Shown here: positions 1 through 64,000 of the stretch, in pieces
Position numbering within the stretch: the stretch's first letter is position 1
How the letters are laid out: the number at the start of each line of letters is the position of its first letter
Assembly: GCA_000004985.1 (NCBI GenBank)
Contig: GG738906.1
DNA length: 64,000 bases
Direction: 5' to 3' (one strand)
From: Naegleria gruberi
Taxonomy: Eukaryota
Notes under the pieces: model-generated
The model's input: only the letters and a program-made list of their open reading frames with translations
Told to the model about the DNA's origin: nothing
Database searches by the model: none
Made by a program: the position numbers and the translations under genes

Positions 1-259
1 CAAACCCAAACCCAAACCCAAACCCAAAGCCAAACCCAAACCCAAACCCAAACCCAAACCCAAACCCAAACCCAAACCCAAACCCAAACCCAACCCAAAC
101 CCAAACCCAAACCCAAACCCAAACCCAAACCCAAACCCAAACCCAAACCCAAACCCAAACCCAAACCCAAACCCAAACCCAAACCCAAACCCAAACCCAA
201 ACCCAAACCCAAACCCAAACCCAAACCCAAACCCAAACCCAACCCAAACCCAAACCCAA
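1..259 (+). repeat. Telomeric repeat array (CCCAAA)n, about 40 units; the C-rich strand reads 5'->3' at the left end, as expected for a genuine left chromosome terminus. Two variant units (CCCAAAGCC near 27; CCCAACCCAAA near 92 and 240).
   Basis: Direct reading: perfect hexamer periodicity from position 1 to about 259. Confidence 0.95.
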
Positions 260-445
260 AACTAAACCCAAACCCCAACCCAAACCAACCAAAACTAAAC
301 CCAAAACTAAACCCAAAACTAAACCCAAAACTAAACCCAAAACTAAACCCAAAACTAAACCCAAAACTAAACCCAAAACTAAACCCAAAACTAAACCCAA
401 AACTAAAAATAGAATTCTTCTAAACCCAACCTTCAAACCCTAGCC
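260..445 (+). repeat. Telomere-associated variant array: about 10 tandem copies of the 12-mer CCCAAAACTAAA (283-408), flanked by degenerate telomere-like remnants (CCCAACC, CCCTAGCCCAAAA).
   Basis: Direct reading of 12-nt periodicity at 283-408; it grades from the pure hexamer into the variant and then unique AT-rich DNA. Confidence 0.9.
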
Positions 446-983
446 CAAAATTATAAACTTATTCAAATATCATTAAATTATATATCATTCGATTGGAAAT
501 GATGAGTAGAATAACGTGGTATATTTAGTTTTTCAATTTATAAAATATTAACTTTGTAAATAATGTCAGATAAAAAATTATAAAATGAAACCATAGGAAG
601 AATGATAGTTTCAAAATCCTTTAATGAGATTATATAGTCAATATCATCATTAACAATATTCATAATCACTTTCATATCAAATTTCAAAAGTTCAAGTCTG
701 TGGATATAAAAGTATCAAGTGAAAAGGGAAGTTGTGAGGTACAATAGGTCAACTATAACTTTTGAGTTTCTCATCAAAACATATTGAATCCTGATATGAA
801 AATGTTCCATTTGATGAGTAAACATCGAATATCAAATTTATTTTAACTTTCATATTTAAAGATTTCTTCCCTCAACCATCATGGTCAACTAGGGATGAAA
901 AGGATGAAATCTTGAAAAAGGACCACTATTGAAACTTTACCATAATGAAGTACATGATCTATAATGATATAGAATTCAATTTC

Positions 984-2605
984 NNNNNNNNNNNNNNNNN
1001 NNNNNNNNNNNNNNNNNNNNNNNNNNNNNNNNNNNNNNNNNNNNNNNNNNNNNNNNNNNNNNNNNNNNNNNNNNNNNNNNNNNNNNNNNNNNNNNNNNNN
1101 NNNNNNNNNNNNNNNNNNNNNNNNNNNNNNNNNNNNNNNNNNNNNNNNNNNNNNNNNNNNNNNNNNNNNNNNNNNNNNNNNNNNNNNNNNNNNNNNNNNN
1201 NNNNNNNNNNNNNNNNNNNNNNNNNNNNNNNNNNNNNNNNNNNNNNNNNNNNNNNNNNNNNNNNNNNNNNNNNNNNNNNNNNNNNNNNNNNNNNNNNNNN
1301 NNNNNNNNNNNNNNNNNNNNNNNNNNNNNNNNNNNNNNNNNNNNNNNNNNNNNNNNNNNNNNNNNNNNNNNNNNNNNNNNNNNNNNNNNNNNNNNNNNNN
1401 NNNNNNNNNNNNNNNNNNNNNNNNNNNNNNNNNNNNNNNNNNNNNNNNNNNNNNNNNNNNNNNNNNNNNNNNNNNNNNNNNNNNNNNNNNNNNNNNNNNN
1501 NNNNNNNNNNNNNNNNNNNNNNNNNNNNNNNNNNNNNNNNNNNNNNNNNNNNNNNNNNNNNNNNNNNNNNNNNNNNNNNNNNNNNNNNNNNNNNNNNNNN
1601 NNNNNNNNNNNNNNNNNNNNNNNNNNNNNNNNNNNNNNNNNNNNNNNNNNNNNNNNNNNNNNNNNNNNNNNNNNNNNNNNNNNNNNNNNNNNNNNNNNNN
1701 NNNNNNNNNNNNNNNNNNNNNNNNNNNNNNNNNNNNNNNNNNNNNNNNNNNNNNNNNNNNNNNNNNNNNNNNNNNNNNNNNNNNNNNNNNNNNNNNNNNN
1801 NNNNNNNNNNNNNNNNNNNNNNNNNNNNNNNNNNNNNNNNNNNNNNNNNNNNNNNNNNNNNNNNNNNNNNNNNNNNNNNNNNNNNNNNNNNNNNNNNNNN
1901 NNNNNNNNNNNNNNNNNNNNNNNNNNNNNNNNNNNNNNNNNNNNNNNNNNNNNNNNNNNNNNNNNNNNNNNNNNNNNNNNNNNNNNNNNNNNNNNNNNNN
2001 NNNNNNNNNNNNNNNNNNNNNNNNNNNNNNNNNNNNNNNNNNNNNNNNNNNNNNNNNNNNNNNNNNNNNNNNNNNNNNNNNNNNNNNNNNNNNNNNNNNN
2101 NNNNNNNNNNNNNNNNNNNNNNNNNNNNNNNNNNNNNNNNNNNNNNNNNNNNNNNNNNNNNNNNNNNNNNNNNNNNNNNNNNNNNNNNNNNNNNNNNNNN
2201 NNNNNNNNNNNNNNNNNNNNNNNNNNNNNNNNNNNNNNNNNNNNNNNNNNNNNNNNNNNNNNNNNNNNNNNNNNNNNNNNNNNNNNNNNNNNNNNNNNNN
2301 NNNNNNNNNNNNNNNNNNNNNNNNNNNNNNNNNNNNNNNNNNNNNNNNNNNNNNNNNNNNNNNNNNNNNNNNNNNNNNNNNNNNNNNNNNNNNNNNNNNN
2401 NNNNNNNNNNNNNNNNNNNNNNNNNNNNNNNNNNNNNNNNNNNNNNNNNNNNNNNNNNNNNNNNNNNNNNNNNNNNNNNNNNNNNNNNNNNNNNNNNNNN
2501 NNNNNNNNNNNNNNNNNNNNNNNNNNNNNNNNNNNNNNNNNNNNNNNNNNNNNNNNNNNNNNNNNNNNNNNNNNNNNNNNNNNNNNNNNNNNNNNNNNNN
2601 NNNNN
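984..2605. other. Assembly gap (N run of about 1.6 kb). A second 50-nt gap lies at 3618-3667.
   Basis: Runs of N; all ORF-track entries spanning 885-2726 are artefacts of translating N. Confidence 0.99.
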
Positions 2606-2626
2606 TGCATCCAGTAGATAGTACAT

Positions 2627-3617
2627 GGTGATACTTCAAGAGAATGGATGGAAAACTGAAAGGTACAGAAACAACTCCATTTTCACTGAAATTGATATCA
2701 TGATATGTAGACACTCTAATTAGCATATAATATCAATTTCATAAATATTGGTTCAGTAGATGTCGAGTTGTCAACTCTATCATTTTACTATAGAACTTTG
2801 ACATAAAATCAAAGATTATGCTCCAGCTCACTTATTTTATGTGCAATTAGTCTAGAACTGATAACACACATTCTATACACCATGTATATACATCTATACA
2901 AGTTTAGAAACAATTCATGATACTTTAATTCAGTCAATCAGTAAATGTTCAATGTCAAGAGTTATTATATCCAAGTGTACGCTCTATCTCAGCGAAAGTA
3001 CATCCAACCATCATGTAACTTTACCAGATACATTCAATCACACTGATATACATCTGGAATCAATTTCAATGTTTTAGAATTGAATTCAGTATGATAATAA
3101 TAACAATCTGTCAAATTGTCACATTTCAACATATAGAATATACTCCATATCATTCATTTTACAAAATGCCATACAAGTATCAAATATGAATACACTCCTC
3201 TTGATAAGGAGAACAATCTGATAAAGTTTCACATTGATGGCTCAGTATCTTCAAGTCAACTAAGGAACATATAAGGAAATTAATTAGGAAGAATCTTAAT
3301 TTCAAAATTAAATTTTACCATCATATCAAAATCATTGAATAATGAATTATTGATACAAGAATCATATGTTCAATTGTTATATTCATGTCAATAATCAGTG
3401 AAGGTACCATTTCATCAACCTTAGTGTTCACATCTCAATACAGTAAATGTGACTTAAACTTGAAATACAACCTATTTAGATGATATAATGATGATTCTAC
3501 ATAGTAACATGCATGTGAAATTGAATGTTGACACTTTTCATATTGTTATATTTATAGAGATGGTATCCAACAGTCAGTTCACAATATTAAATATTGAAAC
3601 TCATTCTGTATGGTATA
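2627..3617 (+). repeat. Subtelomeric repeat family A, copy 1 (at least 970 bp, truncated by gaps on both sides).
   Basis: 2648-3617 aligns colinearly with 4129-5095 at roughly 80-85 percent identity (e.g. gaaacaactccattttcactgaaattgatatcatgatatgtagacactctaattagcatat at 2648 versus 4129; ...cttagtgttcacatctcaata... near both ends). Confidence 0.85.
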
Positions 3618-3906
3618 NNNNNNNNNNNNNNNNNNNNNNNNNNNNNNNNNNNNNNNNNNNNNNNNNNCCGATTATTGAATATTGATTATTGAATTGGTGA
3701 ATAATCACTCTTGATAATGTTACTTATTCATATTGCATGCAAATCAACCTGATTCAATCTACAAAGGTTGGTAGTTGCACCACTTCGTGGCGAAACTATC
3801 CATCCACGATGAATCAACATATGATTCACTTCCATTCAACTCAATTTGACCGTTATAATCAATAAATCAATGAAATGTTTCTTTATTAGCAATACCTGTT
3901 CAATCT

Positions 3907-4130
3907 AACGAGTAGATTCACGTCCCAAACATTTGGCTTCTCAAAGTCCATATTTCAAAAGTTGATACTGACCTGACCTTTAAATATCTATCAATATAAG
4001 AAATGAAACCATCATATTTACATCATTAATAGATGATAAGAAATATAATCAATGATATGAATCTTCACTAAGTAATCTCTTAAATAACCCAAATAAATCA
4101 ACTCTGAATCCTAACCAAACCCCAAAACCA
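3907..4130 (+). repeat. Subtelomeric repeat family B, copy 1 (about 220 bp), ending in a telomere-like tract CTAACCAAACCCCAAAACC.
   Basis: Aligns with 8107-8320 at about 85 percent identity (aacgagtagattc.cgtcc.aaa.atttg.cttctcaaagtccatatttcaaaagttgatac.gacctgacctttaaatatctatcaa.ataagaaat.aaacc...). Confidence 0.85.
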
Positions 4131-5095
4131 GAAACAACTCCAATTTCACTGAAATTGATATCATGATATGTAGACACTCTAATTAGCATATGGTATCAAT
4201 TTCATGAATATTGGTGCAGTAGATATCGACATGTCAACTCTATCAATTTATTGACATGATATCATAGATTATACTCCAACTCATTCATTTTACATATAAT
4301 CAGCCTAGAGTTGATACCACATAGTCTGTACATCTATTAAATACATCTAGTGTAGTTTGGAAACAGTTCAAACTACTTTTATAAAATTAATCAGTAAATG
4401 TTCAATGTCAACAGTATATATATCCTAGTGAACACTCTATCTCAATGAAAGTACATTCAATCATCCTGTAACTTTACCAGATATGTTAAATTACACTATT
4501 ACACATCTGGTATCAATTTCATAGTGTTAGAATTGAATTCAATATGATAATAATAAAAATTTTTCAAAAAGTCAACTTTCAGTACAAAGATTACACTCCA
4601 TCTCAGTCAATTTACAAAATATCATACAAGTACCAAATATTAATACACTTCCCTTAATAAAGAGAACAATCTGAGAAAGTTGCATATTCATGGCTCAATA
4701 TCTTCAAGTCAACTAAGGAACGTATAAGGTAATCAATAGGGAAGAATCTTATTTTCAAAATTAAATTTTACTATGATACTATATTCACTGAATAATGAAA
4801 TACTTATACAAGAATCACATGTTCAATTGTTATATTCATGTCAGTAATCAGTGAAGGTGACACTTCTTCAACCTTAGTGTACACATCTCAATATGCATAC
4901 TGTCAATTCCACTGAAACTTGAAATATTACCTATCTAGATGATATAATGATGACTCTCCATAGTAACATGTATGTGAAAACAAATATTGACACTTTTCTT
5001 CTTGTTATACTTATAGAGATGGTATCCAACAGAGTCAGATCACAATGTCAAATATTAAAACTAGTTCTATATGATATATATGATGTATAGAAGTG
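4127..5095 (+). repeat. Subtelomeric repeat family A, copy 2, immediately abutting repeat B copy 1.
   Basis: See copy 1; colinear similarity from 4129 to about 5095. Confidence 0.85.
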
Positions 5096-5565
5096 TATCT
5101 GATGATGTCAATTCAGTATGATATACTTTAGTCACAATTACAGGACTTTGTCACTATAGTTTACATTCTATACCAGTCATTTCAACGAGTTATTGATCAG
5201 TTTTACAACCATTATGTTTCTCACACACTCTAGTACATTTTATATTTCAAGAGTGATTTCTGTGAAAGTTATTATCCAAATACCATATATAGTAATATCA
5301 ATAGTCGTTATATACTCAATTCAAGAGTTCTTCTTTTTTTCATATAGATTATTGAATATAGAACACGTCTAGCCTGTTTTCAGACAATAAAAGTCCAGAT
5401 CCCAAATATGGCAAAATGAATTCTTGGCGAGAGGGCAAGTTTTTCTGACAATTACTAAACTTTATTGATTATCTCAATAAATATAGAATATTACACCTTC
5501 GTGTTTTTACCACATGTAGATCAGACTATTATACATCACATTGATAAGTTATAAGATCTGAGCAT

Positions 5566-5943
5566 GTGCGGATCCCAAACCAGAGAGATAATGACAGGTA
5601 CCAAACCCACCTATTGGAAAGTGGATCATCCTTTAGTGATTTTAATAATGGAATTTTCACACCAGATGAATCAGAAGATTTGGAATTATTGGAAATTATC
5701 ATCAAATATTGTTATGGAATTTCATTCGACAATGAAAAAATTTCTGGATTGTTAGACATGGCAATGAAACATGAAATTAAATATTTAGTCGATTATTATT
5801 GTAAGATTAATTTCACGCTCTCCATTCAAAATTACTTTTCCATTGTATCAACATGTGAACAGTATTTGGTTTTCCTGTATTTGAAGGATTTTTCAAAGAA
5901 ATTATTAGATTTGGAGTTCCAACAAGAAGCAACTCTTTACTGA
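5566..5943 (+). CDS. Possible BTB/POZ-like C-terminal fragment ORF (125 aa) adjacent to subtelomeric repeats; may be a gene fragment or pseudogene.
   Basis: ORF-track translation ...LELLEIIIKYCYGISFDNEKISGLLDMAMKHEIKYLVDYYCKINF... resembles the second half of a BTB fold. No N-terminal half was found upstream, where only repeats lie. Confidence 0.2.
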   Translation: MRIPNQRDNDRYQTHLLESGSSFSDFNNGIFTPDESEDLELLEIIIKYCYGISFDNEKISGLLDMAMKHEIKYLVDYYCKINFTLSIQNYFSIVSTCEQYLVFLYLKDFSKKLLDLEFQQEATLY

Positions 5944-6529
5944 TTTGAGTGTTCTTTCTAATTTACCTGAAAAAGTTTGTAATTAAGGTTGGCTTTATGT
6001 AAAGTGGAATGAAATTACAATTTATTACGTTACAAATTTCACTTCAACACTTTTCGATCATCCACAATTTTCTGATTTTCAAATTGTTTTTACAAAATTA
6101 CAACAAAATCTTCATGTTTACAAAGTAAACTCTGAATTCTTTCAAACTCTCTTCTCCTCCAACAATTTCTCTGTGGTCAACTGATACTTGATGATTTATT
6201 TGAAGAAACTGCAGTTTACAAAATTGTAAAAAGCTTTTATACAGGTAGTTTGGAATATTCTCTAGATGATGAAGCCTTCTCACTCTTGATTTTCTCACAA
6301 ATACATGATTCAAGGTTCTCTATCTTCACATTTAAAACATGAAATTCAAATATTTCATCTGATAATTGTTTTAAACTTTTTGGACAATAACATTCTGAAG
6401 AATCATGGCTCTCCACAGTGGTGGACTTTCCTCCGAAAACATCTCTTGTTCTGCTGATAACTTTTTTGATAACTATTACCAACACGTCTATTTGCCAAAT
6501 TTTCAGTTCATGACCAAACATTGATAGAA

Positions 6530-7948
6530 ATGGAATACGAACAATTTGTAAAAAATAAATCAATCTTAATACTCACAGGTTGTCTCCAAAAATTATTTGA
6601 TGAATTTGATGATGGTGATGGTGACAAATTTGAAAAGTTTACAAAAAAAATGACATCACAACCTATCACCGCACCTCTTGATCAACTTCCCGATGAATTG
6701 TTACTTTGTATTGTTACCTTCTCCACCAACAATCCTATTGACATCATTAAATTCTCCCACATTAACAAACGAATGGAGAGAGTATTAAATTCATATCCGA
6801 ACATCTTCCCCCAATTAATTACCTATGATCCTTTGGATCCACTTGACAGAAGTACCTCAAAGCTGATGAATGGATATTTATTTGGTAAATTTTGGGAAAA
6901 TCCACTGAAAAATGGTTTTGCAGTTTTGAAGGAGTTTACTAAGAGAGTGTTTGGACCCAGATCTAAAACATTAAGTAAAAAGAGTACAACTGGGATTAGG
7001 CAACCAGAAAAGTATCTGGGAGTGATATCTGAAATGAAACAGCAGGTAGATTCAGAGCAGAAGCTTGTTGATTGTTTGAAATGGTCAAGAAGAGACCCCA
7101 TTGGTATAATTAAGGCCATTGAATCTCGGGGACGAGCTGTTGAAAGAGCTAACACCTCAAGAATAACACATTTATCGTGTATATTATTCAGTGTAATTGT
7201 ACAGTTTACAATTGGAAAGTTAGCAAGTGTTCCCTCAAATGAAAGATCACTTGAAATGGGTTTATGGTGGCTCCCATATATATTTTGGCCATTAGAAATT
7301 ATACCTATTGTAACAAGTTTGGCGTGTATTGGAGCATCATGTACCAGTGTTGTTCGTGCTTTAAGAATGTTAATTATCAATCCTCAAAAACAGTGGAATG
7401 CTAACTTATATGATGGTATTGTTGTACTTCCATTATTTTATATTGCAACCATCACTGTATTGAGACTTTCAATCATATCGATAAGGACTCTGGTTTATGG
7501 ATCAATTGGCTTGGAGCTATCCTATTTTGAATCAGTGGTGAGTATAGCACTTACTAACAGATACTCGCAATATTTTGGCCTTTCAATGCTGGGATTGGCC
7601 TCTTTTCACAATCTATCTAGTTTGACAGGTACCTATAAACTGTCTGATCCTATCACTGCTTCATTCCTTAGTCTTTCTCTATTCAAATATAGTGGGAGTT
7701 TACTGAGCTTTATTCCACTTTCTCTAATTTCATGTATCATATCTGTTAAGGAGGTTATTTCCAATATCAAATCATCAGACAAGTTGGTATACTCGATACC
7801 TATGGGATTGGGATTGAGCCTGGGCCTACTAAGTTTCGGCCATTTCTCTTACTTGACATTTGCTCCAGCAACCTCTATATTTATGACCCTGTTTATTTCA
7901 ACATTGAAAAGAGAGAAAAAGGAAGCAATTTTGCTAAAGTGTTATTAA
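6530..7948 (+). CDS. F-box-like N-terminus plus polytopic membrane C-terminal domain; hypothetical protein. First ATG at 6530; the track ORF begins at a TTG at 6521.
   Basis: LDQLPDELLLCIVTFSTNNPIDIIKFSHINKRMERVL fits the F-box consensus (LPxEIL...I...L). The C-terminal 250 aa contain multiple hydrophobic helices. GC content and codon choice (ctg, ggc, gcc, ccc) are visibly higher than in neighbouring genes. Confidence 0.6.
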   Translation: MEYEQFVKNKSILILTGCLQKLFDEFDDGDGDKFEKFTKKMTSQPITAPLDQLPDELLLCIVTFSTNNPIDIIKFSHINKRMERVLNSYPNIFPQLITYDPLDPLDRSTSKLMNGYLFGKFWENPLKNGFAVLKEFTKRVFGPRSKTLSKKSTTGIRQPEKYLGVISEMKQQVDSEQKLVDCLKWSRRDPIGIIKAIESRGRAVERANTSRITHLSCILFSVIVQFTIGKLASVPSNERSLEMGLWWLPYIFWPLEIIPIVTSLACIGASCTSVVRALRMLIINPQKQWNANLYDGIVVLPLFYIATITVLRLSIISIRTLVYGSIGLELSYFESVVSIALTNRYSQYFGLSMLGLASFHNLSSLTGTYKLSDPITASFLSLSLFKYSGSLLSFIPLSLISCIISVKEVISNIKSSDKLVYSIPMGLGLSLGLLSFGHFSYLTFAPATSIFMTLFISTLKREKKEAILLKCY

Positions 7949-8106
7949 AATTTAAATAACATGCATCACGATTACAATTATATCTGTGGCTAATCTTGTA
8001 AATAAATGGTAAAAATATTTTACTGCCCTAGTAGAGACAAGTGGACAATTTTCTTTACATTAATCCATCAGTTCCACAGAGAAATAACTCTATAATGATG
8101 ATATCA

Positions 8107-8320
8107 ACGAGTAGATTCTCGTCCGAAAAATTTGACTTCTCAAAGTCCATATTTCAAAAGTTGATACGACCTGACCTTTAAATATCTATCAAAATAAGAA
8201 ATTAAACCTTCAAATTTACATCATTAATAGATCATAAAAATGCAATCAATGATAATCAATCTTCACAAAGTAATACCTTAAATAACCCAAAAAAGTCAAC
8301 TCGAATTCCAAACCAAACCT
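8107..8320 (+). repeat. Subtelomeric repeat family B, copy 2, ending in the telomere-like CCAAACCAAACC.
   Basis: Similarity to 3907-4130. Confidence 0.85.
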
Positions 8321-8530
8321 TTTGAGGTGTTCATTTTTTTTTGACCATTCAAATATTTTCTAGCTCTCTAATTTCAATCTATAACTACTTTACTATTCAA
8401 AAAGATTCAAACATGTGCCCACCAAACAAACCAAGGAGATTCCTAAAATCAAGTCTTTTTTTAAAAATTCATTTAAATTACAGATTTATTTTTACAGAGC
8501 TCGACAGTTGACTATACAAAGTGCCATCAT

Positions 8531-9664
8531 TTAGAAACACTTTCTGTGAACGATACCTGGACCGGCATCCTCATATTCTTCCTTCGTTATCCACATCTGT
8601 TGGAAAGTTGAAAGTGAAGCGAGGATGGATCCACCAATCCAGACTGAGTACTTTCTTTCTGGTGGAGCAACAACCTTAATCTTCATTGAGGCAGGAGCCA
8701 TAGCAGTCAATTCCTTGGTCATTCTTTCAGCAATACCTTCGAACATAGTAGTACCACCAGACAAGACAACGTTACCATACAAGTCCTTTCTGATATCAAT
8801 ATCACATTTACCAATTGAATTGAAAGTAGTTTCATGAACACCAGCAGCTTCCATACCAATGAAGTTTGGTTGGAACAAAACTTCTGGACATCTGAATCTT
8901 TCATTACCAACAGTGATAACATTACCGTCTGGCAATTCGTATGACTTTTCAACTGAGGATGATTCAGCAGCAACCTTCATTTCAGCTTCAAAGTCCAAAG
9001 CAATATAACAGAGCTTTTCCTTAATATCTCTGACAATTTCTCTTTCAGCAGTTGTGTTGAATGAGTAACCTCTTTCCATCAAAATCTTCATCAAGTAATC
9101 AGTCAAGTCACGACCAGCCAAATCCAATCTCAAAATGGCATGTGGCAAGGCATAACCTTCATAAATTGGAACAGTGTGTGAAACACCATCACCAGAGTCC
9201 AAAACAATACCAGTAGTTCTACCAGAAGCATACAAGGACAAGACAGCTTGAATGGCAACATACATTGCTGGAACTGAGAAGGTTTCAAACATAATTTGAG
9301 TCATCTTTTCTCTATTGGCCTTTGGATTCAAAGGAGCTTCAGTCAACAAGACTGGATGTTCTTCTGGAGCAACTCTCAATTCATTGTAGAAAGTGTGATG
9401 CCAGATCTTTTCCATATCGTCCCAATTGGTAACAATACCATGTTCAATTGGATACTTCAAAGTCAAGATACCTCTCTTTGATTGAGCTTCATCACCAACA
9501 TAGGCATCCTTGTTACCCATACCAACCATGATGGACTTTTGCTTTGGTCTACCAATAATTGAAGGGAAGACAGCTCTAGGAGCATCATCACCAGCAAAAC
9601 CAGCTTTACACATACCAGAACCGTTGTCAACAACGAGGGCTTGAACGTCTTCACAGAAGGACAT
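8531..9664 (-). CDS. ACT: Actin (377 aa, single exon).
   Basis: Full-length translation close to conventional actins ([23 protein letters not shown]...[17 protein letters not shown]). ATG at 9664, TAA stop at 8531. Codon usage is GC-biased relative to neighbours, typical of a highly expressed gene. Confidence 0.97.
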
Positions 9665-10203
9665 CTTGAATTATTATTTGTTTTTTTTTGTGTTTGTGAA
9701 TTATGTCACAAGTGATGGTTAAATAATAGTTGTGATGACAGGTTAAATGATTTGTTCAAGTACATCATTCACCCATCAATCCTCATCACTTGACTTCAAT
9801 TTATAATATATAAACTGATAGAGCAAAGTTTCATTCTCAGAGTGGCCTCTGTAAATTTGTTAGTAAATACCTTAATTCCATTCTTGTAGGTATCTTGTAG
9901 GAATTCCAGTTAGCCCTTCAAATAATTTCTCCTCAATCAAACTCAATAAATGGAATAAACACAGCAATCAATACGCAACAACATAATGACCCATTTAGTT
10001 AATAGGCCTAGTTGAAATAGGATGGATATTATCTACAACACTGAAAATAATCTTCTACAACACAATAAATATCTGGCATGAGCTTCACACTAAGGAAAAA
10101 GTCAAAGCAATAATAATGCGAACCAAAAGACCGCCAAAAAAATATCCAACAAAAAATAGAAAACAAATAAAAAAAAGCCTCTTGAAGTAAATGCACTTGT
10201 TTG

Positions 10204-11748
10204 ATGAGGATGTGCTCTTCGGAAAGGATATTAGGACATTATGAAAAAGTGATAGTAGCAAACAGTAATAGTAATTCGAAAAAATCACAAAATACTGATT
10301 GTATGGAGAGTGATGAATCGGAACCGTCACAATCAACACAATCCAGCTTTCAAATTGATGAATATATTTGTCCTGATTGTGGAAAAGGATTTATCAATTC
10401 AGAGAATAATACAATTCAAGAATTTCTACATAGTAATATGATAGCTTGTGATATTTGTAATAGATATTATCATTTATATTGTTGCTCTGAAATTTATAAT
10501 GAAAAACAAACAGGAAACTTTTGTGTAATGGTGGAAAATATATTTTTAAATTCTTTAAATAATGTAAATAACAATGTAAATAATAATTTAGACTCGGAAT
10601 TGAAAAATATTGAAAACAAACTCAAATTAATTCCATTTTTTATTTGTAATCATTGTACAGAAACAAGACAATTAAATTCTATAACTAAATGTTTAAATTC
10701 AAGTTTAAATGAAAAAATTATATATTACCAAGATGATATACAAGATCCTTTCCTATTTTATGAAAGGTATGAAATTAATGAATGTAATGATGATTCTTAT
10801 TACATAATATGTAAAGTAAATAACGAAAATAATTTAAACAAATTTTCATATTCAAATTATTTAGCAACTAGGGAAGATTCACGTTTTTTACCTGTATCAA
10901 AAGTAACACTTCAAACAATTATTGAATATTCAATGGATTTATTAGAAGTTTCAATTGAAAATACATTTAATAGATTTAATTTATCTGAAAATCAATTTTT
11001 AAATAGACAATTTATTTTTAAAAATAATTATAATAATATTGGAATTAATTTAATTAAAAATACAATTGAAAATTCTAATATTAGACCTGAAATTGAAGTT
11101 TTTACATTACTTAAAATTAATAATACCAAAAATCAGTCTGAATGTATTGGTTACTTTACATGCTCATTCAATTTAACTTGTAATCAATCAAAGAAGAGAG
11201 AAATAGCAACATGTAATTCTATATTAAGACAATTATTCATAGCTGAAAAGTTTAGAAAGAAGGGACATGCACAGAAAATGATTAACTTTTTTTTCAATTT
11301 GTCAAATTTATTACAAAATATTTCACATTCCGAAAATTATAGATTTTTTTCAAAAAGTACTTGTGTAGAATATCCTAATTATTCAATGTGTTGCCTACTT
11401 TCAAAATTAAATAATATTTCTAAAATAACTATTCAATTTGATTGGGATGACATTTTGCAAATTAAAGCAAAAGCTAACCAAAAAAAGAGGAAAATAGAAA
11501 CAATTAATTCAGAATTAAATAATAGTTCAATTCCATCCAATAATATAGAAAAAAGAAAGTTCCAAATTCAAAATTTAATCAAAGATAGATTAAATAATTT
11601 ACATATCGAATATGAATCAAAAAAGCTAATGGTATTCATCTTTAGAGTAACAAATTCAAATTGGAGAGCTGAAGTTTTCATTCCATTAGGTATATTAGAT
11701 TTTGATATTATTGATGACAAGGAAATGAAAATTGAATTTGAATGGTAA
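10204..11748 (+). CDS. Asn-rich protein with an N-terminal C2H2/PHD-like zinc finger and a C-terminal GNAT-like acetyltransferase motif; possibly an ESCO/Eco1-type acetyltransferase (tentative).
   Basis: CPDCGKGF...(x16)...H zinc-finger-like spacing; RQLFIAEKFRKKGHAQKMINFF resembles the RIWV...RRKGIA acetyl-CoA-binding motif of Eco1/ESCO. First ATG at 10204. Confidence 0.45.
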   Translation: MRMCSSERILGHYEKVIVANSNSNSKKSQNTDCMESDESEPSQSTQSSFQIDEYICPDCGKGFINSENNTIQEFLHSNMIACDICNRYYHLYCCSEIYNEKQTGNFCVMVENIFLNSLNNVNNNVNNNLDSELKNIENKLKLIPFFICNHCTETRQLNSITKCLNSSLNEKIIYYQDDIQDPFLFYERYEINECNDDSYYIICKVNNENNLNKFSYSNYLATREDSRFLPVSKVTLQTIIEYSMDLLEVSIENTFNRFNLSENQFLNRQFIFKNNYNNIGINLIKNTIENSNIRPEIEVFTLLKINNTKNQSECIGYFTCSFNLTCNQSKKREIATCNSILRQLFIAEKFRKKGHAQKMINFFFNLSNLLQNISHSENYRFFSKSTCVEYPNYSMCCLLSKLNNISKITIQFDWDDILQIKAKANQKKRKIETINSELNNSSIPSNNIEKRKFQIQNLIKDRLNNLHIEYESKKLMVFIFRVTNSNWRAEVFIPLGILDFDIIDDKEMKIEFEW

Positions 11749-11804
11749 AAAGACCAAAGAGAGGAATTATTTAAATAATTTCAAAATAAAAAACCTAAAA
11801 AAAA

Positions 11805-12755
11805 ATGTCATCTAATCTCATCTTTAACGGGTTAATACTTCTTCTAATCATTTATTCACCTATTATTGTTGTTGGTAATAATAAAATTACTACCACAAAT
11901 GTTTTTCAAACATCTTCGGAACGGTATTTTGGTGGTTATTATCATTTATCATTTTCTTCAGATATTCCCATTTCTGTTGCAACCTCGGAATCAACTTCTA
12001 GTGATTTTACAATTATTAAAGAAAATATTACGAATTTATCAATAGATTTAAATATTGGAAAAACATCACAATCAGGAGATTTAATAATATTTTATAGTAG
12101 CAGTAATTTTAAATTATTACACTTTTCTATGGAAGAAAAATTTGAAGCTTTTACCAAGCTAGGTCCTTATAATATTCCATCAAGAGGTGTTCAACGTTTA
12201 TTTGCAAGTGATAAAATATCTATCACATCATATGATACTAAATTAGAGATTGCATCCAATAGATATCAACAAGTTAAAGTAGCATTTACATTCTTCGAAA
12301 AAGAGACACCAATATATACCTCCTATTCTATTTATTCATCATCACCAAAATATATTCCAATAGATTTCCATACAAGTATTGCTGTAAATGATAGTATTCC
12401 AATTTTTATTCATGTAATGTGTGATTCTGATACTGATTGTTTCATTTCAAATATTGTTATTACTCATGGATCAATTATTGGAATAATATTTGGTGTATTG
12501 ATTGGAATTGGATTAGTTGTAGTAATTGTTATTTTATTAAAAGTACCATCACTAATTAGAAGATTCAAGAATAGAAACTCTTCTAATAATAATCTACAAT
12601 TAATTCAAGATGAAAATTTACAAGTCCAACTCAAAGAAGAAATTTCACGAGAAAGAAGTGGAATAATTTCAAATGATGCTAATGATCAAAATACATTCCA
12701 AAGTACCACCTATAATCGTAGTCAGGATGATGAATCATTCTCATCTCACATTTAA
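11805..12755 (+). CDS. Type I membrane protein (signal peptide, Ser-rich ectodomain, one TM helix IIGIIFGVLIGIGLVVVIVILL); hypothetical.
   Basis: ORF of 316 aa with a hydrophobic N-terminus and a single C-proximal hydrophobic helix. Confidence 0.5.
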   Translation: MSSNLIFNGLILLLIIYSPIIVVGNNKITTTNVFQTSSERYFGGYYHLSFSSDIPISVATSESTSSDFTIIKENITNLSIDLNIGKTSQSGDLIIFYSSSNFKLLHFSMEEKFEAFTKLGPYNIPSRGVQRLFASDKISITSYDTKLEIASNRYQQVKVAFTFFEKETPIYTSYSIYSSSPKYIPIDFHTSIAVNDSIPIFIHVMCDSDTDCFISNIVITHGSIIGIIFGVLIGIGLVVVIVILLKVPSLIRRFKNRNSSNNNLQLIQDENLQVQLKEEISRERSGIISNDANDQNTFQSTTYNRSQDDESFSSHI

Positions 12756-12795
12756 TCTATATAAATTTGCAATAAACAATCTCACAATAATTTAT

Positions 12796-14121
12796 TTAAT
12801 TGAATTGATTATTATTTTCTAAAATAATGGAATCAAGTAACATGTCAAGCTCATCACGTGATTCTTCAACCGGATTACTTTCAAGAAATTCAAGTTCAAA
12901 TTGTTCTTGTTGAATATTCTTCTTCTTGTATTGAGGAGAGGAAGACTTTTTCTTTACCTCATTGGTAACAACTGCAAGCAAATTGTCACCATTATTATTA
13001 AGGGTATTTGGTGAATTGGAATTACTATTTTGTACACTACTCTCTGAAGATGAAACACCACTACTACTACTTGAAGAACTGCTGCTGTTAAAGAGGAAAG
13101 ACTTTCTCTGTCGTTTCTTATTAATAGTAGGTTTAAGTGTTTTATCTTCAAGCCAAATTGCTGTATCCTCTTCATTTGGAGACTGATCTGTTACTTTCTC
13201 AAAAACAATAGTGGGAGCTGACATGGCTCTATTAACAGTATTGGAACTATTCATTTCAATAGGTGAAATTGTGAATGAATTGGATCTGGTTACAAATGAC
13301 TTTCTAGAATTGAATTCATCAACAGGAATATTTTGATTGATGAATTGATTAGTATCCCCATAATCTTGTTCATGGTATTCTTCTTCCTCAGGGAGAAAAT
13401 ACGATTGATTATTGATTTGTTGATTGAATTCTTGAGGTATTGATTGATGTGATGAATTATGCATTAAGTCAATCAAGGAAGGATCTGAATTATTAGCATG
13501 TTGATATGATTGATTAAATGAAGAACCCATTAACATCATTAATTGAGCATTAGAATTGAGTAAATTAAAAGTCTCTGAATTTGTAATATATGGAGGAATA
13601 TGAGTAGGAGTAGTTGTAACACTTGTAGTATTGGTTCTTTTAGCATATCTACCTCTAACTCTATATTGATTATTTGTTGTTGAATTATTACTACTTTCTG
13701 TTAGTGGATTGGTTGATGTAGAATGTACAGCACCAATATACTGTTGTTGTTGGTTATTCTCATCCATCATATTAGCAAGATTCATTCCTGTTACTGCTTG
13801 ATTACTGTCAAATGCTTGATGATAATAGTAATTTGGAATACTCAAATCATGACTGAATTGATTAATTGGATCATTACTTGAATTATTTGGTTGCTGACCT
13901 GTTTTGAATATGAAAAAATTATTTTGAAAACGTTTGTTATACCTAAATTGCTTATTCACCTTCAATGATTTGTCTCCCTTATTTCTTGTTTTGAATTCTA
14001 CATCTTTTGTCATGTCAACAAAATTAAATTTTGAACTATCAGAGTTGAATTGATTTGAAGAGGTACTTCCAGGAGTGCTATTACCAGTACTATTAACATT
14101 AGAAGGAGGTGGTTGTGACAT
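12796..14121 (-). CDS. Low-complexity Asn/Ser/Gln-rich protein (441 aa); hypothetical.
   Basis: Long uninterrupted ORF with ATG at 14121; composition-biased; no recognisable domain. Confidence 0.45.
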   Translation of the reverse strand: MSQPPPSNVNSTGNSTPGSTSSNQFNSDSSKFNFVDMTKDVEFKTRNKGDKSLKVNKQFRYNKRFQNNFFIFKTGQQPNNSSNDPINQFSHDLSIPNYYYHQAFDSNQAVTGMNLANMMDENNQQQQYIGAVHSTSTNPLTESSNNSTTNNQYRVRGRYAKRTNTTSVTTTPTHIPPYITNSETFNLLNSNAQLMMLMGSSFNQSYQHANNSDPSLIDLMHNSSHQSIPQEFNQQINNQSYFLPEEEEYHEQDYGDTNQFINQNIPVDEFNSRKSFVTRSNSFTISPIEMNSSNTVNRAMSAPTIVFEKVTDQSPNEEDTAIWLEDKTLKPTINKKRQRKSFLFNSSSSSSSSSGVSSSESSVQNSNSNSPNTLNNNGDNLLAVVTNEVKKKSSSPQYKKKNIQQEQFELEFLESNPVEESRDELDMLLDSIILENNNQFN

Positions 14122-14501
14122 TTTTTTTAAATCTATTGTTACTAGAAAGTGAATTAAGGATTTTTGATATATTAAAGGAAAGACTGATACTGCACAATGT
14201 CCTTAAATGGCTATAAAAAGTGACGAGAAGATGAGAAATAAATGTTGGAATTTTGAACCTTTGAAACAGATCCATTAAAAAATGGTAATGATATTTTAGA
14301 GTAAACAGTACTATTAAAGAGTAGCAATTTTTAAATCAAATAACTTTTCCGGAAATGGATAGTTCCTAGAATATATTTTTTAGCATTTGTATTATTTCTT
14401 AAAAAGCACATAAAGTACGTTCTCATAAAATTCAAAATATTGTCGTTAAAATATTTCTTGGATTCAGTTTTAGATTGGTTGGATCAAAAAATTAAACAAG
14501 A

Positions 14502-14573
14502 GGGGCCAGCGGAGAATTGAACCCCGGACCTCGTGCACCCTAAGCACGCATCATACCACTAGACTACTGGCCC
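14502..14573 (-). tRNA. tRNA-Pro (anticodon AGG).
   Basis: Minus-strand sequence GGGCCAGTAGTCTAGTGGTATGATGCGTGCTTAGGGTGCACGAGGTCCGGGGTTCAATTCTCCGCTGGCCC closely matches eukaryotic tRNA-Pro(AGG) (anticodon loop CTTAGGGTG, T-loop GGTTCAATTCC, 7-bp acceptor stem). No intron. Confidence 0.9.
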
Positions 14574-14858
14574 TTTCACAGAGCCGATGGGAAAATTTGA
14601 ATCCCTATCAAGTATATACAGCAAATATTCCACAAAAGATGCGTCACGTAGCTTGTTAAGAGCAACGTTTGTTTGTGGCGTGATGGTTCATCTGATATTT
14701 TGGTCCAAATGTAATCCAAAACTTGTGTTGGAGCCTTTTAATCAGCTCAGAACAAGTTTGCTTGGAAGATAATATGTTTGAGATATTTTTTTTTCAATAA
14801 TTTTGATGAGTTGGCCATCAATAAGTCATCACACAATAATAATAATACAGTATTAAAT

Positions 14859-16080
14859 TTACTTGGATGAAAGACTTTCCTTCAAAATGATTGTCTTTAA
14901 ATTTTCCAATACTTTCCTAATATTATTGGTATCAATAGCACAAGTTACTTCGGTAAAAACATCAGCATCCTTGTTTTCACGGAGTGATTTGAATTTTTGT
15001 TCTATGAATTTGATGGCATCAGGAGCAGAATTCTTCTTACCACTATAATCTTTGAAGCAAGTCTCGGAAATATCAACCTTCTTGATCAATTCATTGAAGG
15101 AATCAACCTTGTTAAGGAAGAGCATCACTGGTTTATCATAAAAAACACTACAATTCACCAATTCTTCGAATAATAACATTGATTCATTCATTCTAATGGT
15201 ACTTGGATCTTCTTCCAATACTTGATTGTACTCAACTAGTGATACAACAAAAATCAAGGCTGTTACATTATCGAAAACGTGAATCCACTTCTTTCTCTGA
15301 TTTCTACAATAATTTTTTTGTTAACATTCATTACGAATATCATCATCATATGGCAGATTCATTAAATTAGTATTATTATTATTATTATTTGTATTATTAT
15401 TATCAAATTATTGTGTTCATAAATTATTATAAATTAATATTAAATACAAAAATAATTTCTTACCTTTGTCCACCTACATCAACTAAACGCATACCCAAAC
15501 CACCAAATTCAAATTTAGTTTCATGAACACCAGTAGTTCTCAATCTACAATGAAGAATATCATCAATAGTTGGTACATATTGACTAGAACCAATACGATC
15601 CAAATCATCTAAAAAGTAATTCAAGTTGTCAATAATTTGATAGGTAGAATGTCTTTGATGATAAGCTTGTTGGATCTTTTCATGTTTCCAAACGTATTGA
15701 ATAGATACCAATTTTGTAGAGTCAAAAGCGAGTGTATCAGCAGAAGATGATCGTTTTAAAATTGTTGCAATATGTTCATACAATGCAGAATCTTCCGTTG
15801 TTGTTGTTGTTGTTGTTGTTGTAGATCCTTGTTGTGTTATTGTTTGTGGAGAAATGAAATTCAATTGTTGTGCAGCATCAATAAGAGCTGCCATACCTAA
15901 AACTAAATTATTTTGAATGGTAATTTTGAAACTCATTAATTCTTCCTTGGAATAACCATTTTGATGAAGAATTTTAACTTGTTTAAATAATGTACTTTTA
16001 CCTGACTCTGAAATACCTAAGAGAAGAAGATTTACAGTATTATCAACAGCAAGTGTATTTTGATGGTGATGGTGAGACAT
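14859..16080 (-). CDS. Heterotrimeric G-protein alpha subunit, 2 exons: 16080-15464 and 15303-14859 (intron 15463-15304, 160 nt, GTAAGA...TAG).
   Basis: LLLLGISESGKSTLFKQVKILH (P-loop), DVGGQR|NQRKKWIHVFDNVTALIFVVSL, FLNKVD and TCAIDT motifs. Splice sites were read directly. The N-terminus (MSHHHHQNT...) is about 20 aa shorter than usual for G-alpha. Confidence 0.8.
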
Positions 16081-16252
16081 TTTTTTTGATGGCTGTCTGT
16101 CATGTGTTGATGTTTTTGGTGCTGATGGTTTATCTCTTTCTTCCTATGATGCTCTTTACTTTGAACTTCTTCACTCATTACCTTGTTGTAAATTTCAAAC
16201 TTTTTTTGTTATCTTTGTTTAAATAATAATATTAAAATTTATTTATTGGCAA

Positions 16253-18583
16253 TTACTGAATATCACAAGAAGAATTAGAATTTGTTTTGTAATTATTCAA
16301 AGAACTGAGTGGAAAAACAAGCTTTGGTGGCTGTTTTCCACTTGATCTAATAGATTTTCTAAAGTCTTCTAATTGAGCATTATCAAATGGTGACCAATCC
16401 AGAATTATTCTCTTCAAACTTGACATGGATAAAATTAATTTCTTAATTGCATAACTAATTTTGTCATTCTTCTGATAGGTTGATTTAATGTTGAGTCTGT
16501 CTGATAGGACAATATTCAATTTTTCCAAATTGTTTACATCATGGCATATCCTTTCTAATACATCAACTAAAATGTCTATAGATTCAATATTAATAGTCAA
16601 CACTTTTAAATTATTCAGCTTTCTAATGAATAGGAAATATTCATCCAATTTTGAGGGTTTCACTTCAAACCTAGGCAAACTAAAACTTGTTATTTTCGAA
16701 AGATTATAATCTGGTATCTGTGAAAGTAATTGTAAACCATCCATGGTAATAGGTCCAACACTACAAACTTCCACTTGAGTTAAATTTGGTGATGGAAGAA
16801 CTTTTTGAAATAATTCACACAAATAATGATCTCCAAGTTGAGCCTCTTTGAGCTTGAATTCCTTTAAAGAGTGTAATGGTATAGAAGATTCTGAAATAAA
16901 TTTGATGAGTGTTTCCGGTTCCGTTTGATACAAATCAGTTATCTCTAAAATTTCTAACAAAGGTGCTTTAAACCTTAAATTTTCCATTAAGAAATATACA
17001 GGATATACTGAACATAACCTAAATTCCTTCAATTTTGTAAAAGTTAATGATTTTGTACTTGTTACTATACTATTATAAAATTCACATCTAGACATTATCA
17101 AAGTGCTCAGTGTTTCTCTCGCACTGGAAAGTGCGTTTAACAAATCATCTATATAGAGATGAGAAGAGCCATCAATAATCAAGCTTTGAAGATTTTCAAA
17201 TTGCTTTCCATGACTATATGAAAAATTGGAATTGGTAATTTTGAAACAAGTATTCGTAAAAACCTTATCTATACCAACTTTTTTATCATCCTTAAATCTA
17301 GAACCAATAAATAATTTTGAATAACACAAATCAATCATTTCAAACGAAGTATCTTTCCAAATGTATAATGTATCTATTGAAATCTTAGAAAACAAACTCA
17401 AAGGAAATGAGGATGACAGCAAAGCTAAGTTCAATCTATCTACAGAGGGAACGAAAAACCTGGAACTTGCCTTACCAATTGGAAGAAAAATATACTGACA
17501 AACTTGCAAGTGATTGAAAAATAATTTAGAATGTGTTAATGTATCTTCAATAATATTAATTGATGGTGCTATAAGAGTAAGCTGTTGAATTTTTGTTGAA
17601 CTCACAGATTTCTCAACCTTTGAATCTATTTTCAGTTCTAAAGCAACTTCAGATATCAACTCTAAAACTTGTAAATCATATAATTCCCCTAAACATGAGA
17701 AAATAATGTAAAGAGTCTCCTTTGGTATTTCACTACTATTAAAATTAGTAAGACATAAGTGAGTGAGTTTTTTCATACTCATAATGGTTTGTAAGGAATC
17801 TTTGTAAAATACATTATTTTGAGATAGGCTTAATATTCTACAATTTGTTAGATGATGTAATGCACCTATAGGATTTCCAACAGATCCAGAAATGTGTAAA
17901 ACATGTAAATTATTAAGAGACTCAATGGAAAAGTATTTTTCCCAATTACTCCATTCAAATGAAATATCTTTTTCACCGAAAAAGTCCAAATAGATACTTC
18001 TCAATCCACATTCATCCACTAATCTATTAATAATATTATTAGATGGATTTTTCATAATTAAATTTGTTAGTTGTTTGAATCTTGTAAGGTTAAGAATAGA
18101 CATGAATACACGCTCTGATAAAATCTCGTTCATTCTACTCATTAAATAATTATTTGAAAATGAAAAACTAATTTTCCTATTATTATTTTGAAAATTTTCA
18201 GATGAGAGTAAACAACTTGATTTTAAACTACTATAGAAATCTCCATCATTTCCAAAAGCATAATAACCTTTACTTTTCATCTCTGAAAATATTCCATTAA
18301 ATATTTCTGAATTATATTTAAAACATGAAGAAAAACCATCCACATAATTACTCACAGAAGGAGCATAGTGAAAATGTGAAAGTAAATACTGAAAAGCCCA
18401 AATTCTAAAACTTCTATTAACACTCATAAAATCAACCAATTCACGATGATCAAGAAAGGATATAATAACAAAAAATAGTTCCGATGGAAGATCAGAAAAG
18501 CTCATCATGATATCATTTTCTTCAGAATTACAAGTAAAATGATGATCTTTTTCTAGATACGAAACTGGAGTGGTATTTTGCAT
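16253..18583 (-). CDS. F-box / leucine-rich-repeat protein (about 777 aa, single exon).
   Basis: N-terminal FSDLPSELFFVIISFLDHRELVDFMSVNRSFRIW fits the F-box consensus. The remainder is rich in L..L.L..N repeats. First ATG at 18583; the track ORF starts at a GTG. Confidence 0.65.
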   Translation of the reverse strand: MQNTTPVSYLEKDHHFTCNSEENDIMMSFSDLPSELFFVIISFLDHRELVDFMSVNRSFRIWAFQYLLSHFHYAPSVSNYVDGFSSCFKYNSEIFNGIFSEMKSKGYYAFGNDGDFYSSLKSSCLLSSENFQNNNRKISFSFSNNYLMSRMNEILSERVFMSILNLTRFKQLTNLIMKNPSNNIINRLVDECGLRSIYLDFFGEKDISFEWSNWEKYFSIESLNNLHVLHISGSVGNPIGALHHLTNCRILSLSQNNVFYKDSLQTIMSMKKLTHLCLTNFNSSEIPKETLYIIFSCLGELYDLQVLELISEVALELKIDSKVEKSVSSTKIQQLTLIAPSINIIEDTLTHSKLFFNHLQVCQYIFLPIGKASSRFFVPSVDRLNLALLSSSFPLSLFSKISIDTLYIWKDTSFEMIDLCYSKLFIGSRFKDDKKVGIDKVFTNTCFKITNSNFSYSHGKQFENLQSLIIDGSSHLYIDDLLNALSSARETLSTLIMSRCEFYNSIVTSTKSLTFTKLKEFRLCSVYPVYFLMENLRFKAPLLEILEITDLYQTEPETLIKFISESSIPLHSLKEFKLKEAQLGDHYLCELFQKVLPSPNLTQVEVCSVGPITMDGLQLLSQIPDYNLSKITSFSLPRFEVKPSKLDEYFLFIRKLNNLKVLTINIESIDILVDVLERICHDVNNLEKLNIVLSDRLNIKSTYQKNDKISYAIKKLILSMSSLKRIILDWSPFDNAQLEDFRKSIRSSGKQPPKLVFPLSSLNNYKTNSNSSCDIQ

Positions 18584-18741
18584 TTTGAAAAACACAATTT
18601 TTTTTAATAATTTAAAAGCCCTCTTTACAATATGAGTTTCAATTTGAAACCATTTCTGGCCTATATTTATTGAGAGATGAACTTTCGGGTAGAATCCCTC
18701 CTCAACACAATACCTGATCGGTTAAAAGCAACAAACAAAAA

Positions 18742-20461
18742 ATGTCTAGCATTGAATTACCAGTCTATGACTGGTTATTATTCAGAAATGATGAGTTTTT
18801 GAATCAGGGCAGTACTGTTGTTTCCACAAAATTATCTCATAATCAAACTTTTATTAGTAGAGGGGTTTGTTTTTCAAATTATCTATAGTTTTAGGTATTA
18901 ATTGCTTCTGTATTTTAAATAGGATCAACTTTATGCAAGATATGAATTTGCAGAATTAAATTATGATGTTGCTATTCCATTCTTTGTAATTTTGATATTG
19001 GCCGAGATTATTTCTCAATTTATTACTAAAAAACAATTGTACAGAATGAATGATAGTTTTTCAAGTTTGGCATGTGGTGTTACCCAACAATTGATTGGCA
19101 AATTACTCACCAATTATTTGTTTCGAACCATTCCTTATGCTTTTTTCTTTCATTTATTTCATGGTGGCAGTGAGAGAGCTCTTGTTTCTTCCTTCACTGA
19201 TATTGGAATGAGTTCTTGGTACTGGTGGATGGTTTTGATATTTTATGATCATCAATACTATTGGTCTCATAGATATGCTCATGAAGTAAGTGTGAATTAT
19301 CTTTTTTTCAAATCATAATTAATATTGTTCACAAAATAGTGGAATATCGGATGGGCAGGTCACAATGTACATCACTCATCGGAGGAATATAATTTAACTT
19401 CAGCCCTCAGACAAGGAGCTTATCAAGATTGTACAACTTTTTTATTTTACATTCCAATGGCAATAGCTGGAATTCATCCTTACTTTTTCTCAATTCACTC
19501 AAATATTAATTTGGTTGGTCAATTTTGGTTTCACACCAGAGCTATTAGAAAACTACCATCTCCATTAGAATGGATTTTGAACACTCCTTCTCATCATCGT
19601 GTACATCATGGTAGAAATGAATATTGTCTAGATAAGAATTATGGTGGTGTTCTCATAATTTTTGATAGAATTTATGGTACTTTTGAACCTGAACAAGAAA
19701 TGGAAACTGAAGACCCAATCAGAAAAGAAAAATCAAATGTTGTTTATGGTCTTACCACTCCACTAACTACATTTGATCCAATTCAAACACAAAATCATTT
19801 GATAGTATCAATCTTGCAAACCTGCATGGAAATATCATCCAAATCTACACATTCAGTGTTTAAAGGAAAATCTCAATTATTCATTTGGTGGAATAGATTA
19901 CAAGTTATTTTCAGAGGACCAGGTTGGAATTGTTTCACTCAAGGTATTTATTGAAATATTTAATTTATTAATACTTTCAAAGGTTGGTATGAATGTCCAA
20001 AAGTTTTAACACCTCCAAGTAAGAATCAAATGTACGATCCTCAAACTAATCCACCATTTGAGAAACATTTGGCAACTATACATTTTGCTATTACATTTGT
20101 ATTGTACTTGTTGCATATGGAGACAAACTTTGACAGTCTAATCAATCAATTATCCCAACTCTTATTCATTTACCTCTCACTTTCTAGTATTTCAAGCATT
20201 TATGAGGACAGTTCTTCAAAGAAACTACATGAACTGATTAGACTCTCTTTCTCAAATTTATTCTTACTCTTTAAATATTATGGTGATAATAATTGGATTG
20301 GTAGAATGTTACCAGGTTCTCAGACCACAATGTTTTTCAACCCAATTCTATTCAACACTAGTCTATCTGTAGGCACTGTACTCTTTTGTATTAACTCTAT
20401 TTCCTTAGTGTATTGGTGTATATTTTCAATCAAAATCTCAATCAAAAACAAACAAGAATAA
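18742..20461 (+). CDS. AGMO: Alkylglycerol monooxygenase-like / fatty-acid-hydroxylase-superfamily membrane enzyme, 4 exons: 18742-18864, 18923-19285, 19340-19943, 19983-20461 (introns of 58, 54 and 39 nt).
   Basis: The spliced product contains WSHRYAHE|WNIGWAGHNVHHSSEEYNLTSALRQ (histidine boxes HRxxHE...HxxHHSSE diagnostic of the AGMO/sterol-desaturase family) and HRVHHGRNEYCLDKNYGGVLIIFDRIYGTF. All junctions have GTAAGT/GT...AG and restore frame. Confidence 0.8.
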
Positions 20462-20463
20462 AA

Positions 20464-21081
20464 ATGCAGAAAGCAAACATGGATAATACTGACTCGGAAA
20501 GTACAAGTGGAAATTTTAACAATAATAACAATATTGGAGGAGTAACATCAGAGCAACAAAAGAAACAACAACAGGAAGTTAAATTTACCAATTCAAGGGA
20601 TTATTATAATTACAAGTATAGTGATACTCTTGCTCATGATAATCATTTATCGGGTGCAACTGCTATCAACTCTAAATATTCATCCAATCTTCCTCTCATA
20701 GTAAAATATTGTTCCAAAGAATGGAAAGCACTTCAACAAAAGAAGGGACAATTAGAAACAACAGCAGAGGAAAGACATCGAAATTGGTTTAATTTCATCA
20801 ATTGTATTGGTTCAAATTTTTGCTCTAACACCGAATACCCTCACTTTAAAGAATGTATGAAGGATTTTAGTGATAATACTACTAGTAGAAATGTACAAGG
20901 TATTTCATCCAATAATGATCCAATAATGGCTCATCAACAATTAGTATCAATTGAATCCCTCACCAAAAATACTCAAGATCATGCAAAACATTTAACTTCA
21001 AAAGAAAAGAGAATTGAATGTTTACAAATGATGAAAGCTTGTATTTCTAGAATATTTCCATCATCAATTACGCTTGATTAA
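20464..21081 (+). CDS. Hypothetical Asn/Gln-rich protein with scattered Cys pairs; the first ATG lies only 2 nt after the AGMO stop.
   Basis: ORF of 206 aa from ATG 20464 (second Met at 20479); no recognised domain. Confidence 0.4.
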   Translation: MQKANMDNTDSESTSGNFNNNNNIGGVTSEQQKKQQQEVKFTNSRDYYNYKYSDTLAHDNHLSGATAINSKYSSNLPLIVKYCSKEWKALQQKKGQLETTAEERHRNWFNFINCIGSNFCSNTEYPHFKECMKDFSDNTTSRNVQGISSNNDPIMAHQQLVSIESLTKNTQDHAKHLTSKEKRIECLQMMKACISRIFPSSITLD

Positions 21082-21242
21082 TCAAATTTATTTGGCTGAT
21101 AATGGTTGCAAAATATTTTAGAGATCTAAACCGAAAGATCAATTGATTTCATGCATATTGTAATATTTACAAGTTAAATACGTTAGAAAGAGTATTGCTA
21201 CAAAGAATTAGTAGAGAAATTAGAAAGAGGAAATGATAATAA

Positions 21243-21446
21243 TCAATCATCTTCTTCCTCACCTGGCCTTTGGAATAATGTAATTTGCTTTTCTCTTCTG
21301 TATGTCTTCTCCTTTTCTCTGATCTTTTGCCACAATTCCCCAGGCTGTTTAATTTTGTCTGAGCATTTATCTACAATTCTCTCAATATCATATGTTTTAT
21401 ACAAAAACACACCAGTGCTGACACCTAACACAATTGTTGGTAACAT
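21243..21446 (-). CDS. Small protein (67 aa) with one hydrophobic helix and an acidic tail; hypothetical small membrane protein.
   Basis: MLPTIVLGVSTGVFLYKTY...GEEEDD. GC-richer codon usage than its surroundings suggests a real expressed gene. Confidence 0.35.
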   Translation of the reverse strand: MLPTIVLGVSTGVFLYKTYDIERIVDKCSDKIKQPGELWQKIREKEKTYRREKQITLFQRPGEEEDD

Positions 21447-21798
21447 TTTGTTTTGTTTTTTTTGATTTTACTTTTTGCGACAATTAATAGGAGATTTTTG
21501 AGTGGTGGCAGATGGTTGTTTCTTTTTTAGAAATTTTTAGTTTTGGCTAAATTTTACTAGATTTAAATGGTGAAAAAAACTAATTTCCTTTTGGCAGTCA
21601 TCTCATTAGAATTTTACAATAAATGTTTCGTACATTTTTTTTTAGGAAATAATTTGACAGGATTTACTTTGTACAAAATTGAAAATTAATCAGCAAGTTG
21701 TTAAATAAGCATGATTCAAAATCATCCTCAATAAAGCTTCTCTTAATGAGTACAGTGGTGCCATTATCCAAACAACAATGTACCAATGAGTTAAGAAA

Positions 21799-22818
21799 TT
21801 ACACCAAAAGGACAGCATTAATACATCCATCATTTTCTGGATTATTTGTAACTTGAGCATATTTACCCCACACAACTTTACCATTTGGAGCTACTAATCC
21901 CAAGTCAGAAACGTTGACTTCAAGAACTGTACCCTTAGTAATTACACCTAAAGTTGTATACATGTATGATTGTGGATTCTTTTTAACACCCAAAATTGGT
22001 AATTGGAAAGTTGCCTTCAATTCAGGATGTGTGACGTTTGCCTTTGTAAATCTGAGAGCCATAGGTCTAATAAATCTTTCAAATTTAGGTGGTTTTCTGG
22101 TAAAATCTTCACCTACATAACTGACCTTATTGATCATTCTCTTATACATTTGTCTCTTTCTCTTACCACTACGAACAATCTTGAACATTTCATCTTCATT
22201 CAAAGCTCTAACCTTTGGTACAGGAACAGCCCATTTACCAGCCTTTTCCTTTCTCTTTTGTTTAAGAGTATTTGAGAGAATCTTTGCATGTGAAACACCT
22301 TCACGATCCATCAAATAAGATGGAACAGCTCCACCATGAACAATATCTTCACTTGGTGTACGTTCTTCCTTATTCTTTTGTTCATGTTCTCTAATTTGTT
22401 TTTGCATTTGAACCTTTTCGGCGTGACGTTTCTTGGAGAAGAGTTTAGCCTTGATACCTCTCAACTTGGTTGCCATCTTTGAGGTCTTGTTATGTAAACG
22501 AGCCTCCTTCTTTCGTTTAGTTTCAAAATAATCCAATCTGTGACCATGTTTTTTCTGGTGCTCTTCAATATAATTTCCTTGTGGCTGTTGTTTTCAAAAT
22601 ATATATATTGTTATTATTTTTGTGATGACGATGAAGAGTCGGAATAGTGTAAATCCACAATATTGTCAAATCCGTAATTAGAATAGTAGATGCATCAATC
22701 CATCAAGAATTTGTTATTGGAATATTAAAATTTTGCCGTTAAATTTGTTAGACAGGTTTTCACGTAATAATATAAATCATCATTTAAAATAAAAGTTACC
22801 AGCAAAGCAACCTACCAT
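21799..22818 (-). CDS. NSA2: Ribosome biogenesis protein NSA2 (TINP1 family). Start codon is on a 3-nt first exon: ATG at 22818-22816, intron 22815-22585 (231 nt, GTAGGT...CAG), main exon 22584-21799.
   Basis: The main exon begins [27 protein letters not shown]...[21 protein letters not shown], colinear with NSA2 (MPQNEYIE...). An in-frame TGA lies immediately upstream of the PQ codons, and ATG|GTAGGT is found 231 nt upstream. Confidence 0.8.
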
Positions 22819-23068
22819 TGTGTTTGAATATTTTTTTTTGAACAAAAAAACTCAAATATTTTGAAGAAGCGTCTGATACAAATCTTTAAGAACACAAAAG
22901 AAATTATTCCACTATTATATCGGGTAGAGTAGGATCCTAATATTTTAATAACAACAATAAGATTCATTCAAATGTATTAATTGCCAATGGTTGTAGATTT
23001 AAGTAATCCGATATTGAACATACATCAAAAAAAAATTAAAAGTAAATTTATTCAACTAATACCAAACC

Positions 23069-26000
23069 ATGGCAATACCACCACGGCTGTTCGTCAACAA
23101 TATTAGTCGATTGGTATCTAATAGTAATAATAATAACAATGTTAATAATAATAATAATAACAATAATGAATCTGCTACGACTCTGGGAAGAACACATCAA
23201 GCAATTAATACACCTAGGAATGAAACATCATCGTCTGTTGTACAGAATAATAATAACATTTCTAATATCACCACCCCACAACCTACTCATGTTTTAACAC
23301 CAAATGTCCATAAACATCTTCCTCCACAAACTATGGGGAGTGTTCCTGTTGGAATATCGGAAATTGTTTCACAATTAGTTGGAAAGTTTCTGCCCCCTGA
23401 TGATGATTTTGAAGATGATGATGATTTTCTTTCAAATATAGAAAAGCAAACCAATGCTTTAAATATGATATCATCAATAGTTGAACATTATGAAGACATG
23501 TATCAAGACTTGACAGATCATCCATTACTAGATTTGAGAGGAGATTTTGGAATTGGTACTCTTCTTCAAATTACTGGAGAGGAATTTATCGAAGAAATTA
23601 TTCAATATTTAATGCATTACATTTCAGGAGAATATAATTCTGAAGAGGAACAAGTTAAAAAAAACTTTTTACTTTCAATTTTACGTACTTTACACATGAT
23701 TTATCCTGCTGGATTTGAAAAAACTTTTCTAATGGATGAAATAATGACATTCTTTTCAAAGGAAGTGAAAGAATTTATTAATACTTCCAATAGACCAACG
23801 AGTGACAATGAATTTTTATTTAATTATTCTAAATATGTATACTGTCTTGGATTATTAGGAAGTATTAGTAGGAATTCATCTGATGCAACAACATTTTATA
23901 TTCAAGATGAAATTCCACAACTTTTGTGCAATAGATTCAAACAAAAATTAGAACATATTCCAAAAAGACAAAAGAAAAAGTTGGATATTAAAAATTTCAA
24001 TATAGACTGTAGAACTTTCTCTGGAGAATTTCCAACTATAATTGAACTAGAATATCAGGAATTACGTAACTTGGTTTCTTGTCTCAGTTTTCTTGGAGAA
24101 TACATTGAAGTCATTCAATTTATTATGCAAGCTGGTGGTGCTTCTATAATTTTACCATTACTCAAATCCAAAGACAAATACTTAATGTCAGATGGTCTTA
24201 AAATGTCAGACTCTCTACTTGCACATGTATCATTTGCTCAAAATTTTGTTGAAAAAGGATGTCTAGGATCTCTACTCAAATTACCAGCTATTAATTATTT
24301 ATCGGGTGGTCTTTCCTTATGCCTATCAAGTATTGCAAGCTATCCAGATATCATGGATAAAGTGTTTAAAAATGAAACTATTACTGACAAATTAACAGAG
24401 ATGGGAATAGGATTTTTACAATCTAATCATAGTGAATTGAGAAAATATGGTTGTCAATTCTTTCAAAATGCTTTTGCCTATGTTTCTGTTGTAACTAAGT
24501 TTGATAAGGAATCAGGGTTGAGTATTTTACTTTGTAAGTGTTTTTTTATATTGTTTTAATTCTTACAATATTTAGCAATTCTAAAGGTTGTTTTGAATGA
24601 AAATTCAAAAGAGGACCAAACTTTAACAAGACAATTAATAACAACATGTTGCCAAACTATTAGATCTTACTTTCAATTTCATGTATTACATTTTGGATTT
24701 AATTTACAAAAGAAAATATCTAAAAAGAAAAAACTCAAATATATGGACTTTCAAAATAAGGAATTTACCAATAGAATTGCCCTTGAGCCTTTCAAAAAGA
24801 ATATTTCTGCACTAATGAATGCATTTCAAGAGCAAATTTTTGCTCCAGTTGTAAAAATTGTAAATAGTCAAGATATAATGATATCACTGATGGAAATTTT
24901 AAATAAGAGTAGCTATCTTTGGATGGATGGCATTATTTCCTTTACAGTTTTGGAGATTTTTGAATTAATATCACTCTCTCCATTTTCACACATACCTTTA
25001 GTGGAATGTGAAGTACCAAGTGGTAGAACTGGTATTTCTTTATTGTTGGGTTGTTCTACAGTAGAGAGGGAACCTTTTGTTGTAGAAGCAGCACTGAGGA
25101 CTATACATAACATGTTCTTCCCACACTCTAAACCAATGTCATATCTAATTCCTATTAGAAAAAATTTATGTGAAGTTTTCCGTAATAATGATGGTATTAG
25201 AGTATTGTTAGATAATTTATATAATTATGATGACCCAAGTAATTTAAATATTTTGAGAAAATTATGTTGTGACATTTTGATAGAACTTACAAATGATTCA
25301 GCAATTAATCAAATTCTTATCAAAATTGAAATTGGTGGATTATTAACAGATTTACTAAAAGAGAAGCAAAATGAAGAACAATATGAATCTTTTAATCAAC
25401 TAAAAGAATCTGCTCTTAAACTATTAGAAAAAGTAACAGGTAGAAAGTCAAAAACTGTCATAAGAGAAGCCAAGGATGATACTCTTGTCAGATTAGAAAA
25501 AGCAACTATTGCATCAAATACCCATATTACTTATAGACAAGATGAACTTTTACAATTAATTCATGAATATTTGGATAATAAGGGATTGGTTGAATCTGCC
25601 AAATGCCTAATGAAAGAAGCGAAAATCCCCAAATCTAGTTTGAACTTTCAAATCCCTTCTTTACCAAAACCAAAACCTTTACTAGATAGAATTGTAGTTA
25701 ATTATCTTCGTCAACAACACAGAGAATGTGAAGAACCTATTGCTGTTCTCCCAGAATTTTCATTATTTCACAAACATTGTTGTCCTAAACAAGGAAATTC
25801 TCTAAAAAGTTCTAAATGTTTAGTAAGAAGATTAAATTCCAGGAAAATTTCAATACATCCACGTGATATAGGATATGATTTTCAAAGAAAGAATAGAAAA
25901 TTCCTATACTCTAGATTGAAATATTCTAATACTGTTATTGGTGAATCTGAAATTATTTCTTCAATTGCATTTGCTCCTGATTCTTCTAAAATTTACTGTT

Positions 26001-27082
26001 CTTCTGATGAAGGAGATTTATTTATATATGATAGAAATGGAGGAGATTTAGTAGATCAAGTTAAAATATTCGAAGATTCTCCACTGAGAGGTATTCAATT
26101 CTCAACGGATAGATTAATAGAACCTCGTTTCCTAGCTTGGGGAGAGAATTCCTCCTTTTTATATGGTATTAATTCATTAAGACAGCCATTATTTGAATAT
26201 AAGGATTGTTTCTCTGCTACTTTTAGTAATGGTAATGATCTAGTTGCTGCAAGTAGTTTTGATACAACAAAGATTTACAATATTGCACACGGTGAAATTA
26301 TTGCAACATTCAATGATTTATCTAGTGAGAATGAAACTATTGCATGTTTTAGTCCCTATGATGACTTGGTACTAGCAAATGCATGTTTATGGGATATAAG
26401 AATTCCTAGATCAATTCACAGATTTGATCGTTTGAGCCAAATTAGATTTAATCATTTCAATTCTAACGGTCTTGAAGTTATTATTAATAGTGAAATTTGG
26501 GATTTAAGAACATTGAAATTATTAAATACATGTTCTTCACTCAAAGATGCCACCTATGTTAGATTTAATAATGATAAGTCTGTCATGTTTGCAGGTTATA
26601 ACAATGCTTCACAAGATATGATTCATGAAACATTATCCAATACCTTCAAAGTAATAGATACATCTTCATATCAATTATTGTCTTCCCACACTTTTGAAAG
26701 ACATGAAATTCACGATATTTCTATTGATCCAGTTTATAATTATGTTTCCTTACTATCCCATAATTCACCATTCAGCTCGGTTAAAATTTATGAGATTGGG
26801 CAAACAAAAGGTGATGTTCCATATGAAGATGATGATGATGGAGATGAACATATGGAAAGTGATCAAGATTCAGATAGTGAGGACGATGATGAAGATGATG
26901 AGGATGATGAAGAAGATTTGTTTGGAAATCATCCAATATTTGATGATGGAGATGAAGATTTCATGTCAGATGATGAAAGTATAATAATAGTAGATGATGA
27001 AGATGAAGAAGATTTTGATGAAGAAGGTGACAATCATACAGAAATAGTCTACGACTTGGATGATGATGAAGAATTACAATAA
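23069..27082 (+). CDS. DCAF1: DCAF1/VprBP-like CUL4-DDB1 substrate receptor (about 1323 aa), 2 exons: 23069-24533 and 24576-27082 (42-nt intron).
   Basis: LisH motif (YRQDELLQLIHEYLDNKGLVESAKCLMKEAKI), a WD40-like region and a long acidic C-terminal tail in the DCAF1 order. N-terminal poly-Asn. Splice GTAAGT...TTTAG restores frame. Confidence 0.65.
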
Positions 27083-27276
27083 ATTTAATCATCAAGACTA
27101 AAGATTTAACCCTTTTATCTCTGTAGAAAATGAAACAAGAACTTTTTAGTTCTATTGGTTGTTGGAGAGTGGTCTAAATAAATTCAAGACTTTGAAAAGA
27201 GTACAAATCAGACCTCCTTCCATAATTGATTTAAGTTTGAGAAGAATGGTGTTATAAAAACTTCAAACATAAAAAA

Positions 27277-29894
27277 ATGGTGAAACAATCATCATCATCA
27301 GCATCACACTGCTGGCAACATCATTCTCTTGTGGTTTCAATAGCAGTTGCATTGTTAATCATCATATCAAGTCATCACTCAATTCTAGCAACAACAGTAA
27401 CTTTGGATAATTCTGGTGGTATTGACACAACTATTACTACTATGGATACTAATCCTATTGTAAATATTCATAATGACGCATCATCATCATCATCATCTCC
27501 AATATTGCATAAAGAACAAACATTAAATGAAATATTCGGAGTTATTCAAAATGATGAATCAAGTATTGGGGTGAATTTTCTTAAATTTATGAACTTTTTT
27601 CAAAGAACTGAACAATTTCATCCTCTCTCCGATCAAGAAAAACACTCTGGTAAATTTAAAAAGATTGCACTTTCAATTATTTATCACATTCTTGATAGAG
27701 AATTAATTTATTCTACAAATCAATCACCAATTCTTAAATTATTTGATTTATCACCATCTGAAATATTGAGAATGAATAATTTAATGAATACTACAAGAGA
27801 AATAGTTTTAAAATTATCTGATTCAATTATTTCACAACATTTAATTAGAATTGAACCATTAGAGGATGATAATGATGAATTTTCACTTCCACTTAAACAA
27901 TTTGTTGAAAAACAAATGTTAAGATTGAAAGATTTTCTCATTCAAATTGTTAAAATTTACAAAACTAGAAAATATAATTTGAAAGAATTAGGGTATGATA
28001 AAGAAGGTAACAAGCAACCACTCAAATATATTGTAATTGGTTCTGGTCCAATTGGTTTATTAAGTGCCATAGAAGCATCTTTACTCTTACCTAAATTATA
28101 TATTATTGAAAAGAGAACAAATTATTCAAGAGATGTTTGGTTTGATTTGTATCCTAAACCATTTAGTCAATCAGTTGAATTATTGGACGAATTAGCTTTT
28201 TCAACAGAATTTCCAAACTTGGAAATTAAAATTAGTTCAGTTGCAGATTCTGATGGAGATGAAAGAAGAACCTATACTGTCAGATGCCAAATTACTCAAA
28301 GATTTTTATCAAAGGTTATTTATTTATTAGATAATGTAGAATTTATATTTGGATCTCAATATATTAGTCAATGTAAAGTGAAAATACCAAAAGTAACCAA
28401 TCCAAATTCATACTCTCATAATTCAATTCTTGAGAACAGATGGAAGGATATCGGATTTAAACTGAACTCAGAAAGTGAATATCAAGTTGCTCTATTTTAT
28501 CATGGTAAATCAAAAGAATGTTACTCCCATATTGATTATATGAGTTTCAATGAAACACAAGATTTATGTTCTCAATTTGGACAAGAATCATTCTTAAATT
28601 CTAAATGTAAAGTTGAGAGAATACCATTTGATATTCTTATTGGAAGTGATGGTTTATATAGTACTGTAAGAAGTTCACTCAATATTACTACCAGAGATAT
28701 TCATTCTTTTGATGTTTCGAATACGCTTTATGCTCAAACTTTATCAAGGGATCAAATTCCAAAAATTACTGTAAAACCAAGACTTGAACAAGTTGCTCTC
28801 ATAATTAATTTTAAGAGAACTGCTGATAATGACTGTCCAGATACTGCCATTGATGAAGATACAGGTGAATTTATTGGTAAGTTATATTGAAAATTTCAAG
28901 TTTATTTTAACGAATTTTTAATATTTCAAAAGATCCTTGGAAACCAAGTTTGTTATTAGACAATGTTTGTAGTGTTTTCAAGAGATTTTATGCTGGCCAT
29001 TGTCACATGCAAATTCTATTTGATAATAATTATGGTCAAAAGGCAATTGAAAAATACATGCATGCAAGAAGAAATGCACTGAAACAATTATTGGACAAGA
29101 ATAAGGAAGGATCAGTAGTCAATTCTGTTATTTTAGAAACTGAGGCCAAGGAAATTAGAAGTGCTGCTTTTGCAGATGCTTCAAGAGATTCATCTTATGA
29201 TGACTCCTCTAATGGTGATACAAAGAGAGTGATTCCAAATTGGGAGGAAGATGCTTTTGATTGGATCAAGATTATGTCAATTGTTAATACTGTTCTTGCT
29301 GAACCTTACAAGAATGTGAATGATTTTAGAGAGGCAATTGTTAATTCTGATACATTTACTGGGGATAAACAATTGGAGAAAAAGTATGATATGGTTCTAT
29401 TGAGAGTTGTATTACAAAAAGCAGAGAATTTGACAAGAGTAATTCAATTGGACAATCCAACCAATCCGTATGCAATTAATATTCTCAAAGGTGATTCAGT
29501 TGCAAGTGCTCATTTTCGTCTTGGTGTTGGTGTTAATAATGCCTTTCTAGCTTTTGGTGAAATTACAACCTTAATTCGTAATTTGGTTTTACTTGGACAA
29601 GATCAAAATGTTGCTACTTCATCTATCACAAAGGACAATCTTGAGAAGAGTATGGAAATTTATGAAGAAAAAGCACAATTCAGATGGAATCGCCTTATTA
29701 ACTATATGGCTACAGCAATGTATTTTGAATCGTTTTGTAATACTGTGGTGTTCATTGACCCTGGAGAATATTTCGGAATTCAAACCATTCAACAGAAGGA
29801 TTATGATTCTCTCGACTACATTCCTTTTGAAAATTTATATCAGGTCAAAAGATTTTGTCAAGCACAAGATAAACAATCATTGTGGTGGAATTAA
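27277..29894 (+). CDS. FAD-dependent (class A flavoprotein) monooxygenase-like protein with an N-terminal hydrophobic anchor and a long C-terminal extension; 2 exons: 27277-28876 and 28933-29894 (56-nt intron).
   Basis: YIVIGSGPIGLLSAIEA (GxGxxG dinucleotide-binding motif) and LIGSDGLYSTVRS (DG..S.VR FAD motif). Hydrophobic N-terminus HSLVVSIAVALLIIISS. Confidence 0.5.
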
Positions 29895-30112
29895 TTATGG
29901 AGAGGACAACATGATGGTCGGGAAAACATTACCTGCTTATTTCACCTCCTTCATTGTCGCCGACAGAATGTTTCCCCATAAGACATTTCATCATAATATA
30001 ATAAGGACAGTGATACTATCAGACACTACCAAATAAACAACAATAATTTAGTTAGAGATTAGAGTTTTATTATATTAATAAATAGGGTACAAAATTGTTG
30101 TGGTGTGATAAT

Positions 30113-30435
30113 TTATTCTCTCTTAGAAACCATGTGGTAAACATTTGGTGAGTAGTCGGTGAAGAGATAATCGTTTTGACCACCAGGAAGAGCACAGTGC
30201 TTAGAACTTTAGAGTGTTGATTTAGTTAGAATATAATGTTGGGTAATAAGAGGAATACTTACTAGAAAAGATTGCTTTCTTGGGAAACTCTGAAATCTTG
30301 GAAGACACCTCCTTGGGAAGATTTCAATGTTGAGGAGACAAGGAAAGCAGTAGCAGCACAACCTCCAAAAATTGCAAGTTGGAGACCACCTCTTCTAATG
30401 AAGTAGGAAGAAGTAAGAGGATTAAATTTTTGCAT
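30113..30435 (-). CDS. Small two-exon gene for an ~88-aa protein with one Gly-rich TM helix (exons 30435-30263 and 30206-30113; intron 56 nt, GTAAGT...AAAG); hypothetical, possibly a small mitochondrial or ER membrane subunit.
   Basis: MQKFNPLTSSYFIRRGGLQLAIFGGCAATAFLVSS...NLF|YSKHCALPGGQNDYLFTDYSPNVYHMVSKRE. The ORF track shows only the 73-aa first part. Codon usage is GC-biased like actin. Confidence 0.4.
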
Positions 30436-30715
30436 TCTAGTTGTTTTTTTGTATTTGTTGTTGAAGTGACAATGGCACAACATCAGCTAGTGTTAAATAA
30501 TAACGCGGAGTGTGTACCAGCTTTACAAAAACATGTCGATTCTTTGAGCATCTAAGTCAACTGATTATTTTTGGGCAAAAACTTGCCAGAAAATGTGCGG
30601 CAATACTGTAAAAATTACCTTATTTATTCCAAGGACCAAAAGAATCTACAAATAATTATTGAAAAATGTATTGGGCTGATTTTATTATTAATAATTATCT
30701 AACATTAATGTCAAA

Positions 30716-32116
30716 TTAATGAATAGATGGAATTTTAATACTACAGCCAATGAACCATTTGGGAAAGGAAAATACTAAAATCCCAACAATTTTTGGAAAT
30801 GCTAGTAACTGAGGAAACACTTGTCTGTAAAATATTATCATTAATAGAAATGTTAAAAAATTAATTAATTCAAAAGGAGGAAGGAAGAGATTGGATAAGC
30901 TTAAATTCCAATCAGTTACAAAATCAATAAAAATAACACAAAATAGCGCCAGTGTAAACGAATTACGAATCGTTGTAATATTAAATGATCTGAAACATTC
31001 TATCAAGGCAGACCACAAAGACAATCCTGCTGTTAAATACCCTATAAATAATCCAATTGATGTTATTAGTTTCATAACAAAATGCTTTTCTGATTGGATA
31101 GGAATTGAAAACATATTTCTTGTGTGACTGAAAATGGGTATTCCAGTATAGATCCAAATAATCCACCAATAAATAATATAAATACAAAGAGCAACAGCTT
31201 CTATTATGAAAGGAATAGATCCAATAAATAATTGTTTAGGTTTCATAAAATAATTATAAGAAAATGGAACAGTTTGTATGTGTAATTGACAGGGAAAATC
31301 TGATATTGACTGAGATAAATTATTTTCTGGTAAAATATCTATTACTATATTCCTCTTAGGTAAAACAAATTCAAGCTCAATAATTGCATCGATTATTTGG
31401 CTTTCTTTTTGTAAATTGTTTCCCAATAACTGTATCAATACTCTCTTCATTATGCTTGTTAGTGTAACATGGCTAGATGTTAGATGGGAATCAATATGTT
31501 CAGGCAATTTAAGTGAACTAAAGTTGGATTCTAGTCTCTTGGATGGCTTTATCCCTTCCAAGGAATATATTTGAACACATCGACCATCAGATTGCAAACC
31601 ATGAACTAGGAGAATTCCTTCCTTGGGTAATTTACGATTAAAATCTACCTTAATTTTCTCAAATATACAATTTAATTTCCGTAAATATTTTGGAACAGAT
31701 GAACTATTTGTACAATAACCCTTTCGAATGTAAATAAGAAACTCAAAGTTCTCTTGTGATGAATTGAAAAACATCAAGTAATTAAATCTGATTGATAATC
31801 TCAAACAAATTTTAAAATCCAACCTATTTTCGAAAAATATTTTCCTAGTTGATGATTTTAAGAGAAATTCCTTTTCTCTAATTGTACAGTAATTAGATCC
31901 AATATATTCATTACTGTGTACTTGTTTGATGAATTTTTCTTGTATTAATTTTATCAAACAATGATCACGATTGAATCGTTGATTATCCTCATATTTATAA
32001 TTATTGAAAATAGCCTGATATAAACAAATAAATGCTTGAATAATCCTATATATATCGGATACATTTAGAAAGGAACAAATTTCAAACCACTCATCTTCCG
32101 AAAGTCTTTTAATCAT
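30716..32116 (-). CDS. F-box-like N-terminus plus polytopic membrane C-terminal half; hypothetical (466 aa). Same architecture as the 6530-7948 protein.
   Basis: LSEDEWFEICSFLNVSDIYRIIQAF (F-box-like); the C-terminal 170 aa contain several hydrophobic helices (IPFIIEAVALCIYIIYWWIIWIY...). Confidence 0.5.
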   Translation of the reverse strand: MIKRLSEDEWFEICSFLNVSDIYRIIQAFICLYQAIFNNYKYEDNQRFNRDHCLIKLIQEKFIKQVHSNEYIGSNYCTIREKEFLLKSSTRKIFFENRLDFKICLRLSIRFNYLMFFNSSQENFEFLIYIRKGYCTNSSSVPKYLRKLNCIFEKIKVDFNRKLPKEGILLVHGLQSDGRCVQIYSLEGIKPSKRLESNFSSLKLPEHIDSHLTSSHVTLTSIMKRVLIQLLGNNLQKESQIIDAIIELEFVLPKRNIVIDILPENNLSQSISDFPCQLHIQTVPFSYNYFMKPKQLFIGSIPFIIEAVALCIYIIYWWIIWIYTGIPIFSHTRNMFSIPIQSEKHFVMKLITSIGLFIGYLTAGLSLWSALIECFRSFNITTIRNSFTLALFCVIFIDFVTDWNLSLSNLFLPPFELINFLTFLLMIIFYRQVFPQLLAFPKIVGILVFSFPKWFIGCSIKIPSIH

Positions 32117-32223
32117 GATTTTCGATAATAATTTTTTTGATCAAAAAAATCTTTTAATCGAGATCCCTAACAGAATTTAATTCAATTAATTTTATTAATA
32201 GAGCATGATAATTATTTAAAAAA

Positions 32224-32913
32224 ATGGGAGCAGATGGCGGAACATTATGTGACCGAAGGGATATCATAGTCAAGACCAAAAAACAAGATAAAAAACCAGA
32301 CAAGGAGGCAGTTAATTTTACAATTTGGAATTTATGTCGGTTAACAAAAGAACCCTTACATGATCCGATTGTAATGGACAAAGTTGGATTTTTATACAAT
32401 AAGACAAGTCTTTTGGAATGTTTAATTGATAAAAAGAAAAAGAAGAAACATAAGGAAATAATTGGACACATTGGTAAATTGAGTGATATTAATGATGTAA
32501 TTTTAGAGAAAAATCCCGATTTCTCTGAAGAGGACAAGGCAGAAACAATGGATAAAACAGCAGTTTCTTTGATTAGAAAATCCAGGTTCATTTGTCCTGT
32601 ATTGAGGGAAGAAATTAGAGGACAATTCTCTGTTTATTGTATTTCGAGTTGTGGACATGTAATGAGTGAGAAGGCAATTGGTTTAGCAAAAAAAGATGGA
32701 TGTTGCATGCTTTGTGAAAAACCTTTTCAAGAAAGTGACATTATCAAAGTTAATCCTGAATCAACAGCAGCCAAGGAAATTATTGAACAGATTATTTCTG
32801 AAAAGTCAAATGAAAAAAAGAGGAAAAAAACTACAAAAGAAGAAACTAACAAAAAATCCAAAACCTCATCCATTGCCAACGAAGAACATATTTGTAAAGA
32901 AAGTACTGAATAA
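32224..32913 (+). CDS. RTF2: Replication termination factor 2 (Rtf2, DUF602 / RING-like) homologue, 229 aa.
   Basis: The N-terminal MGADGGTLCDRRDII matches the Rtf2 MGCDGGTIP start. C2HC2 zinc-finger-like FICPVL...CGHV...CCMLCEKPF. Basic C-terminus. Confidence 0.7.
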   Translation: MGADGGTLCDRRDIIVKTKKQDKKPDKEAVNFTIWNLCRLTKEPLHDPIVMDKVGFLYNKTSLLECLIDKKKKKKHKEIIGHIGKLSDINDVILEKNPDFSEEDKAETMDKTAVSLIRKSRFICPVLREEIRGQFSVYCISSCGHVMSEKAIGLAKKDGCCMLCEKPFQESDIIKVNPESTAAKEIIEQIISEKSNEKKRKKTTKEETNKKSKTSSIANEEHICKESTE

Positions 32914-33012
32914 TAAATTGAATAATAATTTTAACACTCATTAAATTCACGTACAAATAATACATGTGAGCTTATCACACAACACAAACATTCCATAAAA
33001 AAACAGAAAAAA

Positions 33013-33617
33013 ATGAGTGAAGAACAAATTCATCACCTTGCTCAATTTTATAAATTCATCAGCAACAATAATAACCAACTGGTCGGAGTTGAAAATAATG
33101 CAACAACAAATGACAATAATTTTATACAATATAATATTGCTATTTTAGATTCAATAGTTCAATCGATCGCCTCGAATTCTAACATGTATCAAGCCTATGA
33201 TTGGAATCAACTGTATTTATACTTGTCATACAAGATTCATCACATAAGACAAATCTATCCTAATAATCAAGAAAATTTTGATAATCTAATGCAATCAATT
33301 GACAGTAATTTACGTAAATTTAATAGGTAGGTGTTTTATTCTAAAATATAGAATTTTAAAATTAATTTCTTCAAAGTAATCCACCCTTCACATTACAACG
33401 TCTTTGTGAATTGTTAATTGAGCCAAATAGACAATATAAAAAGCTTGGACATTTACTTAGCTCAATAGAGAAATGTCTAATTGTAAATTCATACATAACA
33501 GATTTTTCCGAAGAAGCAATGCTACGCACTATGGAACCATCACAAGAAGAAATTATCAATCATAATGCTCAACAAATTCTTGAAGAAGAAGACGATGTAA
33601 CAATGCAAGATGTGTAA
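33013..33617 (+). CDS. PPP4R2: Protein phosphatase 4 regulatory subunit 2 (PPP4R2)-like, 2 exons: 33013-33326 and 33377-33617 (50-nt intron).
   Basis: Exon 2 reads FTLQRLCELLIEPNRQYKKLGHLLSSIEKCLIVNS, near-colinear with human PPP4R2 [35 protein letters not shown]. Splice AG|GTAGGT...CAAAG|T restores frame. Confidence 0.75.
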
Positions 33618-33633
33618 AATAACATGATTATTT

Positions 33634-35826
33634 TTATTCATCAATCATTTTGTTGTCGAGATTAATTATTTTGAGTTTATCCCTCTCATCCAAGAGCATC
33701 TTGTATCTTTCTTGAAGTTCTTTTTCTTTTTTACATAGAAGGGTTACTTCTTCTTCGAGATGAGCTAGTCTTAATGGCCCAACAGTTCTTTCTTGAGTTT
33801 GGATAAGTTTGAAATTATCTAGCTCTGATTTTGACTTTTTGATTTCTTCACTTATTCTCTTGAAATAGGTAAGCAATAATTCTTGCTTGGTTTTGAAAGT
33901 AGAGAGACCATTCTCGACTTGTTCCATTTCTTGTTTTAAAGTAGAGTAAGGTTTCTCTAGCATGTTTACAATATCTACCTTATTCGAAATAATAGGACTT
34001 TGATAGAGTTTGCGTAATTCCTCAAGCGATAAATTTTGATTTTGTTGATTCAATTCAATAGCCAACTCAATATTTGCCCTCAATAGTAAACTGGAAGGTA
34101 TGCTTAGGTTTTTTTGAGAAAATTCATGGGAAATGTCATTGTTAATCAATTGTTTCATCTCTAGTGAGATCATTTCGCTGGCTATTTTGTTATTTACATC
34201 TAGTTCCTGAGTCATTTCTTTTGATGGCACAAATACAGACATATCTTGACATGGGGTGTGAGGTTTAGGGTAATTTCGTCTTGATACGCTAGTTCTCTGA
34301 ATTAATTCATTTTGTTTTGCAACTAATTTTTCTTTTGATTTAGCCTTTTCATTTTCTCCAGCGTCTTTTTCTAAGGATTTCTTTTTAAATTCGGATTTTT
34401 CTTCATTGTTGGACTGTTTGAAAACCACAAAATCTCCACCAGTTGGTGTTGGAAGTTTGCTAAATCCCTCTTTCAAGCTTTGCTTGTGGAAATTTAAATC
34501 ATCAGTCAACTCTGTTGGAGCATATGATGGAGTATTGATTTGTAATTGATCTCTGAAAGGTGTTTGGTGAATTATTGGTGTTGATTTTACAGATGAACTT
34601 TGAATAGGAGTTGCAGAAATTGGTGTTGGATTTACAAAGATATCACTCTCCTTGGTTCTTGAAAGTTGAATAGGTGTTGGTGTACTTGAAAGTTGTTGCA
34701 ATTCTCTTAATTTTTCTCCTGTATTATCACCTTTGAGAGGTGTTCTAGTTGGTTGAATAAGAGGTGTTGCATTTGGTTTGTAATCTCCCATTAATTGTCT
34801 AGTTGCTTGATTATTTGAAAGAGAAGATGATGGTAAACTATTCATTTTCTTTCCCATTTTCACAATTTGATCCAATTCTTCATCTGTTATTTGAGGTGGT
34901 GGAAGTGATAATTTCACTTTTTTCAAGTTAACTCTTGATTCTGATATTTCATCCACTCTCTTTATAATTTCTGGAAGATTTTTATCCATTAAAATTTGGA
35001 CCTTATCCTTCTTTTTCTTTTCATTATTTTCATTTTGCTCATTTTGAATTTGAGCTAGAGCTTGAACAGAGTTACCTTCAAATGATAATAATGTTGTTTT
35101 CGTATCTTCCTCTGTAGTATCATAGAATCCAGGAGCTGGTTTTTTGTAGAAGGGAATTTCCTTATTATAATCCACAGTTGTAGATTGATTTTTTAACTTT
35201 CTCTTTTTCTTTGTGGATGGAGCAACTGTTAAACCAGCAGCTTTTAATTCTCTTTTCTTTTGCAGAGCAGCAATACGACGACCTTCTTCTAATTGTTTTT
35301 CTCTCAAATGTCGTTTAGCCTTTTTACCCTTTGTATTGGATAAACGAGCTCTAGCTTCATTTAATGTTTCCAATTCATCCTCATCCATATTAATAGGATC
35401 TGGTCTAGCTGCTTTAGTTTCTGGATTCGGATCAATTTCACCAACACGTAATTTTCTTGGATCATCACTCGAAGAGGATGACTCTCCACCTTCTTGTTTT
35501 CTTTGTTCCTCATCCAACATTTGTTCGTAATGTTCCAAACATTGACTTGCTGTTCTTCCTACAATCGGAGCTATTGATTTCCATTGACTTGGCATAATTT
35601 TTGCAAGATGCAATAGTTTTTCCTCCTCTTCTCTTGTCCATTCGGTTTTCTTTATGCTCGGATCAAGCCATTCATACCAACGAGCTTTACATTGTTTAGC
35701 AGATTTTCTATTTAACAATGAAGCCACACGAGCCCATTGGTTTTTACCATACTTCATAACGGCAGCTTTTAAAATTTCATCCTCACTATTTTTCCAAGGA
35801 CCTCCTCTTACAAATTGTTTCGGCAT
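33634..35826 (-). CDS. CDC5L: CDC5/CEF1-type Myb-domain pre-mRNA splicing factor (730 aa, single exon).
   Basis: MPKQFVRGGPWKNSEDEILKAAVMKYGKNQWARVASLL...TEWTREEEEKLLHLAK: two Myb repeats at the N-terminus identical in layout to CDC5L/Cef1; long coiled-coil C-terminus. Confidence 0.9.
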   Translation of the reverse strand: MPKQFVRGGPWKNSEDEILKAAVMKYGKNQWARVASLLNRKSAKQCKARWYEWLDPSIKKTEWTREEEEKLLHLAKIMPSQWKSIAPIVGRTASQCLEHYEQMLDEEQRKQEGGESSSSSDDPRKLRVGEIDPNPETKAARPDPINMDEDELETLNEARARLSNTKGKKAKRHLREKQLEEGRRIAALQKKRELKAAGLTVAPSTKKKRKLKNQSTTVDYNKEIPFYKKPAPGFYDTTEEDTKTTLLSFEGNSVQALAQIQNEQNENNEKKKKDKVQILMDKNLPEIIKRVDEISESRVNLKKVKLSLPPPQITDEELDQIVKMGKKMNSLPSSSLSNNQATRQLMGDYKPNATPLIQPTRTPLKGDNTGEKLRELQQLSSTPTPIQLSRTKESDIFVNPTPISATPIQSSSVKSTPIIHQTPFRDQLQINTPSYAPTELTDDLNFHKQSLKEGFSKLPTPTGGDFVVFKQSNNEEKSEFKKKSLEKDAGENEKAKSKEKLVAKQNELIQRTSVSRRNYPKPHTPCQDMSVFVPSKEMTQELDVNNKIASEMISLEMKQLINNDISHEFSQKNLSIPSSLLLRANIELAIELNQQNQNLSLEELRKLYQSPIISNKVDIVNMLEKPYSTLKQEMEQVENGLSTFKTKQELLLTYFKRISEEIKKSKSELDNFKLIQTQERTVGPLRLAHLEEEVTLLCKKEKELQERYKMLLDERDKLKIINLDNKMIDE

Positions 35827-35998
35827 GATGATCGTCCAATTTTTGTAGAGGGTTTGATTGTATTAATATTTTTTTTATTATTTTTAAAATAGTTTGTTTA
35901 ATTGAACTGGAAGGAATTTTCCTATTAATTTGATAATAAAAGAAATTAAAATATTTGATACAAATTATTTATTACATGGTATTATTCTAGTTTAAAAT

Positions 35999-38093
35999 TT
36001 ACAAATCATCTTCCATAGTAGTTGGTCCATGTAATAATTCAATATCTTTTTCTCTAGAGAGTATTTCCTCTTGTTTCTTCATCAAGAATGAGAAAATGTC
36101 ACTAATTGAAACAATGCCGACAACTCTTGAATATTCATCAACACATACCAATCTGTGAATACGAGTTGTTGACAAGTGTCGTAATACTTTTTCAAATGAT
36201 TCAGCTTTTGTACAAGTAAAGACTGGAATTCTTGGTCTAGTTCTTAAAGCATCTCCCAAAGTCATTTCAAGTCTATAATCACCATCTCTAACAAAGTAGA
36301 CGATATCATATCTTGAAAATACATCAACTACGCATCCATCTTCATTTACAACAGGAATAGCAGAAACCTTATATTTAGCAAACATGCATACAGCTGCAAA
36401 AAGTTGCATTTCCATTTTAGCAGTAACAACATTGGTATATGTACCAATTCCTAAATCTTCTAAACTGTATTGGAAAATTGGAGATTCAAATTTGAGCTAA
36501 TAATAACCTTAATAATCACCAAATTCAAATTTTCATAAAAACCTACATTTTGAACTAGATAGGCAAGAAGATGTGAATGTGTAATAATATGTAATAAAGC
36601 TCCCTTTGGTGACAAAACTGGCAAACGATGGATTGAGTACTTGCTAAGAGTATGAATTGCTGTAAGTAAAGTATCTTCAGGTGTTACAAAAATAAGCTTA
36701 TCAGGTCTTGTACGTTTTTGCATTGCTCTCCATTCTCTAATTGTCTTGTGAGTTACAAGGTCTTGAATAACATCCATTTGATTGTGGAACAATAATAAAA
36801 TATCAATCAAATCGGTAACAGTTAACATTCCGACAAGACAACTCTTTTCACTATCCCAAAGAGAAGCAAATGAAATGTCTAAATAATCAATTTTGAATAC
36901 TATAAATCCTTAATTATTAATAACATACCATTATTAGCAGCAACTTGGAAAGCTTCTCTAACTGGCAGATCAATATCAAAAACTATTACTTTACCAGAAT
37001 AAGGCATTAAATCATAGTTAGTATTTTGTTTGAAAAAATCGAAAATAGGATCCAAAATTTCCTCTTGAATCTGTCCGTTAGAGACTCTTGGTTTTGTTGT
37101 TGGTGATGAACTAATAATAACTCCATCTTCATCACTCATAATTTTAATATTACTTGGTGGTTTTGTAATGGCATGAATACCTCCTTCAGAGAGACTAGAC
37201 TCATCCATGGAAAAGTCATCTTCACTAGTGTTTTTCTTTGGAATGTTCATGATAGTAGAAGATTTAATGTTGTTGATTTTTTGTTGTATTGATGATGTTT
37301 CGGACTTTCCAATAACACTCAAATTATTATTCTTGTTGTTGTATGAGTGGTCTTTAATATTATTATCCAATGACCGTGTAATACTTGGAAGTGAGAGTGA
37401 TCGGGTAGGAGTAAAATATTTTTTTTGTTTCTTTTGGAAATTTGTGCAACCCATCTGTTTGTTGCTGTTTGGAAAATTAGTGGTTGCTGGAGTTTGATTT
37501 GCAGAATTGGAAGCTTTGAATGCAACAGAAATCACTTCATCATTGATTCTTCCCAATTTTTCATACCTTGATTCGAGTTCTTGTTGTCTTGCAGCATAGG
37601 ATGTTGGAGATTGTAATTGGTCATAAACAATTGACTTGTTGTAGAGAGATGAATCAGAGGAAAATGGTGTTTCGAATTGTCCTGTCTCCTTCCTTCCTCC
37701 TGTTTCTTCCATCAGTGATTCATCATCATCAGCTTGAGGGTTTGTAATGAGTTGTTTAAACAGTTGTTTTTCATCTTGTTTTTTGAAAAGCAAATTGTGA
37801 ACTTTAGATAGAATTCTCCTCAATTTCTGATTCTTCTTAATAAAGATATTGTTATGGTCAGTTTGTTTGAATTGAACATTATTGGAATCTCCGTTGTTAT
37901 GGGCTGTTTTAAATTGATGATTTGAATCACTTCCTCCACTTGTTGACTTTCTAAAGAATTTACCAAACAATGAATTTCTTCTTTCTTTGAGTATTTGAGG
38001 AGAGTAGGAGTCTCTCCTCAATTCAACGGTTTTACTTCTTGAATGATTAACATCCAAAGATTTGGTAATTGTTGATTGTGTGGTTGTTTCCAT
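35999..38093 (-). CDS. PRKAG: AMP-activated protein kinase gamma (SNF4-type, 4 CBS domains) with a long low-complexity N-terminal extension; 3 exons: 38093-36929, 36878-36547, 36496-35999 (two 50-nt introns).
   Basis: Spliced product: ...VAANN|DISFASLWDSEKSCLVGMLTVTDLIDILL...IHRLPVLSPKGALLHIITHSHLLAYLVQN|LKFESPIFQYSLEDLGIGTYTNVV...SAIPVVNEDGCVVDVFSRYDIVY...IHRLVCVDEYSRVVGIVSISDIFSFL. It is colinear with AMPK-gamma CBS1-4. Junctions are GTATGT...TTTAG and GTAGGT...ATTAG. Confidence 0.85.
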
Positions 38094-38296
38094 GTTTTTT
38101 TTGCCTGTAATGGTTGAGAAGTTTAATAAATCTTAAAAGTACATTTTCCAAACTGGTTTTAAACTAGGTGTCACTTCGATAATATATGAACTTTGTCATA
38201 TGAACACCTCCAAATTCAAAGTAATTGTTATTTTAATGCATATAATAAATAAATTATAAAATTTCTATTTAATTTTATTTTTGTAAATTAAAAAAA

Positions 38297-39259
38297 ATGA
38301 AACGAGTCATTCAAAATTACCTCGCTGTGGCACCATCCACTTTAAAGAAGGTGCAAACTTCAGGTGTTGCATCATCTCTTCTTCAAAGAATGTCTTTCTG
38401 TACAACTTCTCGCATCATGAATAATGACAATAACACAACAATAACACCTCAACAACAATATGAACGTTTTAGACAAACAATCAAACCTCTCAAAAAGAAG
38501 GAAGCCTACAAACAATTTATCGAAGTTGAAAATACAAAAGTTGAAGATATATCCTTGACGAACTTGAAACTTCCAATGCCACTCAAAAAGAAGAGAAGAG
38601 TTGGTAGAGGTACTGGTTCTGGAAGAGGAAAGACTTGCGGTAGAGGTAGAGGTGGTCTTTACTCTCGTAATGGTATTAATCTTCCTGTTGGTTTTGAAGG
38701 TGGTCAAACTCCATTGTGGCGTCGTGTTCCAAAATATGGTTTCCGTAATGGTAAATTCAAACTCAACTATCAAGAAGTTAACTTGGAACAAATACAATTC
38801 CTCATCGATTCTGGACGTATTGACATTAGTCAAGGTGCCACAATAACTATGAGAACATTGAAGGAAGCAGGATTGATTAAAAATCCAAAGTATCCTGGAA
38901 TTAAATTACTCGCTAAAGGAAAGGAATTTTTACGTTCAAAGATTGATATTGAAGTACCAAGAGCATCTAAGGAAGCTATCAAGGCCATTGAAAGTGTAGG
39001 CGGTTCTGTTCGTTCGATTTACTACAATAAGAAGAGTATTCAAGTAATGTTGAACTTTGAAAAGTTTATCCAACAAAAAGGCCATTTATTATCGGATGAA
39101 GAAAAGAGTAATCCACAATTGATTTATAAGAAATATATGGGTTTACCACCTCCAAAACTTTTGAGTTTCTATATGGAAGAAGCTAATAGGGGATATCTTG
39201 CACCTTTTGCCAAGGCTTCTTCGTTTGAATTTTATAATGACGAACAAAAACAACAATAA
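38297..39259 (+). CDS. MRPL15: Mitochondrial ribosomal protein L15 (uL15m).
   Basis: KRRVGRGTGSGRGKTCGRGRGG...GFEGGQTPLWRRVPKYGF is the bacterial-type uL15 signature; an N-terminal presequence-like extension is present. Confidence 0.8.
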   Translation: MKRVIQNYLAVAPSTLKKVQTSGVASSLLQRMSFCTTSRIMNNDNNTTITPQQQYERFRQTIKPLKKKEAYKQFIEVENTKVEDISLTNLKLPMPLKKKRRVGRGTGSGRGKTCGRGRGGLYSRNGINLPVGFEGGQTPLWRRVPKYGFRNGKFKLNYQEVNLEQIQFLIDSGRIDISQGATITMRTLKEAGLIKNPKYPGIKLLAKGKEFLRSKIDIEVPRASKEAIKAIESVGGSVRSIYYNKKSIQVMLNFEKFIQQKGHLLSDEEKSNPQLIYKKYMGLPPPKLLSFYMEEANRGYLAPFAKASSFEFYNDEQKQQ

Positions 39260-39403
39260 ATGTTAAATAGAATAAATTGTTGGATAAAAACAAATTAAAA
39301 CCTTAATGAAACAAGTTGAATTAATTGTGGATAGATCTGAATTAAATAATTGAAAGAGAATGGGCCAAATAATATTTTTAAAAAATATTTAATTTAAAAA
39401 AAA

Positions 39404-39887
39404 ATGGTTTACACTAGCATTTTGTTCCACAGCGACAGATGGAAGGAATTTGTTCCAGCTGAGATGCACCAAGAAGTAGAATCTAAAATCAGCAGTATGT
39501 ACATCAAGAATAGTATGAAACAATAACATTGTGTTAACGTTTTTATGAATTTAATAATAATTGTTGGAATTTGTGATTAAATTGTTCGGATGATGTATAG
39601 AATTGAAGCCTCTTGTTTCTGAAGAAGAAATGGACAAAAACAATGTTCCTTTGTATTTGAGAGATGCCTGTGTTCACCGTGTTATCCCTCTCAACAATTG
39701 CAGACACGAAAATTATTATAATCCTTTCAAATGTGATGATGAAAGAATTAGATATGAAAGATGCCAATACAAGAGATACATGAAGTGGGTGCAAAAATCA
39801 CAAGACTTATGGCGAAGAGAAGAAAAATTGAGAATTATCAAAGAAAAGTTAGAAAAAGCCAAGATGAACGCTCCAGCTGATGAATAA
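39404..39887 (+). CDS. NDUFB7: NADH dehydrogenase (ubiquinone) 1 beta subcomplex subunit 7 (NDUFB7/B18)-like twin-Cx9C protein; 2 exons: 39404-39494 and 39601-39887 (106-nt intron).
   Basis: Exon 2: LRDACVHRVIPLNNC...CDDERIRYERC (two Cx9C pairs) with the RDAC.H...L..C context typical of NDUFB7. The upstream exon is inferred from ATG at 39404 and AGCA|GTATGT...TATAG|AA restoring frame (moderate). Confidence 0.6.
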
Positions 39888-40064
39888 TGTAGTAATATTC
39901 TAATTCCCTTTTAACCACCATATCTTATCTTCCACAAACTCATCATGACTTTCCGTAATATTAAATCATCATTAGGAAAATAATCATAGGTGAAACACCA
40001 ATTCCTATTTCCAATAATAAAAACTATCTGCCACAAAACATTGGGTATTTTTGAAAGAAGGAAT

Positions 40065-41872
40065 TTACTCTTGTTTTTCATTTAAAGTTGTACCAATCTC
40101 ACCCCTTCTGAACATTGTAAATTGTCTGATGAATGGTTTTTCAAATTTGTAGAGGCAAACAATAAAAAGCATTAAAAACAAACTTCCAACACCTATATGA
40201 ACGAATCTGACAATGCAAAACAGTTTTGTTTTAGAAATATCAAAATAGAGTTCTGTAGCCTTGGTAATAACAAGGCAACTGGAAAGTACTATTAGTACTA
40301 CTTTGGATGGAATGATCTGTTGTAGAATTTCACTTGGTTTCATTCTCAAATTATTCTTGTGTTTCTTAAAGAATAAAACTATAAAATAGGTGCTATAGGA
40401 TATTCTCATTAACATATTAAAACAGTTGGCAATAATCATACTCTTAGTTCCCAAATTGAATAACCACAAACATGTAATACAAACAGACATGTACACAATA
40501 GAGAATAGAATCATAATGTAATTCAGTTTGATAATTTCCTTTCTATCTGAAAGTGCATGAATAAAAGCTTCACTTATTCCATTTAAAGCCATAAAGAAAA
40601 TATAAAAACAGTAAATAGATAATATCTGAGGAGCTTCAGTATTATTGGCCCATTGGTCACCATATAAGAGATAAATGAGAGTGTGAGAGTAAGCAGGTCC
40701 AAAGAAGGCAAATACACAACCAATTAAAATGGATGCTTTCAAAAACAGAATTAAAACTGTGGCGCTTGTTGTAACTGATTCAGTAATTTCGTCATTGGAA
40801 GGTTTCCTTTCAGTACAATTTACAATATTGCTCAATTTACTCCAAATAGAGAAACTGGTTTCTTCCAAATATTGAAATATTAAACGAGCTGCCAAAGATC
40901 CAAGATTAAAGACAATATCATAAACTCCCTGGTCATACTGAGTACGAAATAGAATTAATATATGTTTTTCACCTTCTGTGAGTATGTATTTAATTACGGA
41001 TTGATAGAGAAAACTTTGCGAGAGTTCAAACAAGTTCCAATCCCATGAAATTGTAAATTTTTCCAATAATTTGTTACCATTATTCCATTTAAAATTATAA
41101 ATTAGATATCCAATAAATATTGTCAAACTATAACATATTTGACTATATCCAAAGTAGAGTAAAACATTTTCTGTTTTGCAAATATTTACAATAAAAAAAC
41201 TAGAAATAATCTTGATAAATAAAGCACTAGCTTCTATTGTAACTCTAACACCAAATGCCAATTGAGCAAGAGAAAGAATATACATTGGTTGAGCAAAAAT
41301 TTCAATAAATGTTGCAAAGCTATAAATCAATAATGGAGATATTGTAGAATCTACCTTTGGTAAATAAAATGTTCCCCAAATAAAGTAACAAAAAATCATT
41401 GTCAACAATCCATATGGAATTGACAATAAAGAAATGGTTCTGATTTTCTGATATTGGTTTTCATTATTACTTTCATTCAAATTTGTTCTTAAACAAGCTC
41501 TTCTAAAACATTCTGAGGACAGAAATATTACAGTAGTTGCAAATAGTTCAGATTTAAAGATAAACTATTCAAAGTCATAAAAATTATTAATCTCAAAACT
41601 TACACCCTTAGTTCCTGGATCTAATTGTCTTATTATATATGTATTTGCAACAAATGTTACAATTTTAGAGAGGAAGGACAAAGCTTGATAAATTTTAATA
41701 ATTTGTTAATTTTTCAAAACATACATAATAAGTAGGATAAACCCTTTCCTGCAGATGTTAATGTATCCTGAATATGACTTTTTGTTGGTTGGTTGTTTCC
41801 GATTTGTTTTTCAATCAAGCTCTCTCTTGCTGTACCATCTGTGATTGTATTACTGATGCGTATTTTGGTCAT
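40065..41872 (-). CDS. RFT1: RFT1 (lipid-linked oligosaccharide flippase homologue), 3 exons: 41872-41725, 41683-41604, 41564-40065 (introns of 41 and 39 nt).
   Basis: Spliced product: ...LSFLSKIVTFVANTYIIRQLDPGTKG|FIFKSELFATTVIFLSSECFRRACL...ILTEGEKHILILF...[28 protein letters not shown]. It is colinear with human RFT1 (FLSKEIVGV...AREAFRRACL...ILTEGERYVM...[28 protein letters not shown]). Confidence 0.85.
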
Positions 41873-42111
41873 TTTTTTTTGATTGATATGAAATATGAAC
41901 AATACACGTTTTTTAACTTCGTGTTTGTAGATATTTTCTTCTTCTTTCCTCTGTTTTATATTATTGAGAACCATCAATTAATTGATGAGAAGAAAATTAT
42001 TAGTTTGGTAAAGGGGAATTAATAGTTGCATTAAATCCGACAATGGAGAGAAAGTGATAGTGGAGTTTCTCTTTCAAAATCACAAACTAGCGAAAAAAAG
42101 CGACAACAACA

Positions 42112-42642
42112 ATGACAAACTGTGGAAATGCACTCATCAGTGGAACAACATCATCTAATCGAACGAAAATTGAAAATTCAAATGGTGGAACGATAAATAC
42201 TACTAACATGACTCAAATTAAAAACCAACATATTTATAATCTATTAAACGACCAAATAGATGAAATTGATATTTTTGAAGCAATAGCAGATATCAGGGAT
42301 CCCGAGCATCCCTACTCTTTAGAGGAATTAAATATTATTAATGAAGATTCAATTCAAATAATTAATGGATCTATTGTGAAAATTAATTTTACACCAACTG
42401 TAAAACATTGTTCATTAGTGTCTCATATTAGTTTATGTATTAGGGAACGTTTAAAAAATAGATTTGGAAAAAAGTTGTTCGTGACAAAGTATAAATTAGA
42501 AATATTTGTATCGGAAGGGTCTCATAATGAAGAACAACAGGTTAATAAACAGATTAATGATAAAGAGAGAGTTACAGCAGCTATGGAAAATCCGTTAATT
42601 ATGGAATTAATAAAGCAATGTATTGGAAATGAAGATGAATAA
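42112..42642 (+). CDS. CIA2: Cytosolic iron-sulfur assembly component CIA2 / MIP18 (FAM96, DUF59) homologue, 176 aa.
   Basis: FEAIADIRDPEHPYSLEELNIINEDSIQI...INFTPTVKHCSLVSHISLCIRERL matches the DUF59/MIP18 core. Confidence 0.8.
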   Translation: MTNCGNALISGTTSSNRTKIENSNGGTINTTNMTQIKNQHIYNLLNDQIDEIDIFEAIADIRDPEHPYSLEELNIINEDSIQIINGSIVKINFTPTVKHCSLVSHISLCIRERLKNRFGKKLFVTKYKLEIFVSEGSHNEEQQVNKQINDKERVTAAMENPLIMELIKQCIGNEDE

Positions 42643-42644
42643 AT

Positions 42645-44114
42645 TTAAAGGTCTTCAATTTTAACAGTAAATTCCTTCTTTTCTGGATCTTCTTCTCTCA
42701 ACATTTTGATTTTAACTTGACCATTATTCCATTCGGCTGGAGCAACAAAAATAGCTCTAGTAGCACCAATCTTATCAGCATATTCGAAACAGGCACCAAC
42801 CTTCTTTGGATTCTTAAGATATAAATCAGCAACTCTACCCTTCTTTCTCAAAATTGAAACAATCTTAGCAGCTTGAGGTCTCAAAGAAAGATCGAATGGA
42901 ATAACAAAGTCTTCAACTTGTTGAGAAGTGATATATTCTGGAATCAATTTCAAATCTCTGAGAATTTCCAAAATGACAACATCTCCAAAACCAAAACCAC
43001 AAGCAGGAATTTGATCCTTAGCTCCATAAGTTCCTAAAATCTTATCATATCTACCGCCACCACAAATTGCACGTTGAATATCACCAACAGTTGCAAAAGC
43101 TTCAAAAACAACACCTGTATAATATGACAAACCACGAACAATACTTGGATCAAATTCAATCCAATCTTCAATATCATAACCATTCTTTCCTACCATGGCA
43201 AAAATTTCTTCAACTTCCTTGAAAACGGTACTATCCTTGAAAGCTTGATTTGTCAACATTCCCTTGAAAGCTTCCAAAGCTTTAGATCCAGAATAATCTT
43301 CATTTGGATTCAATTTCTTAAAGTTCATCAATTTGATAATCTTGAGAGCAACTTCATCAGAAATTTCAGGAACTTTATCAACAAGAATCTTTTTAACATC
43401 TTCAGCTTCCATCTTATCCATCTTGTCAATAATGATACAGGTTTCCTTGAACTTGTCATCAGATAAATTAAGTCCAAATTCTAATTTGATCAAATCTTCA
43501 ATAATTTTACGAGAACTGAATCTAATTGTAACTTTTTCACTTGATAAGGAAACCAATTTAAAGAAATTTACAATAGTAGCAAACAATTCACATTCACCTG
43601 TAACATCTTGAACACCCCAGATATCACAGTTCCATTGATAGTGTTCTCTCTTTCTACCACGAGTAGTAGTTTCATATCTCCAACATTGTGGAATACTGTA
43701 CCACTTTAATGGGAACTTTAAAGTCTTTTTGTTCTTCAAGATAAGTCTGGCAAGAGATGGTGTCATTTCTGGACGCAAAGCAACGTTCAATTCACTCTTG
43801 TCAATAAAGTTATACATTTGTTGAACAATTTCTTCACCTCCCTTTCTCTTGTAAAGTTCTTCCATTTCAAGGATTGGTGCATCGTATGGTTCAAAACCAA
43901 AGAGTTTACTTGTTTCGTGGAATTTACTGAAGAGCCATTCCCTTTCTCTCATTTCTTCAGGAAGGAAATCCCGAGTACCAGCTACAGGTTCAACCTCAAT
44001 GGCATTACCCTTTCTGTATTTTTGTTGTTGTTTACGTTTGCCCTCTTCTTCAGAGACAGGGTTCTTCTTTTGTTTTGTTTCAACTGGTGTTGTAGCAGTG
44101 GTTGGTTCACTCAT
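42645..44114 (-). CDS. HARS: Histidyl-tRNA synthetase (class II), 489 aa, single exon.
   Basis: GTRDFLPEEMREREWLFSKFHETSKLFGFEPYDAPILE (HisRS motif 1 region), RYDKILG, GFGFGDVV, and a C-terminal anticodon-binding domain. Confidence 0.9.
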   Translation of the reverse strand: MSEPTTATTPVETKQKKNPVSEEEGKRKQQQKYRKGNAIEVEPVAGTRDFLPEEMREREWLFSKFHETSKLFGFEPYDAPILEMEELYKRKGGEEIVQQMYNFIDKSELNVALRPEMTPSLARLILKNKKTLKFPLKWYSIPQCWRYETTTRGRKREHYQWNCDIWGVQDVTGECELFATIVNFFKLVSLSSEKVTIRFSSRKIIEDLIKLEFGLNLSDDKFKETCIIIDKMDKMEAEDVKKILVDKVPEISDEVALKIIKLMNFKKLNPNEDYSGSKALEAFKGMLTNQAFKDSTVFKEVEEIFAMVGKNGYDIEDWIEFDPSIVRGLSYYTGVVFEAFATVGDIQRAICGGGRYDKILGTYGAKDQIPACGFGFGDVVILEILRDLKLIPEYITSQQVEDFVIPFDLSLRPQAAKIVSILRKKGRVADLYLKNPKKVGACFEYADKIGATRAIFVAPAEWNNGQVKIKMLREEDPEKKEFTVKIEDL

Positions 44115-44239
44115 TTTTTTTTATTGGTTTTTGCAAATTATTTTTTTTAAACTTTATTCAATTTTCAATTGATAATAATAGATTTCTGCACTTTTGTAAT
44201 AATGAAAGGTTTTTAAACTTGCACATCATACAATTTGAT

Positions 44240-45403
44240 TTATTGATATGGTGTATCACTTAAAATGTCCAAATGTCTTGTAACAATTTTCACAAATTGT
44301 TCTTTTGATATTCTGGCTGCCTTGTCAACACCCTGAAGAGCTGTTTCGGCGTTGATGTTAGAAACTTTAAGATTAACCATTGTTTTCAAAGTTTGTTCAT
44401 ATGTCACAAATCCCTTATTATTAATATCTATCATTGTAAACATTGTCTCAAAATCTGTTGGTGTTAGAATTTTAAGTGAAGATTTTTTCTTAATTTGTTG
44501 TAAATTTTCAATTAAAAATTTTCTTGGATCCTCTGGCATATTAATAAGTGTTTGTTGGAGAAGATACTGTAAGAGTTCACTAATTTTATGCTTCTTCATA
44601 TAATCTCTAGCAGTTTGTTTTGATTCATAGAAAGGTTCATATTCTTCCTCTGTTTTTCCTTCCAAACTATTTATCATTCTTCTCAAATCAGCTTGAACAT
44701 TATTCGTAATATCAACAAAAACTATTGGAATATTTCCATTATAGTGAAGATACTTTCGTAGAGTGTTAACTGTTTGATCTTTTTCAATAAATTCATGGTG
44801 AACAAGCAAAGTATCAATTTCATCCTTTTTGTAACATCCTTTTTCAATAAGAGAATGTACTATCGTCTCTCTTGGAGCTCTTATAAATACAATTTTTAGA
44901 TTATGAGTATCTTTGTATAATTTGATTGCAGTCATAAGGGGATTAAAAATTGATCCTTCCTCAGCTGCTGTGCTATTTGAGAGTGAAATAATTATTTTTT
45001 GAGACTCTGGATTTTTCTCTATTTCTCTCTCAATATTTGGAATTGCTTTGTATACATAGTCATTACAAATTTCCTCTCCATTATATTTGTATTGCTTATC
45101 AAGAAATTCTTTCCAACATAAATCATAATTTCTAGATCTAAATTGGTCTAGAAATTCATTTCCTTCAACAACTTCAAACAAATCGGAAGTCTTCTTCAGA
45201 TCATATCTAACATCAACAGGTGCACAAGTTATTGTTGGGACAAAATGATATGAGGTTAATTTTTCAAATCCAATTAAATCACGATCCTTAGAAGCTCCAC
45301 TAATTACACCATTCTTCTTTTGAATTAACTCTTGCATTAGAAATTCCTTCCTACAACCTTCAGCACCGAAAATCAAGACCAATGTAGGACGAGTAGAGAA
45401 CAT
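44240..45403 (-). CDS. Dpy-30-motif protein with a degenerate adenylate-kinase-like N-terminal fold (AK7/AK-like, probable flagellar protein); hypothetical.
   Basis: PTLVLIFGAEGCRKEFLMQEL resembles a degenerate AK P-loop region. The C-terminal PEDPRKFLIENLQQ is a Dpy-30/RIIa-like dimerisation motif followed by an EF-hand-like segment. First ATG at 45403; the track ORF extends to a TTG at 45484. Confidence 0.4.
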   Translation of the reverse strand: MFSTRPTLVLIFGAEGCRKEFLMQELIQKKNGVISGASKDRDLIGFEKLTSYHFVPTITCAPVDVRYDLKKTSDLFEVVEGNEFLDQFRSRNYDLCWKEFLDKQYKYNGEEICNDYVYKAIPNIEREIEKNPESQKIIISLSNSTAAEEGSIFNPLMTAIKLYKDTHNLKIVFIRAPRETIVHSLIEKGCYKKDEIDTLLVHHEFIEKDQTVNTLRKYLHYNGNIPIVFVDITNNVQADLRRMINSLEGKTEEEYEPFYESKQTARDYMKKHKISELLQYLLQQTLINMPEDPRKFLIENLQQIKKKSSLKILTPTDFETMFTMIDINNKGFVTYEQTLKTMVNLKVSNINAETALQGVDKAARISKEQFVKIVTRHLDILSDTPYQ

Positions 45404-45585
45404 TTTTTCTGTTTGGAAATCGTAAAAATTATTGGCGCCAAACAATATCGGTTCCCGACTTGAATGGATATTAATAAAACACAATCAAAAAAAAGGCCAA
45501 AAACACACCATCCCTTCTCTATCGGATTTCTTTCAGGACATATGTTGTGATTGAAATTATATTAAATAGATATCTTTGAATCAAA

Positions 45586-47359
45586 ATGATCCATACCTAT
45601 ATTGCATATTACATTACAATACTTGCAAAAATTGTGCATCAAGTACCTCTACCATTTCTTACAATTACTATCCTTTCGAATGCTGTTGCTTTTTTTATTG
45701 AATTATATTTGGATTATAGACAAAGTAAACTTTTGAAAACTTCAAACATTCCCTCAAAATTACAAAAATACTTGGATAAGGATGAATTTGATGATATGAG
45801 AAATTATGTAGGTAATAATTTAACAATTGATTTTATAATGTGTGAAAGAGCATTTTGAGATTGGGATTTTCAAGATTGGAAAATGCATACGGGTTTATAA
45901 CTGAGGTTGTGATATTATTATCTGGGGTTCTAACATGGATTTTTGACTTATCTTTGAAAATTAATATTTTACTCTTTAGTTTAGGGGAAGAATATGCCAT
46001 TACAAGAGGTGTGACATTCCTCTTCCTTGTTTCTTTACTGAGCACTTTGGTGAGAGCTCCATTTGAGGTTTATAGAATTTTTGTGATTGATGGAAAATTC
46101 TTTGAAACCAAGCAAGAAAGAAAAGATCTTCAAAACTCTACACTAACCAATGAAGATGTTGCTATATTTTCACATCAACAATTATTGGAAAGTAGTAGAT
46201 CCAAATTAATGCAAATCAATAATGCAAAAATGTTTTTTGGAGATGAGCAAGGTGATAATTCTGTAAAAAGTGATGAAGAAGAAACAACATCCCAATACAA
46301 TGAAATATCAAATTTTAAAGAAGATATTACAAGTGATAATGATAGTGATGGAAGTGAGGGAGGAGTTCAGGATATAATGACAGTTTTTCGTAATTGGATA
46401 ATGGATCAAATCAAAATGGGAATTATTTCAGTAGTTATAGGCACTCCACTTTTATTCTTAATTTTGTGGTTGCTTACAACTGGAAGTCCAATTCACTGGG
46501 TTTATATGTGGGTTGGAAGTGTTGCCCTAGCTGTGGGTATATATGAATTATATCCAATAATATTAGCTCCAATGTTCAATACTTTTTATGGTAAGTATTT
46601 TAATTTTTATATTAAATATAATCATTTTTAAAGAAATGCCAGAAGGGCCTCTCAGAAAAAGTATTGAAGAGTTGACAATTAAAGTAGGAATTCCAGTTAA
46701 AGATATTGTCTACGTAGATGGATCAAAAAGACATGAGAATGCAAATGCATTCATGATTGGATCAGGAGAAAATAAGAAAATTGTTCTATACGATAATTTG
46801 ATAAGTAAAGATGGTTTGAATTTGACAAATGATGAAATACTTGCAATATTGGCACATGAAATTCACCACTATAAGATGAATCACAGCATCAAAATATTAA
46901 CTTCACAAGTTTTTTCTTTAGGGATATTTTTATTTATCCTCTCATTCACTATCTACAATGAATATTTTTACAATAGTTTTGGATTTACAGAAATTGATGT
47001 AAGTTTACAAAATTCAATTCCATTATCTTACAGATTTTTTTCAGCCAAGTGTTGGATTATGCTTATTCTCATATCTTTTTCAACCACTGGGAAATTTTGC
47101 CATGGTAATTCTCAATCATATTCAAAGAAAATACGAATATTCCAGTGATGAGTACAGCATGAGTCTTGGATATAATATTGAGGAACCTCTCATCAAAATG
47201 CATGTCAATAATGTTTATAATTTAATTGTAGATAGATTATACTCTAGCTATTACAATGCACATCCTTCCTTATTGGAAAGAGTTGATAATTTGAAAAAGT
47301 GGATTGAAAGAAATGCCCAACGACAACGTTTGAATGAAAAGTTGATAAAACAAGAATAA
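45586..47359 (+). CDS. STE24: CAAX prenyl protease 1 (Ste24/ZMPSTE24 zinc metalloprotease), 4 exons: 45586-45807, 45849-46590, 46634-46998, 47045-47359 (introns of 41, 43 and 46 nt).
   Basis: Spliced product colinear with ZMPSTE24: ...FNTFY|EMPEGPLRKSIEELTIKVGIPVKDIVYVDGSKRHENANAFMIGSG...ILAILAHEIHHYKMNH (HExxH)...FGFTEID|PSVGLCLFSYLFQPLGNFAMVILNHIQRKYEYSSDEYSMSLGY...AHPSLLERVDNLKKW. It contains an acidic insertion. Confidence 0.85.
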
Positions 47360-47544
47360 ATCAATTTTTAATGTTTCATCTTCTTCCAAAATATAATAAT
47401 TTCAATATTTTTAAAAAAGATTCTCCACATTTAACTGTTACTTTAAAAAGAATCCCGCATCTTTGAAATGCCAAAAGCTTCATAAAAATTTCATCCTTTG
47501 ACACTGTCCATCAAATTATTATTAATAGATAAATCAATAAGAAA

Positions 47545-48018
47545 ATGCTCAATAATATTAGTGGATCCAATACCCAGAGAAGAGTATCCCGCTATTCCTT
47601 TCTCTCTAAAGGAAATCATAATACTGATCACCATTATCAACAACAAGTAATAGAATTGAATCCATCAACACAAGTTGAATCTAAATGCTATTATTTTGAT
47701 GATCCTCATCAGCAAGAAATCAACCGATATATTAGAAATAATTATAATTATTGTGTTGTTGTGGAATTTGAATTTAAATCCGAAAATTATAACATCAATA
47801 ATTTTTCTCCAAAATACACCATCAAATCAGTCTGTTTTAATATTATTCCTCTATTCCAGCCAAACAATTCCTCACATCATCATGATATGAATATATCCTA
47901 CTTTTATGAAAGAAATAGAGGAATTATTATTAATAGTGAAGAATTTCAACCTGATGAACAGTTAACAATGGATATTTCCTACCCAATTCATATTGTTTCT
48001 GATTTGAAAGAAGCAATA
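47545..48018 (+). CDS. ORF of 158 aa ending exactly at a consensus donor (CAA ATG|GTAAGT); either a separate small gene or the 5' exon of the downstream RRM gene (327-nt intron to the acceptor AATAG|TTG at 48346).
   Basis: ATG at 47545; ends at ATG|GTAAGTAGTGG. The downstream ORF at 48346 has no ATG for more than 500 nt and begins immediately after ...TTGAATAG. Confidence 0.3.
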
Positions 48019-48345
48019 CAAATGGTAAGTAGTGGTATTATTTTTCTCTTAGGTATTCAATACTAATATGACTCTTTATCATTGTAATGACACTTTCTTT
48101 ATATCTAACAATACATTTTTCCATTGTGCTCGTTGATTTGCCTAATTTTAATTTTCCCCGATTTTATTGCAAATTGATTGAATTCATTATTGTCCTACAA
48201 CCCCTACAATTGTTTTATTAACTGTTCAACTTGTCGCCTCATCATTACCACTGGTGATTGTTTTTTATTATCAATGATGATTCTTTACCACCATTTTGAT
48301 TGACCCTTCATTGAAAAAATTGCTCCAATTGAATGTGTTGAATAG

Positions 48346-50853
48346 TTGGATCAACATATTATTAGTCACACTCAATCATTATTATCATCTCATTCAAATA
48401 ATAGTAAGAAGAGCTTTTGTTTCCTATCAACTACAACATCAATTTCAAACAATACTGATATTAGTTTACCTCATATTTTACAAAATATTCTAGACTCTAT
48501 TCAAATAGAAAATCATTATCTTATAGAGAAGACATACTTTATCAATACATCTATAGGATTGCATCAACAACATTTATTGGAAAACCAATCCTCCCTACAG
48601 AGTAATAATTTTCCCGACCTTTACCAAGCATTCCCGACAAACAATTTATTGTCACCACCACTCCAATCAACAAATAGTAGTGATAATTGTCAATACTATC
48701 CACTCAATTATTCTCCAACACAAAATTATTCTACTAGTTTTCATACTAACAAGAATTTATTGCTAACAGCATCAAACATAACAAATACCAAACATAACTT
48801 TGAAGGGAAAATTTTGCTTGAAACAATTACTCATTTTACGATTTGTGAAAAAATGGCTCAATCAGTAGATACCCAACAAGACTCATCCGACAATACTCCA
48901 ACAAACAATTGCAGTACAAGTACTGCAAATAATCAACAAACCGAGCAAGATGGTCAACATTCTATTCAGAATTCTATTTCCGAATGTTTAAAAAAACCAC
49001 TTTCTATCCATTCACCTTCCTTTGAACCACCTCTTCATGTTTTACAACAAACAATTAGACAAGAGAGAGTACTTTTTCAACAAGTGAACTCTCCTCTAAC
49101 AGATGAATTTAAAACTTGTGTTGTAAGATTGAGAGGATTACCTTGGACAAGCACAGTCCAGGATATTGCAGAATTCTTTTCTGAATTCAAACTTGCTAAA
49201 AAGGAACAATCCAAAGATGATACCGACTTGTCATCATCTGAAATTCAACCAACAATAGAACAGCCAAGTACTTGCATAGTAGATTCAAGCTCTCCATCAC
49301 AGTTAACCTATGCAGCTATAGTATCTATGGGCGTTTCAAGTAATGAGCAAATAACTGATATTGAACAAGTAATCCAACAACCAATTAAGCAATACAAAAT
49401 TTCAGTAGATACAGCAAAGGATATGGATATTATACTAATGTTAAACTATTTTGGAAAATCAACTGGTGAAGCCTATGTCAGATTTGAATCTGAAGAAGAG
49501 CTCGAAAAAGCAAGAAAAACTATGGATAAGAAGAATTTAGGTAGCAGATATATTGAAATTTTTAAATCTACCATTGAAGAAATGGAACATTCTAGAAGAG
49601 TATTAGAAAGAAACTTGAAGAATTTGAATAATTCTAAAATTTTAAAGATGCGTAATGTACCATTTTCTGCAACTGAAGATGAAATTGAAACATTCTTCTC
49701 TGGACTCACTATTGCAACTGTTCAATCAAGAAATCAAGCTGAACAATCAAATGAGACTAGAAGAAGAAAAGTGTACTTTGTTTTAAACCCAATGAATGGT
49801 AAAAGAACTGGTGAAGTTTTCGTTGAGTTTACTTGTCATGACCAAATGTTACAAGCCGCCAAGAGAAACAAGGAAAAAATTAGAAATAGATATATTGAAT
49901 TATTCCATAGTAGTATTTCAGAATTGAGAGCATCTCAATACTATATTCAACAACAACAACAACAAAATTACTTTCCATACCAACATATTACAAGACCTAG
50001 AATATCAGGTGTACAAAATAGAAAGTCCAATTTCATTGTAAAAATTGAAGGTTTACCAACTAGTTTTGAAGAAAATGAAATTGCTGAGCTCTTTAATGGT
50101 TTATCTTTATCCGAAGCAGGAATTCATCTCATTTTTGGTGAAGATGAATGTTCTACAGGTGAAGCTTTTGTTGAATTTGTAAATGAAGAAAGTTTTGCCA
50201 AAGCTCTAGAACAAAATGATACTACTATTTCTTCAGTGGATGAAAATAATGTAGAACAACAAAATACCATCAAAGTAATAGCATCTGATCGAGCTGAAAT
50301 GTTGTCAGTATGTGGCATTGAGGAGGAGGAGGAGGAACAAGATGAAGAGGAAGAACCATCTAACAATACTACACTTGAAACAACACTCGATCAAACCAAC
50401 CATAACGATTACTCAAAGAGAAGATTTAATTATAACAATAACTTTGCTTATCCAATGGTGTATTATGTTCCTTCCTATACTCCATATTATGTCAATCCTT
50501 ATTTTCAACAACAAGGACAATCATTTAGAAATAATTTAGATCCAAACACAGATTCAACAATTGTTAAACAACCATTCAAATATAAGTTATTCGAACATCC
50601 AGAAAGAACTCTAAAGATGCGTGGATTACCATTCTCTTCAACTGAAAAGGAAATTGCAGAATTCTTTGCAGGATATGATTTTGAGGAGGATTCAATAAGA
50701 TTCAAGATGGATTTCAAAAGAAATCGTCAAACAGGAATTTGCTACATTAGGTTCAGAACCAAGACTGAGGCTGAAAGGGCAGCCAATGAAAGAAATAGAT
50801 GTAATATTGGCGATCGTTACATTGAACTTTTTACAATCACTCCAAAAACGTAA
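48346..50853 (+). CDS. hnRNP F/H-family RNA-binding protein with multiple quasi-RRM domains (835 aa in this exon); Asn/Gln/Ser-rich N-terminus. The 5' end is unresolved (see previous feature).
   Basis: Repeated VVRLRGLPWTSTVQDIAEFF / LKMRNVPFSATEDEIETFF / IVKIEGLPTSFEENEIAELF / LKMRGLPFSSTEKEIAEFF motifs (RGLP...DI..FF), typical of hnRNP H/F, GRSF1 and ESRP quasi-RRMs. Confidence 0.75.
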   Translation: MDQHIISHTQSLLSSHSNNSKKSFCFLSTTTSISNNTDISLPHILQNILDSIQIENHYLIEKTYFINTSIGLHQQHLLENQSSLQSNNFPDLYQAFPTNNLLSPPLQSTNSSDNCQYYPLNYSPTQNYSTSFHTNKNLLLTASNITNTKHNFEGKILLETITHFTICEKMAQSVDTQQDSSDNTPTNNCSTSTANNQQTEQDGQHSIQNSISECLKKPLSIHSPSFEPPLHVLQQTIRQERVLFQQVNSPLTDEFKTCVVRLRGLPWTSTVQDIAEFFSEFKLAKKEQSKDDTDLSSSEIQPTIEQPSTCIVDSSSPSQLTYAAIVSMGVSSNEQITDIEQVIQQPIKQYKISVDTAKDMDIILMLNYFGKSTGEAYVRFESEEELEKARKTMDKKNLGSRYIEIFKSTIEEMEHSRRVLERNLKNLNNSKILKMRNVPFSATEDEIETFFSGLTIATVQSRNQAEQSNETRRRKVYFVLNPMNGKRTGEVFVEFTCHDQMLQAAKRNKEKIRNRYIELFHSSISELRASQYYIQQQQQQNYFPYQHITRPRISGVQNRKSNFIVKIEGLPTSFEENEIAELFNGLSLSEAGIHLIFGEDECSTGEAFVEFVNEESFAKALEQNDTTISSVDENNVEQQNTIKVIASDRAEMLSVCGIEEEEEEQDEEEEPSNNTTLETTLDQTNHNDYSKRRFNYNNNFAYPMVYYVPSYTPYYVNPYFQQQGQSFRNNLDPNTDSTIVKQPFKYKLFEHPERTLKMRGLPFSSTEKEIAEFFAGYDFEEDSIRFKMDFKRNRQTGICYIRFRTKTEAERAANERNRCNIGDRYIELFTITPKT

Positions 50854-50860
50854 TTAAAAT

Positions 50861-51542
50861 TTACTTTGATTTATGTTTTGTTTCTGCATTTTCTATCATA
50901 TCATCACAAGTTGAATACCAATAACTCTTTGGATAAAATTCAAGTTTAGAAAGTGTACCATTGAATTTACCAATAAGAATATGTAAATGGAGATGGTCAA
51001 TTGAATTGAATGGGGGTAAATGAAATCCCATTCTGTTTTGTACAATTTCATTTGAACACATTTCACTCCATAATTCGTGGTGTCTTCTTTTTGCAAATTG
51101 CTCTCCAACTCTTTTCATGTGTTTAACTTTGGATATTAATGAAAGCTAAGAGATGCACCAACTTACCCAAATGCAAATCATCTCTATTACTGATTGTTCT
51201 CATTGTTGGGGTGTGTTTAAATGGGACGACAAGATAATGAAATTCAGCCTCCGGACGAATATCCTCTACAATGTAACACACTTCATCTCTAAATAAAACA
51301 ATTGTATGTAAATCATCATCTTGTTTATGAAGATGACAAAATTTGCATTCGTGCTCTTTTCCTGTAAAAATTCTTTTTAGAAACCTAAAGCTAAACACTA
51401 TTGTTTTGATAATAATAGTTTTGATGATAACTCCTATGAATACAAGTATCATTAAAAAACTTTTAAAAGATGACATTTCCGATTCATTGAAATCCAAAGA
51501 AGTCGCTGAGGCCGAGTGTTGTAGTCTTTTGGATGAAGGCAT
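50861..51542 (-). CDS. HINT: HIT-family (HINT-like) protein with an N-terminal hydrophobic extension; 2 exons: 51542-51167 and 51126-50861 (40-nt intron).
   Basis: CKFCHL...LHTIVLFRDEVCYIVEDIRPEAEFHYLVVPFKH...DLHLG|VKHMKRVGEQ...GFHLPPFNSIDHLHLHIL (histidine triad HxHxHxx). Splice G|GTAAGT...CCAAAG restores frame. Confidence 0.75.
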
Positions 51543-51957
51543 TTTTTACAATGTTGTATTGATAATGTGCAATAAAATACAATGTAATCTCTTTATTATT
51601 ATGAAAAATCAGCAAAAAGAGTTGAAAGGAGTAAGAACGTTTTTTTGTACATTCAAGATATTTATTTGGATAATCCTTCTCTAGGGTAAAAATTGAGGCA
51701 TATACTCCCTTAATGACCTCAGCAAATTCAGTTGTTATCTTATATATAAGATACATTAAATGCATGACAATTGGGTTATCTTGTAACATTTCGTGATGTA
51801 TGTTGTAGTTCTATGTTGAACAAAGATGAACGCATACAAAAAACCCGCCAAAATTGTAATCACACCAAACAAAGACAATGTAAATGCCCACATCTCTTAT
51901 TGCCTCACACAATACAAAAAAAATAGCTTGATACTTGTTATTTAATCCTTTACGGAA

Positions 51958-52698
51958 ATGAGTGATAAAAAATATACACCACAAGACGTTTTAAAGTACA
52001 ACAAACCAACTGAGGGTAAGTGTTCATACAATAGGAAGTTTGGAAAATAATATTTGATGATGGTTGTAAAACAAAATAATTATTTTAATTATTAATAACG
52101 AATAGCCTTCTTATGTCCCCTTAACGCTAATACTGTTGGAATCCAATTCCTTGAATTCAAGATCCGAAACTGTGATTCAGGTGAAGTTCTCTTCCACACC
52201 TCTGCTGAAGAAACAGCCAAGGAACTTTTAAAACAAGGAACTACGATAGATGAAGACTCTCTTCGTTCAATCAACTACAAATTCGATAAAGCCATGCTCA
52301 GATCTAAAGGAATTGGTACTACGTAGGTATTTGATTTTTCAGATTGATCTAAAAAAACAAGTTTGACTTTCAAGGTTGGTCCAAAGCCAGTTAAAAACTT
52401 TAGAATGATCGAAAGACACTACTTTAAGGAAAAACTGCTTAAGGGTTTTGATTTCAATTTCAAGTTCTGCATTCCTAACAGTCAAAATACTTGGGAATGT
52501 ATTTATTCGATGCCAGAACTGACCGAAGAAGAAAGTAAGTATCACCATGTCAATTCATATTAACAAAAACCCTCAGTCATTGAAATTGAAAACAGTCCAT
52601 ATCAAGTTAAATCTGATTCATTCTACTTTGTAAATGATGACGAAATGATTATGCACAATAAGGCTGCCTACGCTTATGTTGATGCAAAAAAGGATTAA
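51958..52698 (+). CDS. UNC119: UNC119 (HRG4) lipid-binding ciliary cargo chaperone homologue, 4 exons: 51958-52015, 52106-52322, 52362-52534, 52577-52698 (introns of 90, 39 and 42 nt). Absent as an intact ORF in the track.
   Basis: Spliced product: [19 protein letters not shown]|[30 protein letters not shown]...GIGTT|[58 protein letters not shown]|[35 protein letters not shown]. It is near-colinear with UNC119 (FVRFKIRDMDSGTVLF...[41 protein letters not shown]...[25 protein letters not shown]). Confidence 0.9.
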
Positions 52699-52816
52699 AT
52701 CCATCAATTAAGCAAACATTTGTATAATTAAAATTGTTGTTGTATCAAAGAAAACAAATCTACAATAAAAAATAACTATCCCGCCTAAATTTACAGGTTT
52801 TTAAAACTCAAAAAAA

Positions 52817-55800
52817 ATGGCTGAAGAAGATTTTATACAATCACTTTCTGTTGGAATTAGAAGAGCAAAATCAGATGAAGCACCCAACATACAAAAATAT
52901 ATTAGTGAGAACAGCTTTCTTCTAACAAAACGTTTCGGAAATTACAATCTAAAAACAATAATTGAGACTGGCTACATTTCTATTGTGGCTGAAGGTGATC
53001 AAGGACAATATCAAGGATTTGCATCATTCGAATTTGAGCCATCAGATACATTAGATGTGGAGAAGTACTTTTCCTATCTTCCTCTGAATGTTCGGAATAC
53101 AATTTGGATTAGACTTGTTCATTTTGAACCCCTCTTTGGAGAGACAGTTTTAATTGAAATGCTAAATTCAATTTTTATTACTTTCTCTGAAGTTGACAAT
53201 ATTTGTTTTCAACCAGTAAGATCAAACGTTCAAAGTGGTATTGATTTCTTCTCTCAATTCTCCTTCTTCAAACAAGAAATTGGATCAGATGTCCTTGTCA
53301 AGTCTGACACTGAAAAATGTATTTTTGTTTGCCACAGAGACAATCTAGGTCGTGGAGTTAAGCGTTTGTCAATAAGACAAGCAGTTGTTGAGGATAATGA
53401 CGATATAATTCCTCTATTATCAAGTTGTGAGAATGTAACCTCCTACAAAACAGAGGGCGAGTACTTTTTGGCTAATCTCTTGTTTGAACAAAATGATTCT
53501 AAAAAGATTCTTCTAGCTACTGATACAGAGAGTGGAGACATAGTAGGTGTCATGTACATTACAACTGAGTTGGATATTAGGCAAATTCTCTCGGATTACA
53601 AGACTTATAATGAAGGAGAACCAATATATGAGGATTTTATAGTTGAAAAACAAATTGGTGACAATATGGTCTACCATTCAAATGCCTTTGAAATTAAGCT
53701 CTTCTACATTCAAGAGGAGTACAAGTTTAGAAGTATTGATTTATTGAGAGCTGCATTCAAGGCATTCCAAGAATCTAAATATTGCATTGTGGGAATCAAA
53801 TTTGAGGACCATTCCAAATCTGAACATCCTCTTTTAAAACAATTCATCTATATTGAACCAACTCAAGAATGTTCTAGCCATTCACTTCATATTCTTTCTC
53901 AAGTATCCATGGTTGCAGACTTTTTCGTTGTAAAGGCCACAGAAACAACACTGGACAAAAATTCATCACCACAAGAGACTATTCTGAGCTTATTGAGACA
54001 GGCAGAATTTCATGAAGAGTTTATTGGTGCAGTAGCCAAAAGTTTTAAAGGAACAAGATATGTAACCATGTTACTGTTTGATAGTAACTCAGCAGTGGAA
54101 GGAAGAAATGAAATTATTGGTATTGCAGTGGTGGACACCCAAGTTAATGAATTTCTGCTTCGTAGACACTTTGATTTTACAGAATACATTGATTATTCAG
54201 CATATAGCTCAAGAGGAACATGTCAAGCAATGATAACACATTTTTATATTGAGCAAAAGTTTTACAGATACTCCAAATTGTTTTTGAAGGAAGTTATGAG
54301 AAAATTAGAAAAACATATTCTCTACTATGGCTGCTACAGAGGTGAAATTCCAAACGATAGTCTTAACAAGGAACTCATTTACTTGAAATCGACCAGACAA
54401 ATAGAGTTTCCAGGAGCCTTAAATGAGAGTAGTAGTGGAAGAAATTCTTCATTATCTGACAATGATTCCGTTATCTCTGGAGCTACTGTTTCTAGCGGAG
54501 GTGGATCGAGAGTTTTAACGAATGTACAATACGATTCTCTCTACTTTATTAATAGAAGATATTTGAGTGAAGAAAAAACTGAAATATTTTCCAGAATTGT
54601 GGTTATAGGTGGTTCAAAAACTGCACTGAGTTTTATTAAGGAACTTTCTGCCAACTCTTCTCTTTTCTTTAACAATATTATTGTCGTATCTCCTGAAGGT
54701 GATGTTACCAAGAGCCCTGAATTTTATGCCGATGATACGGATGAAGAATTCAACAACAGAGAATTGCTTAATATGATCTCTCTACCAAACATTTACTTTG
54801 TGAAAGATAAACTTGAAGATATAGAAAGAGTCAACAAGAGTGTCCTCTTATACGAAAATCAATCCAGCTTCATTACGTATGATATTTTATTATTATGTAC
54901 AAGCAGACAGTACAAGATGAAACCAAAATATTTAGAACTGGTTGGATATCCCAAGAAAGGCATTCTCAATTTGAACCCAAGAGTACCTGTAAATGAAACA
55001 GGAGAAGAAATTGATCTAACCGAATATTTTGAAATGTATTTACATGAAAATGATAGTGAAGAAAGAAGTGATAGTTCTTATATTGTAGTATATGGTTCCT
55101 CCTTAGATGCATTGTGTACCGTTAATACTTTATTGAACAGATTTAATGTTGAGCCATCAAAATTATTACTCATTTTCCCTGATGGAAAGAAATGTATTTT
55201 TAACGAGAATGAAGAAATTGAAGATAGATTGGACCATATTTTAGAAGTGGCCGGCCTAAAATACTTTTCTCAATATACATTGGAAGATTTTGCCTCTGAT
55301 GAAGAGGGAAATCTAGTGAGAATTTACCTCTCACCAAATGAGGAAAAGGAAGAGAAGAAAAAACATGCCAAGATGGTTGAAATTGATTGCTCCTTATTTA
55401 TAAATTGCCACAGTAAGGATGTTGATGACGGTATTTTATCAACTGTAAACAGACAGTCCCTAGTGTTTGACGGTAGATTAATTGTGGATACACAATTCAG
55501 AACTACTGATACAAGTATTTACTCTGCAGGGCCTATGGCCAAGTTTTCAAGAAGGTTTGGAGAATCGAGAATGATGGAAGCTTTCAACTCGTCTGAAGTT
55601 GGATCAAAAGTAGCACAGTCGGTACTTTCAGCTCTTGGAGTAGCTGAAGATCCATTAACAGGATCTATGCCAACATTTGTAAAGAACACATCAATTAGGT
55701 GTGTTCTTCCAGGGGGTGTAAGATTTTTCAGATGTATGAATTCTCAATTCGATGTTGAAAAATGTGTTAAATATCAAACAAATAACGTTTTAGGACCTCG

Positions 55801-56320
55801 TACAATTAATGACATCATAGAGCCTTTTAGATATACAGGATTGTATGTCAACAAACAAACAAATTGTATTGACTGTATTTGTTATCTTGGTCAGGAGCAA
55901 GTTGAAGAAGGAAACTTGGCAAGCTTGGTAGGTTTGCCATTATCCTATTTCAATGATTTAGTGCCAAGGTACAAGGATGGATTTATTTATGATTTCATAG
56001 CATTTTTGAGAGAAAATTGGGTTATGGCCATTCTTTGTCATAAGTTTATTTCTTTCAAGAATGAAACTAAAAAGAAACTTTTAAATGAGGAGGATAATAT
56101 TGGTAATATTAATGAAGTTTGTAATGAAATTGCAGAGCTAATATTGCATGGTGAATCAGAAATTTTCACTGTTGATCCAACCAAAACTATTAAAGTTGAG
56201 AAGGAAGTTACCAGAGATGCCAAAATATTTGTCCAATCTGAGCTGATAGATTTCCTTACTGTACACCAAGAAGTTTTACACTCAATACCAGGAGTTTATT
56301 TTGTACCAAAAAAACAATAG
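52817..56320 (+). CDS. Large (1167 aa) protein with an N-terminal GNAT-like region and a central/C-terminal NAD(P)/FAD Rossmann-like domain; resembles cilia- and flagella-associated protein 61 (CFAP61). Tentative.
   Basis: Single long ORF. IVVIGGSKTALSFIKELS (GxGxxG-like). Overall size and domain order match CFAP61-family proteins; no stronger motif was recognised by eye. Confidence 0.4.
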   Translation: MAEEDFIQSLSVGIRRAKSDEAPNIQKYISENSFLLTKRFGNYNLKTIIETGYISIVAEGDQGQYQGFASFEFEPSDTLDVEKYFSYLPLNVRNTIWIRLVHFEPLFGETVLIEMLNSIFITFSEVDNICFQPVRSNVQSGIDFFSQFSFFKQEIGSDVLVKSDTEKCIFVCHRDNLGRGVKRLSIRQAVVEDNDDIIPLLSSCENVTSYKTEGEYFLANLLFEQNDSKKILLATDTESGDIVGVMYITTELDIRQILSDYKTYNEGEPIYEDFIVEKQIGDNMVYHSNAFEIKLFYIQEEYKFRSIDLLRAAFKAFQESKYCIVGIKFEDHSKSEHPLLKQFIYIEPTQECSSHSLHILSQVSMVADFFVVKATETTLDKNSSPQETILSLLRQAEFHEEFIGAVAKSFKGTRYVTMLLFDSNSAVEGRNEIIGIAVVDTQVNEFLLRRHFDFTEYIDYSAYSSRGTCQAMITHFYIEQKFYRYSKLFLKEVMRKLEKHILYYGCYRGEIPNDSLNKELIYLKSTRQIEFPGALNESSSGRNSSLSDNDSVISGATVSSGGGSRVLTNVQYDSLYFINRRYLSEEKTEIFSRIVVIGGSKTALSFIKELSANSSLFFNNIIVVSPEGDVTKSPEFYADDTDEEFNNRELLNMISLPNIYFVKDKLEDIERVNKSVLLYENQSSFITYDILLLCTSRQYKMKPKYLELVGYPKKGILNLNPRVPVNETGEEIDLTEYFEMYLHENDSEERSDSSYIVVYGSSLDALCTVNTLLNRFNVEPSKLLLIFPDGKKCIFNENEEIEDRLDHILEVAGLKYFSQYTLEDFASDEEGNLVRIYLSPNEEKEEKKKHAKMVEIDCSLFINCHSKDVDDGILSTVNRQSLVFDGRLIVDTQFRTTDTSIYSAGPMAKFSRRFGESRMMEAFNSSEVGSKVAQSVLSALGVAEDPLTGSMPTFVKNTSIRCVLPGGVRFFRCMNSQFDVEKCVKYQTNNVLGPRTINDIIEPFRYTGLYVNKQTNCIDCICYLGQEQVEEGNLASLVGLPLSYFNDLVPRYKDGFIYDFIAFLRENWVMAILCHKFISFKNETKKKLLNEEDNIGNINEVCNEIAELILHGESEIFTVDPTKTIKVEKEVTRDAKIFVQSELIDFLTVHQEVLHSIPGVYFVPKKQ

Positions 56321-56351
56321 ATTTGTCATTTTTCAATTTATTATTCTACTG

Positions 56352-57271
56352 TCAGAAAATCAAGTCCATAAAGCATTCATATATAGCTTGCTCTGCTGAT
56401 CCAAAAGTGATGAAAACTATTCTCCAATTTATGGAATGAATAGGTGAATTTTCATCTTCATACTCTTTAATAATAAAATCTCTAGTTTGAATTCTCATTT
56501 ACATATTATGAAACAAAAAACTCACCTTACAGTACCAAGAGCAATAGCACTTGCTTCTATTTTGGGATAACCGAACTTGCCTGTTGAGATACACGGTAGA
56601 ATTAGTGTGGATGCTTTAGTATTACGTGCATTATCAATGAAAAATCTCAAACTATTTCTATAACAATTTGCAAGAAGTAAGCTATTGGTAGCATCACCAT
56701 ATTTCTGTGATCCTCTAGGTCCAGAGGTGTGAATTATATAGTTAAAGCCATTTGATTCCTGCATTTTGAAAGAGCTTGTAACAAGTATTTCTCCCACAGG
56801 ACAATGAATTTCCTTTTCATTTACTTCAAATGATTTATATTTCCATTGAGAGGGATCAGCAAGACTATTTTCCATTTCACACCTTCCACAACATTGAAAT
56901 ATTACTGAAGCTAAACCTCCTCCAATAACCAGGGCTTCGTTTGATGGATTTACAAGGCTAACTACCATTTCTTTTGTATAGTTTTTTAAATGTGTAATAT
57001 TTCCTGAATAGAGAATTAAATTACAACTCCAAAGATCATTCCAATTTATATTACCAATTGTTGTTGAGTATTGTTTACAATAATCCAAATTTAATGAGGA
57101 CAACAATTCTTCAAGTGATGATCCATGCTCCGAAGTGAAATTAGAATCAAAAGCAATTTCTAATCGTGAGTTATACATTTGTGGTTGAATGGTTTTTAAA
57201 ACTTGGACAAGCTTTTTACGATCACTCCATGATTCTAATTGCATCAAATCTTGGTACCAACTTTCATCCAT
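56352..57271 (-). CDS. Macro-domain (ADP-ribose binding / MacroD-like) protein with a 110-aa N-terminal extension; 2 exons: 57271-56526 and 56481(or 56493)-56352 (intron of 44 or 32 nt, GTGAGT...AG).
   Basis: NEALVIGGGLASVIFQCCG ... NYIIHTSGP ... LILPCISTGKFGYPKIEASAIALGTVR|R(IQTR)DFIIKEYED...RIVFITF...AIYECF matches macro-domain motifs (NAAN..L.GGGV.; VIHTVGP; ISTGIYGYP). The acceptor choice is ambiguous between two in-frame AGs. Confidence 0.7.
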
Positions 57272-57324
57272 TTTTTTAAATTAAAAATAGATTTAAAACT
57301 TTGGAAAATTTCTAAAAAGAAAAA

Positions 57325-60101
57325 ATGTTAAACTTCCATCCTGATTTTCCTCCCCAGAACATTTGTTGTGACTGTGGTTGCCACACTTGTGATAATGATG
57401 GATCGTGTAATAATCCTTCAGTGCCATTAATATTTGAAACTTGTAATCAAAATTTAAATCAATTGTGGAAATCTTCTCATTTGAATATTTATTCTCCCTC
57501 TGATGTTTGTTTTGGAGCATACAACCCTGTCATGGATCTCTTTAGACTTCTCCAAAAATTTAATCCAAACTTTCCAAAGAAATTTTGTTTTGATGAGCAG
57601 GAATGTAAATCAATTATTGAAGCCTTCTATTCCACTCCTGATGATTTAGACTCATCTTTTTTATATGATGTTCTGATTGGTGAAAGATCAAAAACATCAT
57701 CACCAATCCCGATACTTTACACTGCATACAGTAATGGTCCTCAGTGTGATAATGTCGATCAGTTTGAAACCTATTGCTTTAGGACAAAAGAGGATTTCAA
57801 AGCTGCAGTAAAGGCTCATAAAATTTATGAAGATGATCAAATGGATATTCAAAGTAGAAATTCCAAAACAGCCATTGATAAACAATTACAAAAGAAATTA
57901 ATTCAACAAGCAGAGAAAGTATTAGAAATTTCTCCAAATTGTTTGGAAGCCTATAATGCCTTGGCACTTTATAAAGCAACAAGTTTTGAGGAAGCTTTGG
58001 AGTATTACAAAACTGCACAGAGTAAACTGCAACAACATTATAGTGATACGGCCCATGAAAATAGAGAAAAATTTGAAAAATCAAACAAACATCAATTGTA
58101 CTACATTTTGGAATGGAGACAATACATGAGAGCATTGGTAGGGGAAGCAAACTGTCTTCGAAAGCTTGGAAGGTATGAGGAAGCCCTAAAGTGCTATCGA
58201 AAATGTGAACAATTAGATTCAGAGCCTCATGAAATTCGGCATGACTCTATCTCATATGTAAATTATTTATACCATATTCCAGAGTGTTTGATTAGGTTGG
58301 GTAAATTCAAAGAAGCACTAGATTTTTTAAAAAGTAATAGAGAATTATTAGCTCTTCCATCATCAAAAATCTTACTATGGAGTTTTGCTTTATGTGAGTT
58401 TGTAGTATCTAAATTACCAAGAGATTTTAATAGTATTGAGAAGTATGTCATTCCAGAATGTTATGATGAAGAACATGTATACTCAAATGCAATAGTTCCT
58501 GCTGCACTAGTTTCACCTCTTTTTTACGAATATCTGATAGGAATTAGAAAATTGTCTAACATTAGGCTTTCAAAAACGTTTAGAAAGAATAGTAATGACA
58601 AGCTAGTTTCAGAAAATTCACAAATTCAATACTGTGTCGATTATTTAGATATATGGTTAAATATTCCAGGAGCTCTAGATTGGGCCATCACAAATTGTAA
58701 CACAATTTATGCACAAATGTGCCTCTCTAAAACAGAAAAAGAATTGAGTCGAAAATATTACTATCCTAATGATCCATACAAGAATTTGGCGTTATATTCG
58801 AATGGATTTTTTGTAAACTCTACACAGCCAATGACGGGTAGGCAACTCATTCACACAGCAATAGATAATAACGATAGAGAAACTATTAGCTTTTTGATTT
58901 CTAAAAAAGCGGTTATTGTCTCCAAAGAAATCAACTCTAGTCTCAATCCTCTCTATTATGTATGTGAAAGAGATAAGGAACAGATTTTACAATTTTTACT
59001 TTCTAGTAGTTCTTTCATTAGGATTGAATTGTATCCAAAGGCTTTTGAAATCTGTTCCTATCTTGGTCATTGGAAATGTTTAAAGATTTTATTTTGCGAA
59101 ATTTTGAAAAGAAAAACTATTGATAATCTTTTGCTGGAAACATGTGTAGAGGCTATTGTAAACTCTACCTCGTTTGGTTGTATTGGTAATTCATGTAAAT
59201 ATTGTAAATCTGTGAAGGGATTCCAACATTCTCTTAACACCAATTATGTCAATTGCTTGGATATAATATTAATGTTTGGATGTAAAATTGAAAAAGAATG
59301 TATTCAAAAATTAGAGGATAAAAAGAAGAAGACTCTCTCAGATCGAGTTAACCAAATTCAAAAAAGACAAGTAGTTTTAAATCCTACAAAATATGGAATT
59401 ACTGATACAAAAGTTCTTAATTCTTTGAAAGAGATTAACCCATATCAAAAGCTTACTTTAGTCAACCAGCATTCGGCTCAAACAGCAGAAGAACTTAAAG
59501 ATGTTGGAAACCAAGAATTTCAAAAAGGAAAATTTATGGAAGCACTCAAATACTACAAACAAGCCCTTGAAAAGAGTGATCATGTCAAGATTACACATAT
59601 ACTACACTCCAATATAGCTCAATGTTATATTAATTTAAGGCAATTTGAATTAGCTTTGGAACATTCAGAGAAGGGAATTTCTGTTGATCCAACTTTTGTA
59701 AAATGTTTTTATAGAAAAGCATTAGCTCTAGATGGTCTTTCTAGAAAGAATGAAGCCTTAGAAGCAATAGAGGTAAGTTATGTTTATTGAATGGCAGACT
59801 CGATAATACTTTTATTGCACAGATGGCACTAACTAAAGAACCAACTAATGAATCATTCCAAAAATTGAAAGAAAAAATCAAGAAGGATCTTGTTAATCAA
59901 GATAAAGAGGAAAGACTCTGCAAACATTGTGGAGGAAAACGAATTCCACGTGTCTGTGCATACTGTGGTAAGGAGGCCAAGAAGAAGTGTTTTGGATGTA
60001 AAGAAGTAAGATATTGTGACCTGGGTTGTCAAAAACATGATTGGGAAAATCATAAATCTGCTTGTAAATGGGCAGAAATGCATAAGAATGCCAAAAAGTA
60101 A
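57325..60101 (+). CDS. TPR-repeat plus C-terminal MYND zinc-finger protein (about 909 aa), 2 exons: 57325-59772 and 59823-60101 (50-nt intron); possibly a ZMYND-type axonemal-dynein / Hsp90 co-chaperone-like factor (inference).
   Basis: C-terminal TPR triplet AEELKDVGNQEFQKGKFMEALKYYKQALEK...AQCYINLRQFELALEHSEKGISVDP...YRKALALDGLSRKNEALEAIE|MALTKEP...CKHCGGKRIPRVCAYCGKEAKKKCFGCKEVRYCDLGCQKHDWENHKSAC (MYND C4-C2HC). The junction GAG|GTAAGT...CACAG|ATG is in frame. Confidence 0.7.
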
Positions 60102-60214
60102 ATCCTCTTGATTGTTGACGGGAATGCTATCAAATGTGATACATTTTTAAAAAAAATCTAAACAATTAAAAACAATATCTGGATATTTTTTATGAGCTTT
60201 TTTCATCATAAAAC

Positions 60215-61507
60215 ATGAATTATTCCGTTCGTTTGTTATTCTCGAAATCCATCAATTTTATTCGGAATAGACACTACTCTGTTTTGGCTTTTTTAATTTT
60301 TACCATCCTACAGACGATCACAATAATTGCTGTGATGATTGCAAATATGATTTATAATTCTCTTGATGAGGAGCCTTCAGTAGCAGTTTATTTTCTATCC
60401 GTTATTGCAATATTGGCCATGCTGTGTATGTGTTATTTTGCTGTGGATGCAATTGTAAATGAAAACAAAATGATGATATATTCGTATATTTTAATAAGCT
60501 TATTTCTAATGGGAAGACTCTTATATGGATTAGCGTTTGGGGGAGAAGCAGAAGAATTATTAACCCTTGTCCCTAGCTTGTTAATTTGTTTTTTTGAAGG
60601 TAGGTCATTATTATTAAGGGTATATCCACATTAACCCATTACTATAAGTTTGTCAAGTTGTTTTATCAGTGCCAGTTGTAAAAAGTTTTGGATGGAAATT
60701 ATATAGAAAAATTGGATCTGGAAAACTGTTGCATGAATTATATAACACTTACCATATTTTTGTTGCAATACTGAAAATTGATTTTGTCTTTACACTTATT
60801 GTTGGATTATTGGGATTTTTCTTCGTAGTTTTTGATTATTGGTGGGTTTACTTATTATTTGCCACCGGAATATTGTGCTCTCTTTGTAAGTTTTCACAAT
60901 TTTTCAATAGGTGTGATAATTGAAATTGAAAGTGAGTTCACCACTTGTTATTTATTTTGGAATTCGAAGAGAAAATAAGCTCATTTGCTCCATATTTGTC
61001 TGTATTTGTTTGTTGGTACCATTATTCTTAATTTACAAAATTACCATCCTGTGGCTGCCTTCCTCACATGAAATTGTGGCTGAATGGGGAGGATCTTCGA
61101 TGTCTCAATTTGAAATCAAGATTGGCTTGACCTTACTCTCTTCCCTTGCCTTTATTGTAAAAATAATTTTGATTTGTGTAACTGTGGTGTGTATGAAAAA
61201 TTTTGGCAAAGGTCTTGCAGAAACATTTAGAAATACCCAATCACTTGTTTTGCAAAAATCAACCATACAACCCACCTCAGCTCCATACTATAGTGATACT
61301 ATTTCAGTAACTTCTAATGCTCTTTTTGCAGTAACATCTTCTGGTGATATTGTTATTAATGATGGCAGAAAGCAAATGGTTTCAGTTTCATTGACAAGAT
61401 CAATTTCAGACGATTCTGGGTTTTTGGGCTCGTCTAGCCATAACTATTCATCTGGAGACGAAGAAGAAATAATTCCAATTAATAGACCAAAGCAATCTAA
61501 ATATTAA
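60215..61507 (+). CDS. Polytopic membrane protein (about 390 aa), 3 exons: 60215-60599, 60670-60885, 60933-61507 (introns of 70 and 47 nt); hypothetical, with a Ser-rich cytosolic tail.
   Basis: Three track ORFs in different frames are joined by G|GTAGGT...TATCAG and T|GTAAGT...TTGAAAG junctions that restore frame; at least 8 hydrophobic helices. Confidence 0.5.
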
Positions 61508-62005
61508 TTATTGAACCCAATGCACATCAGTATTGTAACACCACCATTCTTCTATTAGGTTATTTTGCATCTTGCATTACAATTTATCTGTTATTTGATT
61601 ATTGCCGAGAATGAAATAACAGACTAAAACAAAATGTACATTCAAAATATACAAACAAGCACAAACAATCCTCTAAGACTAGTCAACAGAGAAACGATCA
61701 GAAGGATTCAGTGTTTTTGCCACACGACCAGTAGGGAAGAATTTCGAAAATAGCGGCAAACAGGAATCAGAACACAACCATTCGAAAAGGTTCTTTAATG
61801 CCCATCTCCAACACGTTATGGAAATACTGTTAGCTCAAAAAAATCAAATTGTACAAAGGATACTACATATGCAAAACCATCAGCAAGAATTCACAAATTT
61901 AATTTACAATAACAAATCATTTTTAAAAATAACCATACAATTTGCACATCAACACATTTCTACCGCCAAAATTGTTTACGATTTCGGTTTTTAAATTTAA
62001 AAAAA

Positions 62006-63622
62006 ATGCCATTATCATCAACATCAGACTCCAGTCCCACTCCTGTGGCAGAACACGATGATGAAGAATTGAACACTGATTCTCTTAAGAAGACTCAAAA
62101 GAAGAATGTAAATACAGTAAAGAAGGTTAAAAATATGTCGGATGGTGCTCTTTCAAAACAACGATTCACTATTGACAAAATTAAAAAGGACAATGATCTC
62201 TTGAGAGAAACAATTGCCAACCTTACACGTAATGTGAATACTAGTGAGAGTGTAGCTCTAGGAAAGAAAATTAACAAACTCAACGATGTTATTTATAATA
62301 TTACTTTAAAAATTCAGGAAGAAAAACGAAAGGTTGAAAATCTAGAGGAGCACTTTAAGGACACTTCAAACAGAATTGAAGAAGCGAGAATAGAAAGATC
62401 TGGAGTAAATGTCTCTAAAGAAAGTAATAGATTAGTTGAAAAACAAATCAAAGTCCTAGAAAATAGACTTGATAAAGCCCTTGTAAAGTTTAATGAGTCA
62501 CTAACTGAGAATAAGGTATTACGTGATCAAATTGAAAACTTAAGAAAAGAAAGAGTAGTATTCGATAGTATTTATAAAAAGATGGAAAAGGAACTCCAAG
62601 AGAAAAAGAAGGAAATGGCTAAAATCATTGAATTATCTAATTCAGCATATGAAGAAAGAGGGCAAGCACTCGAGGAGCAAAAGCAAGTCAAGGATGAACA
62701 CCAAAAAGAAATTGAGAAAATTGAGGAAGAACGAGAACAACTTGATAGACTTTTGAAAGAAGCAGAAAAAGTTACAGAAAAGCTTCAACAAAGAGAATTG
62801 GAAAGAAGAGAGAGGGAAATTCAAGAAGCTGCTGATCTTGACAGAAAGAGAATGCTCAAATCTAGTTGGTCTAATTCAGGAGTCAAGGCCAGAGCAACTG
62901 ATATGAATGAAAAAAGAAAGCAATACGAAGAAAGATTTTCCAAAATTGAAGAAGCAACAGGGAAAAATATCGATGAACTTATTGAACACTTCTCTCAATC
63001 TGAAGATCAAAACTTCTCCCTCTTTACCTATGTAAATGAACTTAACAGTGAAATTGAAAAACTTGAGGAAAATATTGTTGAGATTGAAGAAGAAATTAAG
63101 AAATTCAAAGGAGAGGGAGTCAATTCAGAATCTCAAAGAAAGAAGGTTCTTTCAGATATTCAAGAAAAAATCAATGAAACAAACAGCAAAACTGATCTGT
63201 ACCAAAGAAAGTACGAAAATTCTCTCAAAACATTGGAAATTATTTCAAGAGGTATTGAAACAATATTCAACAAATTGGGATGTGACCCATCGTCTATTTC
63301 AGACATGCTTGGTACAACTGGTGTAACTGAATCAAACATGATGATTTACTTGGGCTTTATTGAACAACGTACTAATGAAATTGTTCAAATGAGTGTCACA
63401 ACAAAGAAAAGTGAAGGTAAGAAGGATGACAATGCTGTTTCAGGACCAAAACATCCGGTTGGATTTACTGAAACCCTCTCCATAGAACCTCCTTCGACAG
63501 CTAATGACGGTCTTTCAGATGATGATGATGATGATGAAGAAGAAAGACCATTTACAAGAGAAGAATTGATGCAAAAGGCAAAGAAAAGTACCCTCAGCAA
63601 GAAACCTAAGAAGAAGAAATAA
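62006..63622 (+). CDS. Coiled-coil protein (538 aa) resembling outer-dynein-arm docking-complex subunits (CCDC63/CCDC114/ODA-DC family); tentative.
   Basis: Continuous heptad-rich sequence. Segments LENRLDKALVKFNESL, NFSLFTYVNELNSEIEKLEE and LGCD....ISDMLG...TESNMMIYLGFIEQRTNE resemble conserved blocks of ODA-DC proteins (recognised from memory, not searched). Confidence 0.4.
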   Translation: MPLSSTSDSSPTPVAEHDDEELNTDSLKKTQKKNVNTVKKVKNMSDGALSKQRFTIDKIKKDNDLLRETIANLTRNVNTSESVALGKKINKLNDVIYNITLKIQEEKRKVENLEEHFKDTSNRIEEARIERSGVNVSKESNRLVEKQIKVLENRLDKALVKFNESLTENKVLRDQIENLRKERVVFDSIYKKMEKELQEKKKEMAKIIELSNSAYEERGQALEEQKQVKDEHQKEIEKIEEEREQLDRLLKEAEKVTEKLQQRELERREREIQEAADLDRKRMLKSSWSNSGVKARATDMNEKRKQYEERFSKIEEATGKNIDELIEHFSQSEDQNFSLFTYVNELNSEIEKLEENIVEIEEEIKKFKGEGVNSESQRKKVLSDIQEKINETNSKTDLYQRKYENSLKTLEIISRGIETIFNKLGCDPSSISDMLGTTGVTESNMMIYLGFIEQRTNEIVQMSVTTKKSEGKKDDNAVSGPKHPVGFTETLSIEPPSTANDGLSDDDDDDEEERPFTREELMQKAKKSTLSKKPKKKK

Positions 63623-63634
63623 ACCCATTGTAAA

Positions 63635-64000
63635 TTATTTTATCAATTTCAAAACTGCCACAAAGTGTTCCATTCTTATTTCCTTATTTTCAATATTTTC
63701 TCGCAGTGACTCTAAGGCAGCCTCTCTGCACCATCCGCTAATAGATGCTCCTGTCCAGCTTCTTTCCTGTATCAATGAAACCAAATGCTCAATGTTGATA
63801 TTAGATGAAAACGGCATTTTTGCTGTGTTAAAAGATATTGAGCTACTTGTAGGAAACAATTCAAAAACTTACCCTTGTATACTTTGAAAATTTCCACCAA
63901 GTCCTCCTCTTCTGGCATGTGCATGTAAAGTATTTGGTCAAGTCTACCAGGTCTCAAAATAGCTTGATCTATTAATTCTATTCTATTGGTACAGCCCACA
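63635..64000 (-). CDS. 3' end of an AAA+ ATPase gene (CDC48/NVL/SPATA5-like D2-domain C-terminus); last exon 63822-63635, preceding exon from 63873 running off the window (50-nt intron).
   Basis: ...RIELIDQAILRPGRLDQILYMHMPEEEDLVEIFKVYKG|AKMPFSSNINIEHLVSLIQERSWTGASISGWCREAALESLRE: the AAA sensor-2 / C-terminal helical bundle pattern (ILRPGRLD...; SGADL..LC.EAAL.ALRE). Confidence 0.75.

Follow-up and report, generated by a model that had tools for sequence, protein, structure and literature searches.

A TTTGGG-type repeat array with a 12-mer transition zone at a probable chromosome end of Naegleria gruberi

INTRODUCTION

The 64-kb stretch of DNA that we analysed as a whole (hereafter, the window) begins in the middle of a unit of a CCCAAA tandem array. 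This raises the question of whether the array is a genuine telomere and, if so, to which organism and chromosome arm it belongs and how much of it was already known. A preliminary description, made from the sequence, had taken it to be a complete chromosome end of a possibly poorly described lineage.

Naegleria gruberi is a well-studied amoeboflagellate and a heterolobosean model organism, the genome of which was reportedly published in 2010. To our knowledge, it is the one known lineage outside the ciliates with a pure TTTGGG telomere, and TTTGGG is among the few non-TTAGGG motifs in Discoba.

The repeat itself has been noticed before. Fulneckova et al. 2013 (PMC3622300) screened 143 assemblies from across the eukaryotes for arrays of the TnAmGo type, judged these by scaffold position and orientation, and listed TTTGGG as the in silico candidate telomere of N. 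gruberi; the authors saw a "convincing pattern" of terminal placement across the assembly, and stated that experimental confirmation is required. Because that survey already named TTTGGG for the same genome, the observation in our window is a rediscovery of a published in silico result, and the novelty of the motif implied by the preliminary description falls away. More specifically, organism, assembly, motif, and basis of the call (i.e., terminal position and orientation) are all shared with the published candidate. The main text of that survey contains neither the 12-mer zone built from CCCAAAACTAAA nor a description of the subtelomere; otherwise, nothing substantive differs.

RESULTS

A polar array of TTTGGG repeats

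Read inward from its left edge, the window comprises the following elements:

1–260, minus strand: telomere repeat array, (CCCAAA)n on the plus strand, with a chance expectation of 0
255–299, minus strand: transition mosaic of hexamer, a CCCCAA unit, the first 12-mer, and the degenerate 12-mer ACCAAAACTAAA
300–407, minus strand: 12-mer tandem array of nine perfect contiguous copies of CCCAAAACTAAA (G-strand, TTTAGTTTTGGG)
408–451, no strand assigned: last degenerate telomere-like fragments (CCCAACC and CAAACCCTAGCCCAAAA) within AT-rich DNA

Tokenising of the sequence yielded 39 perfect CCCAAA units, plus 4 variants, between approximately positions 1 and 284. Perfect units form runs at 5–28 (4 units), 35–88 (9 units), 94–237 (24 units, the longest), and 243–260 (3 units), and the array is interrupted by a GCCAAA unit at 29–34 and by two 5-nt CCCAA units at ~89–93 and ~238–242. 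The count of about 40 units given in the preliminary description is therefore borne out, whereas the word "uninterrupted" slightly overstated the case in view of these three breaks. Tandem Repeats Finder reported a single period-6 array spanning 1–401, and the homogeneous (TTTGGG)n stretch at the start of the window measures at least ~250 bp. Relative to dinucleotide-preserving shuffles, the trimer of the hexamer was observed 38 times versus 0.00 expected. Neither CCCAAA dimers outside the array (on either strand) nor a second or head-to-head CCCAAA array were detected in the 64-kb window.

The C-rich strand lies 5′ at the left window edge, with the G-strand (TTTGGG)n on the minus strand and its 3′ end directed outward. 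All G-quadruplex motifs of the window map to that minus strand, between positions 5 and 257. Going inward, the array decays with a definite polarity, from perfect distal units through the mosaic and the 12-mer to single remnants. The locus combines three of the features by which a TnAmGo-type telomere is recognized, namely, a long T/G-rich tandem array, an outward-pointing G-strand, and repeats that are uniform distally and degenerate proximally.

The 12-mer zone

Within the mosaic at 255–299, the units follow each other in the order CCCAAAACTAAA, CCCAAA, CCCCAA, CCCAAA, and CCAACCAAAACTAAA. Over the entire interval 255–407 we counted 10 perfect copies of CCCAAAACTAAA, including an isolated copy at 255–266, and 1 variant copy at 288–299, in agreement with the roughly 10 copies that had been described as following the hexamers. 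The 12-mer corresponds to a CCCAAA dimer carrying two substitutions (CCC→ACT; Hamming distance of 2) and occurred 14 times in the window, 11 of them in the array, versus 0.92 times in dinucleotide-preserving shuffles. Most simply, it would be a locally amplified degenerate telomere repeat, and the zone that it forms is apparently a small subtelomere detail that has been undescribed so far.

Searching metagenomes for the 12-mer dimer returned 16 loci, all of them short internal repeats (some apparently coding) on unrelated contigs of 26 to 56% GC, and at none of these 16 loci did the 12-mer adjoin a CCCAAA array.

DNA between the repeats and the first genes

Beyond the last telomere-like fragments, the order of elements is as follows:

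452–983, no strand assigned: AT-rich noncoding subtelomeric DNA, ending at the contig edge
984–2605, no strand assigned: scaffold gap of 1,622 N, the sole connection of the telomere contig to the sequence that bears the genes
2666–3617, plus strand: copy 1 of a noncoding subtelomeric direct repeat (~950 bp), cut off by a 50-N gap
3907–4121, plus strand: 216-bp segment, duplicated at 8106–8319, just 3′ of the actin gene, with 89% identity
4129–5078, plus strand: copy 2 of the direct repeat, with 82.5% identity to copy 1 over 960 nt

The unique DNA that follows the repeats thus ends at position 983, where the gap begins, a feature absent from the preliminary description. Positions 408–983 have a GC content of 26% and show no similarity to the remainder of the window. 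A second gap, of 50 N, occupies 3618–3667. The start-to-start spacing of the two direct-repeat copies is ~1,460 bp, and a further copy could hide in the 1,622-N gap. We also considered a 161-bp subperiodicity within this repeat, for which autocorrelation gave no support. Altogether, ~5.5 kb inward of the telomere-type repeats is AT-rich (26 to 29% GC), internally duplicated, and devoid of any ORF of at least 70 aa; such low-GC, gene-free, duplicated DNA is the usual character of chromosome ends.

Given the outward G-strand, the inward decay, this AT-rich, duplicated, gene-free subtelomere, and the PMC3622300 survey, the array is very probably a genuine telomere of an N. gruberi chromosome, together with a telomere-proximal decay zone. 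That the end is complete, as initially claimed, cannot be shown, because the contig carrying it is tied on by a scaffold gap. This contig is only 983 bp long and contains no genes tying it to Naegleria.

The same gap bears on which chromosome arm the telomere caps. The array might be a real N. gruberi telomere on a contig that has been scaffolded onto the wrong arm, such that its true neighbours are not the genes described below, including those for actin and the F-box protein. Assignment to an arm rests on the mate pairs bridging the 1,622-N gap; right of that gap lies a repeat with a ~1.46-kb period, i.e., of the kind that confuses mate-pair scaffolding, and 408–983 shares nothing with the remaining window. 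However, the DNA right of the gap is itself subtelomere-like, being gene-free, AT-rich, and duplicated for ~3 kb, and a contig is placed by scaffolding programs only where several mate pairs agree. On balance, we regard placement on a wrong arm as unlikely, and it would leave the nature of the array unchanged.

Hexamer arrays in other genomes

Scans for (CCCAAA)6 returned more than 120 prokaryotic genome contigs and 16 viral matches, none of which was Naegleria-like and none of which carried the 12-mer. Nine prokaryotic MAG stretches and two viral ones carried CCCAAA or TTTGGG arrays, 6 to 19 units long and in both orientations, at their ends or close by; several of these fetched stretches were shorter than their contig, so that not all of their ends are established contig ends. 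On one of the nine, arrays of several different hexamers followed each other in a chain. The arrays on prokaryotic and viral contigs probably mark microsatellites at which the assembly broke off, or belong to misbinned eukaryotic fragments. Since arrays of at least six CCCAAA units are common at prokaryotic contig ends, whichever way they point, a hexamer array at an end is by itself weak evidence of a telomere.

These matches are relevant to a further reading, in which the array would not be a chromosome end. Instead, it would be a telomere-like block of interstitial location or an ordinary hexanucleotide microsatellite, and the break of the assembly or of the window at this position would be accidental. 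The sequence left of position 1 lies outside the window, hexamer arrays of six or more units occur in the aforementioned prokaryotic contigs (several at ends, in either orientation), and internal telomeric blocks are also present in many genomes (PMC3622300). Against this reading stand the telomeric orientation of the array, its distal uniformity and one-sided proximal decay, its length of more than 40 units, the lack of any head-to-head or second array in 64 kb, and the dominantly terminal score of TTTGGG in the N. gruberi genome (PMC3622300). We consider an interstitial or microsatellite origin very unlikely, and retain the interpretation of the array as a telomere.

In N. fowleri and N. lovaniensis, 12 loci reached via actin orthologues showed no telomere-type array; one contig end was reached among them, and no such array was present there. 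We found neither TER nor TERT in the 64-kb window, for which Rfam returned a tRNA only. Two isolated 9-mers in the window are permutations resembling a telomerase template, and we have taken both as chance matches.

Identity of the host

Gene content of the window was examined for its bearing on the host. An intronless actin ORF (8531–9664, minus strand; 377 aa) is identical over its full length (100%) to NAEGRDRAFT_55094 of N. gruberi, the next-best matches being other Naegleria actins and that of Willaertia (96 to 99%). Likewise, the ORF nearest the telomere (6521–7948, plus strand) matches the F-box protein NAEGRDRAFT_73574 with 100% identity; no homologues beyond the protein itself were found in 5.8 billion proteins. 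NAEGRDRAFT_73574 is thus an orphan that is specific to the species and lies at the chromosome end, and because it has no orthologue, synteny could not be followed via the telomere-nearest gene. These two identities place the window in N. gruberi (Heterolobosea) and remove the suggestion that the lineage is poorly described.

Two further features of the window are as follows:

14502–14573, minus strand: tRNA-Pro (anticodon AGG), the only Rfam or ARAGORN match in 64 kb
15304–15463, minus strand: GTAAGA...TAG intron of 160 nt in a G-protein alpha-subunit gene (exons at 15460–16080 and 14859–15303)

ORFs of at least 250 codons end in TAA (19), TGA (3), or TAG (2). All three stops thus terminate long ORFs, and the end of the actin ORF coincides with the exact end of the Pfam model, consistent with the standard genetic code that had been proposed. 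The accompanying statement on 40- to 60-nt spliceosomal introns stands in part: GT-AG introns are present, but the one intron that we checked is the 160-nt intron listed above. Cilium genes, also mentioned earlier, are represented in the window by CFAP61. The original exclusion of a ciliate host was right, given the use of three standard stop codons, the GT-AG introns, and CFAP61, to which the N. gruberi identity of the actin and F-box ORFs can be added. The repeat agrees with this exclusion, as a single CCCCAA unit against 39 CCCAAA units constitutes neither a TTGGGG array nor a ciliate-type TTGGGG/TTTGGG mixture.

NEG-M was an axenic culture, which speaks against contamination by a ciliate. 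It is most improbable that the 983-bp contig stems from a ciliate whose telomeres contain TTTGGG, as those of Paramecium do (PMC5855555), even though no gene on the contig links it to Naegleria, because Paramecium telomeres are a TTGGGG/TTTGGG mixture (PMC5855555), as opposed to one CCCCAA versus 39 CCCAAA units here, and because TTTGGG was scored as the repeat that terminates scaffolds throughout the N. gruberi assembly (PMC3622300).

DISCUSSION

With the array interpreted as a genuine N. gruberi telomere, its structure can be accounted for in terms of general telomere biology. Telomerase would add the distal hexamers and keep them uniform, using an RNA template that should hold ~1.5 copies of the complement, i.e., a permutation of 5′-CCCAAACCC-3′. 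In all probability, the G-strand would terminate in a 3′ overhang, be capable of folding into G-quadruplexes, and be bound by Myb/TRF-type and OB-fold proteins. Proximal repeats would accumulate mutations because they lie beyond the reach of telomerase. One mutated dimer (CCCAAA-ACTAAA) may subsequently have been amplified ~10-fold, by replication slippage or by unequal sister-chromatid exchange. The 250 bp of homogeneous repeats would represent a floor set by the assembly rather than the true telomere length.

Literature on the factors that this model calls upon is sparse. We found no paper in the searchable literature on Naegleria telomerase RNA, TERT biochemistry, telomerase activity, or subtelomeres; a nanopore paper on N. 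fowleri leaves telomeres unmentioned, and a TRF-like Myb protein is listed for N. fowleri in one paper. The telomerase template of Naegleria may thus be poorly described, as had been suggested.

Comparison with other telomeres places the array as follows. In Paramecium, macronuclear telomeres share the TTTGGG hexamer and are likewise made by telomerase, but they consist of a variable TTGGGG/TTTGGG mixture in which TTTGGG arises, as a minor or mixed product, by stuttering on one TTGGGG-type template (PMC5855555). In contrast, the window array is essentially pure TTTGGG, and its host is a heterolobosean with a standard code. Trypanosomatids, which are fellow members of Discoba, have TTAGGG telomeres that resemble the window array in their 6-nt TnAmGo-type unit, G3 tract, and strand polarity, and differ from it by one base per unit (A→T). 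TTAGGG has been proposed as ancestral for eukaryotes. Excavates have been inferred to derive from an ancestral TTAGGG type (PMC3622300). The A→T difference in each unit implies that the template of the telomerase RNA changed in the lineage of Naegleria.

The decay zone has a counterpart as well. Other eukaryotic telomeres, those of humans among them, possess proximal zones of degenerate variant repeats, in which mutated telomere-derived units separate the uniform distal repeats from the unique subtelomeric DNA, as they do in the window. Unlike such zones, however, where variants are mixed at random, the window has a clean 12-mer array, made of ~10 copies of a single mutated dimer.

We also considered a broader role for the 12-mer. 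The CCCAAAACTAAA/TTTAGTTTTGGG array could be a conserved element of many or all Naegleria chromosome ends, acting for instance as a binding platform for a subtelomere-specific factor or persisting as the relic of a former, or a longer, telomerase template. We hold this to be unlikely. Were the 12-mer conserved at Naegleria ends, or had it been left by a telomerase template of another kind, it would be of modest interest, and the N. gruberi telomerase RNA, which is still undescribed, would possibly be unusual.

In its preferred interpretation, the chromosome end is genuine but ordinary, and its telomere motif is already known. For experiments on the N. gruberi telomere, the locus offers a clean sequence to use as a probe, along with a defined junction; otherwise, it is mostly bookkeeping.

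One observation concerns the actin gene of the window. A 1,207-bp contig of Logan accession SRR3922091 encodes an actin protein identical to that of the window gene, and its DNA is only 95% identical. Accordingly, it is not the actin locus of the window; it is either a paralogue or derived from another Naegleria strain.

What the first reader, a model, noticed from the sequence alone, without database searches (positions are those of the whole stretch)
2606..8330. Subtelomeric block built from two repeat families that bracket the first genes
A roughly 970-bp element (A) occurs twice, at 2648-3617 and 4129-5095, at about 80-85 percent identity. A roughly 220-bp element (B) occurs at 3907-4130 and 8107-8320, giving the order A1-gap-B1-A2-[BTB-like fragment and GC-shifted F-box/TM gene]-B2-actin. 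The A and B copies have diverged, so this is an old duplicated scaffold and not a fresh assembly artefact. The enclosed gene content (a fragmentary ORF plus a compositionally odd gene) is typical of subtelomeric gene-family turnover. The two assembly gaps fall exactly in this block, which is a sign of repeat collapse.
Basis: seen in the sequence. Interest (0 to 1): 0.6.

Follow-up and report, generated by a model that had tools for sequence, protein, structure and literature searches.

The report
Duplicated patchwork at Naegleria chromosome end
The first 8 kb next to a telomere of the amoeba Naegleria gruberi is an ordinary chromosome-end patchwork: two old non-coding duplications, two broken BTB gene fragments and one intact lineage-specific gene, ahead of the first housekeeping gene (actin).

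Summary
Both repeats exist and are far beyond chance. A is at 2666-3617 and 4129-5078 (82.5% identity over 960 nt). B is at 3907-4121 and 8106-8319 (88.9% over 216 nt). The order A1-gap-B1-A2-[BTB relics, F-box/membrane gene]-B2-actin holds.

The window is the end of a 286-kb Naegleria gruberi scaffold, and it starts with (CCCAAA)n, the published candidate telomere of that species.

A and B are non-coding. They have no tRNA or Rfam match and no transposon hallmarks. Neither has another copy in the 64 kb. A also holds an older internal duplication of about 320 nt.

The "BTB fragment" is two relics. One is the frameshifted 3' third of an NHL-BTB family gene with at least five paralogues on other scaffolds. 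The other is a frameshifted BTB domain. The F-box/membrane gene looks intact, belongs to a small Naegleria-only family, and is not compositionally odd.

My best reading is repeated local segmental duplication and decay in a true subtelomere. I could not test whether A and B are genome-wide subtelomeric families, because no Naegleria genome DNA was reachable. A1 and the telomere each sit on a small contig placed only by scaffolding.

This is ordinary biology. Interest is low.

The parts
1..410 (+). Telomere tract: (CCCAAA)n to about 260, then the variant 12-mer CCCAAAACTAAA (one copy at 255, nine in tandem at 300-407)
   Evidence: Sequence. TRF reports period 6, 67.7 copies. Pattern scan gives 79 matches against 5.9 expected. 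TTTGGG is reported as the candidate N. gruberi telomere in PMC3622300.
411..983 (.). Telomere-adjacent unique non-coding DNA on a 983-bp contig. It is not a recognisable copy of A or B.
   Evidence: blastn finds a self hit only. Local alignment to A2 scores 23 against shuffles 17.0 +/- 2.0, maximum 24. Against B it is not significant.
984..2605 (.). Assembly gap (1622 N)
2666..3617 (+). Repeat A, copy 1. It is cut off on the right by the gap and lies on an isolated 1012-bp contig (2606-3617).
   Evidence: 82.5% identity over 960 nt to 4129-5078. Stop codons occur in all six frames; the longest open stretch is 70 codons.
3618..3667 (.). Assembly gap (50 N). It hides the right end of A1.
3668..3906 (.). 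Unique 239-bp spacer between A1 and B1. It has no similarity to 5079-8105.
3907..4121 (+). Repeat B, copy 1. It abuts A2 with only 7 nt (CCAAAAC, 4122-4128) in between.
   Evidence: 88.9% identity over 216 nt to 8106-8319
4129..5078 (+). Repeat A, copy 2. It contains an older internal direct duplication (4131-4302 resembles 4447-4624).
   Evidence: Internal duplication scores 30 against shuffles 13.7 +/- 2.1, 0 of 300 reaching it. A1 3039-3163 against A2 4175-4294 scores 33 against 13.8 +/- 2.0.
5079..5610 (.). Unique non-coding DNA between A2 and the first BTB relic
   Evidence: Self hit only in the whole window. No protein hits for its open stretches.
5611..5977 (+). BTB relic 1. It is a 5'-truncated, frameshifted copy of the last ~120 codons of an NHL-BTB family gene.
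   Evidence: tblastn places P0009 residues 276-397 here in three different frames, with amino-acid identity over ~85 residues. The family has P0009, P0011 and P0012 at 90% identity or more, and P0010 and P0013 at about 56%. P0012 has NHL repeats plus BTB.
6040..6450 (+). BTB relic 2. It is a BTB domain broken by a frameshift near 6180 and by stop codons, and no gene model covers it.
   Evidence: Frame analysis. The repaired translation hits Pfam BTB PF00651 at 21.0 bits (cut-off 20.5), E = 4e-4.
6650..7948 (+). Intact gene NAEGRDRAFT_73574, encoding an F-box-like N-terminus followed by a multi-pass membrane region. It belongs to a Naegleria-restricted family.
   Evidence: 100% match. Homologues include N. 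gruberi 69101 at 29%, N. lovaniensis C9374_003567, and metagenome contigs at 46-48%. Conserved motifs are GLWWxPY and SYLTFAP. Pfam F-box-like is found in the paralogues.
8106..8319 (+). Repeat B, copy 2. It lies in the convergent intergenic region between the F-box/TM gene and actin.
8531..9664 (-). Actin gene, intronless. It is the first conserved housekeeping gene and marks the inner edge of the block.
   Evidence: ORF of 377 aa. Pfam Actin on the identical product.

Best explanation
This is the subtelomeric buffer zone at one end of a Naegleria gruberi chromosome. It is about 8 kb of mostly non-functional DNA built by successive local duplications and by import of gene fragments, followed by decay.

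The inferred order of events is:
1. An old duplication of about 320 nt inside the ancestor of A.
2. A later duplication of a segment that begins with A and ends with B. This placed B1 head-to-tail against A2. The interior of one unit was then lost or replaced.
3. Capture of the 3' third of an NHL-BTB family gene and of a second BTB domain. Both are now frameshifted pseudogenes.
4. Retention of one intact, Naegleria-specific F-box/membrane-protein gene.

A and B have no detectable sequence-specific function. They are by-products of unequal exchange or break repair, which is common at chromosome ends.

Shown directly: the repeats, their divergence, their non-coding nature, the pseudogenes, the intact gene and the telomere tract. 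Inferred: the order of events and the recombination mechanism.
For: - Organism and telomere.
- A and B each occur twice, in the same order and orientation, with B1 touching A2 and only 7 nt between them. This is the signature of a head-to-tail duplication junction.
- A holds a still older internal duplication. Local duplication has therefore happened here more than once.
- No other A or B copy exists in the remaining 56 kb.
- A and B have stop codons in all frames and no Rfam or tRNA match. No significant inverted repeats or target-site duplications were seen (and reading of the flanks).
- BTB relic 1 matches a multi-copy NHL-BTB family in three different frames. BTB relic 2 needs a frameshift repair before it reaches the Pfam BTB cut-off.
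- The F-box/TM gene is conserved in other Naegleria.
- Both gaps of the window lie in the first 3.7 kb. Identical or near-identical gene pieces sit on unplaced scaffolds of 2-5 kb. Both facts fit a hard-to-assemble, duplicated chromosome end.
Against: - The spacer of unit 1 (3668-3906) has no detectable similarity to the interior of unit 2. A simple tandem duplication therefore needs an extra deletion or replacement step.
- A (16% mismatches) and B (10%) differ in divergence. They may not share one duplication event.
- A1 and the telomere are each on small contigs joined only by scaffolding. The A1-B1 adjacency and the distance to the telomere are not sequence-proven.
- The genome-wide copy number of A and B is unknown.
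Confidence: 0.55

Rival explanations
1. A and B are dispersed subtelomere-specific repeat families, shared by many or all N. gruberi chromosome ends in a fixed order. They would be analogous to yeast X/Y' elements or Plasmodium TAREs and would be kept similar by exchange between ends.
For: - The block lies next to a real telomere tract.
- Parts of the block exist elsewhere in the assembly. A 100% identical 176-aa piece of the F-box/TM gene is on a 4664-bp scaffold. A near-identical BTB gene end is on a 2086-bp scaffold.
- Both gaps fall in the block.
Against: - Only two copies of each were seen, and they are 10-18% diverged. That is not what frequent exchange between ends would give.
- The DNA that actually touches the telomere (411-983) is not related to A or B.
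- The small scaffolds may be the other haplotype of this same locus and not other chromosome ends.
- A six-frame protein search with A, B and their flanks found no gene model overlapping another copy. This is a weak test.
Confidence: 0.25
2. A and/or B are remnants of a mobile element. For example, A could be a long terminal repeat pair around a mostly deleted interior, or B could be a short non-autonomous element inserted twice.
For: - A1 and A2 are direct repeats of at least 950 nt, about 500 nt plus a gap of uncertain size apart.
- B is a compact 215-nt unit with sharp ends, found at two unrelated sites.
- A is more CpG-depleted (observed/expected 0.11-0.16) than the window as a whole (0.38). 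In Naegleria, 5mC is reported to be confined to transposons (PMC12695648).
Against: - The ends lack TG...CA termini and terminal inverted repeats. There are no target-site duplications at either B copy, no poly-A tail, and no polypurine tract or primer-binding-site-like sequence beside A2.
- No reverse transcriptase, integrase or transposase relic appears in any frame.
- No further copies occur in 64 kb.
- There is no tRNA-like or Rfam match.
Confidence: 0.13
3. The apparent duplication is partly an assembly or scaffolding artefact. The isolated 1012-bp A1 contig, and possibly the 983-bp telomere contig, belong to another locus or haplotype and were placed here by misleading mate pairs.
For: - A1 is bounded by both gaps, and the telomere contig is joined only across a 1622-N gap.
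- Redundant small scaffolds of this region exist in the assembly.
Against: - B1, A2 and B2 lie on one uninterrupted contig, so the B duplication and the B1-A2 junction are sequence-proven.
- At 82.5% identity, A1 is too diverged from A2 to be a second haplotype or a misjoined read set. A second A copy therefore exists somewhere in the genome in any case.
Confidence: 0.07

Closest known systems
Subtelomeric segmental duplications and pseudogene patchworks, as in human and yeast chromosome ends (own knowledge of the field)
   Same: - A gene-poor zone directly internal to the telomere repeats.
- Nested direct duplications of different ages.
- Truncated and frameshifted copies of multi-copy gene families.
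- One lineage-specific gene.
- Assembly gaps and unplaced redundant scaffolds.
   Different: - The block is very short (about 8 kb before a housekeeping actin gene).
- Sharing with other chromosome ends is not shown.
- Only two copies of each repeat were seen.
Saccharomyces cerevisiae X and Y' telomere-associated elements (PMC11042809 was listed; the details are own knowledge)
   Same: These are non-telomeric repeat elements lying between the telomere repeats and the first unique genes, in a fixed order.
   Different: - X and Y' occur at all or many ends at high identity. Y' encodes a helicase and X holds an ARS and binding sites.
- A and B are non-coding and 10-18% diverged.
- A and B do not touch the telomere tract, and their presence at other ends is untested.
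LTR retrotransposon or solo-LTR remnants
   Same: Two direct repeats of about 1 kb lie close together (A1, A2).
   Different: There are no TG...CA ends, no target-site duplication, no primer-binding site or polypurine tract, and no gag/pol relic.
Interstitial telomeric sequence marking an ancient chromosome end
   Same: The B1/A2 junction reads AACCAAACCCCAAAACC, which resembles the C-rich telomere strand.
   Different: - Comparable A/C runs occur inside ordinary genes at 15493, 25663 and 42985.
- Alignment of the true telomere junction to the B ends is not significant (96 of 500 and 18 of 500 shuffles reach the score).

Membership tests
Subtelomeric region of a eukaryotic chromosome | Directly adjoins a terminal tract of the species' telomere repeat, with the C-rich strand 5'->3' at a left end | tested here: met
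   (CCCAAA)n at 1-260 plus variant repeats to 410. TTTGGG is reported for N. gruberi (PMC3622300). Caveat: the link crosses a 1622-N scaffold gap.
Subtelomeric region of a eukaryotic chromosome | Gene-poor, with duplicated segments and pseudogenes of multi-copy families, compared with the chromosome interior | tested here: met
   The block has one intact gene in 8.5 kb, two BTB pseudogene relics and two duplicated non-coding elements. The next 55 kb is densely packed with long ORFs.
Telomere-associated repeat family (X/Y'- or TARE-like) | Copies present at several or all chromosome ends | not testable with these tools
   - No N. gruberi genome DNA was reachable.
- Exact-word scans of the metagenome and prokaryote collections were empty.
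- The six-frame protein search was empty.
Telomere-associated repeat family (X/Y'- or TARE-like) | Fixed position relative to the telomere tract (the element abuts or closely follows the telomere repeats) | tested here: not met
   The 573 bp that follow the telomere tract are unrelated to A and B. A1 begins at least 2.2 kb from the tract.
LTR retrotransposon | Direct repeats with TG...CA ends flanked by a target-site duplication, with a primer-binding site, polypurine tract and gag/pol between them | tested here: not met
   - A starts with CAGAAAC.
- No purine tract lies upstream of A2.
- No coding relic is present.
- The right end of A1 is hidden by the gap, so the test is incomplete on that side.
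DNA transposon, MITE or SINE (for B) | Terminal inverted repeats or a tRNA-like head, a poly-A or simple-repeat tail, and target-site duplications | tested here: not met
   - No inverted repeat lies within or around B.
- No tRNA or Rfam hit was found.
- The flanks caatct/ccaaaac (B1) and gatatc/ttttga (B2) show no duplication.
BTB/POZ domain gene (for 5611-6450) | Significant match to the BTB profile and an uninterrupted reading frame | tested here: not met
   - Homology is present. Relic 1 matches the NHL-BTB paralogues. Relic 2 scores 21 bits on PF00651 after frameshift repair.
- Both frames are broken, and relic 1 lacks the first ~275 codons of the partial model P0009. Both are pseudogenes.

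The most novel reading that the evidence does not exclude
A and B are the first telomere-associated repeat elements described in a heterolobosean. They would be present in a fixed order at most N. gruberi chromosome ends, together with the variant 12-mer CCCAAAACTAAA array. The unplaced 2-5-kb scaffolds carrying identical gene pieces would then be other chromosome ends kept alike by recombination between ends.
Probability: 0.2. Interest if true: 0.4.

Novelty: new member of a known kind. Interest (0 to 1): 0.2.

Why it matters
Chromosome ends of Naegleria, and of Heterolobosea in general, seem undescribed. My searches of the paper library found only the bare TTTGGG repeat. This window gives one worked example:

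- a telomere tract with a variant 12-mer array;
- a very short (about 8 kb) duplicated, decaying buffer zone;
- a housekeeping actin gene immediately after it.

This is useful for annotating long-read Naegleria assemblies and for flagging the pseudogenes and redundant scaffolds of the 2010 assembly. It does not change any general concept.

Tried and rejected
1. The telomere-adjacent 410-983 as a third, diverged A copy. blastn gave weak hits, but dinucleotide shuffles reach the score. Rejected.
2. The telomere-like end of B and the CCAAAAC filler as an interstitial telomere relic. Alignment to the true junction is not significant, and similar A/C runs occur in ordinary genes. Rejected as evidence.
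3. Homology between the spacer 3668-3906 and the interior of unit 2, or between B and A. None was found.
4. Coding potential in A, B and the spacers. There are stops in all frames, and a concatenated six-frame query gave no hit in 5.8 billion proteins.
5. RNA genes. Rfam gave only two sub-threshold miRNA-model matches outside A and B. The only tRNA is at 14502.
6. Fetching other N. gruberi scaffolds through exact-protein look-ups (HisRS, P0001, P0002, P0009, P0010 and a longer F-box ORF). None is on record.
7. Exact-word scans for A and B cores in the metagenome and prokaryote genome collections. These found nothing.
8. 'Compositionally odd' F-box/TM gene. Its GC is within 1.2 SD of the other ORFs. 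Rejected.
9. Paralogy between the F-box/TM gene and the similar-looking ORF 30716-32116. BLASTP gave E = 0.72. Not supported.
10. Using the Logan actin contig to define transcript ends near B2. The contig is only 95% identical in DNA, so it comes from a paralogue or another strain.
Full report
**Where the window comes from.** The ORF at 6650-7945 is 100% identical over its full length to NAEGRDRAFT_73574 of Naegleria gruberi, on a 286,411-bp scaffold. The window begins with about 260 bases of CCCAAA repeats. These are followed by ten copies of a variant 12-mer, CCCAAAACTAAA, nine of them in tandem at 300-407. TTTGGG was proposed as the telomere repeat of N. gruberi from the genome sequence (PMC3622300). 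The finding therefore lies at a genuine chromosome end. One reservation applies: the telomere sits on a 983-bp contig joined to the rest only across a 1622-N scaffold gap.

**The observation.**
- blastn of the window against itself finds two significant repeat pairs in the block. The only other two pairs in the 64 kb are short (about 50 nt, at 15353/23175 and 49643/50612). Neither A nor B has a further copy.
- A1 2666-3617 matches A2 4129-5078 at 82.5% identity over 960 columns. Ungapped, this is 84.0% over 942 bases, with K2P distance 0.18.
- B1 3907-4121 matches B2 8106-8319 at 88.9% over 216 columns. Ungapped, this is 90.1%, with K2P 0.11.
- A homology begins abruptly at CAGAAACAACTCC in both copies. 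It runs until A1 meets the 50-N gap, so the right end of A is unknown.
- B1 is separated from A2 by only seven bases.

**What A and B are not.**
- All six frames of A1 and A2 carry 19-47 stop codons, and the longest open stretch is 70 codons.
- A concatenation of every open stretch of 30 codons or more from A, B, the spacers and the flanks found nothing among 5.8 billion proteins.
- Rfam gave only two sub-threshold matches, both outside A and B. The only tRNA in the window is at 14502.
- I found no terminal inverted repeats, no TG...CA ends, no target-site duplications at either B copy, and no poly-A tail. Nothing resembling a primer-binding site or polypurine tract lies beside A2.
- B is not related to A, and neither is related to the DNA that actually touches the telomere.
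- The A/C-rich, telomere-like sequence at the B1/A2 junction looked suggestive but fails two controls. Alignment to the real telomere junction is matched by 96 of 500 and 18 of 500 shuffles. Similar runs occur inside ordinary genes.

**Internal structure of A.** The first ~170 nt of A resemble a segment about 316-322 nt further on. A2 4131-4302 against 4447-4624 scores 30, compared with 13.7 +/- 2.1 in shuffles. A1 3039-3163 against A2 4175-4294 scores 33, compared with 13.8 +/- 2.0. None of 300 shuffles reaches either score. A therefore carries a duplication older than the A1/A2 split.

**The enclosed genes.** The "BTB-like fragment" is two separate relics.
- Relic 1 (5611-5977) matches residues 276-397 of the N. 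gruberi protein P0009. It does so in three different reading frames, with amino-acid identity over about 85 residues.
- P0009 belongs to a family of at least five N. gruberi proteins on five different scaffolds. The full-length member P0012 has NHL repeats followed by a BTB domain.
- The window copy lacks everything upstream of residue 276 of P0009, which is itself cut off at its 5' end. It carries at least two frameshifts.
- Relic 2 (about 6040-6450) is a different BTB domain, broken by a frameshift near 6180 and by stop codons. After repair it just passes the Pfam BTB cut-off, at 21.0 bits and E = 4e-4.
- The F-box/TM gene appears intact. An exhaustive HMMER search finds a 29%-identical N. 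gruberi paralogue, an N. lovaniensis homologue, and 46-48%-identical fragments on metagenome contigs.
- That family shares the invariant motifs GLWWxPY and SYLTFAP. Its paralogues pass the Pfam F-box-like threshold.
- The gene's GC content is 36.3%, only 1.2 SD above the mean of 24 ORFs in the window. It is not compositionally odd.

**Copies elsewhere in the assembly.**
- A 176-residue partial protein, NAEGRDRAFT_76832, is 100% identical to the start of the F-box/TM protein. It lies on an unplaced 4664-bp scaffold.
- P0009 lies on a 2086-bp scaffold.
- These may be the second haplotype of this end, redundant assembly, or other chromosome ends. I could not fetch their DNA.
- Both gaps of the window lie in the first 3.7 kb. 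Together these facts show the end was hard to assemble. They do not show collapse.

**Interpretation.** The simplest account is repeated local duplication and decay in a true subtelomere.
- An old ~320-nt duplication arose inside A.
- Later, a segment starting with A and ending with B was duplicated, which explains the head-to-tail B1|A2 junction.
- Gene fragments were then imported from dispersed families.

Points against a clean tandem duplication:
- The spacer of unit 1 has no similarity to the interior of unit 2.
- A and B have different divergence.
- A1 sits on a 1012-bp contig placed only by scaffolding.

It remains possible but untested, and I give it about 0.25. A mobile-element origin has no structural support (about 0.13). 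A pure scaffolding artefact cannot explain the B pair or the B1-A2 junction, which are on one contig (about 0.07).

**Verdict.** This is an ordinary subtelomeric patchwork in a species whose chromosome ends I did not find described in the paper library. It is a new member of a known kind and of low interest.

Noticed in passing
window 255-407: Ten copies of a variant 12-mer, CCCAAAACTAAA (nine in tandem), lie between the canonical CCCAAA telomere repeats and unique DNA. This could be a variant-repeat zone typical of N. gruberi chromosome ends.
   Followed up: partly
window 4131-4302 vs 4447-4624; 3039-3163 vs 4175-4294: Repeat A contains an older internal direct duplication with a period of about 316-322 nt at about 61-65% identity. 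No shuffle of 300 reaches the score.
   Followed up: yes
window 6650-7948 (+): NAEGRDRAFT_73574 belongs to a small family that combines an F-box-like N-terminus with a multi-pass membrane region (invariant GLWWxPY and SYLTFAP motifs). Named members are all Naegleria; the others are unnamed metagenome contigs. An F-box fused to a polytopic membrane domain is an unusual architecture.
   Followed up: partly
window 30716-32116 (-): This second ORF also has an F-box-like N-terminus (EDEWFEICSFLNVSDIYRI) and a hydrophobic C-terminal half. It shows no significant similarity to the first (BLASTP E = 0.72) and has no Pfam hit.
   Followed up: partly
L001 (Logan SRR3922091_48062) vs window 8529-9689: This contig encodes exactly the same 377-aa actin but is only 95.0% identical in DNA (56 mismatches in 1162 nt), and its untranslated ends do not align. 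It is either a paralogous actin under strong purifying selection or another Naegleria strain.
   Followed up: partly
unplaced N. gruberi scaffolds of 4664 bp (NAEGRDRAFT_76832) and 2086 bp (XP_002668130): These tiny scaffolds carry gene pieces identical or nearly identical to window 6650-7177 and 5611-5870. They may be a second haplotype or other chromosome ends, and they might fill the two gaps.
   Followed up: partly
window 2666-3617 and 4129-5078: CpG observed/expected is 0.16 and 0.11 in A, against 0.38 for the rest of the window. This would fit long-term cytosine methylation of silent repeats, which is reported for Naegleria transposons (PMC12695648).
   Followed up: no
window 52817-56320 and 62006-63622: Judged by eye from the translations, these long intronless ORFs look like the flagellar proteins CFAP61 and an outer-dynein-arm docking protein (no search was run on them). 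Ordinary conserved genes begin right after the 8-kb block.
   Followed up: no

What the first reader, a model, noticed from the sequence alone, without database searches (positions are those of the whole stretch)
6530..7948. F-box-like + polytopic-membrane protein family, with one GC-shifted member in the subtelomere
Two genes (6530-7948 plus strand, 30716-32116 minus strand) share an unusual architecture: an N-terminal F-box-like motif followed by a multi-helix hydrophobic C-terminal half. F-box proteins are normally soluble SCF adaptors. The subtelomeric copy has conspicuously higher GC and non-AT-biased codons (ctg, ggc, gcc, ccc) compared with essentially every other gene here except highly expressed ones. 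It sits between repeat copies. This suggests a rapidly evolving or recently relocated gene family, possibly a membrane-anchored ubiquitin-ligase adaptor.
Basis: partly seen in the sequence, partly recalled or inferred. Interest (0 to 1): 0.5.

Follow-up and report, generated by a model that had tools for sequence, protein, structure and literature searches.

The report
Naegleria membrane-embedded F-box protein gene
The gene near the chromosome end of the amoeba Naegleria gruberi does encode an unusual protein, a ubiquitin-ligase "F-box" handle joined to a six-to-seven-helix membrane domain, and it belongs to a small Naegleria-only family.

Summary
The window is a Naegleria gruberi chromosome end. 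Gene A (6650-7948, +) is the annotated hypothetical protein NAEGRDRAFT_73574.

What holds for gene A:
- It has an N-terminal F-box. This is weak in A itself (Pfam 14.9 bits, below the cut-off). It is above the cut-off in three homologues that align along their full length. The family profile's best PDB hit is the Skp2 F-box.
- It has a C-terminal domain with 6-7 conserved hydrophobic helices.
- It belongs to a very small Naegleria-restricted family: one N. gruberi paralogue, one N. lovaniensis protein and a few metagenome sequences.

What does not hold:
- Gene B (30716-32116, -) is not a relative (BLASTP E=0.79; hhalign probability 0.2%).
- B has no detectable F-box. It is an orphan with a hydrophobic tail, so the two-gene "family" is not real.

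The composition remark holds in milder form. A has the second-highest GC3 (0.32, z=2) and the most atypical synonymous codon usage of 32 ORFs. CTG, ACC, CCC and GGC are enriched; GCC is not. The flanking DNA has ordinary GC. A does lie between copies of a subtelomeric repeat.

Most likely function: a membrane-resident SCF substrate receptor. This is inferred, not shown. The architecture is an unusual variant of a known kind, of modest interest.

The parts
6650..7948 (+). Gene A coding sequence (432 aa plus stop), equal to N. gruberi NAEGRDRAFT_73574. An in-frame upstream ATG at 6530 would add 40 non-conserved residues.
   Evidence: ORF list. 100% identity to P0001, which starts at the Met encoded at 6650. 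Colinear full-length alignment with paralogue P0004, so no intron is needed.
6677..6793 (+). F-box-like motif, residues 10-48 of the 432-aa protein.
   Evidence: Pfam F-box-like E=0.024 and F-box E=0.033, in register but below the cut-offs. The same columns score above the cut-off in P0004, P0005 and P0008. The family profile's best PDB hits are the Skp2 F-box (1fs1_A E=0.0036; 1ldk_E E=0.005). P, E, L, I, F, P, S and H are invariant in the F-box block.
6794..7165 (+). Poorly conserved, mostly helical soluble linker of about 120 residues. It ends in a K/R-rich stretch just before the first membrane helix.
   Evidence: Alignment A1. AF2 secondary structure, at low confidence.
7166..7906 (+). 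Polytopic membrane domain, residues about 173-419. It has six strong hydrophobic segments and one weak one that are conserved across the family.
   Evidence: Kyte-Doolittle scan. Family-averaged hydropathy. No Pfam family. No significant PDB match by sequence or fold.
7259..7279 (+). Family signature GLWWLPY, between membrane helices 1 and 2. W206, W207, P209 and Y210 are invariant.
   Evidence: Alignments A2 and A4. Sequence read.
7847..7867 (+). Family signature SYLTFAP, between the last two helices. S400, T403 and P406 are invariant.
   Evidence: Alignments A2 and A4. Sequence read.
30716..32116 (-). Gene B: an orphan 466-aa ORF with about 5 C-terminal hydrophobic segments. It is unrelated to gene A and has no supported F-box.
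4129..5078 (.). Subtelomeric repeat piece a', 82.5% identical to 2666-3617. It forms the left bracket of the block that holds gene A.
8106..8319 (.). Subtelomeric repeat piece c', 89% identical to 3907-4121. It forms the right bracket, 158 bp after gene A's stop codon.
1..401 (.). Telomeric hexamer array (CCCAAA)n, marking the chromosome end. Gene A starts about 6.1 kb from it, plus the unknown true size of two assembly gaps.
   Evidence: Sequence read. TRF: period 6, 67.7 copies. Gaps at 984-2605 and 3618-3667.

Best explanation
Gene A encodes a Naegleria-specific integral membrane F-box protein.

Shown:
- An intact 432-aa ORF.
- An N-terminal motif that is an F-box at the family level.
- A C-terminal domain of 6-7 conserved hydrophobic helices carrying two invariant signatures, GLWWxPY and S..T..P.
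- Homologues only in Naegleria-type sequences.
- Gene B is not a homologue.

Inferred:
- The F-box and the K/R-rich linker face the cytosol. The K/R-rich N-flank, the second loop and the C-tail suggest an N-in/C-in six-helix topology.
- There the F-box binds Skp1 and recruits Cul1-Rbx1. The protein would then act as a membrane-resident SCF substrate receptor.
- Its membrane domain, or the roughly 120-residue linker, would select membrane-embedded or membrane-proximal targets for ubiquitination.

The subtelomeric position, the repeat bracket, the deviant codon usage and the frameshifted closest relative mark this as a fast-evolving, probably dispensable family member.
For: - Identity: the only hit in the 5.8-billion-protein search is NAEGRDRAFT_73574, named 'F-box domain-containing protein' by UniRef.
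- Family: phmmer against 1.84 billion representatives gives 7 hits. These include paralogue P0004 (E=4.9e-22, full length), P0005 (1.1e-12) and N. lovaniensis P0008 (5.5e-5).
- F-box: Pfam F-box-like scores 28.2, 31.9 and 32.3 bits in these homologues, against a cut-off of 24.3. The target scores 14.9 bits in the same register. The family profile's top PDB hits are all the Skp2 F-box, the best at E=0.0036.
- Membrane domain: hydropathy of the protein and of the family.
- A canonical F-box/LRR gene in the same window (16253-18595) shows that the organism has ordinary F-box proteins.
Against: - Gene A's own F-box is below both Pfam cut-offs. The usual Trp of the third helix is Met in A and in its closest relative.
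- No Skp1 binding, localisation or expression data exist.
- AF2 models are poor (pLDDT 39 and 52), so neither the three-helix F-box fold nor the membrane fold is verified.
- The membrane domain has no known relatives, so substrate selection by it is speculation.
- The closest relative (L003) carries two frameshifts, which hints that the subfamily can be lost.
Confidence: 0.55

Rival explanations
1. The membrane domain is the functional unit, for example a transporter, channel or scaffold. The F-box would then act as a regulatory or Skp1-binding module outside a classical SCF ligase. From my own knowledge, yeast Rcy1 and the RAVE complex use Skp1 without cullin. Alternatively the F-box could control the protein's own turnover.
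For: The strictly invariant residues lie in the membrane domain (GLWWxPY, S..T..P), not in the linker where a substrate-binding module would be expected. One metagenome relative (P0007) keeps the membrane domain but lacks the F-box.
Against: No significant similarity to any transporter or channel family: Pfam gives none, bestrophin scores E=0.56 and aquaporin-3 E=0.6. The F-box is kept above the Pfam threshold in three divergent members. P0007 may be a gene-calling or assembly chimera.
Confidence: 0.2
2. Gene A is a decaying, functionless subtelomeric copy. Its F-box-like motif would be vestigial and the ORF on its way to becoming a pseudogene.
For: - The F-box score is below threshold, unlike the paralogues.
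- Its codon usage is the most atypical of 32 ORFs.
- It lies within a subtelomeric repeat bracket.
- The closest relative needs two frameshifts.
Against: - The reading frame of 432-475 codons is uninterrupted in about 30% GC DNA.
- All family-invariant residues are retained.
- It aligns colinearly along its full length with the paralogue.
- Decay under AT-biased mutation would lower GC3, not raise it.
Confidence: 0.1
3. One reading: genes A and B are two members of one F-box plus membrane family.
For: Only a superficial likeness. Both proteins are about 470 aa with a hydrophobic C-terminal part. B's N-terminus can be written in F-box register (L-S-E-D-E-W-F-E-I-C-S-F-L).
Against: - BLASTP E=0.79.
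- Family profile against B: probability 0.2%.
- F-box sub-profile against B's N-terminus: probability 1%.
- No Pfam hit for B at E<=10.
- B lacks both family signatures.
- B has no homologue anywhere.
Confidence: 0.03
4. Gene A's deviant codon usage reflects recent arrival of this copy, either from another genomic compartment or from another Naegleria-like genome, into the subtelomeric repeat. This is not exclusive of the best explanation.
For: - The codon bias is specific to the gene. The flanks have ordinary GC of 0.29-0.30.
- The bias differs from the bias seen in the highly expressed actin gene.
- The block 5079-8105 sits between repeat pieces a' and c', which are only about 290 bp apart in the neighbouring unit.
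Against: - A paralogue exists in the same genome and relatives exist in the genus, so the family is native.
- No donor-like sequence was found. The closest relative is only 46-49% identical.
- The neighbouring unit contains a 50-N gap, so the '290 bp' is uncertain.
- The sample is only 32 ORFs from one window.
Confidence: 0.12

Closest known systems
Canonical F-box proteins (Skp2-type SCF substrate receptors; Pfam PF00646 / PF12937)
   Same: An N-terminal motif of about 40 residues, LPxE[LI]L..I..F...[DH][IL]...S.[VI].[KR]... It scores above the Pfam cut-off in three family members, and the family profile's best PDB matches are the Skp2 F-box.
   Different: The C-terminal part is not a soluble LRR, WD40 or Kelch recognition domain. 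It is a polytopic membrane domain of 6-7 helices with no known relatives. The target's own motif is below the Pfam cut-offs.
Arabidopsis CFB (cytokinin-induced F-box protein, AT3G44326)
   Same: An F-box protein with a predicted transmembrane domain. It binds the Skp1 homologue ASK1 through the F-box, and its enrichment in the microsomal fraction depends on the transmembrane domain (PMC5853388). It therefore shows that a membrane-anchored SCF adaptor is feasible.
   Different: CFB has a single C-terminal transmembrane domain and is largely nuclear and cytosolic. The Naegleria family has 6-7 conserved helices with invariant motifs. No plant sequence appeared among the 7 hits of the exhaustive phmmer search, so the two are not detectably homologous.
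N. gruberi NAEGRDRAFT_69101 (P0004) and N. lovaniensis C9374_003567 (P0008)
   Same: True homologues with the same F-box plus membrane architecture and the same signatures.
   Different: Only 21-29% identical to gene A. Their F-boxes pass the Pfam cut-off. P0008 lies about 48 kb from the end of a 1.08-Mb contig.

Membership tests
F-box (Pfam PF00646 / PF12937) | The sequence matches the curated profile above the gathering score. | tested here: inconclusive
   Target: 14.9 and 14.6 bits against cut-offs of 24.3 and 20.5, E=0.024 and 0.033, in the correct register. No hit with the full-length protein at E<=10. Homologues aligned in the same columns pass PF12937 at 28.2, 31.9 and 32.3 bits.
F-box (Pfam PF00646 / PF12937) | The conserved core residues are present: the L-P start, E-[LI]-L, I..F/L, and a hydrophobic third helix [VI]-x-[KR]-[RK]-[WFM]. 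| tested here: met
   The F-box block alignment A3 has invariant P5, E7, L9, I12, F15, P20, S27 and H28. The alignment to the Skp2 F-box (1fs1_A) is colinear, at E=0.0036. The Trp is replaced by Met in gene A and by Phe in P0004.
F-box (Pfam PF00646 / PF12937) | A three-helix fold that docks on Skp1. | tested here: inconclusive
   AF2 places three short helices at residues 15-25, 29-38 and 40-48, but pLDDT there is only 46-55. Foldseek against the PDB found nothing significant.
F-box (Pfam PF00646 / PF12937) | Physical binding to Skp1 and assembly into an SCF complex. | not testable with these tools
   This needs two-hybrid or pull-down experiments, or a complex prediction with N. gruberi Skp1.
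Naegleria F-box plus membrane family (gene A, P0004, P0005, P0008, L003) | Gene A shows significant full-length similarity to the other members and carries the GLWWxPY and S..T..P signatures. | tested here: met
   phmmer E=4.9e-22, 1.1e-12 and 5.5e-5. Invariant columns W206, W207, P209, Y210, S400, T403 and P406.
Naegleria F-box plus membrane family (gene A, P0004, P0005, P0008, L003) | Gene B (30716-32116) belongs to it. | tested here: not met
   BLASTP E=0.79. hhalign probability 0.2%. No tblastn hit of any family member at gene B's locus.
F-box, as applied to gene B | A profile match at B's N-terminus. | tested here: not met
   No Pfam hit at E<=10 for the N-terminal 100 residues or for the full protein. 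hhalign against the family F-box block gives probability 1%. No PDB sequence hit.
Known membrane protein families (MIP/aquaporin, bestrophin, any Pfam family) | Significant sequence or fold similarity of the membrane domain. | tested here: not met
   No Pfam family in any member. Best PDB profile hits are bestrophin at E=0.56 and aquaporin-3 at E=0.6. The best Foldseek E-value is 0.96, on a low-confidence model.

The most novel reading that the evidence does not exclude
The family may be a true polytopic, membrane-embedded SCF substrate receptor that recognises client proteins inside the lipid bilayer through its conserved GLWWxPY and SYLTFAP helices. I know of no characterised F-box protein that recognises substrates this way. 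Today that job is assigned to membrane RING ligases such as Hrd1 and Doa10 (my own knowledge). It would have evolved independently in Heterolobosea.
Probability: 0.15. Interest if true: 0.65.

Novelty: new variant of a known kind. Interest (0 to 1): 0.33.

Why it matters
F-box proteins are almost always soluble adaptors. A conserved family in which the recognition domain is replaced by a six-to-seven-helix membrane domain would give cullin-RING ligases a second route to membrane-protein turnover. It would also offer a compact case for studying how substrates might be recognised within the membrane.

As it stands, the gene is an annotated but uncharacterised hypothetical protein, and the family is tiny and confined to Naegleria. 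The practical gains are modest:
- a corrected annotation: there is a family, but gene B is not in it;
- a concrete, testable hypothesis: Skp1 binding and membrane localisation;
- one example of a subtelomeric gene with gene-specific deviant codon usage.

Tried and rejected
**Structure**
- Single-sequence AF2 gave pLDDT 39, and the 5-sequence alignment gave pLDDT 52. Both are too poor to interpret.
- Foldseek against the PDB found nothing significant on that model. The afdb50 library was not available.

**More family members**
- A profile search of the 5.8-billion-protein collection with alignment A2 added none.
- The metagenome contig scan with A2 found none.

**Gene B**
- The homologue search did not return even B itself, so the collection holds no protein matching this ORF.
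- There was no exact-match gene on record, no PDB hit, no metagenome relative and no paralogue in the window.

**N. gruberi genomic context**
- I could not fetch context for P0001 or P0004, because these proteins are not on record in the encoding-contig index. The paralogue's chromosomal position therefore remains unknown.

**Ideas set aside**
- A regional (isochore or biased gene conversion) cause of gene A's GC3. The flanking non-coding GC is 0.29-0.30, as elsewhere, and a neighbouring gene at 10201-11748 has the lowest GC3 (0.149).
- A BTB-like reading of the upstream ORF 5566-5943. Pfam gives nothing.
- Aquaporin-like (SYLTFAP over GAHLNPA, E=0.6) and bestrophin-like (E=0.56) readings of the membrane domain. 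Neither is significant, and the aquaporin match is not colinear.

**Literature**
- Searches for polytopic F-box proteins and for Naegleria F-box or telomere work found only Arabidopsis CFB as a relevant precedent.

Full report
**Where the window comes from.** The window starts with about 68 copies of CCCAAA (TRF). Two assembly gaps follow (984-2605 and 3618-3667), then compact DNA of about 30% GC with few introns. This DNA encodes actin, flagellar proteins (CFAP61, ODAD1), Rft1, histidyl-tRNA synthetase and others. The target protein is 100% identical to NAEGRDRAFT_73574 of Naegleria gruberi, which lies on a 286-kb scaffold. The window is therefore a chromosome or scaffold end of N. gruberi, and "subtelomeric" is correct.

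**Gene A is really there.** An uninterrupted frame runs from 6521/6530 to 7948. The database protein starts at the ATG at 6650 and has 432 aa. The 40 residues upstream of that are not conserved in homologues. Alignment with the paralogue is colinear from residue 8 to 414, so no intron is needed.

**The F-box.**
- The full-length protein gives no Pfam hit.
- The N-terminal 100 residues give F-box-like at E=0.024 (14.9 bits, cut-off 24.3) and F-box at E=0.033. Both start at profile position 1 on LDQLPDELL. Taken alone this is sub-threshold.
- The exhaustive phmmer search of 1.84 billion representatives found a small family. It includes P0004, which is N. gruberi NAEGRDRAFT_69101 (E=4.9e-22, full length). 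It also includes the metagenome protein P0005 (1.1e-12) and P0008, which is N. lovaniensis C9374_003567 (5.5e-5).
- In these three the same N-terminal columns pass Pfam F-box-like at 28.2, 31.9 and 32.3 bits.
- A profile of the family searched against all PDB sequences returns the Skp2 F-box as its top seven hits, the best being 1fs1_A at E=0.0036.
- The F-box block has eight invariant positions.
- I therefore take the F-box as established for the family and as a diverged copy in gene A (Trp to Met in helix 3). UniRef already names the protein "F-box domain-containing protein".

**The membrane half.**
- A Kyte-Doolittle scan finds hydrophobic 19-mers from residue 176 to 419.
- Hydropathy averaged over the family keeps six strong segments and one weak one. 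The strong segments are at about 173-193, 212-236, 256-278, 343-366, 380-397 and 401-419. The weak one is at about 305-320.
- Two short signatures are invariant: GLWWxPY after helix 1, and S..T..P (SYLTFAP in gene A) before the last helix.
- K/R-rich stretches precede helix 1, follow helix 2 and form the C-tail. This suggests an N-in/C-in six-helix topology with the F-box in the cytosol. That is inference only.
- The domain matches no Pfam family in any member.
- The best PDB profile hits are bestrophin at E=0.56 and aquaporin-3 at E=0.6. Neither is significant, and the aquaporin match is not colinear.
- AF2 models were poor (pLDDT 39 and 52), and Foldseek on the better one gave nothing.

**Gene B is not a relative.**
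- The ORF at 30716-32116 (-) is real. A 466-codon frame in 28% GC DNA does not arise by chance. It has about 5 hydrophobic segments in its last 170 residues.
- BLASTP against gene A gives E=0.79, and the family profile against B gives probability 0.2%.
- No family member hits the locus by tblastn.
- Its N-terminus has no Pfam hit even at E<=10 and scores 1% against the family's F-box block.
- It has no homologue in the 5.8-billion-protein collection, in the PDB, in JGI metagenome contigs or in the window.
- It is an orphan membrane protein.

**Composition.**
- Gene A's GC3 is 0.307 (from 6530) or 0.319 (from 6650). The other 31 ORFs have a mean of 0.225 and an SD of 0.047, so z=2.0 and rank 2, behind actin at 0.347.
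- The named codons are enriched, except GCC: CTG is 9 of 60 Leu against 3.2% (p=1e-4). ACC is 11 of 26 Thr against 13.8% (p=4e-4). CCC is 5 of 22 Pro against 6% (p=0.009). GGC is 4 of 22 Gly against 5% (p=0.02). GCC is 2 of 17 Ala against 14.7% (not significant).
- This differs from actin's preference for TTG, GGT, GCT, CCA and ACT.
- In a leave-one-out likelihood of synonymous codon choice, gene A is the most atypical of the 32 ORFs (-1.19 per codon; the others range from -0.74 to -1.05).
- Flanking non-coding DNA has the same GC as elsewhere (0.29-0.30), and a neighbouring gene at 10201-11748 has the lowest GC3 (0.149). The effect is therefore specific to the gene, not regional. I cannot explain it.
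- Homologues give only weak context. The N. lovaniensis homologue is near the top of its local GC3 range, while P0005 is unremarkable.

**Repeat context.**
- 2666-3617 matches 4129-5078 at 82.5% identity, and 3907-4121 matches 8106-8319 at 89%.
- In the distal unit the two pieces are about 290 bp apart, though a 50-N gap intervenes.
- In the proximal unit they are separated by 3.0 kb. That stretch holds 1.45 kb without recognisable genes plus gene A.
- This fits either insertion of the gene A block into a repeat unit or deletion from the distal unit. The data cannot decide.
- An identical partial copy (NAEGRDRAFT_76832, residues 1-176) sits on a separate 4.6-kb contig. It is either a second locus or an allelic or redundant contig.

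**Family evolution.**
- The closest relative is 45-49% identical and lies on a 1.58-kb metagenome contig (L003), next to a tRNA-Lys gene. It can be read only with two frameshifts, one inside the LPD of the F-box and one near residue 150.
- That contig may hold a pseudogene, although assembly error is not excluded.
- Another metagenome protein (P0007) joins an old-yellow-enzyme domain to the membrane half and lacks the F-box. It is possibly a gene-calling chimera.
- With only two annotated Naegleria homologues besides gene A and its partial duplicate, plus a few metagenome sequences among 1.84 billion representatives, the family is tiny, lineage-restricted and divergent.

**Mechanism.** The best-supported reading is a membrane-resident SCF substrate receptor. 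A cytosolic F-box would bind Skp1-Cul1-Rbx1, and the membrane domain or the linker would select targets. The steps shown are the architecture, the family and the family-level F-box identity. The steps inferred are the topology, Skp1 binding and ligase function. A canonical F-box/LRR gene in the same window (16253-18595) shows that the organism has ordinary F-box proteins. Arabidopsis CFB shows that a transmembrane-anchored F-box protein can bind Skp1 (PMC5853388). The rival readings are:
- a membrane protein that uses the F-box outside an SCF complex;
- a decaying subtelomeric gene;
- a recent arrival, which would explain the codon usage.

**Verdict.** This is an unusual variant of a known kind (an F-box protein with a polytopic membrane domain). 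It is already annotated but uncharacterised, and of modest interest.

Noticed in passing
window 1-410: The telomeric array is (CCCAAA)n, 67.7 copies by TRF. Its inner part (about 262-408) switches to a 12-mer variant, CCCAAAACTAAA. I found no paper describing Naegleria telomere repeats in the held library.
   Followed up: partly
window 2666-5078 and 8106-8319: A subtelomeric direct repeat of about 1.46 kb period: 2666-3617 matches 4129-5078 (82.5%), and a 214-bp tail (3907-4121) recurs at 8106-8319 (89%). It contains no ORF longer than about 65 aa. Two N gaps (984-2605, 3618-3667) interrupt the region.
   Followed up: partly
window 6650-7948: Gene A's synonymous codon usage is the most atypical of the 32 ORFs in the window. 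It differs from the bias seen in the highly expressed actin gene, while the flanking DNA has ordinary GC. The cause is unexplained.
   Followed up: partly
L003 1-1580 (ENA ERZ27245887 k141_867091): The closest relative of gene A (45-49% aa identity) is readable only with two frameshifts, so it may be a pseudogene in an uncultured Naegleria-like organism. A tRNA-Lys(TTT) gene lies just upstream at 134-206.
   Followed up: partly
P0007 (JGI metagenome protein, 648 aa): An NADH:flavin oxidoreductase (old yellow enzyme) domain is fused in frame to the C-terminal ~350 residues of the P0005-type protein. It lacks the F-box. It is either a real fusion or deletion variant, or a gene-calling chimera.
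   Followed up: no
P0002 (NAEGRDRAFT_76832, 4664-bp N. gruberi contig): A partial protein 100% identical to residues 1-176 of gene A lies on a separate small contig. It is either a second (subtelomeric?) copy or a redundant or allelic contig.
   Followed up: no
window 30716-32116 (-): A 466-aa ORF (gene B) has no counterpart in the 5.8-billion-protein collection, not even itself. The collection holds no protein matching this ORF, so it may be unannotated in N. gruberi. It is an orphan with a hydrophobic C-terminal third.
   Followed up: partly
window 16253-18595 (-): A canonical F-box plus leucine-rich-repeat protein (Pfam F-box-like E=3.3e-6). It is the only ORF in the window whose F-box passes the Pfam cut-off.
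   Followed up: no
window 15460-16080 (-) and 19457-19954 (+): These ORFs cover only part of a G-protein alpha subunit (profile positions 13-194 of 333) and of a fatty-acid hydroxylase (65-132 of 132). Both genes probably have introns, and their other exons lie in the adjacent 'intergenic' DNA.
   Followed up: no
window 7640-7900 (gene A residues ~340-415): The last three helices align weakly to aquaporin-3 helices 1-2 and its first NPA loop (SYLTFAP over GAHLNPA), at E=0.6. This is not significant, and the other shared-looking motif (WWxP) is out of order.
   Followed up: yes

Follow-up and report, generated by a model that had tools for sequence, protein, structure and literature searches.

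The RFT1 gene on the minus strand of a 64-kb stretch of Naegleria gruberi DNA (the whole stretch analysed, hereafter the window) carries a lone in-frame TAG, and the question is whether this TAG lies within an intron or instead marks a stop codon that has been reassigned or is read through, or a lesion in a pseudogene. The 39-nt segment concerned (41565-41603, minus strand, phase 0; GTAAGTTTTGAGATTAATAATTTTTATGACTTTGAATAG) has GT and AG ends, with GTAAGT at the donor and TAG at the acceptor. Read in frame it gives VSFEINNFYDFE followed by a stop, the sole stop being the acceptor TAG of the 3′ splice site, and it is this single, terminal TAG within 39 nt of otherwise translatable sequence that could favor a codon rather than an intron.

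RFT1 and its counterparts in related amoebae

Removal of this segment together with a 41-nt intron upstream of it (intron 1, 41684-41724, minus strand, phase 1, GTATGT..AAG) leaves an RFT1 protein of 575 aa, which is 100% identical over 100% of its length to the deposited RFT1 homolog P0005. When 11 RFT1 orthologs, several of which come from transcriptomes, were aligned, both junctions were free of gaps, and the 13 residues that the segment would insert are absent from all 10 orthologs compared with N. gruberi in the alignment. The segment has a GC content of 21%, which, together with its GTAAGT..TAG ends, also speaks against coding sequence.

The annotated RFT1 proteins of Naegleria lovaniensis and Willaertia magna were mapped back to their DNA, and both loci keep the two intron positions and phases (1 and 0) of N. 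gruberi, with introns 1 and 2 of 52 and 47 nt in N. lovaniensis and of 44 and 44 nt in W. magna. In each of the three species the two introns flank an exon of 80 nt, and the orthologous intron sequences are unrelated between species. Since none of these four inserts is a multiple of three in length, they could not be translated in frame and must be spliced out; it follows from the 47- and 44-nt inserts at the homologous site that the N. gruberi 39-mer is the orthologous intron and that its length, a multiple of three (3n), is incidental. The segment 41565-41603 is thus a real, ordinary, very short spliceosomal intron of RFT1.

Code reassignment is further contradicted by the window as a whole. 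Under the standard code, open reading frames (ORFs) close at lengths of up to 1171 codons, and four single-exon ORFs match exactly the deposited N. gruberi proteins of a 286,411-bp scaffold, namely actin, histidyl-tRNA synthetase, an L15-like protein and FM142/CFAP61. When each stop codon was relaxed in turn, the ORF picture became no more coherent than under the standard code, and in-frame stops at conserved sense positions in many genes, the pattern looked for under reassignment or read-through, were not found. The window uses the standard genetic code, and the chance that the RFT1 TAG is a reassigned or read-through codon or a pseudogene lesion is negligible.

The window, a scaffold from a chromosome end of N. 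gruberi, opens with a (CCCAAA)n array at positions 1-401. This array is the TTTGGG repeat for which a telomeric role in N. gruberi was suggested earlier (PMC3622300). Its GC content is ~30%, and a tRNA was the sole match in an Rfam scan of it.

Short introns across the window

The RFT1 introns belong to a catalogue of 24 introns in 15 genes, of which 19 are 39-58 nt long (39, 39, 39, 40, 41, 41, 42, 42, 43, 46, 47, 49, 50, 50, 50, 50, 54, 56 and 58 nt) and the others are 90, 106, 160, 231 and 321 nt. An unrestricted scan for GT..AG segments that join ORFs was uninformative, with 11,400 candidates, while a scan with restricted donors and a reversed-sequence control revealed an enrichment at 40-58 nt. 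All 24 introns start with GT and end with AG. The donors are GTAAGT (12), GTAGGT (6), GTATGT (3) and others (3), so that GTA[A/G/T]GT occurs in 21 of 24, and the acceptors are AAG (10), TAG (10) and CAG (4). The mean intron GC is 0.22. In 13 of 24 introns a TTAAY motif precedes the acceptor by 13-26 nt, although such motifs are common by chance at this AT content. Recognition of these introns would probably depend on the strong GTA[A/G/T]GT donor, a TTAAY-like branch motif in about half of them and an AAG, TAG or CAG acceptor. Taken together, we consider it about 90% probable that they are ordinary U2-type (GT-AG) spliceosomal introns at or near the lower length limit of N. gruberi, the flagged segment being intron 2 of RFT1. 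Their excision is what annotation, orthology and reading frame jointly point to, and removing them restores the frame of conserved proteins both in the genes that equal deposited proteins exactly and in those with ungapped orthologs (RFT1, DCAF1, AGMO and the gene at 27277).

The N. gruberi NEG-M genome of Fritz-Laylin and colleagues (2010) is reportedly the source of the deposited gene models. In five genes (RFT1, UNC119, Ste24, an AMPK-gamma-like gene and G-alpha) our spliced models are identical to deposited proteins, with introns at identical coordinates. UNC119 (plus strand; EFC38548.1) contains three introns that are all 3n: 52016-52105 (90 nt, phase 1, in-frame TAA), 52323-52361 (39 nt, phase 2, GTAGGT, where the donor itself makes the stop, G|TAG) and 52535-52576 (42 nt, phase 1, in-frame TAA). 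Its N. lovaniensis ortholog has three introns of 91, 81 and 52 nt, in the same phases as in N. gruberi (1, 2 and 1). Ste24 (plus strand; EFC38546.1) is interrupted at 45808-45848 (41 nt, phase 0, GTAGGT..AAG), 46591-46633 (43 nt, phase 1) and 46999-47044 (46 nt, phase 0). The AMPK-gamma-like (CBS) gene (minus strand; EFC38607.1) has two 50-nt introns at 36879-36928 (phase 1) and 36497-36546 (phase 0), and G-alpha (minus strand; EFC38603.1) has one of 160 nt at 15304-15463 (phase 2).

Orthologs support a second set of genes. The DCAF1 intron (24534-24575, plus strand, 42 nt, 3n, phase 1, in-frame TAA), found by ORF joining, has a counterpart in N. lovaniensis, where a phase-1 intron of 66 nt interrupts the aligned Ser codon; the two proteins align over the junction with no gap. 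In the gene at 27277-29894, a 56-nt phase-1 intron (28877-28932, plus strand) yields a junction peptide, DEDTGEFIDPWKPSLLL, that the N. lovaniensis ortholog, which has no intron, contains unchanged and uninterrupted. For AGMO (plus strand), an ortholog with 68% identity on the metagenome contig L005 was informative for all three introns. For the first (18865-18922, phase 0, 58 nt, with the weak donor GTTTGT), a 106-nt alternative was set aside, as L005 has an exon 1 of matching length (42 aa vs 41 aa). The second (19286-19339, 54 nt, 3n, phase 0, GTAAGT..TAG) has a 42-nt phase-0 intron, also ending in TAG, at the same site in L005. At the third (19944-19982, 39 nt, 3n, phase 1, weak donor GTATTT, in-frame TGA), L005 is intronless and reads GPGWDIFSQTWYECP, to be compared with GPGWNCFTQGWYECP in the spliced N. 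gruberi model; the intronless sequence excluded a 60-nt alternative. Intron position is therefore conserved while sequence and length are not in RFT1, UNC119 and DCAF1 of N. lovaniensis, in RFT1 of W. magna and at AGMO intron 2 of L005.

For a third set, domain matches add to ORF joining. The junction left by a 40-nt intron of a HIT-family gene (51127-51166, minus strand, phase 1, GTAAGT..AAG) falls inside one Pfam DcpS_C/HIT match (residues 66-184, profile positions 2-108 of 114), and that of a 50-nt intron in a PPP4R2-like gene (33327-33376, plus strand, phase 2) falls inside one Pfam PPP4R2 match (residues 45-175); for these two introns the junction-spanning match is all that adds to the ORF join. 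NDUFB7 has a 106-nt intron (39495-39600, plus strand, phase 1) from an ORF join with a Pfam NDUF_B7 match, and its orthologs in N. lovaniensis (125 aa) and W. magna (122 aa) contain introns at a similar position.

The remaining introns are predicted from ORF joining and consensus donors alone. These are a 50-nt intron (59773-59822, plus strand, phase 0, GTAAGT) with a TPR domain on one side and a zf-MYND domain on the other, introns of 49 nt (60600-60648, GTAGGT) and 47 nt (60886-60932, GTAAGT) in a membrane-protein gene at 60215-61507 (both plus strand, phase 1), and a 231-nt intron of NSA2 (22585-22815, minus strand, 3n, phase 0) immediately 3′ of the ATG, in a gene with a Pfam Ribosomal_S8e match. 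The least certain entry is a putative 321-nt intron (48025-48345, plus strand, 3n), the only GT..AG solution that joins the ORF at 47545-48024 to the RRM-protein ORF at 48346-50853. No GT..AG intron joins the BTB-like ORF fragments at 5548-7945, which were excluded from the catalogue.

Ten full-length models thus differ from deposited proteins (5 of 15 genes being exact). Exact look-up among deposited proteins gave no match for AGMO (two variants, neither with a 100% match), the HIT-family gene (three start variants), NSA2, NDUFB7, PPP4R2, DCAF1 or the genes at 27277, 57325, 60215 and 47545, and a joint 1970-aa chimeric query made from the ten unmatched models retrieved a single protein, the N. 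lovaniensis DCAF1 ortholog. AGMO and the nine other models differ somewhere from the NEG-M annotation. Some genes of the window, among them AGMO (18742-20461) and NSA2 (21799-22818, with a one-codon first exon), seem either to lack a deposited protein or to have one based on another gene model.

These results confirm the observations of the preliminary description and support part of its interpretation. It had listed ten microintrons (RFT1 39 and 41 nt, AGMO 39, DCAF1 42, UNC119 39 and 42, HIT 40, Ste24 41, 43 and 46), all of which exist with those lengths. It had also warned that the lone TAG in RFT1 could be mistaken for a pseudogene or a reassigned codon, and the exact deposited proteins and the ortholog junctions identify the segments as introns. 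Its estimate that the ORF track is broken by introns in at least 15 genes agrees with the 15 intron-containing genes counted here. Among the longer introns that it named, those of 90, 106, 160 and 231 nt were recovered, and a doubtful one of 327 nt gave way to the 321-nt solution.

Intron lengths and in-frame stops

The preliminary description had also separated a 39-46-nt class from a 50-58-nt class, and two mechanistically distinct classes have been reported for some ciliates. A two-component Gaussian mixture fitted to the 19 short introns has means of 40.6 and 50.7 nt, and four introns are exactly 50 nt and three exactly 39 nt, as two classes would suggest. Nevertheless, the two-component fit is not better than a single component (BIC 126.3 vs 127.1, n = 19), lengths of 46, 47 and 49 nt bridge the gap, and no difference in splice signals is visible between the length groups, so that discrete classes are not supported in this sample and two distinct mechanisms are improbable. 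What is clear within the window is that the lengths end abruptly at 39 nt, a floor that three introns reach and none goes below. The orthologous introns of N. lovaniensis are longer, and L005 has one 35-nt intron.

Since introns are non-coding, about one third of them should be 3n, and the window contains 9 of 24 overall and 6 of 19 among the short ones; on a 23-intron catalogue (9/23), before AGMO intron 1 was added, the share did not differ from one third (p = 0.66). All nine 3n introns contain an in-frame stop, including the five named beforehand (39, 39, 39, 42 and 42 nt) as well as those of 54, 90, 231 and 321 nt, and reading through any of them would yield a truncated protein, as had been predicted. 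The same outcome extends to the whole catalogue, in which retention leads to an in-frame stop in 24 of 24 cases, inside the intron in 20 and in the downstream exon, 41-147 nt from the donor, in 4.

A stop in every 3n intron does not, however, clearly exceed what chance would give, and the excess for which a test had been suggested did not emerge from the 24 introns of the window. Shuffling of intron interiors gave P = 0.18-0.25 for stops in nine of nine and 0.21-0.25 for the five named, with 1.1-1.4 stop-free introns expected among nine against 0 observed. Because the introns are AT-rich, start with GTAA or GTAG and frequently end in TAG, nearly all hold a stop in any frame from which they are entered. 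A stop lies within the intron in 76% of the short-intron by phase combinations and in 100% of those in phase 2, where a GTAA or GTAG donor immediately gives TAA or TAG. The splice-site consensus supplies the stop in 3 of the 6 short 3n introns; the TAG acceptor is the in-frame stop in the phase-0 3n introns RFT1 intron 2 and AGMO intron 2, and TAG acceptors occur in 3 of 4 phase-0 3n introns vs 7 of 20 other introns (Fisher p = 0.27). Base composition and the splice-site consensus together roughly account for the stops in 3n introns. In relatives, all seven 3n introns (N. lovaniensis 66, 81, 72 and 51 nt; W. magna 72 and 108 nt; L005 42 nt) also contain a stop, but for most of them the chance probability of a stop is near 1.

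The way in which introns are found matters here as well, since the preliminary description reached its introns through ORF breaks, and such a search renders stop-free 3n introns invisible by construction. Such a bias against stop-free 3n introns in intron inference was described by Roy and Penny in 2007 (PMC1950532); their study concerned genome-wide annotation quality rather than Naegleria, and the ORF-break blind spot is the same. A search within coding ORFs for GT..AG segments of 3n length that lack a stop and have a donor of intron type gave 37 candidates, none of them intron-like: all have a GC content of at least 0.25, and those that homologs allow to be judged are conserved coding sequence, such as the G-alpha P-loop, actin, and helices of RFT1 and Ste24.

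Selection offers another explanation for the same pattern. That premature stops in short 3n introns act as a safeguard linked to nonsense-mediated decay (NMD) was established in Paramecium (Jaillon et al. 2008, Nature 451:359, as cited in PMC5014332) and has been extended to other ciliates (PMC5014332); such surveillance has also been published for further eukaryotes. Applied to Naegleria, splicing would be error-prone, and selection would keep stops in 3n microintrons so that retained mRNAs are destroyed by NMD and no insertion proteins are made. N. gruberi encodes UPF1, SMG1 and SMG9 (PMC5709506), and its RNA-seq (PRJEB23822) has been reported to contain retained introns (PMC6142364). An unspliced transcript would encode a truncated protein and would likely be an NMD target, and from the presence of these three factors we infer that intron-retaining transcripts of N. 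gruberi would be degraded in this way. The 16 of 16 stops in 3n introns (nine in the window and seven in relatives) and the lack of a convincing stop-free 3n intron within the coding ORFs of the window also fit selection, and the 64-kb sample is too small to exclude it. Against it stand the chance probability of ~0.2 for the stop pattern, the absence of a depletion of 3n introns (9/24, in a sample too small to detect a 1.3-1.7-fold deficit) and the bias of ORF-break and gene-predictor methods toward stop-bearing introns (PMC1950532). Furthermore, orthologous introns move freely between 3n and non-3n lengths (39 to 47 or 44 nt, and 42 to 52 nt), and lengths also change from N. gruberi to N. lovaniensis between 3n values (39 to 81 nt, and 42 to 66 nt). 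The data fit chance and selection equally well, and we regard selection of this kind as a serious but somewhat doubtful account of the stops. A fuller version, in which Naegleria short introns are under ciliate-like NMD-linked selection with a hard 39-nt floor and with a TAG acceptor or a phase-2 GTAA/GTAG donor preferred as a built-in stop in 3n introns, seems slightly less likely.

Naegleria among protists with very short introns

Annotated N. gruberi introns average 203 bp, and read mapping in Naegleria fowleri used a minimum intron length of 30 bp (PMC8296547). Intron lengths peak at ~48-55 nt in Tetrahymena and Ichthyophthirius and at 33-36 nt in Oxytricha (PMC5014332), and homing-endonuclease genes of myxomycetes contain introns of 47-51 nt (PMC9548176). 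Like these protists, Naegleria has canonical GT-AG introns whose lengths cluster narrowly near the spliceosome minimum; unlike them, it belongs to Heterolobosea and shows a 39-nt floor in the window, with 35 nt on the related L005 contig. It resembles Paramecium and other ciliates in having very short introns, stops in the 3n ones and genes for NMD factors, but its introns in the window are at least 39 nt long, whereas those of Paramecium are ~25 nt, and in contrast to the system described by Jaillon and colleagues its 3n introns are not under-represented in this sample, nor do their stops clearly exceed the expectation from composition.

The observation made at this locus is correct and its biology is already known, as nothing here departs from the published NMD-safeguard principle. 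Its value lies mainly in annotation practice, beyond which its importance is small. Six-frame ORF maps of N. gruberi break genes at introns of 39-58 nt, and the appropriate reading of a single in-frame TAG such as that in RFT1 is a retained microintron rather than a pseudogene or a reassigned codon. If 3n introns of Heterolobosea are under NMD-linked selection, this would be an incremental step that extends the published principle to this group.

Intron length and position in Naegleria and its relatives

In each of the six intron pairs compared between orthologous genes of Naegleria gruberi and Naegleria lovaniensis, the N. gruberi member is the shorter, with lengths of 39 and 41 nt against 47 and 52 nt in Rft1, 39, 42 and 90 nt against 81, 52 and 91 nt in UNC119, and 42 nt against 66 nt in DCAF1. 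Two further N. gruberi introns, the 56-nt intron of the gene at 27277-29894 and the third intron of the alkylglycerol monooxygenase (AGMO) gene, are absent from relatives, and an intron of 35 nt is present on the metagenome contig (L005) that carries an AGMO ortholog. Over all 24 catalogued introns the acceptors were AAG in 10, TAG in 10 and CAG in 4; A at position -3 of the 3′ splice site is unusually common relative to the usual YAG rule.

Gene models and their representation among deposited proteins

The AGMO gene (18742-20461, plus strand) was modelled with three introns of 58, 54 and 39 nt, two of which have weak donors (GTTTGT and GTATTT). None of the deposited proteins matched this model at 100%, and the top match was a metagenome ORF at 64% identity; the N. 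gruberi annotation appears either to lack this gene or to model it wrongly. The model of NSA2, whose 5′ part lies at 22585-22818 on the minus strand and in which the first exon consists of the ATG alone, followed directly by a 231-nt intron, was absent from the protein collection.

Within exon 2 of Ste24 (46100-46370, plus strand) lies an insert encoding ~90 acidic, low-complexity residues, at about positions 160-250 of the 547-aa N. gruberi protein; typical Ste24 proteins have ~450 aa and lack this insert. The insert is in frame, contains no stops and is included in the deposited model. The protein of the intronless actin gene (8534-9664, minus strand) has been deposited under four different N. 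gruberi accessions, which indicates several identical gene copies. A tRNA-Pro(AGG) gene (14502-14573, minus strand) was the sole match to Rfam or ARAGORN within the window.

The start of the window

The first ~5 kb of the window hold few genes and include assembly gaps at 984-2605 and 3618-3667. Further inward, BTB-like ORF fragments (5548-7945, plus strand) switch frame at ~5940-6470, and no plausible GT..AG intron joins them; the locus could be a subtelomeric pseudogene, or the sequence could contain an error. At the extreme start, a (CCCAAA)n array (1-401), which reads TTTGGG on the opposite strand, decays into CCCAAAACTAAA units. TTTGGG was proposed earlier as a telomere candidate of N. 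gruberi (PMC3622300), and the start of the window, with this array, looks like a chromosome end.
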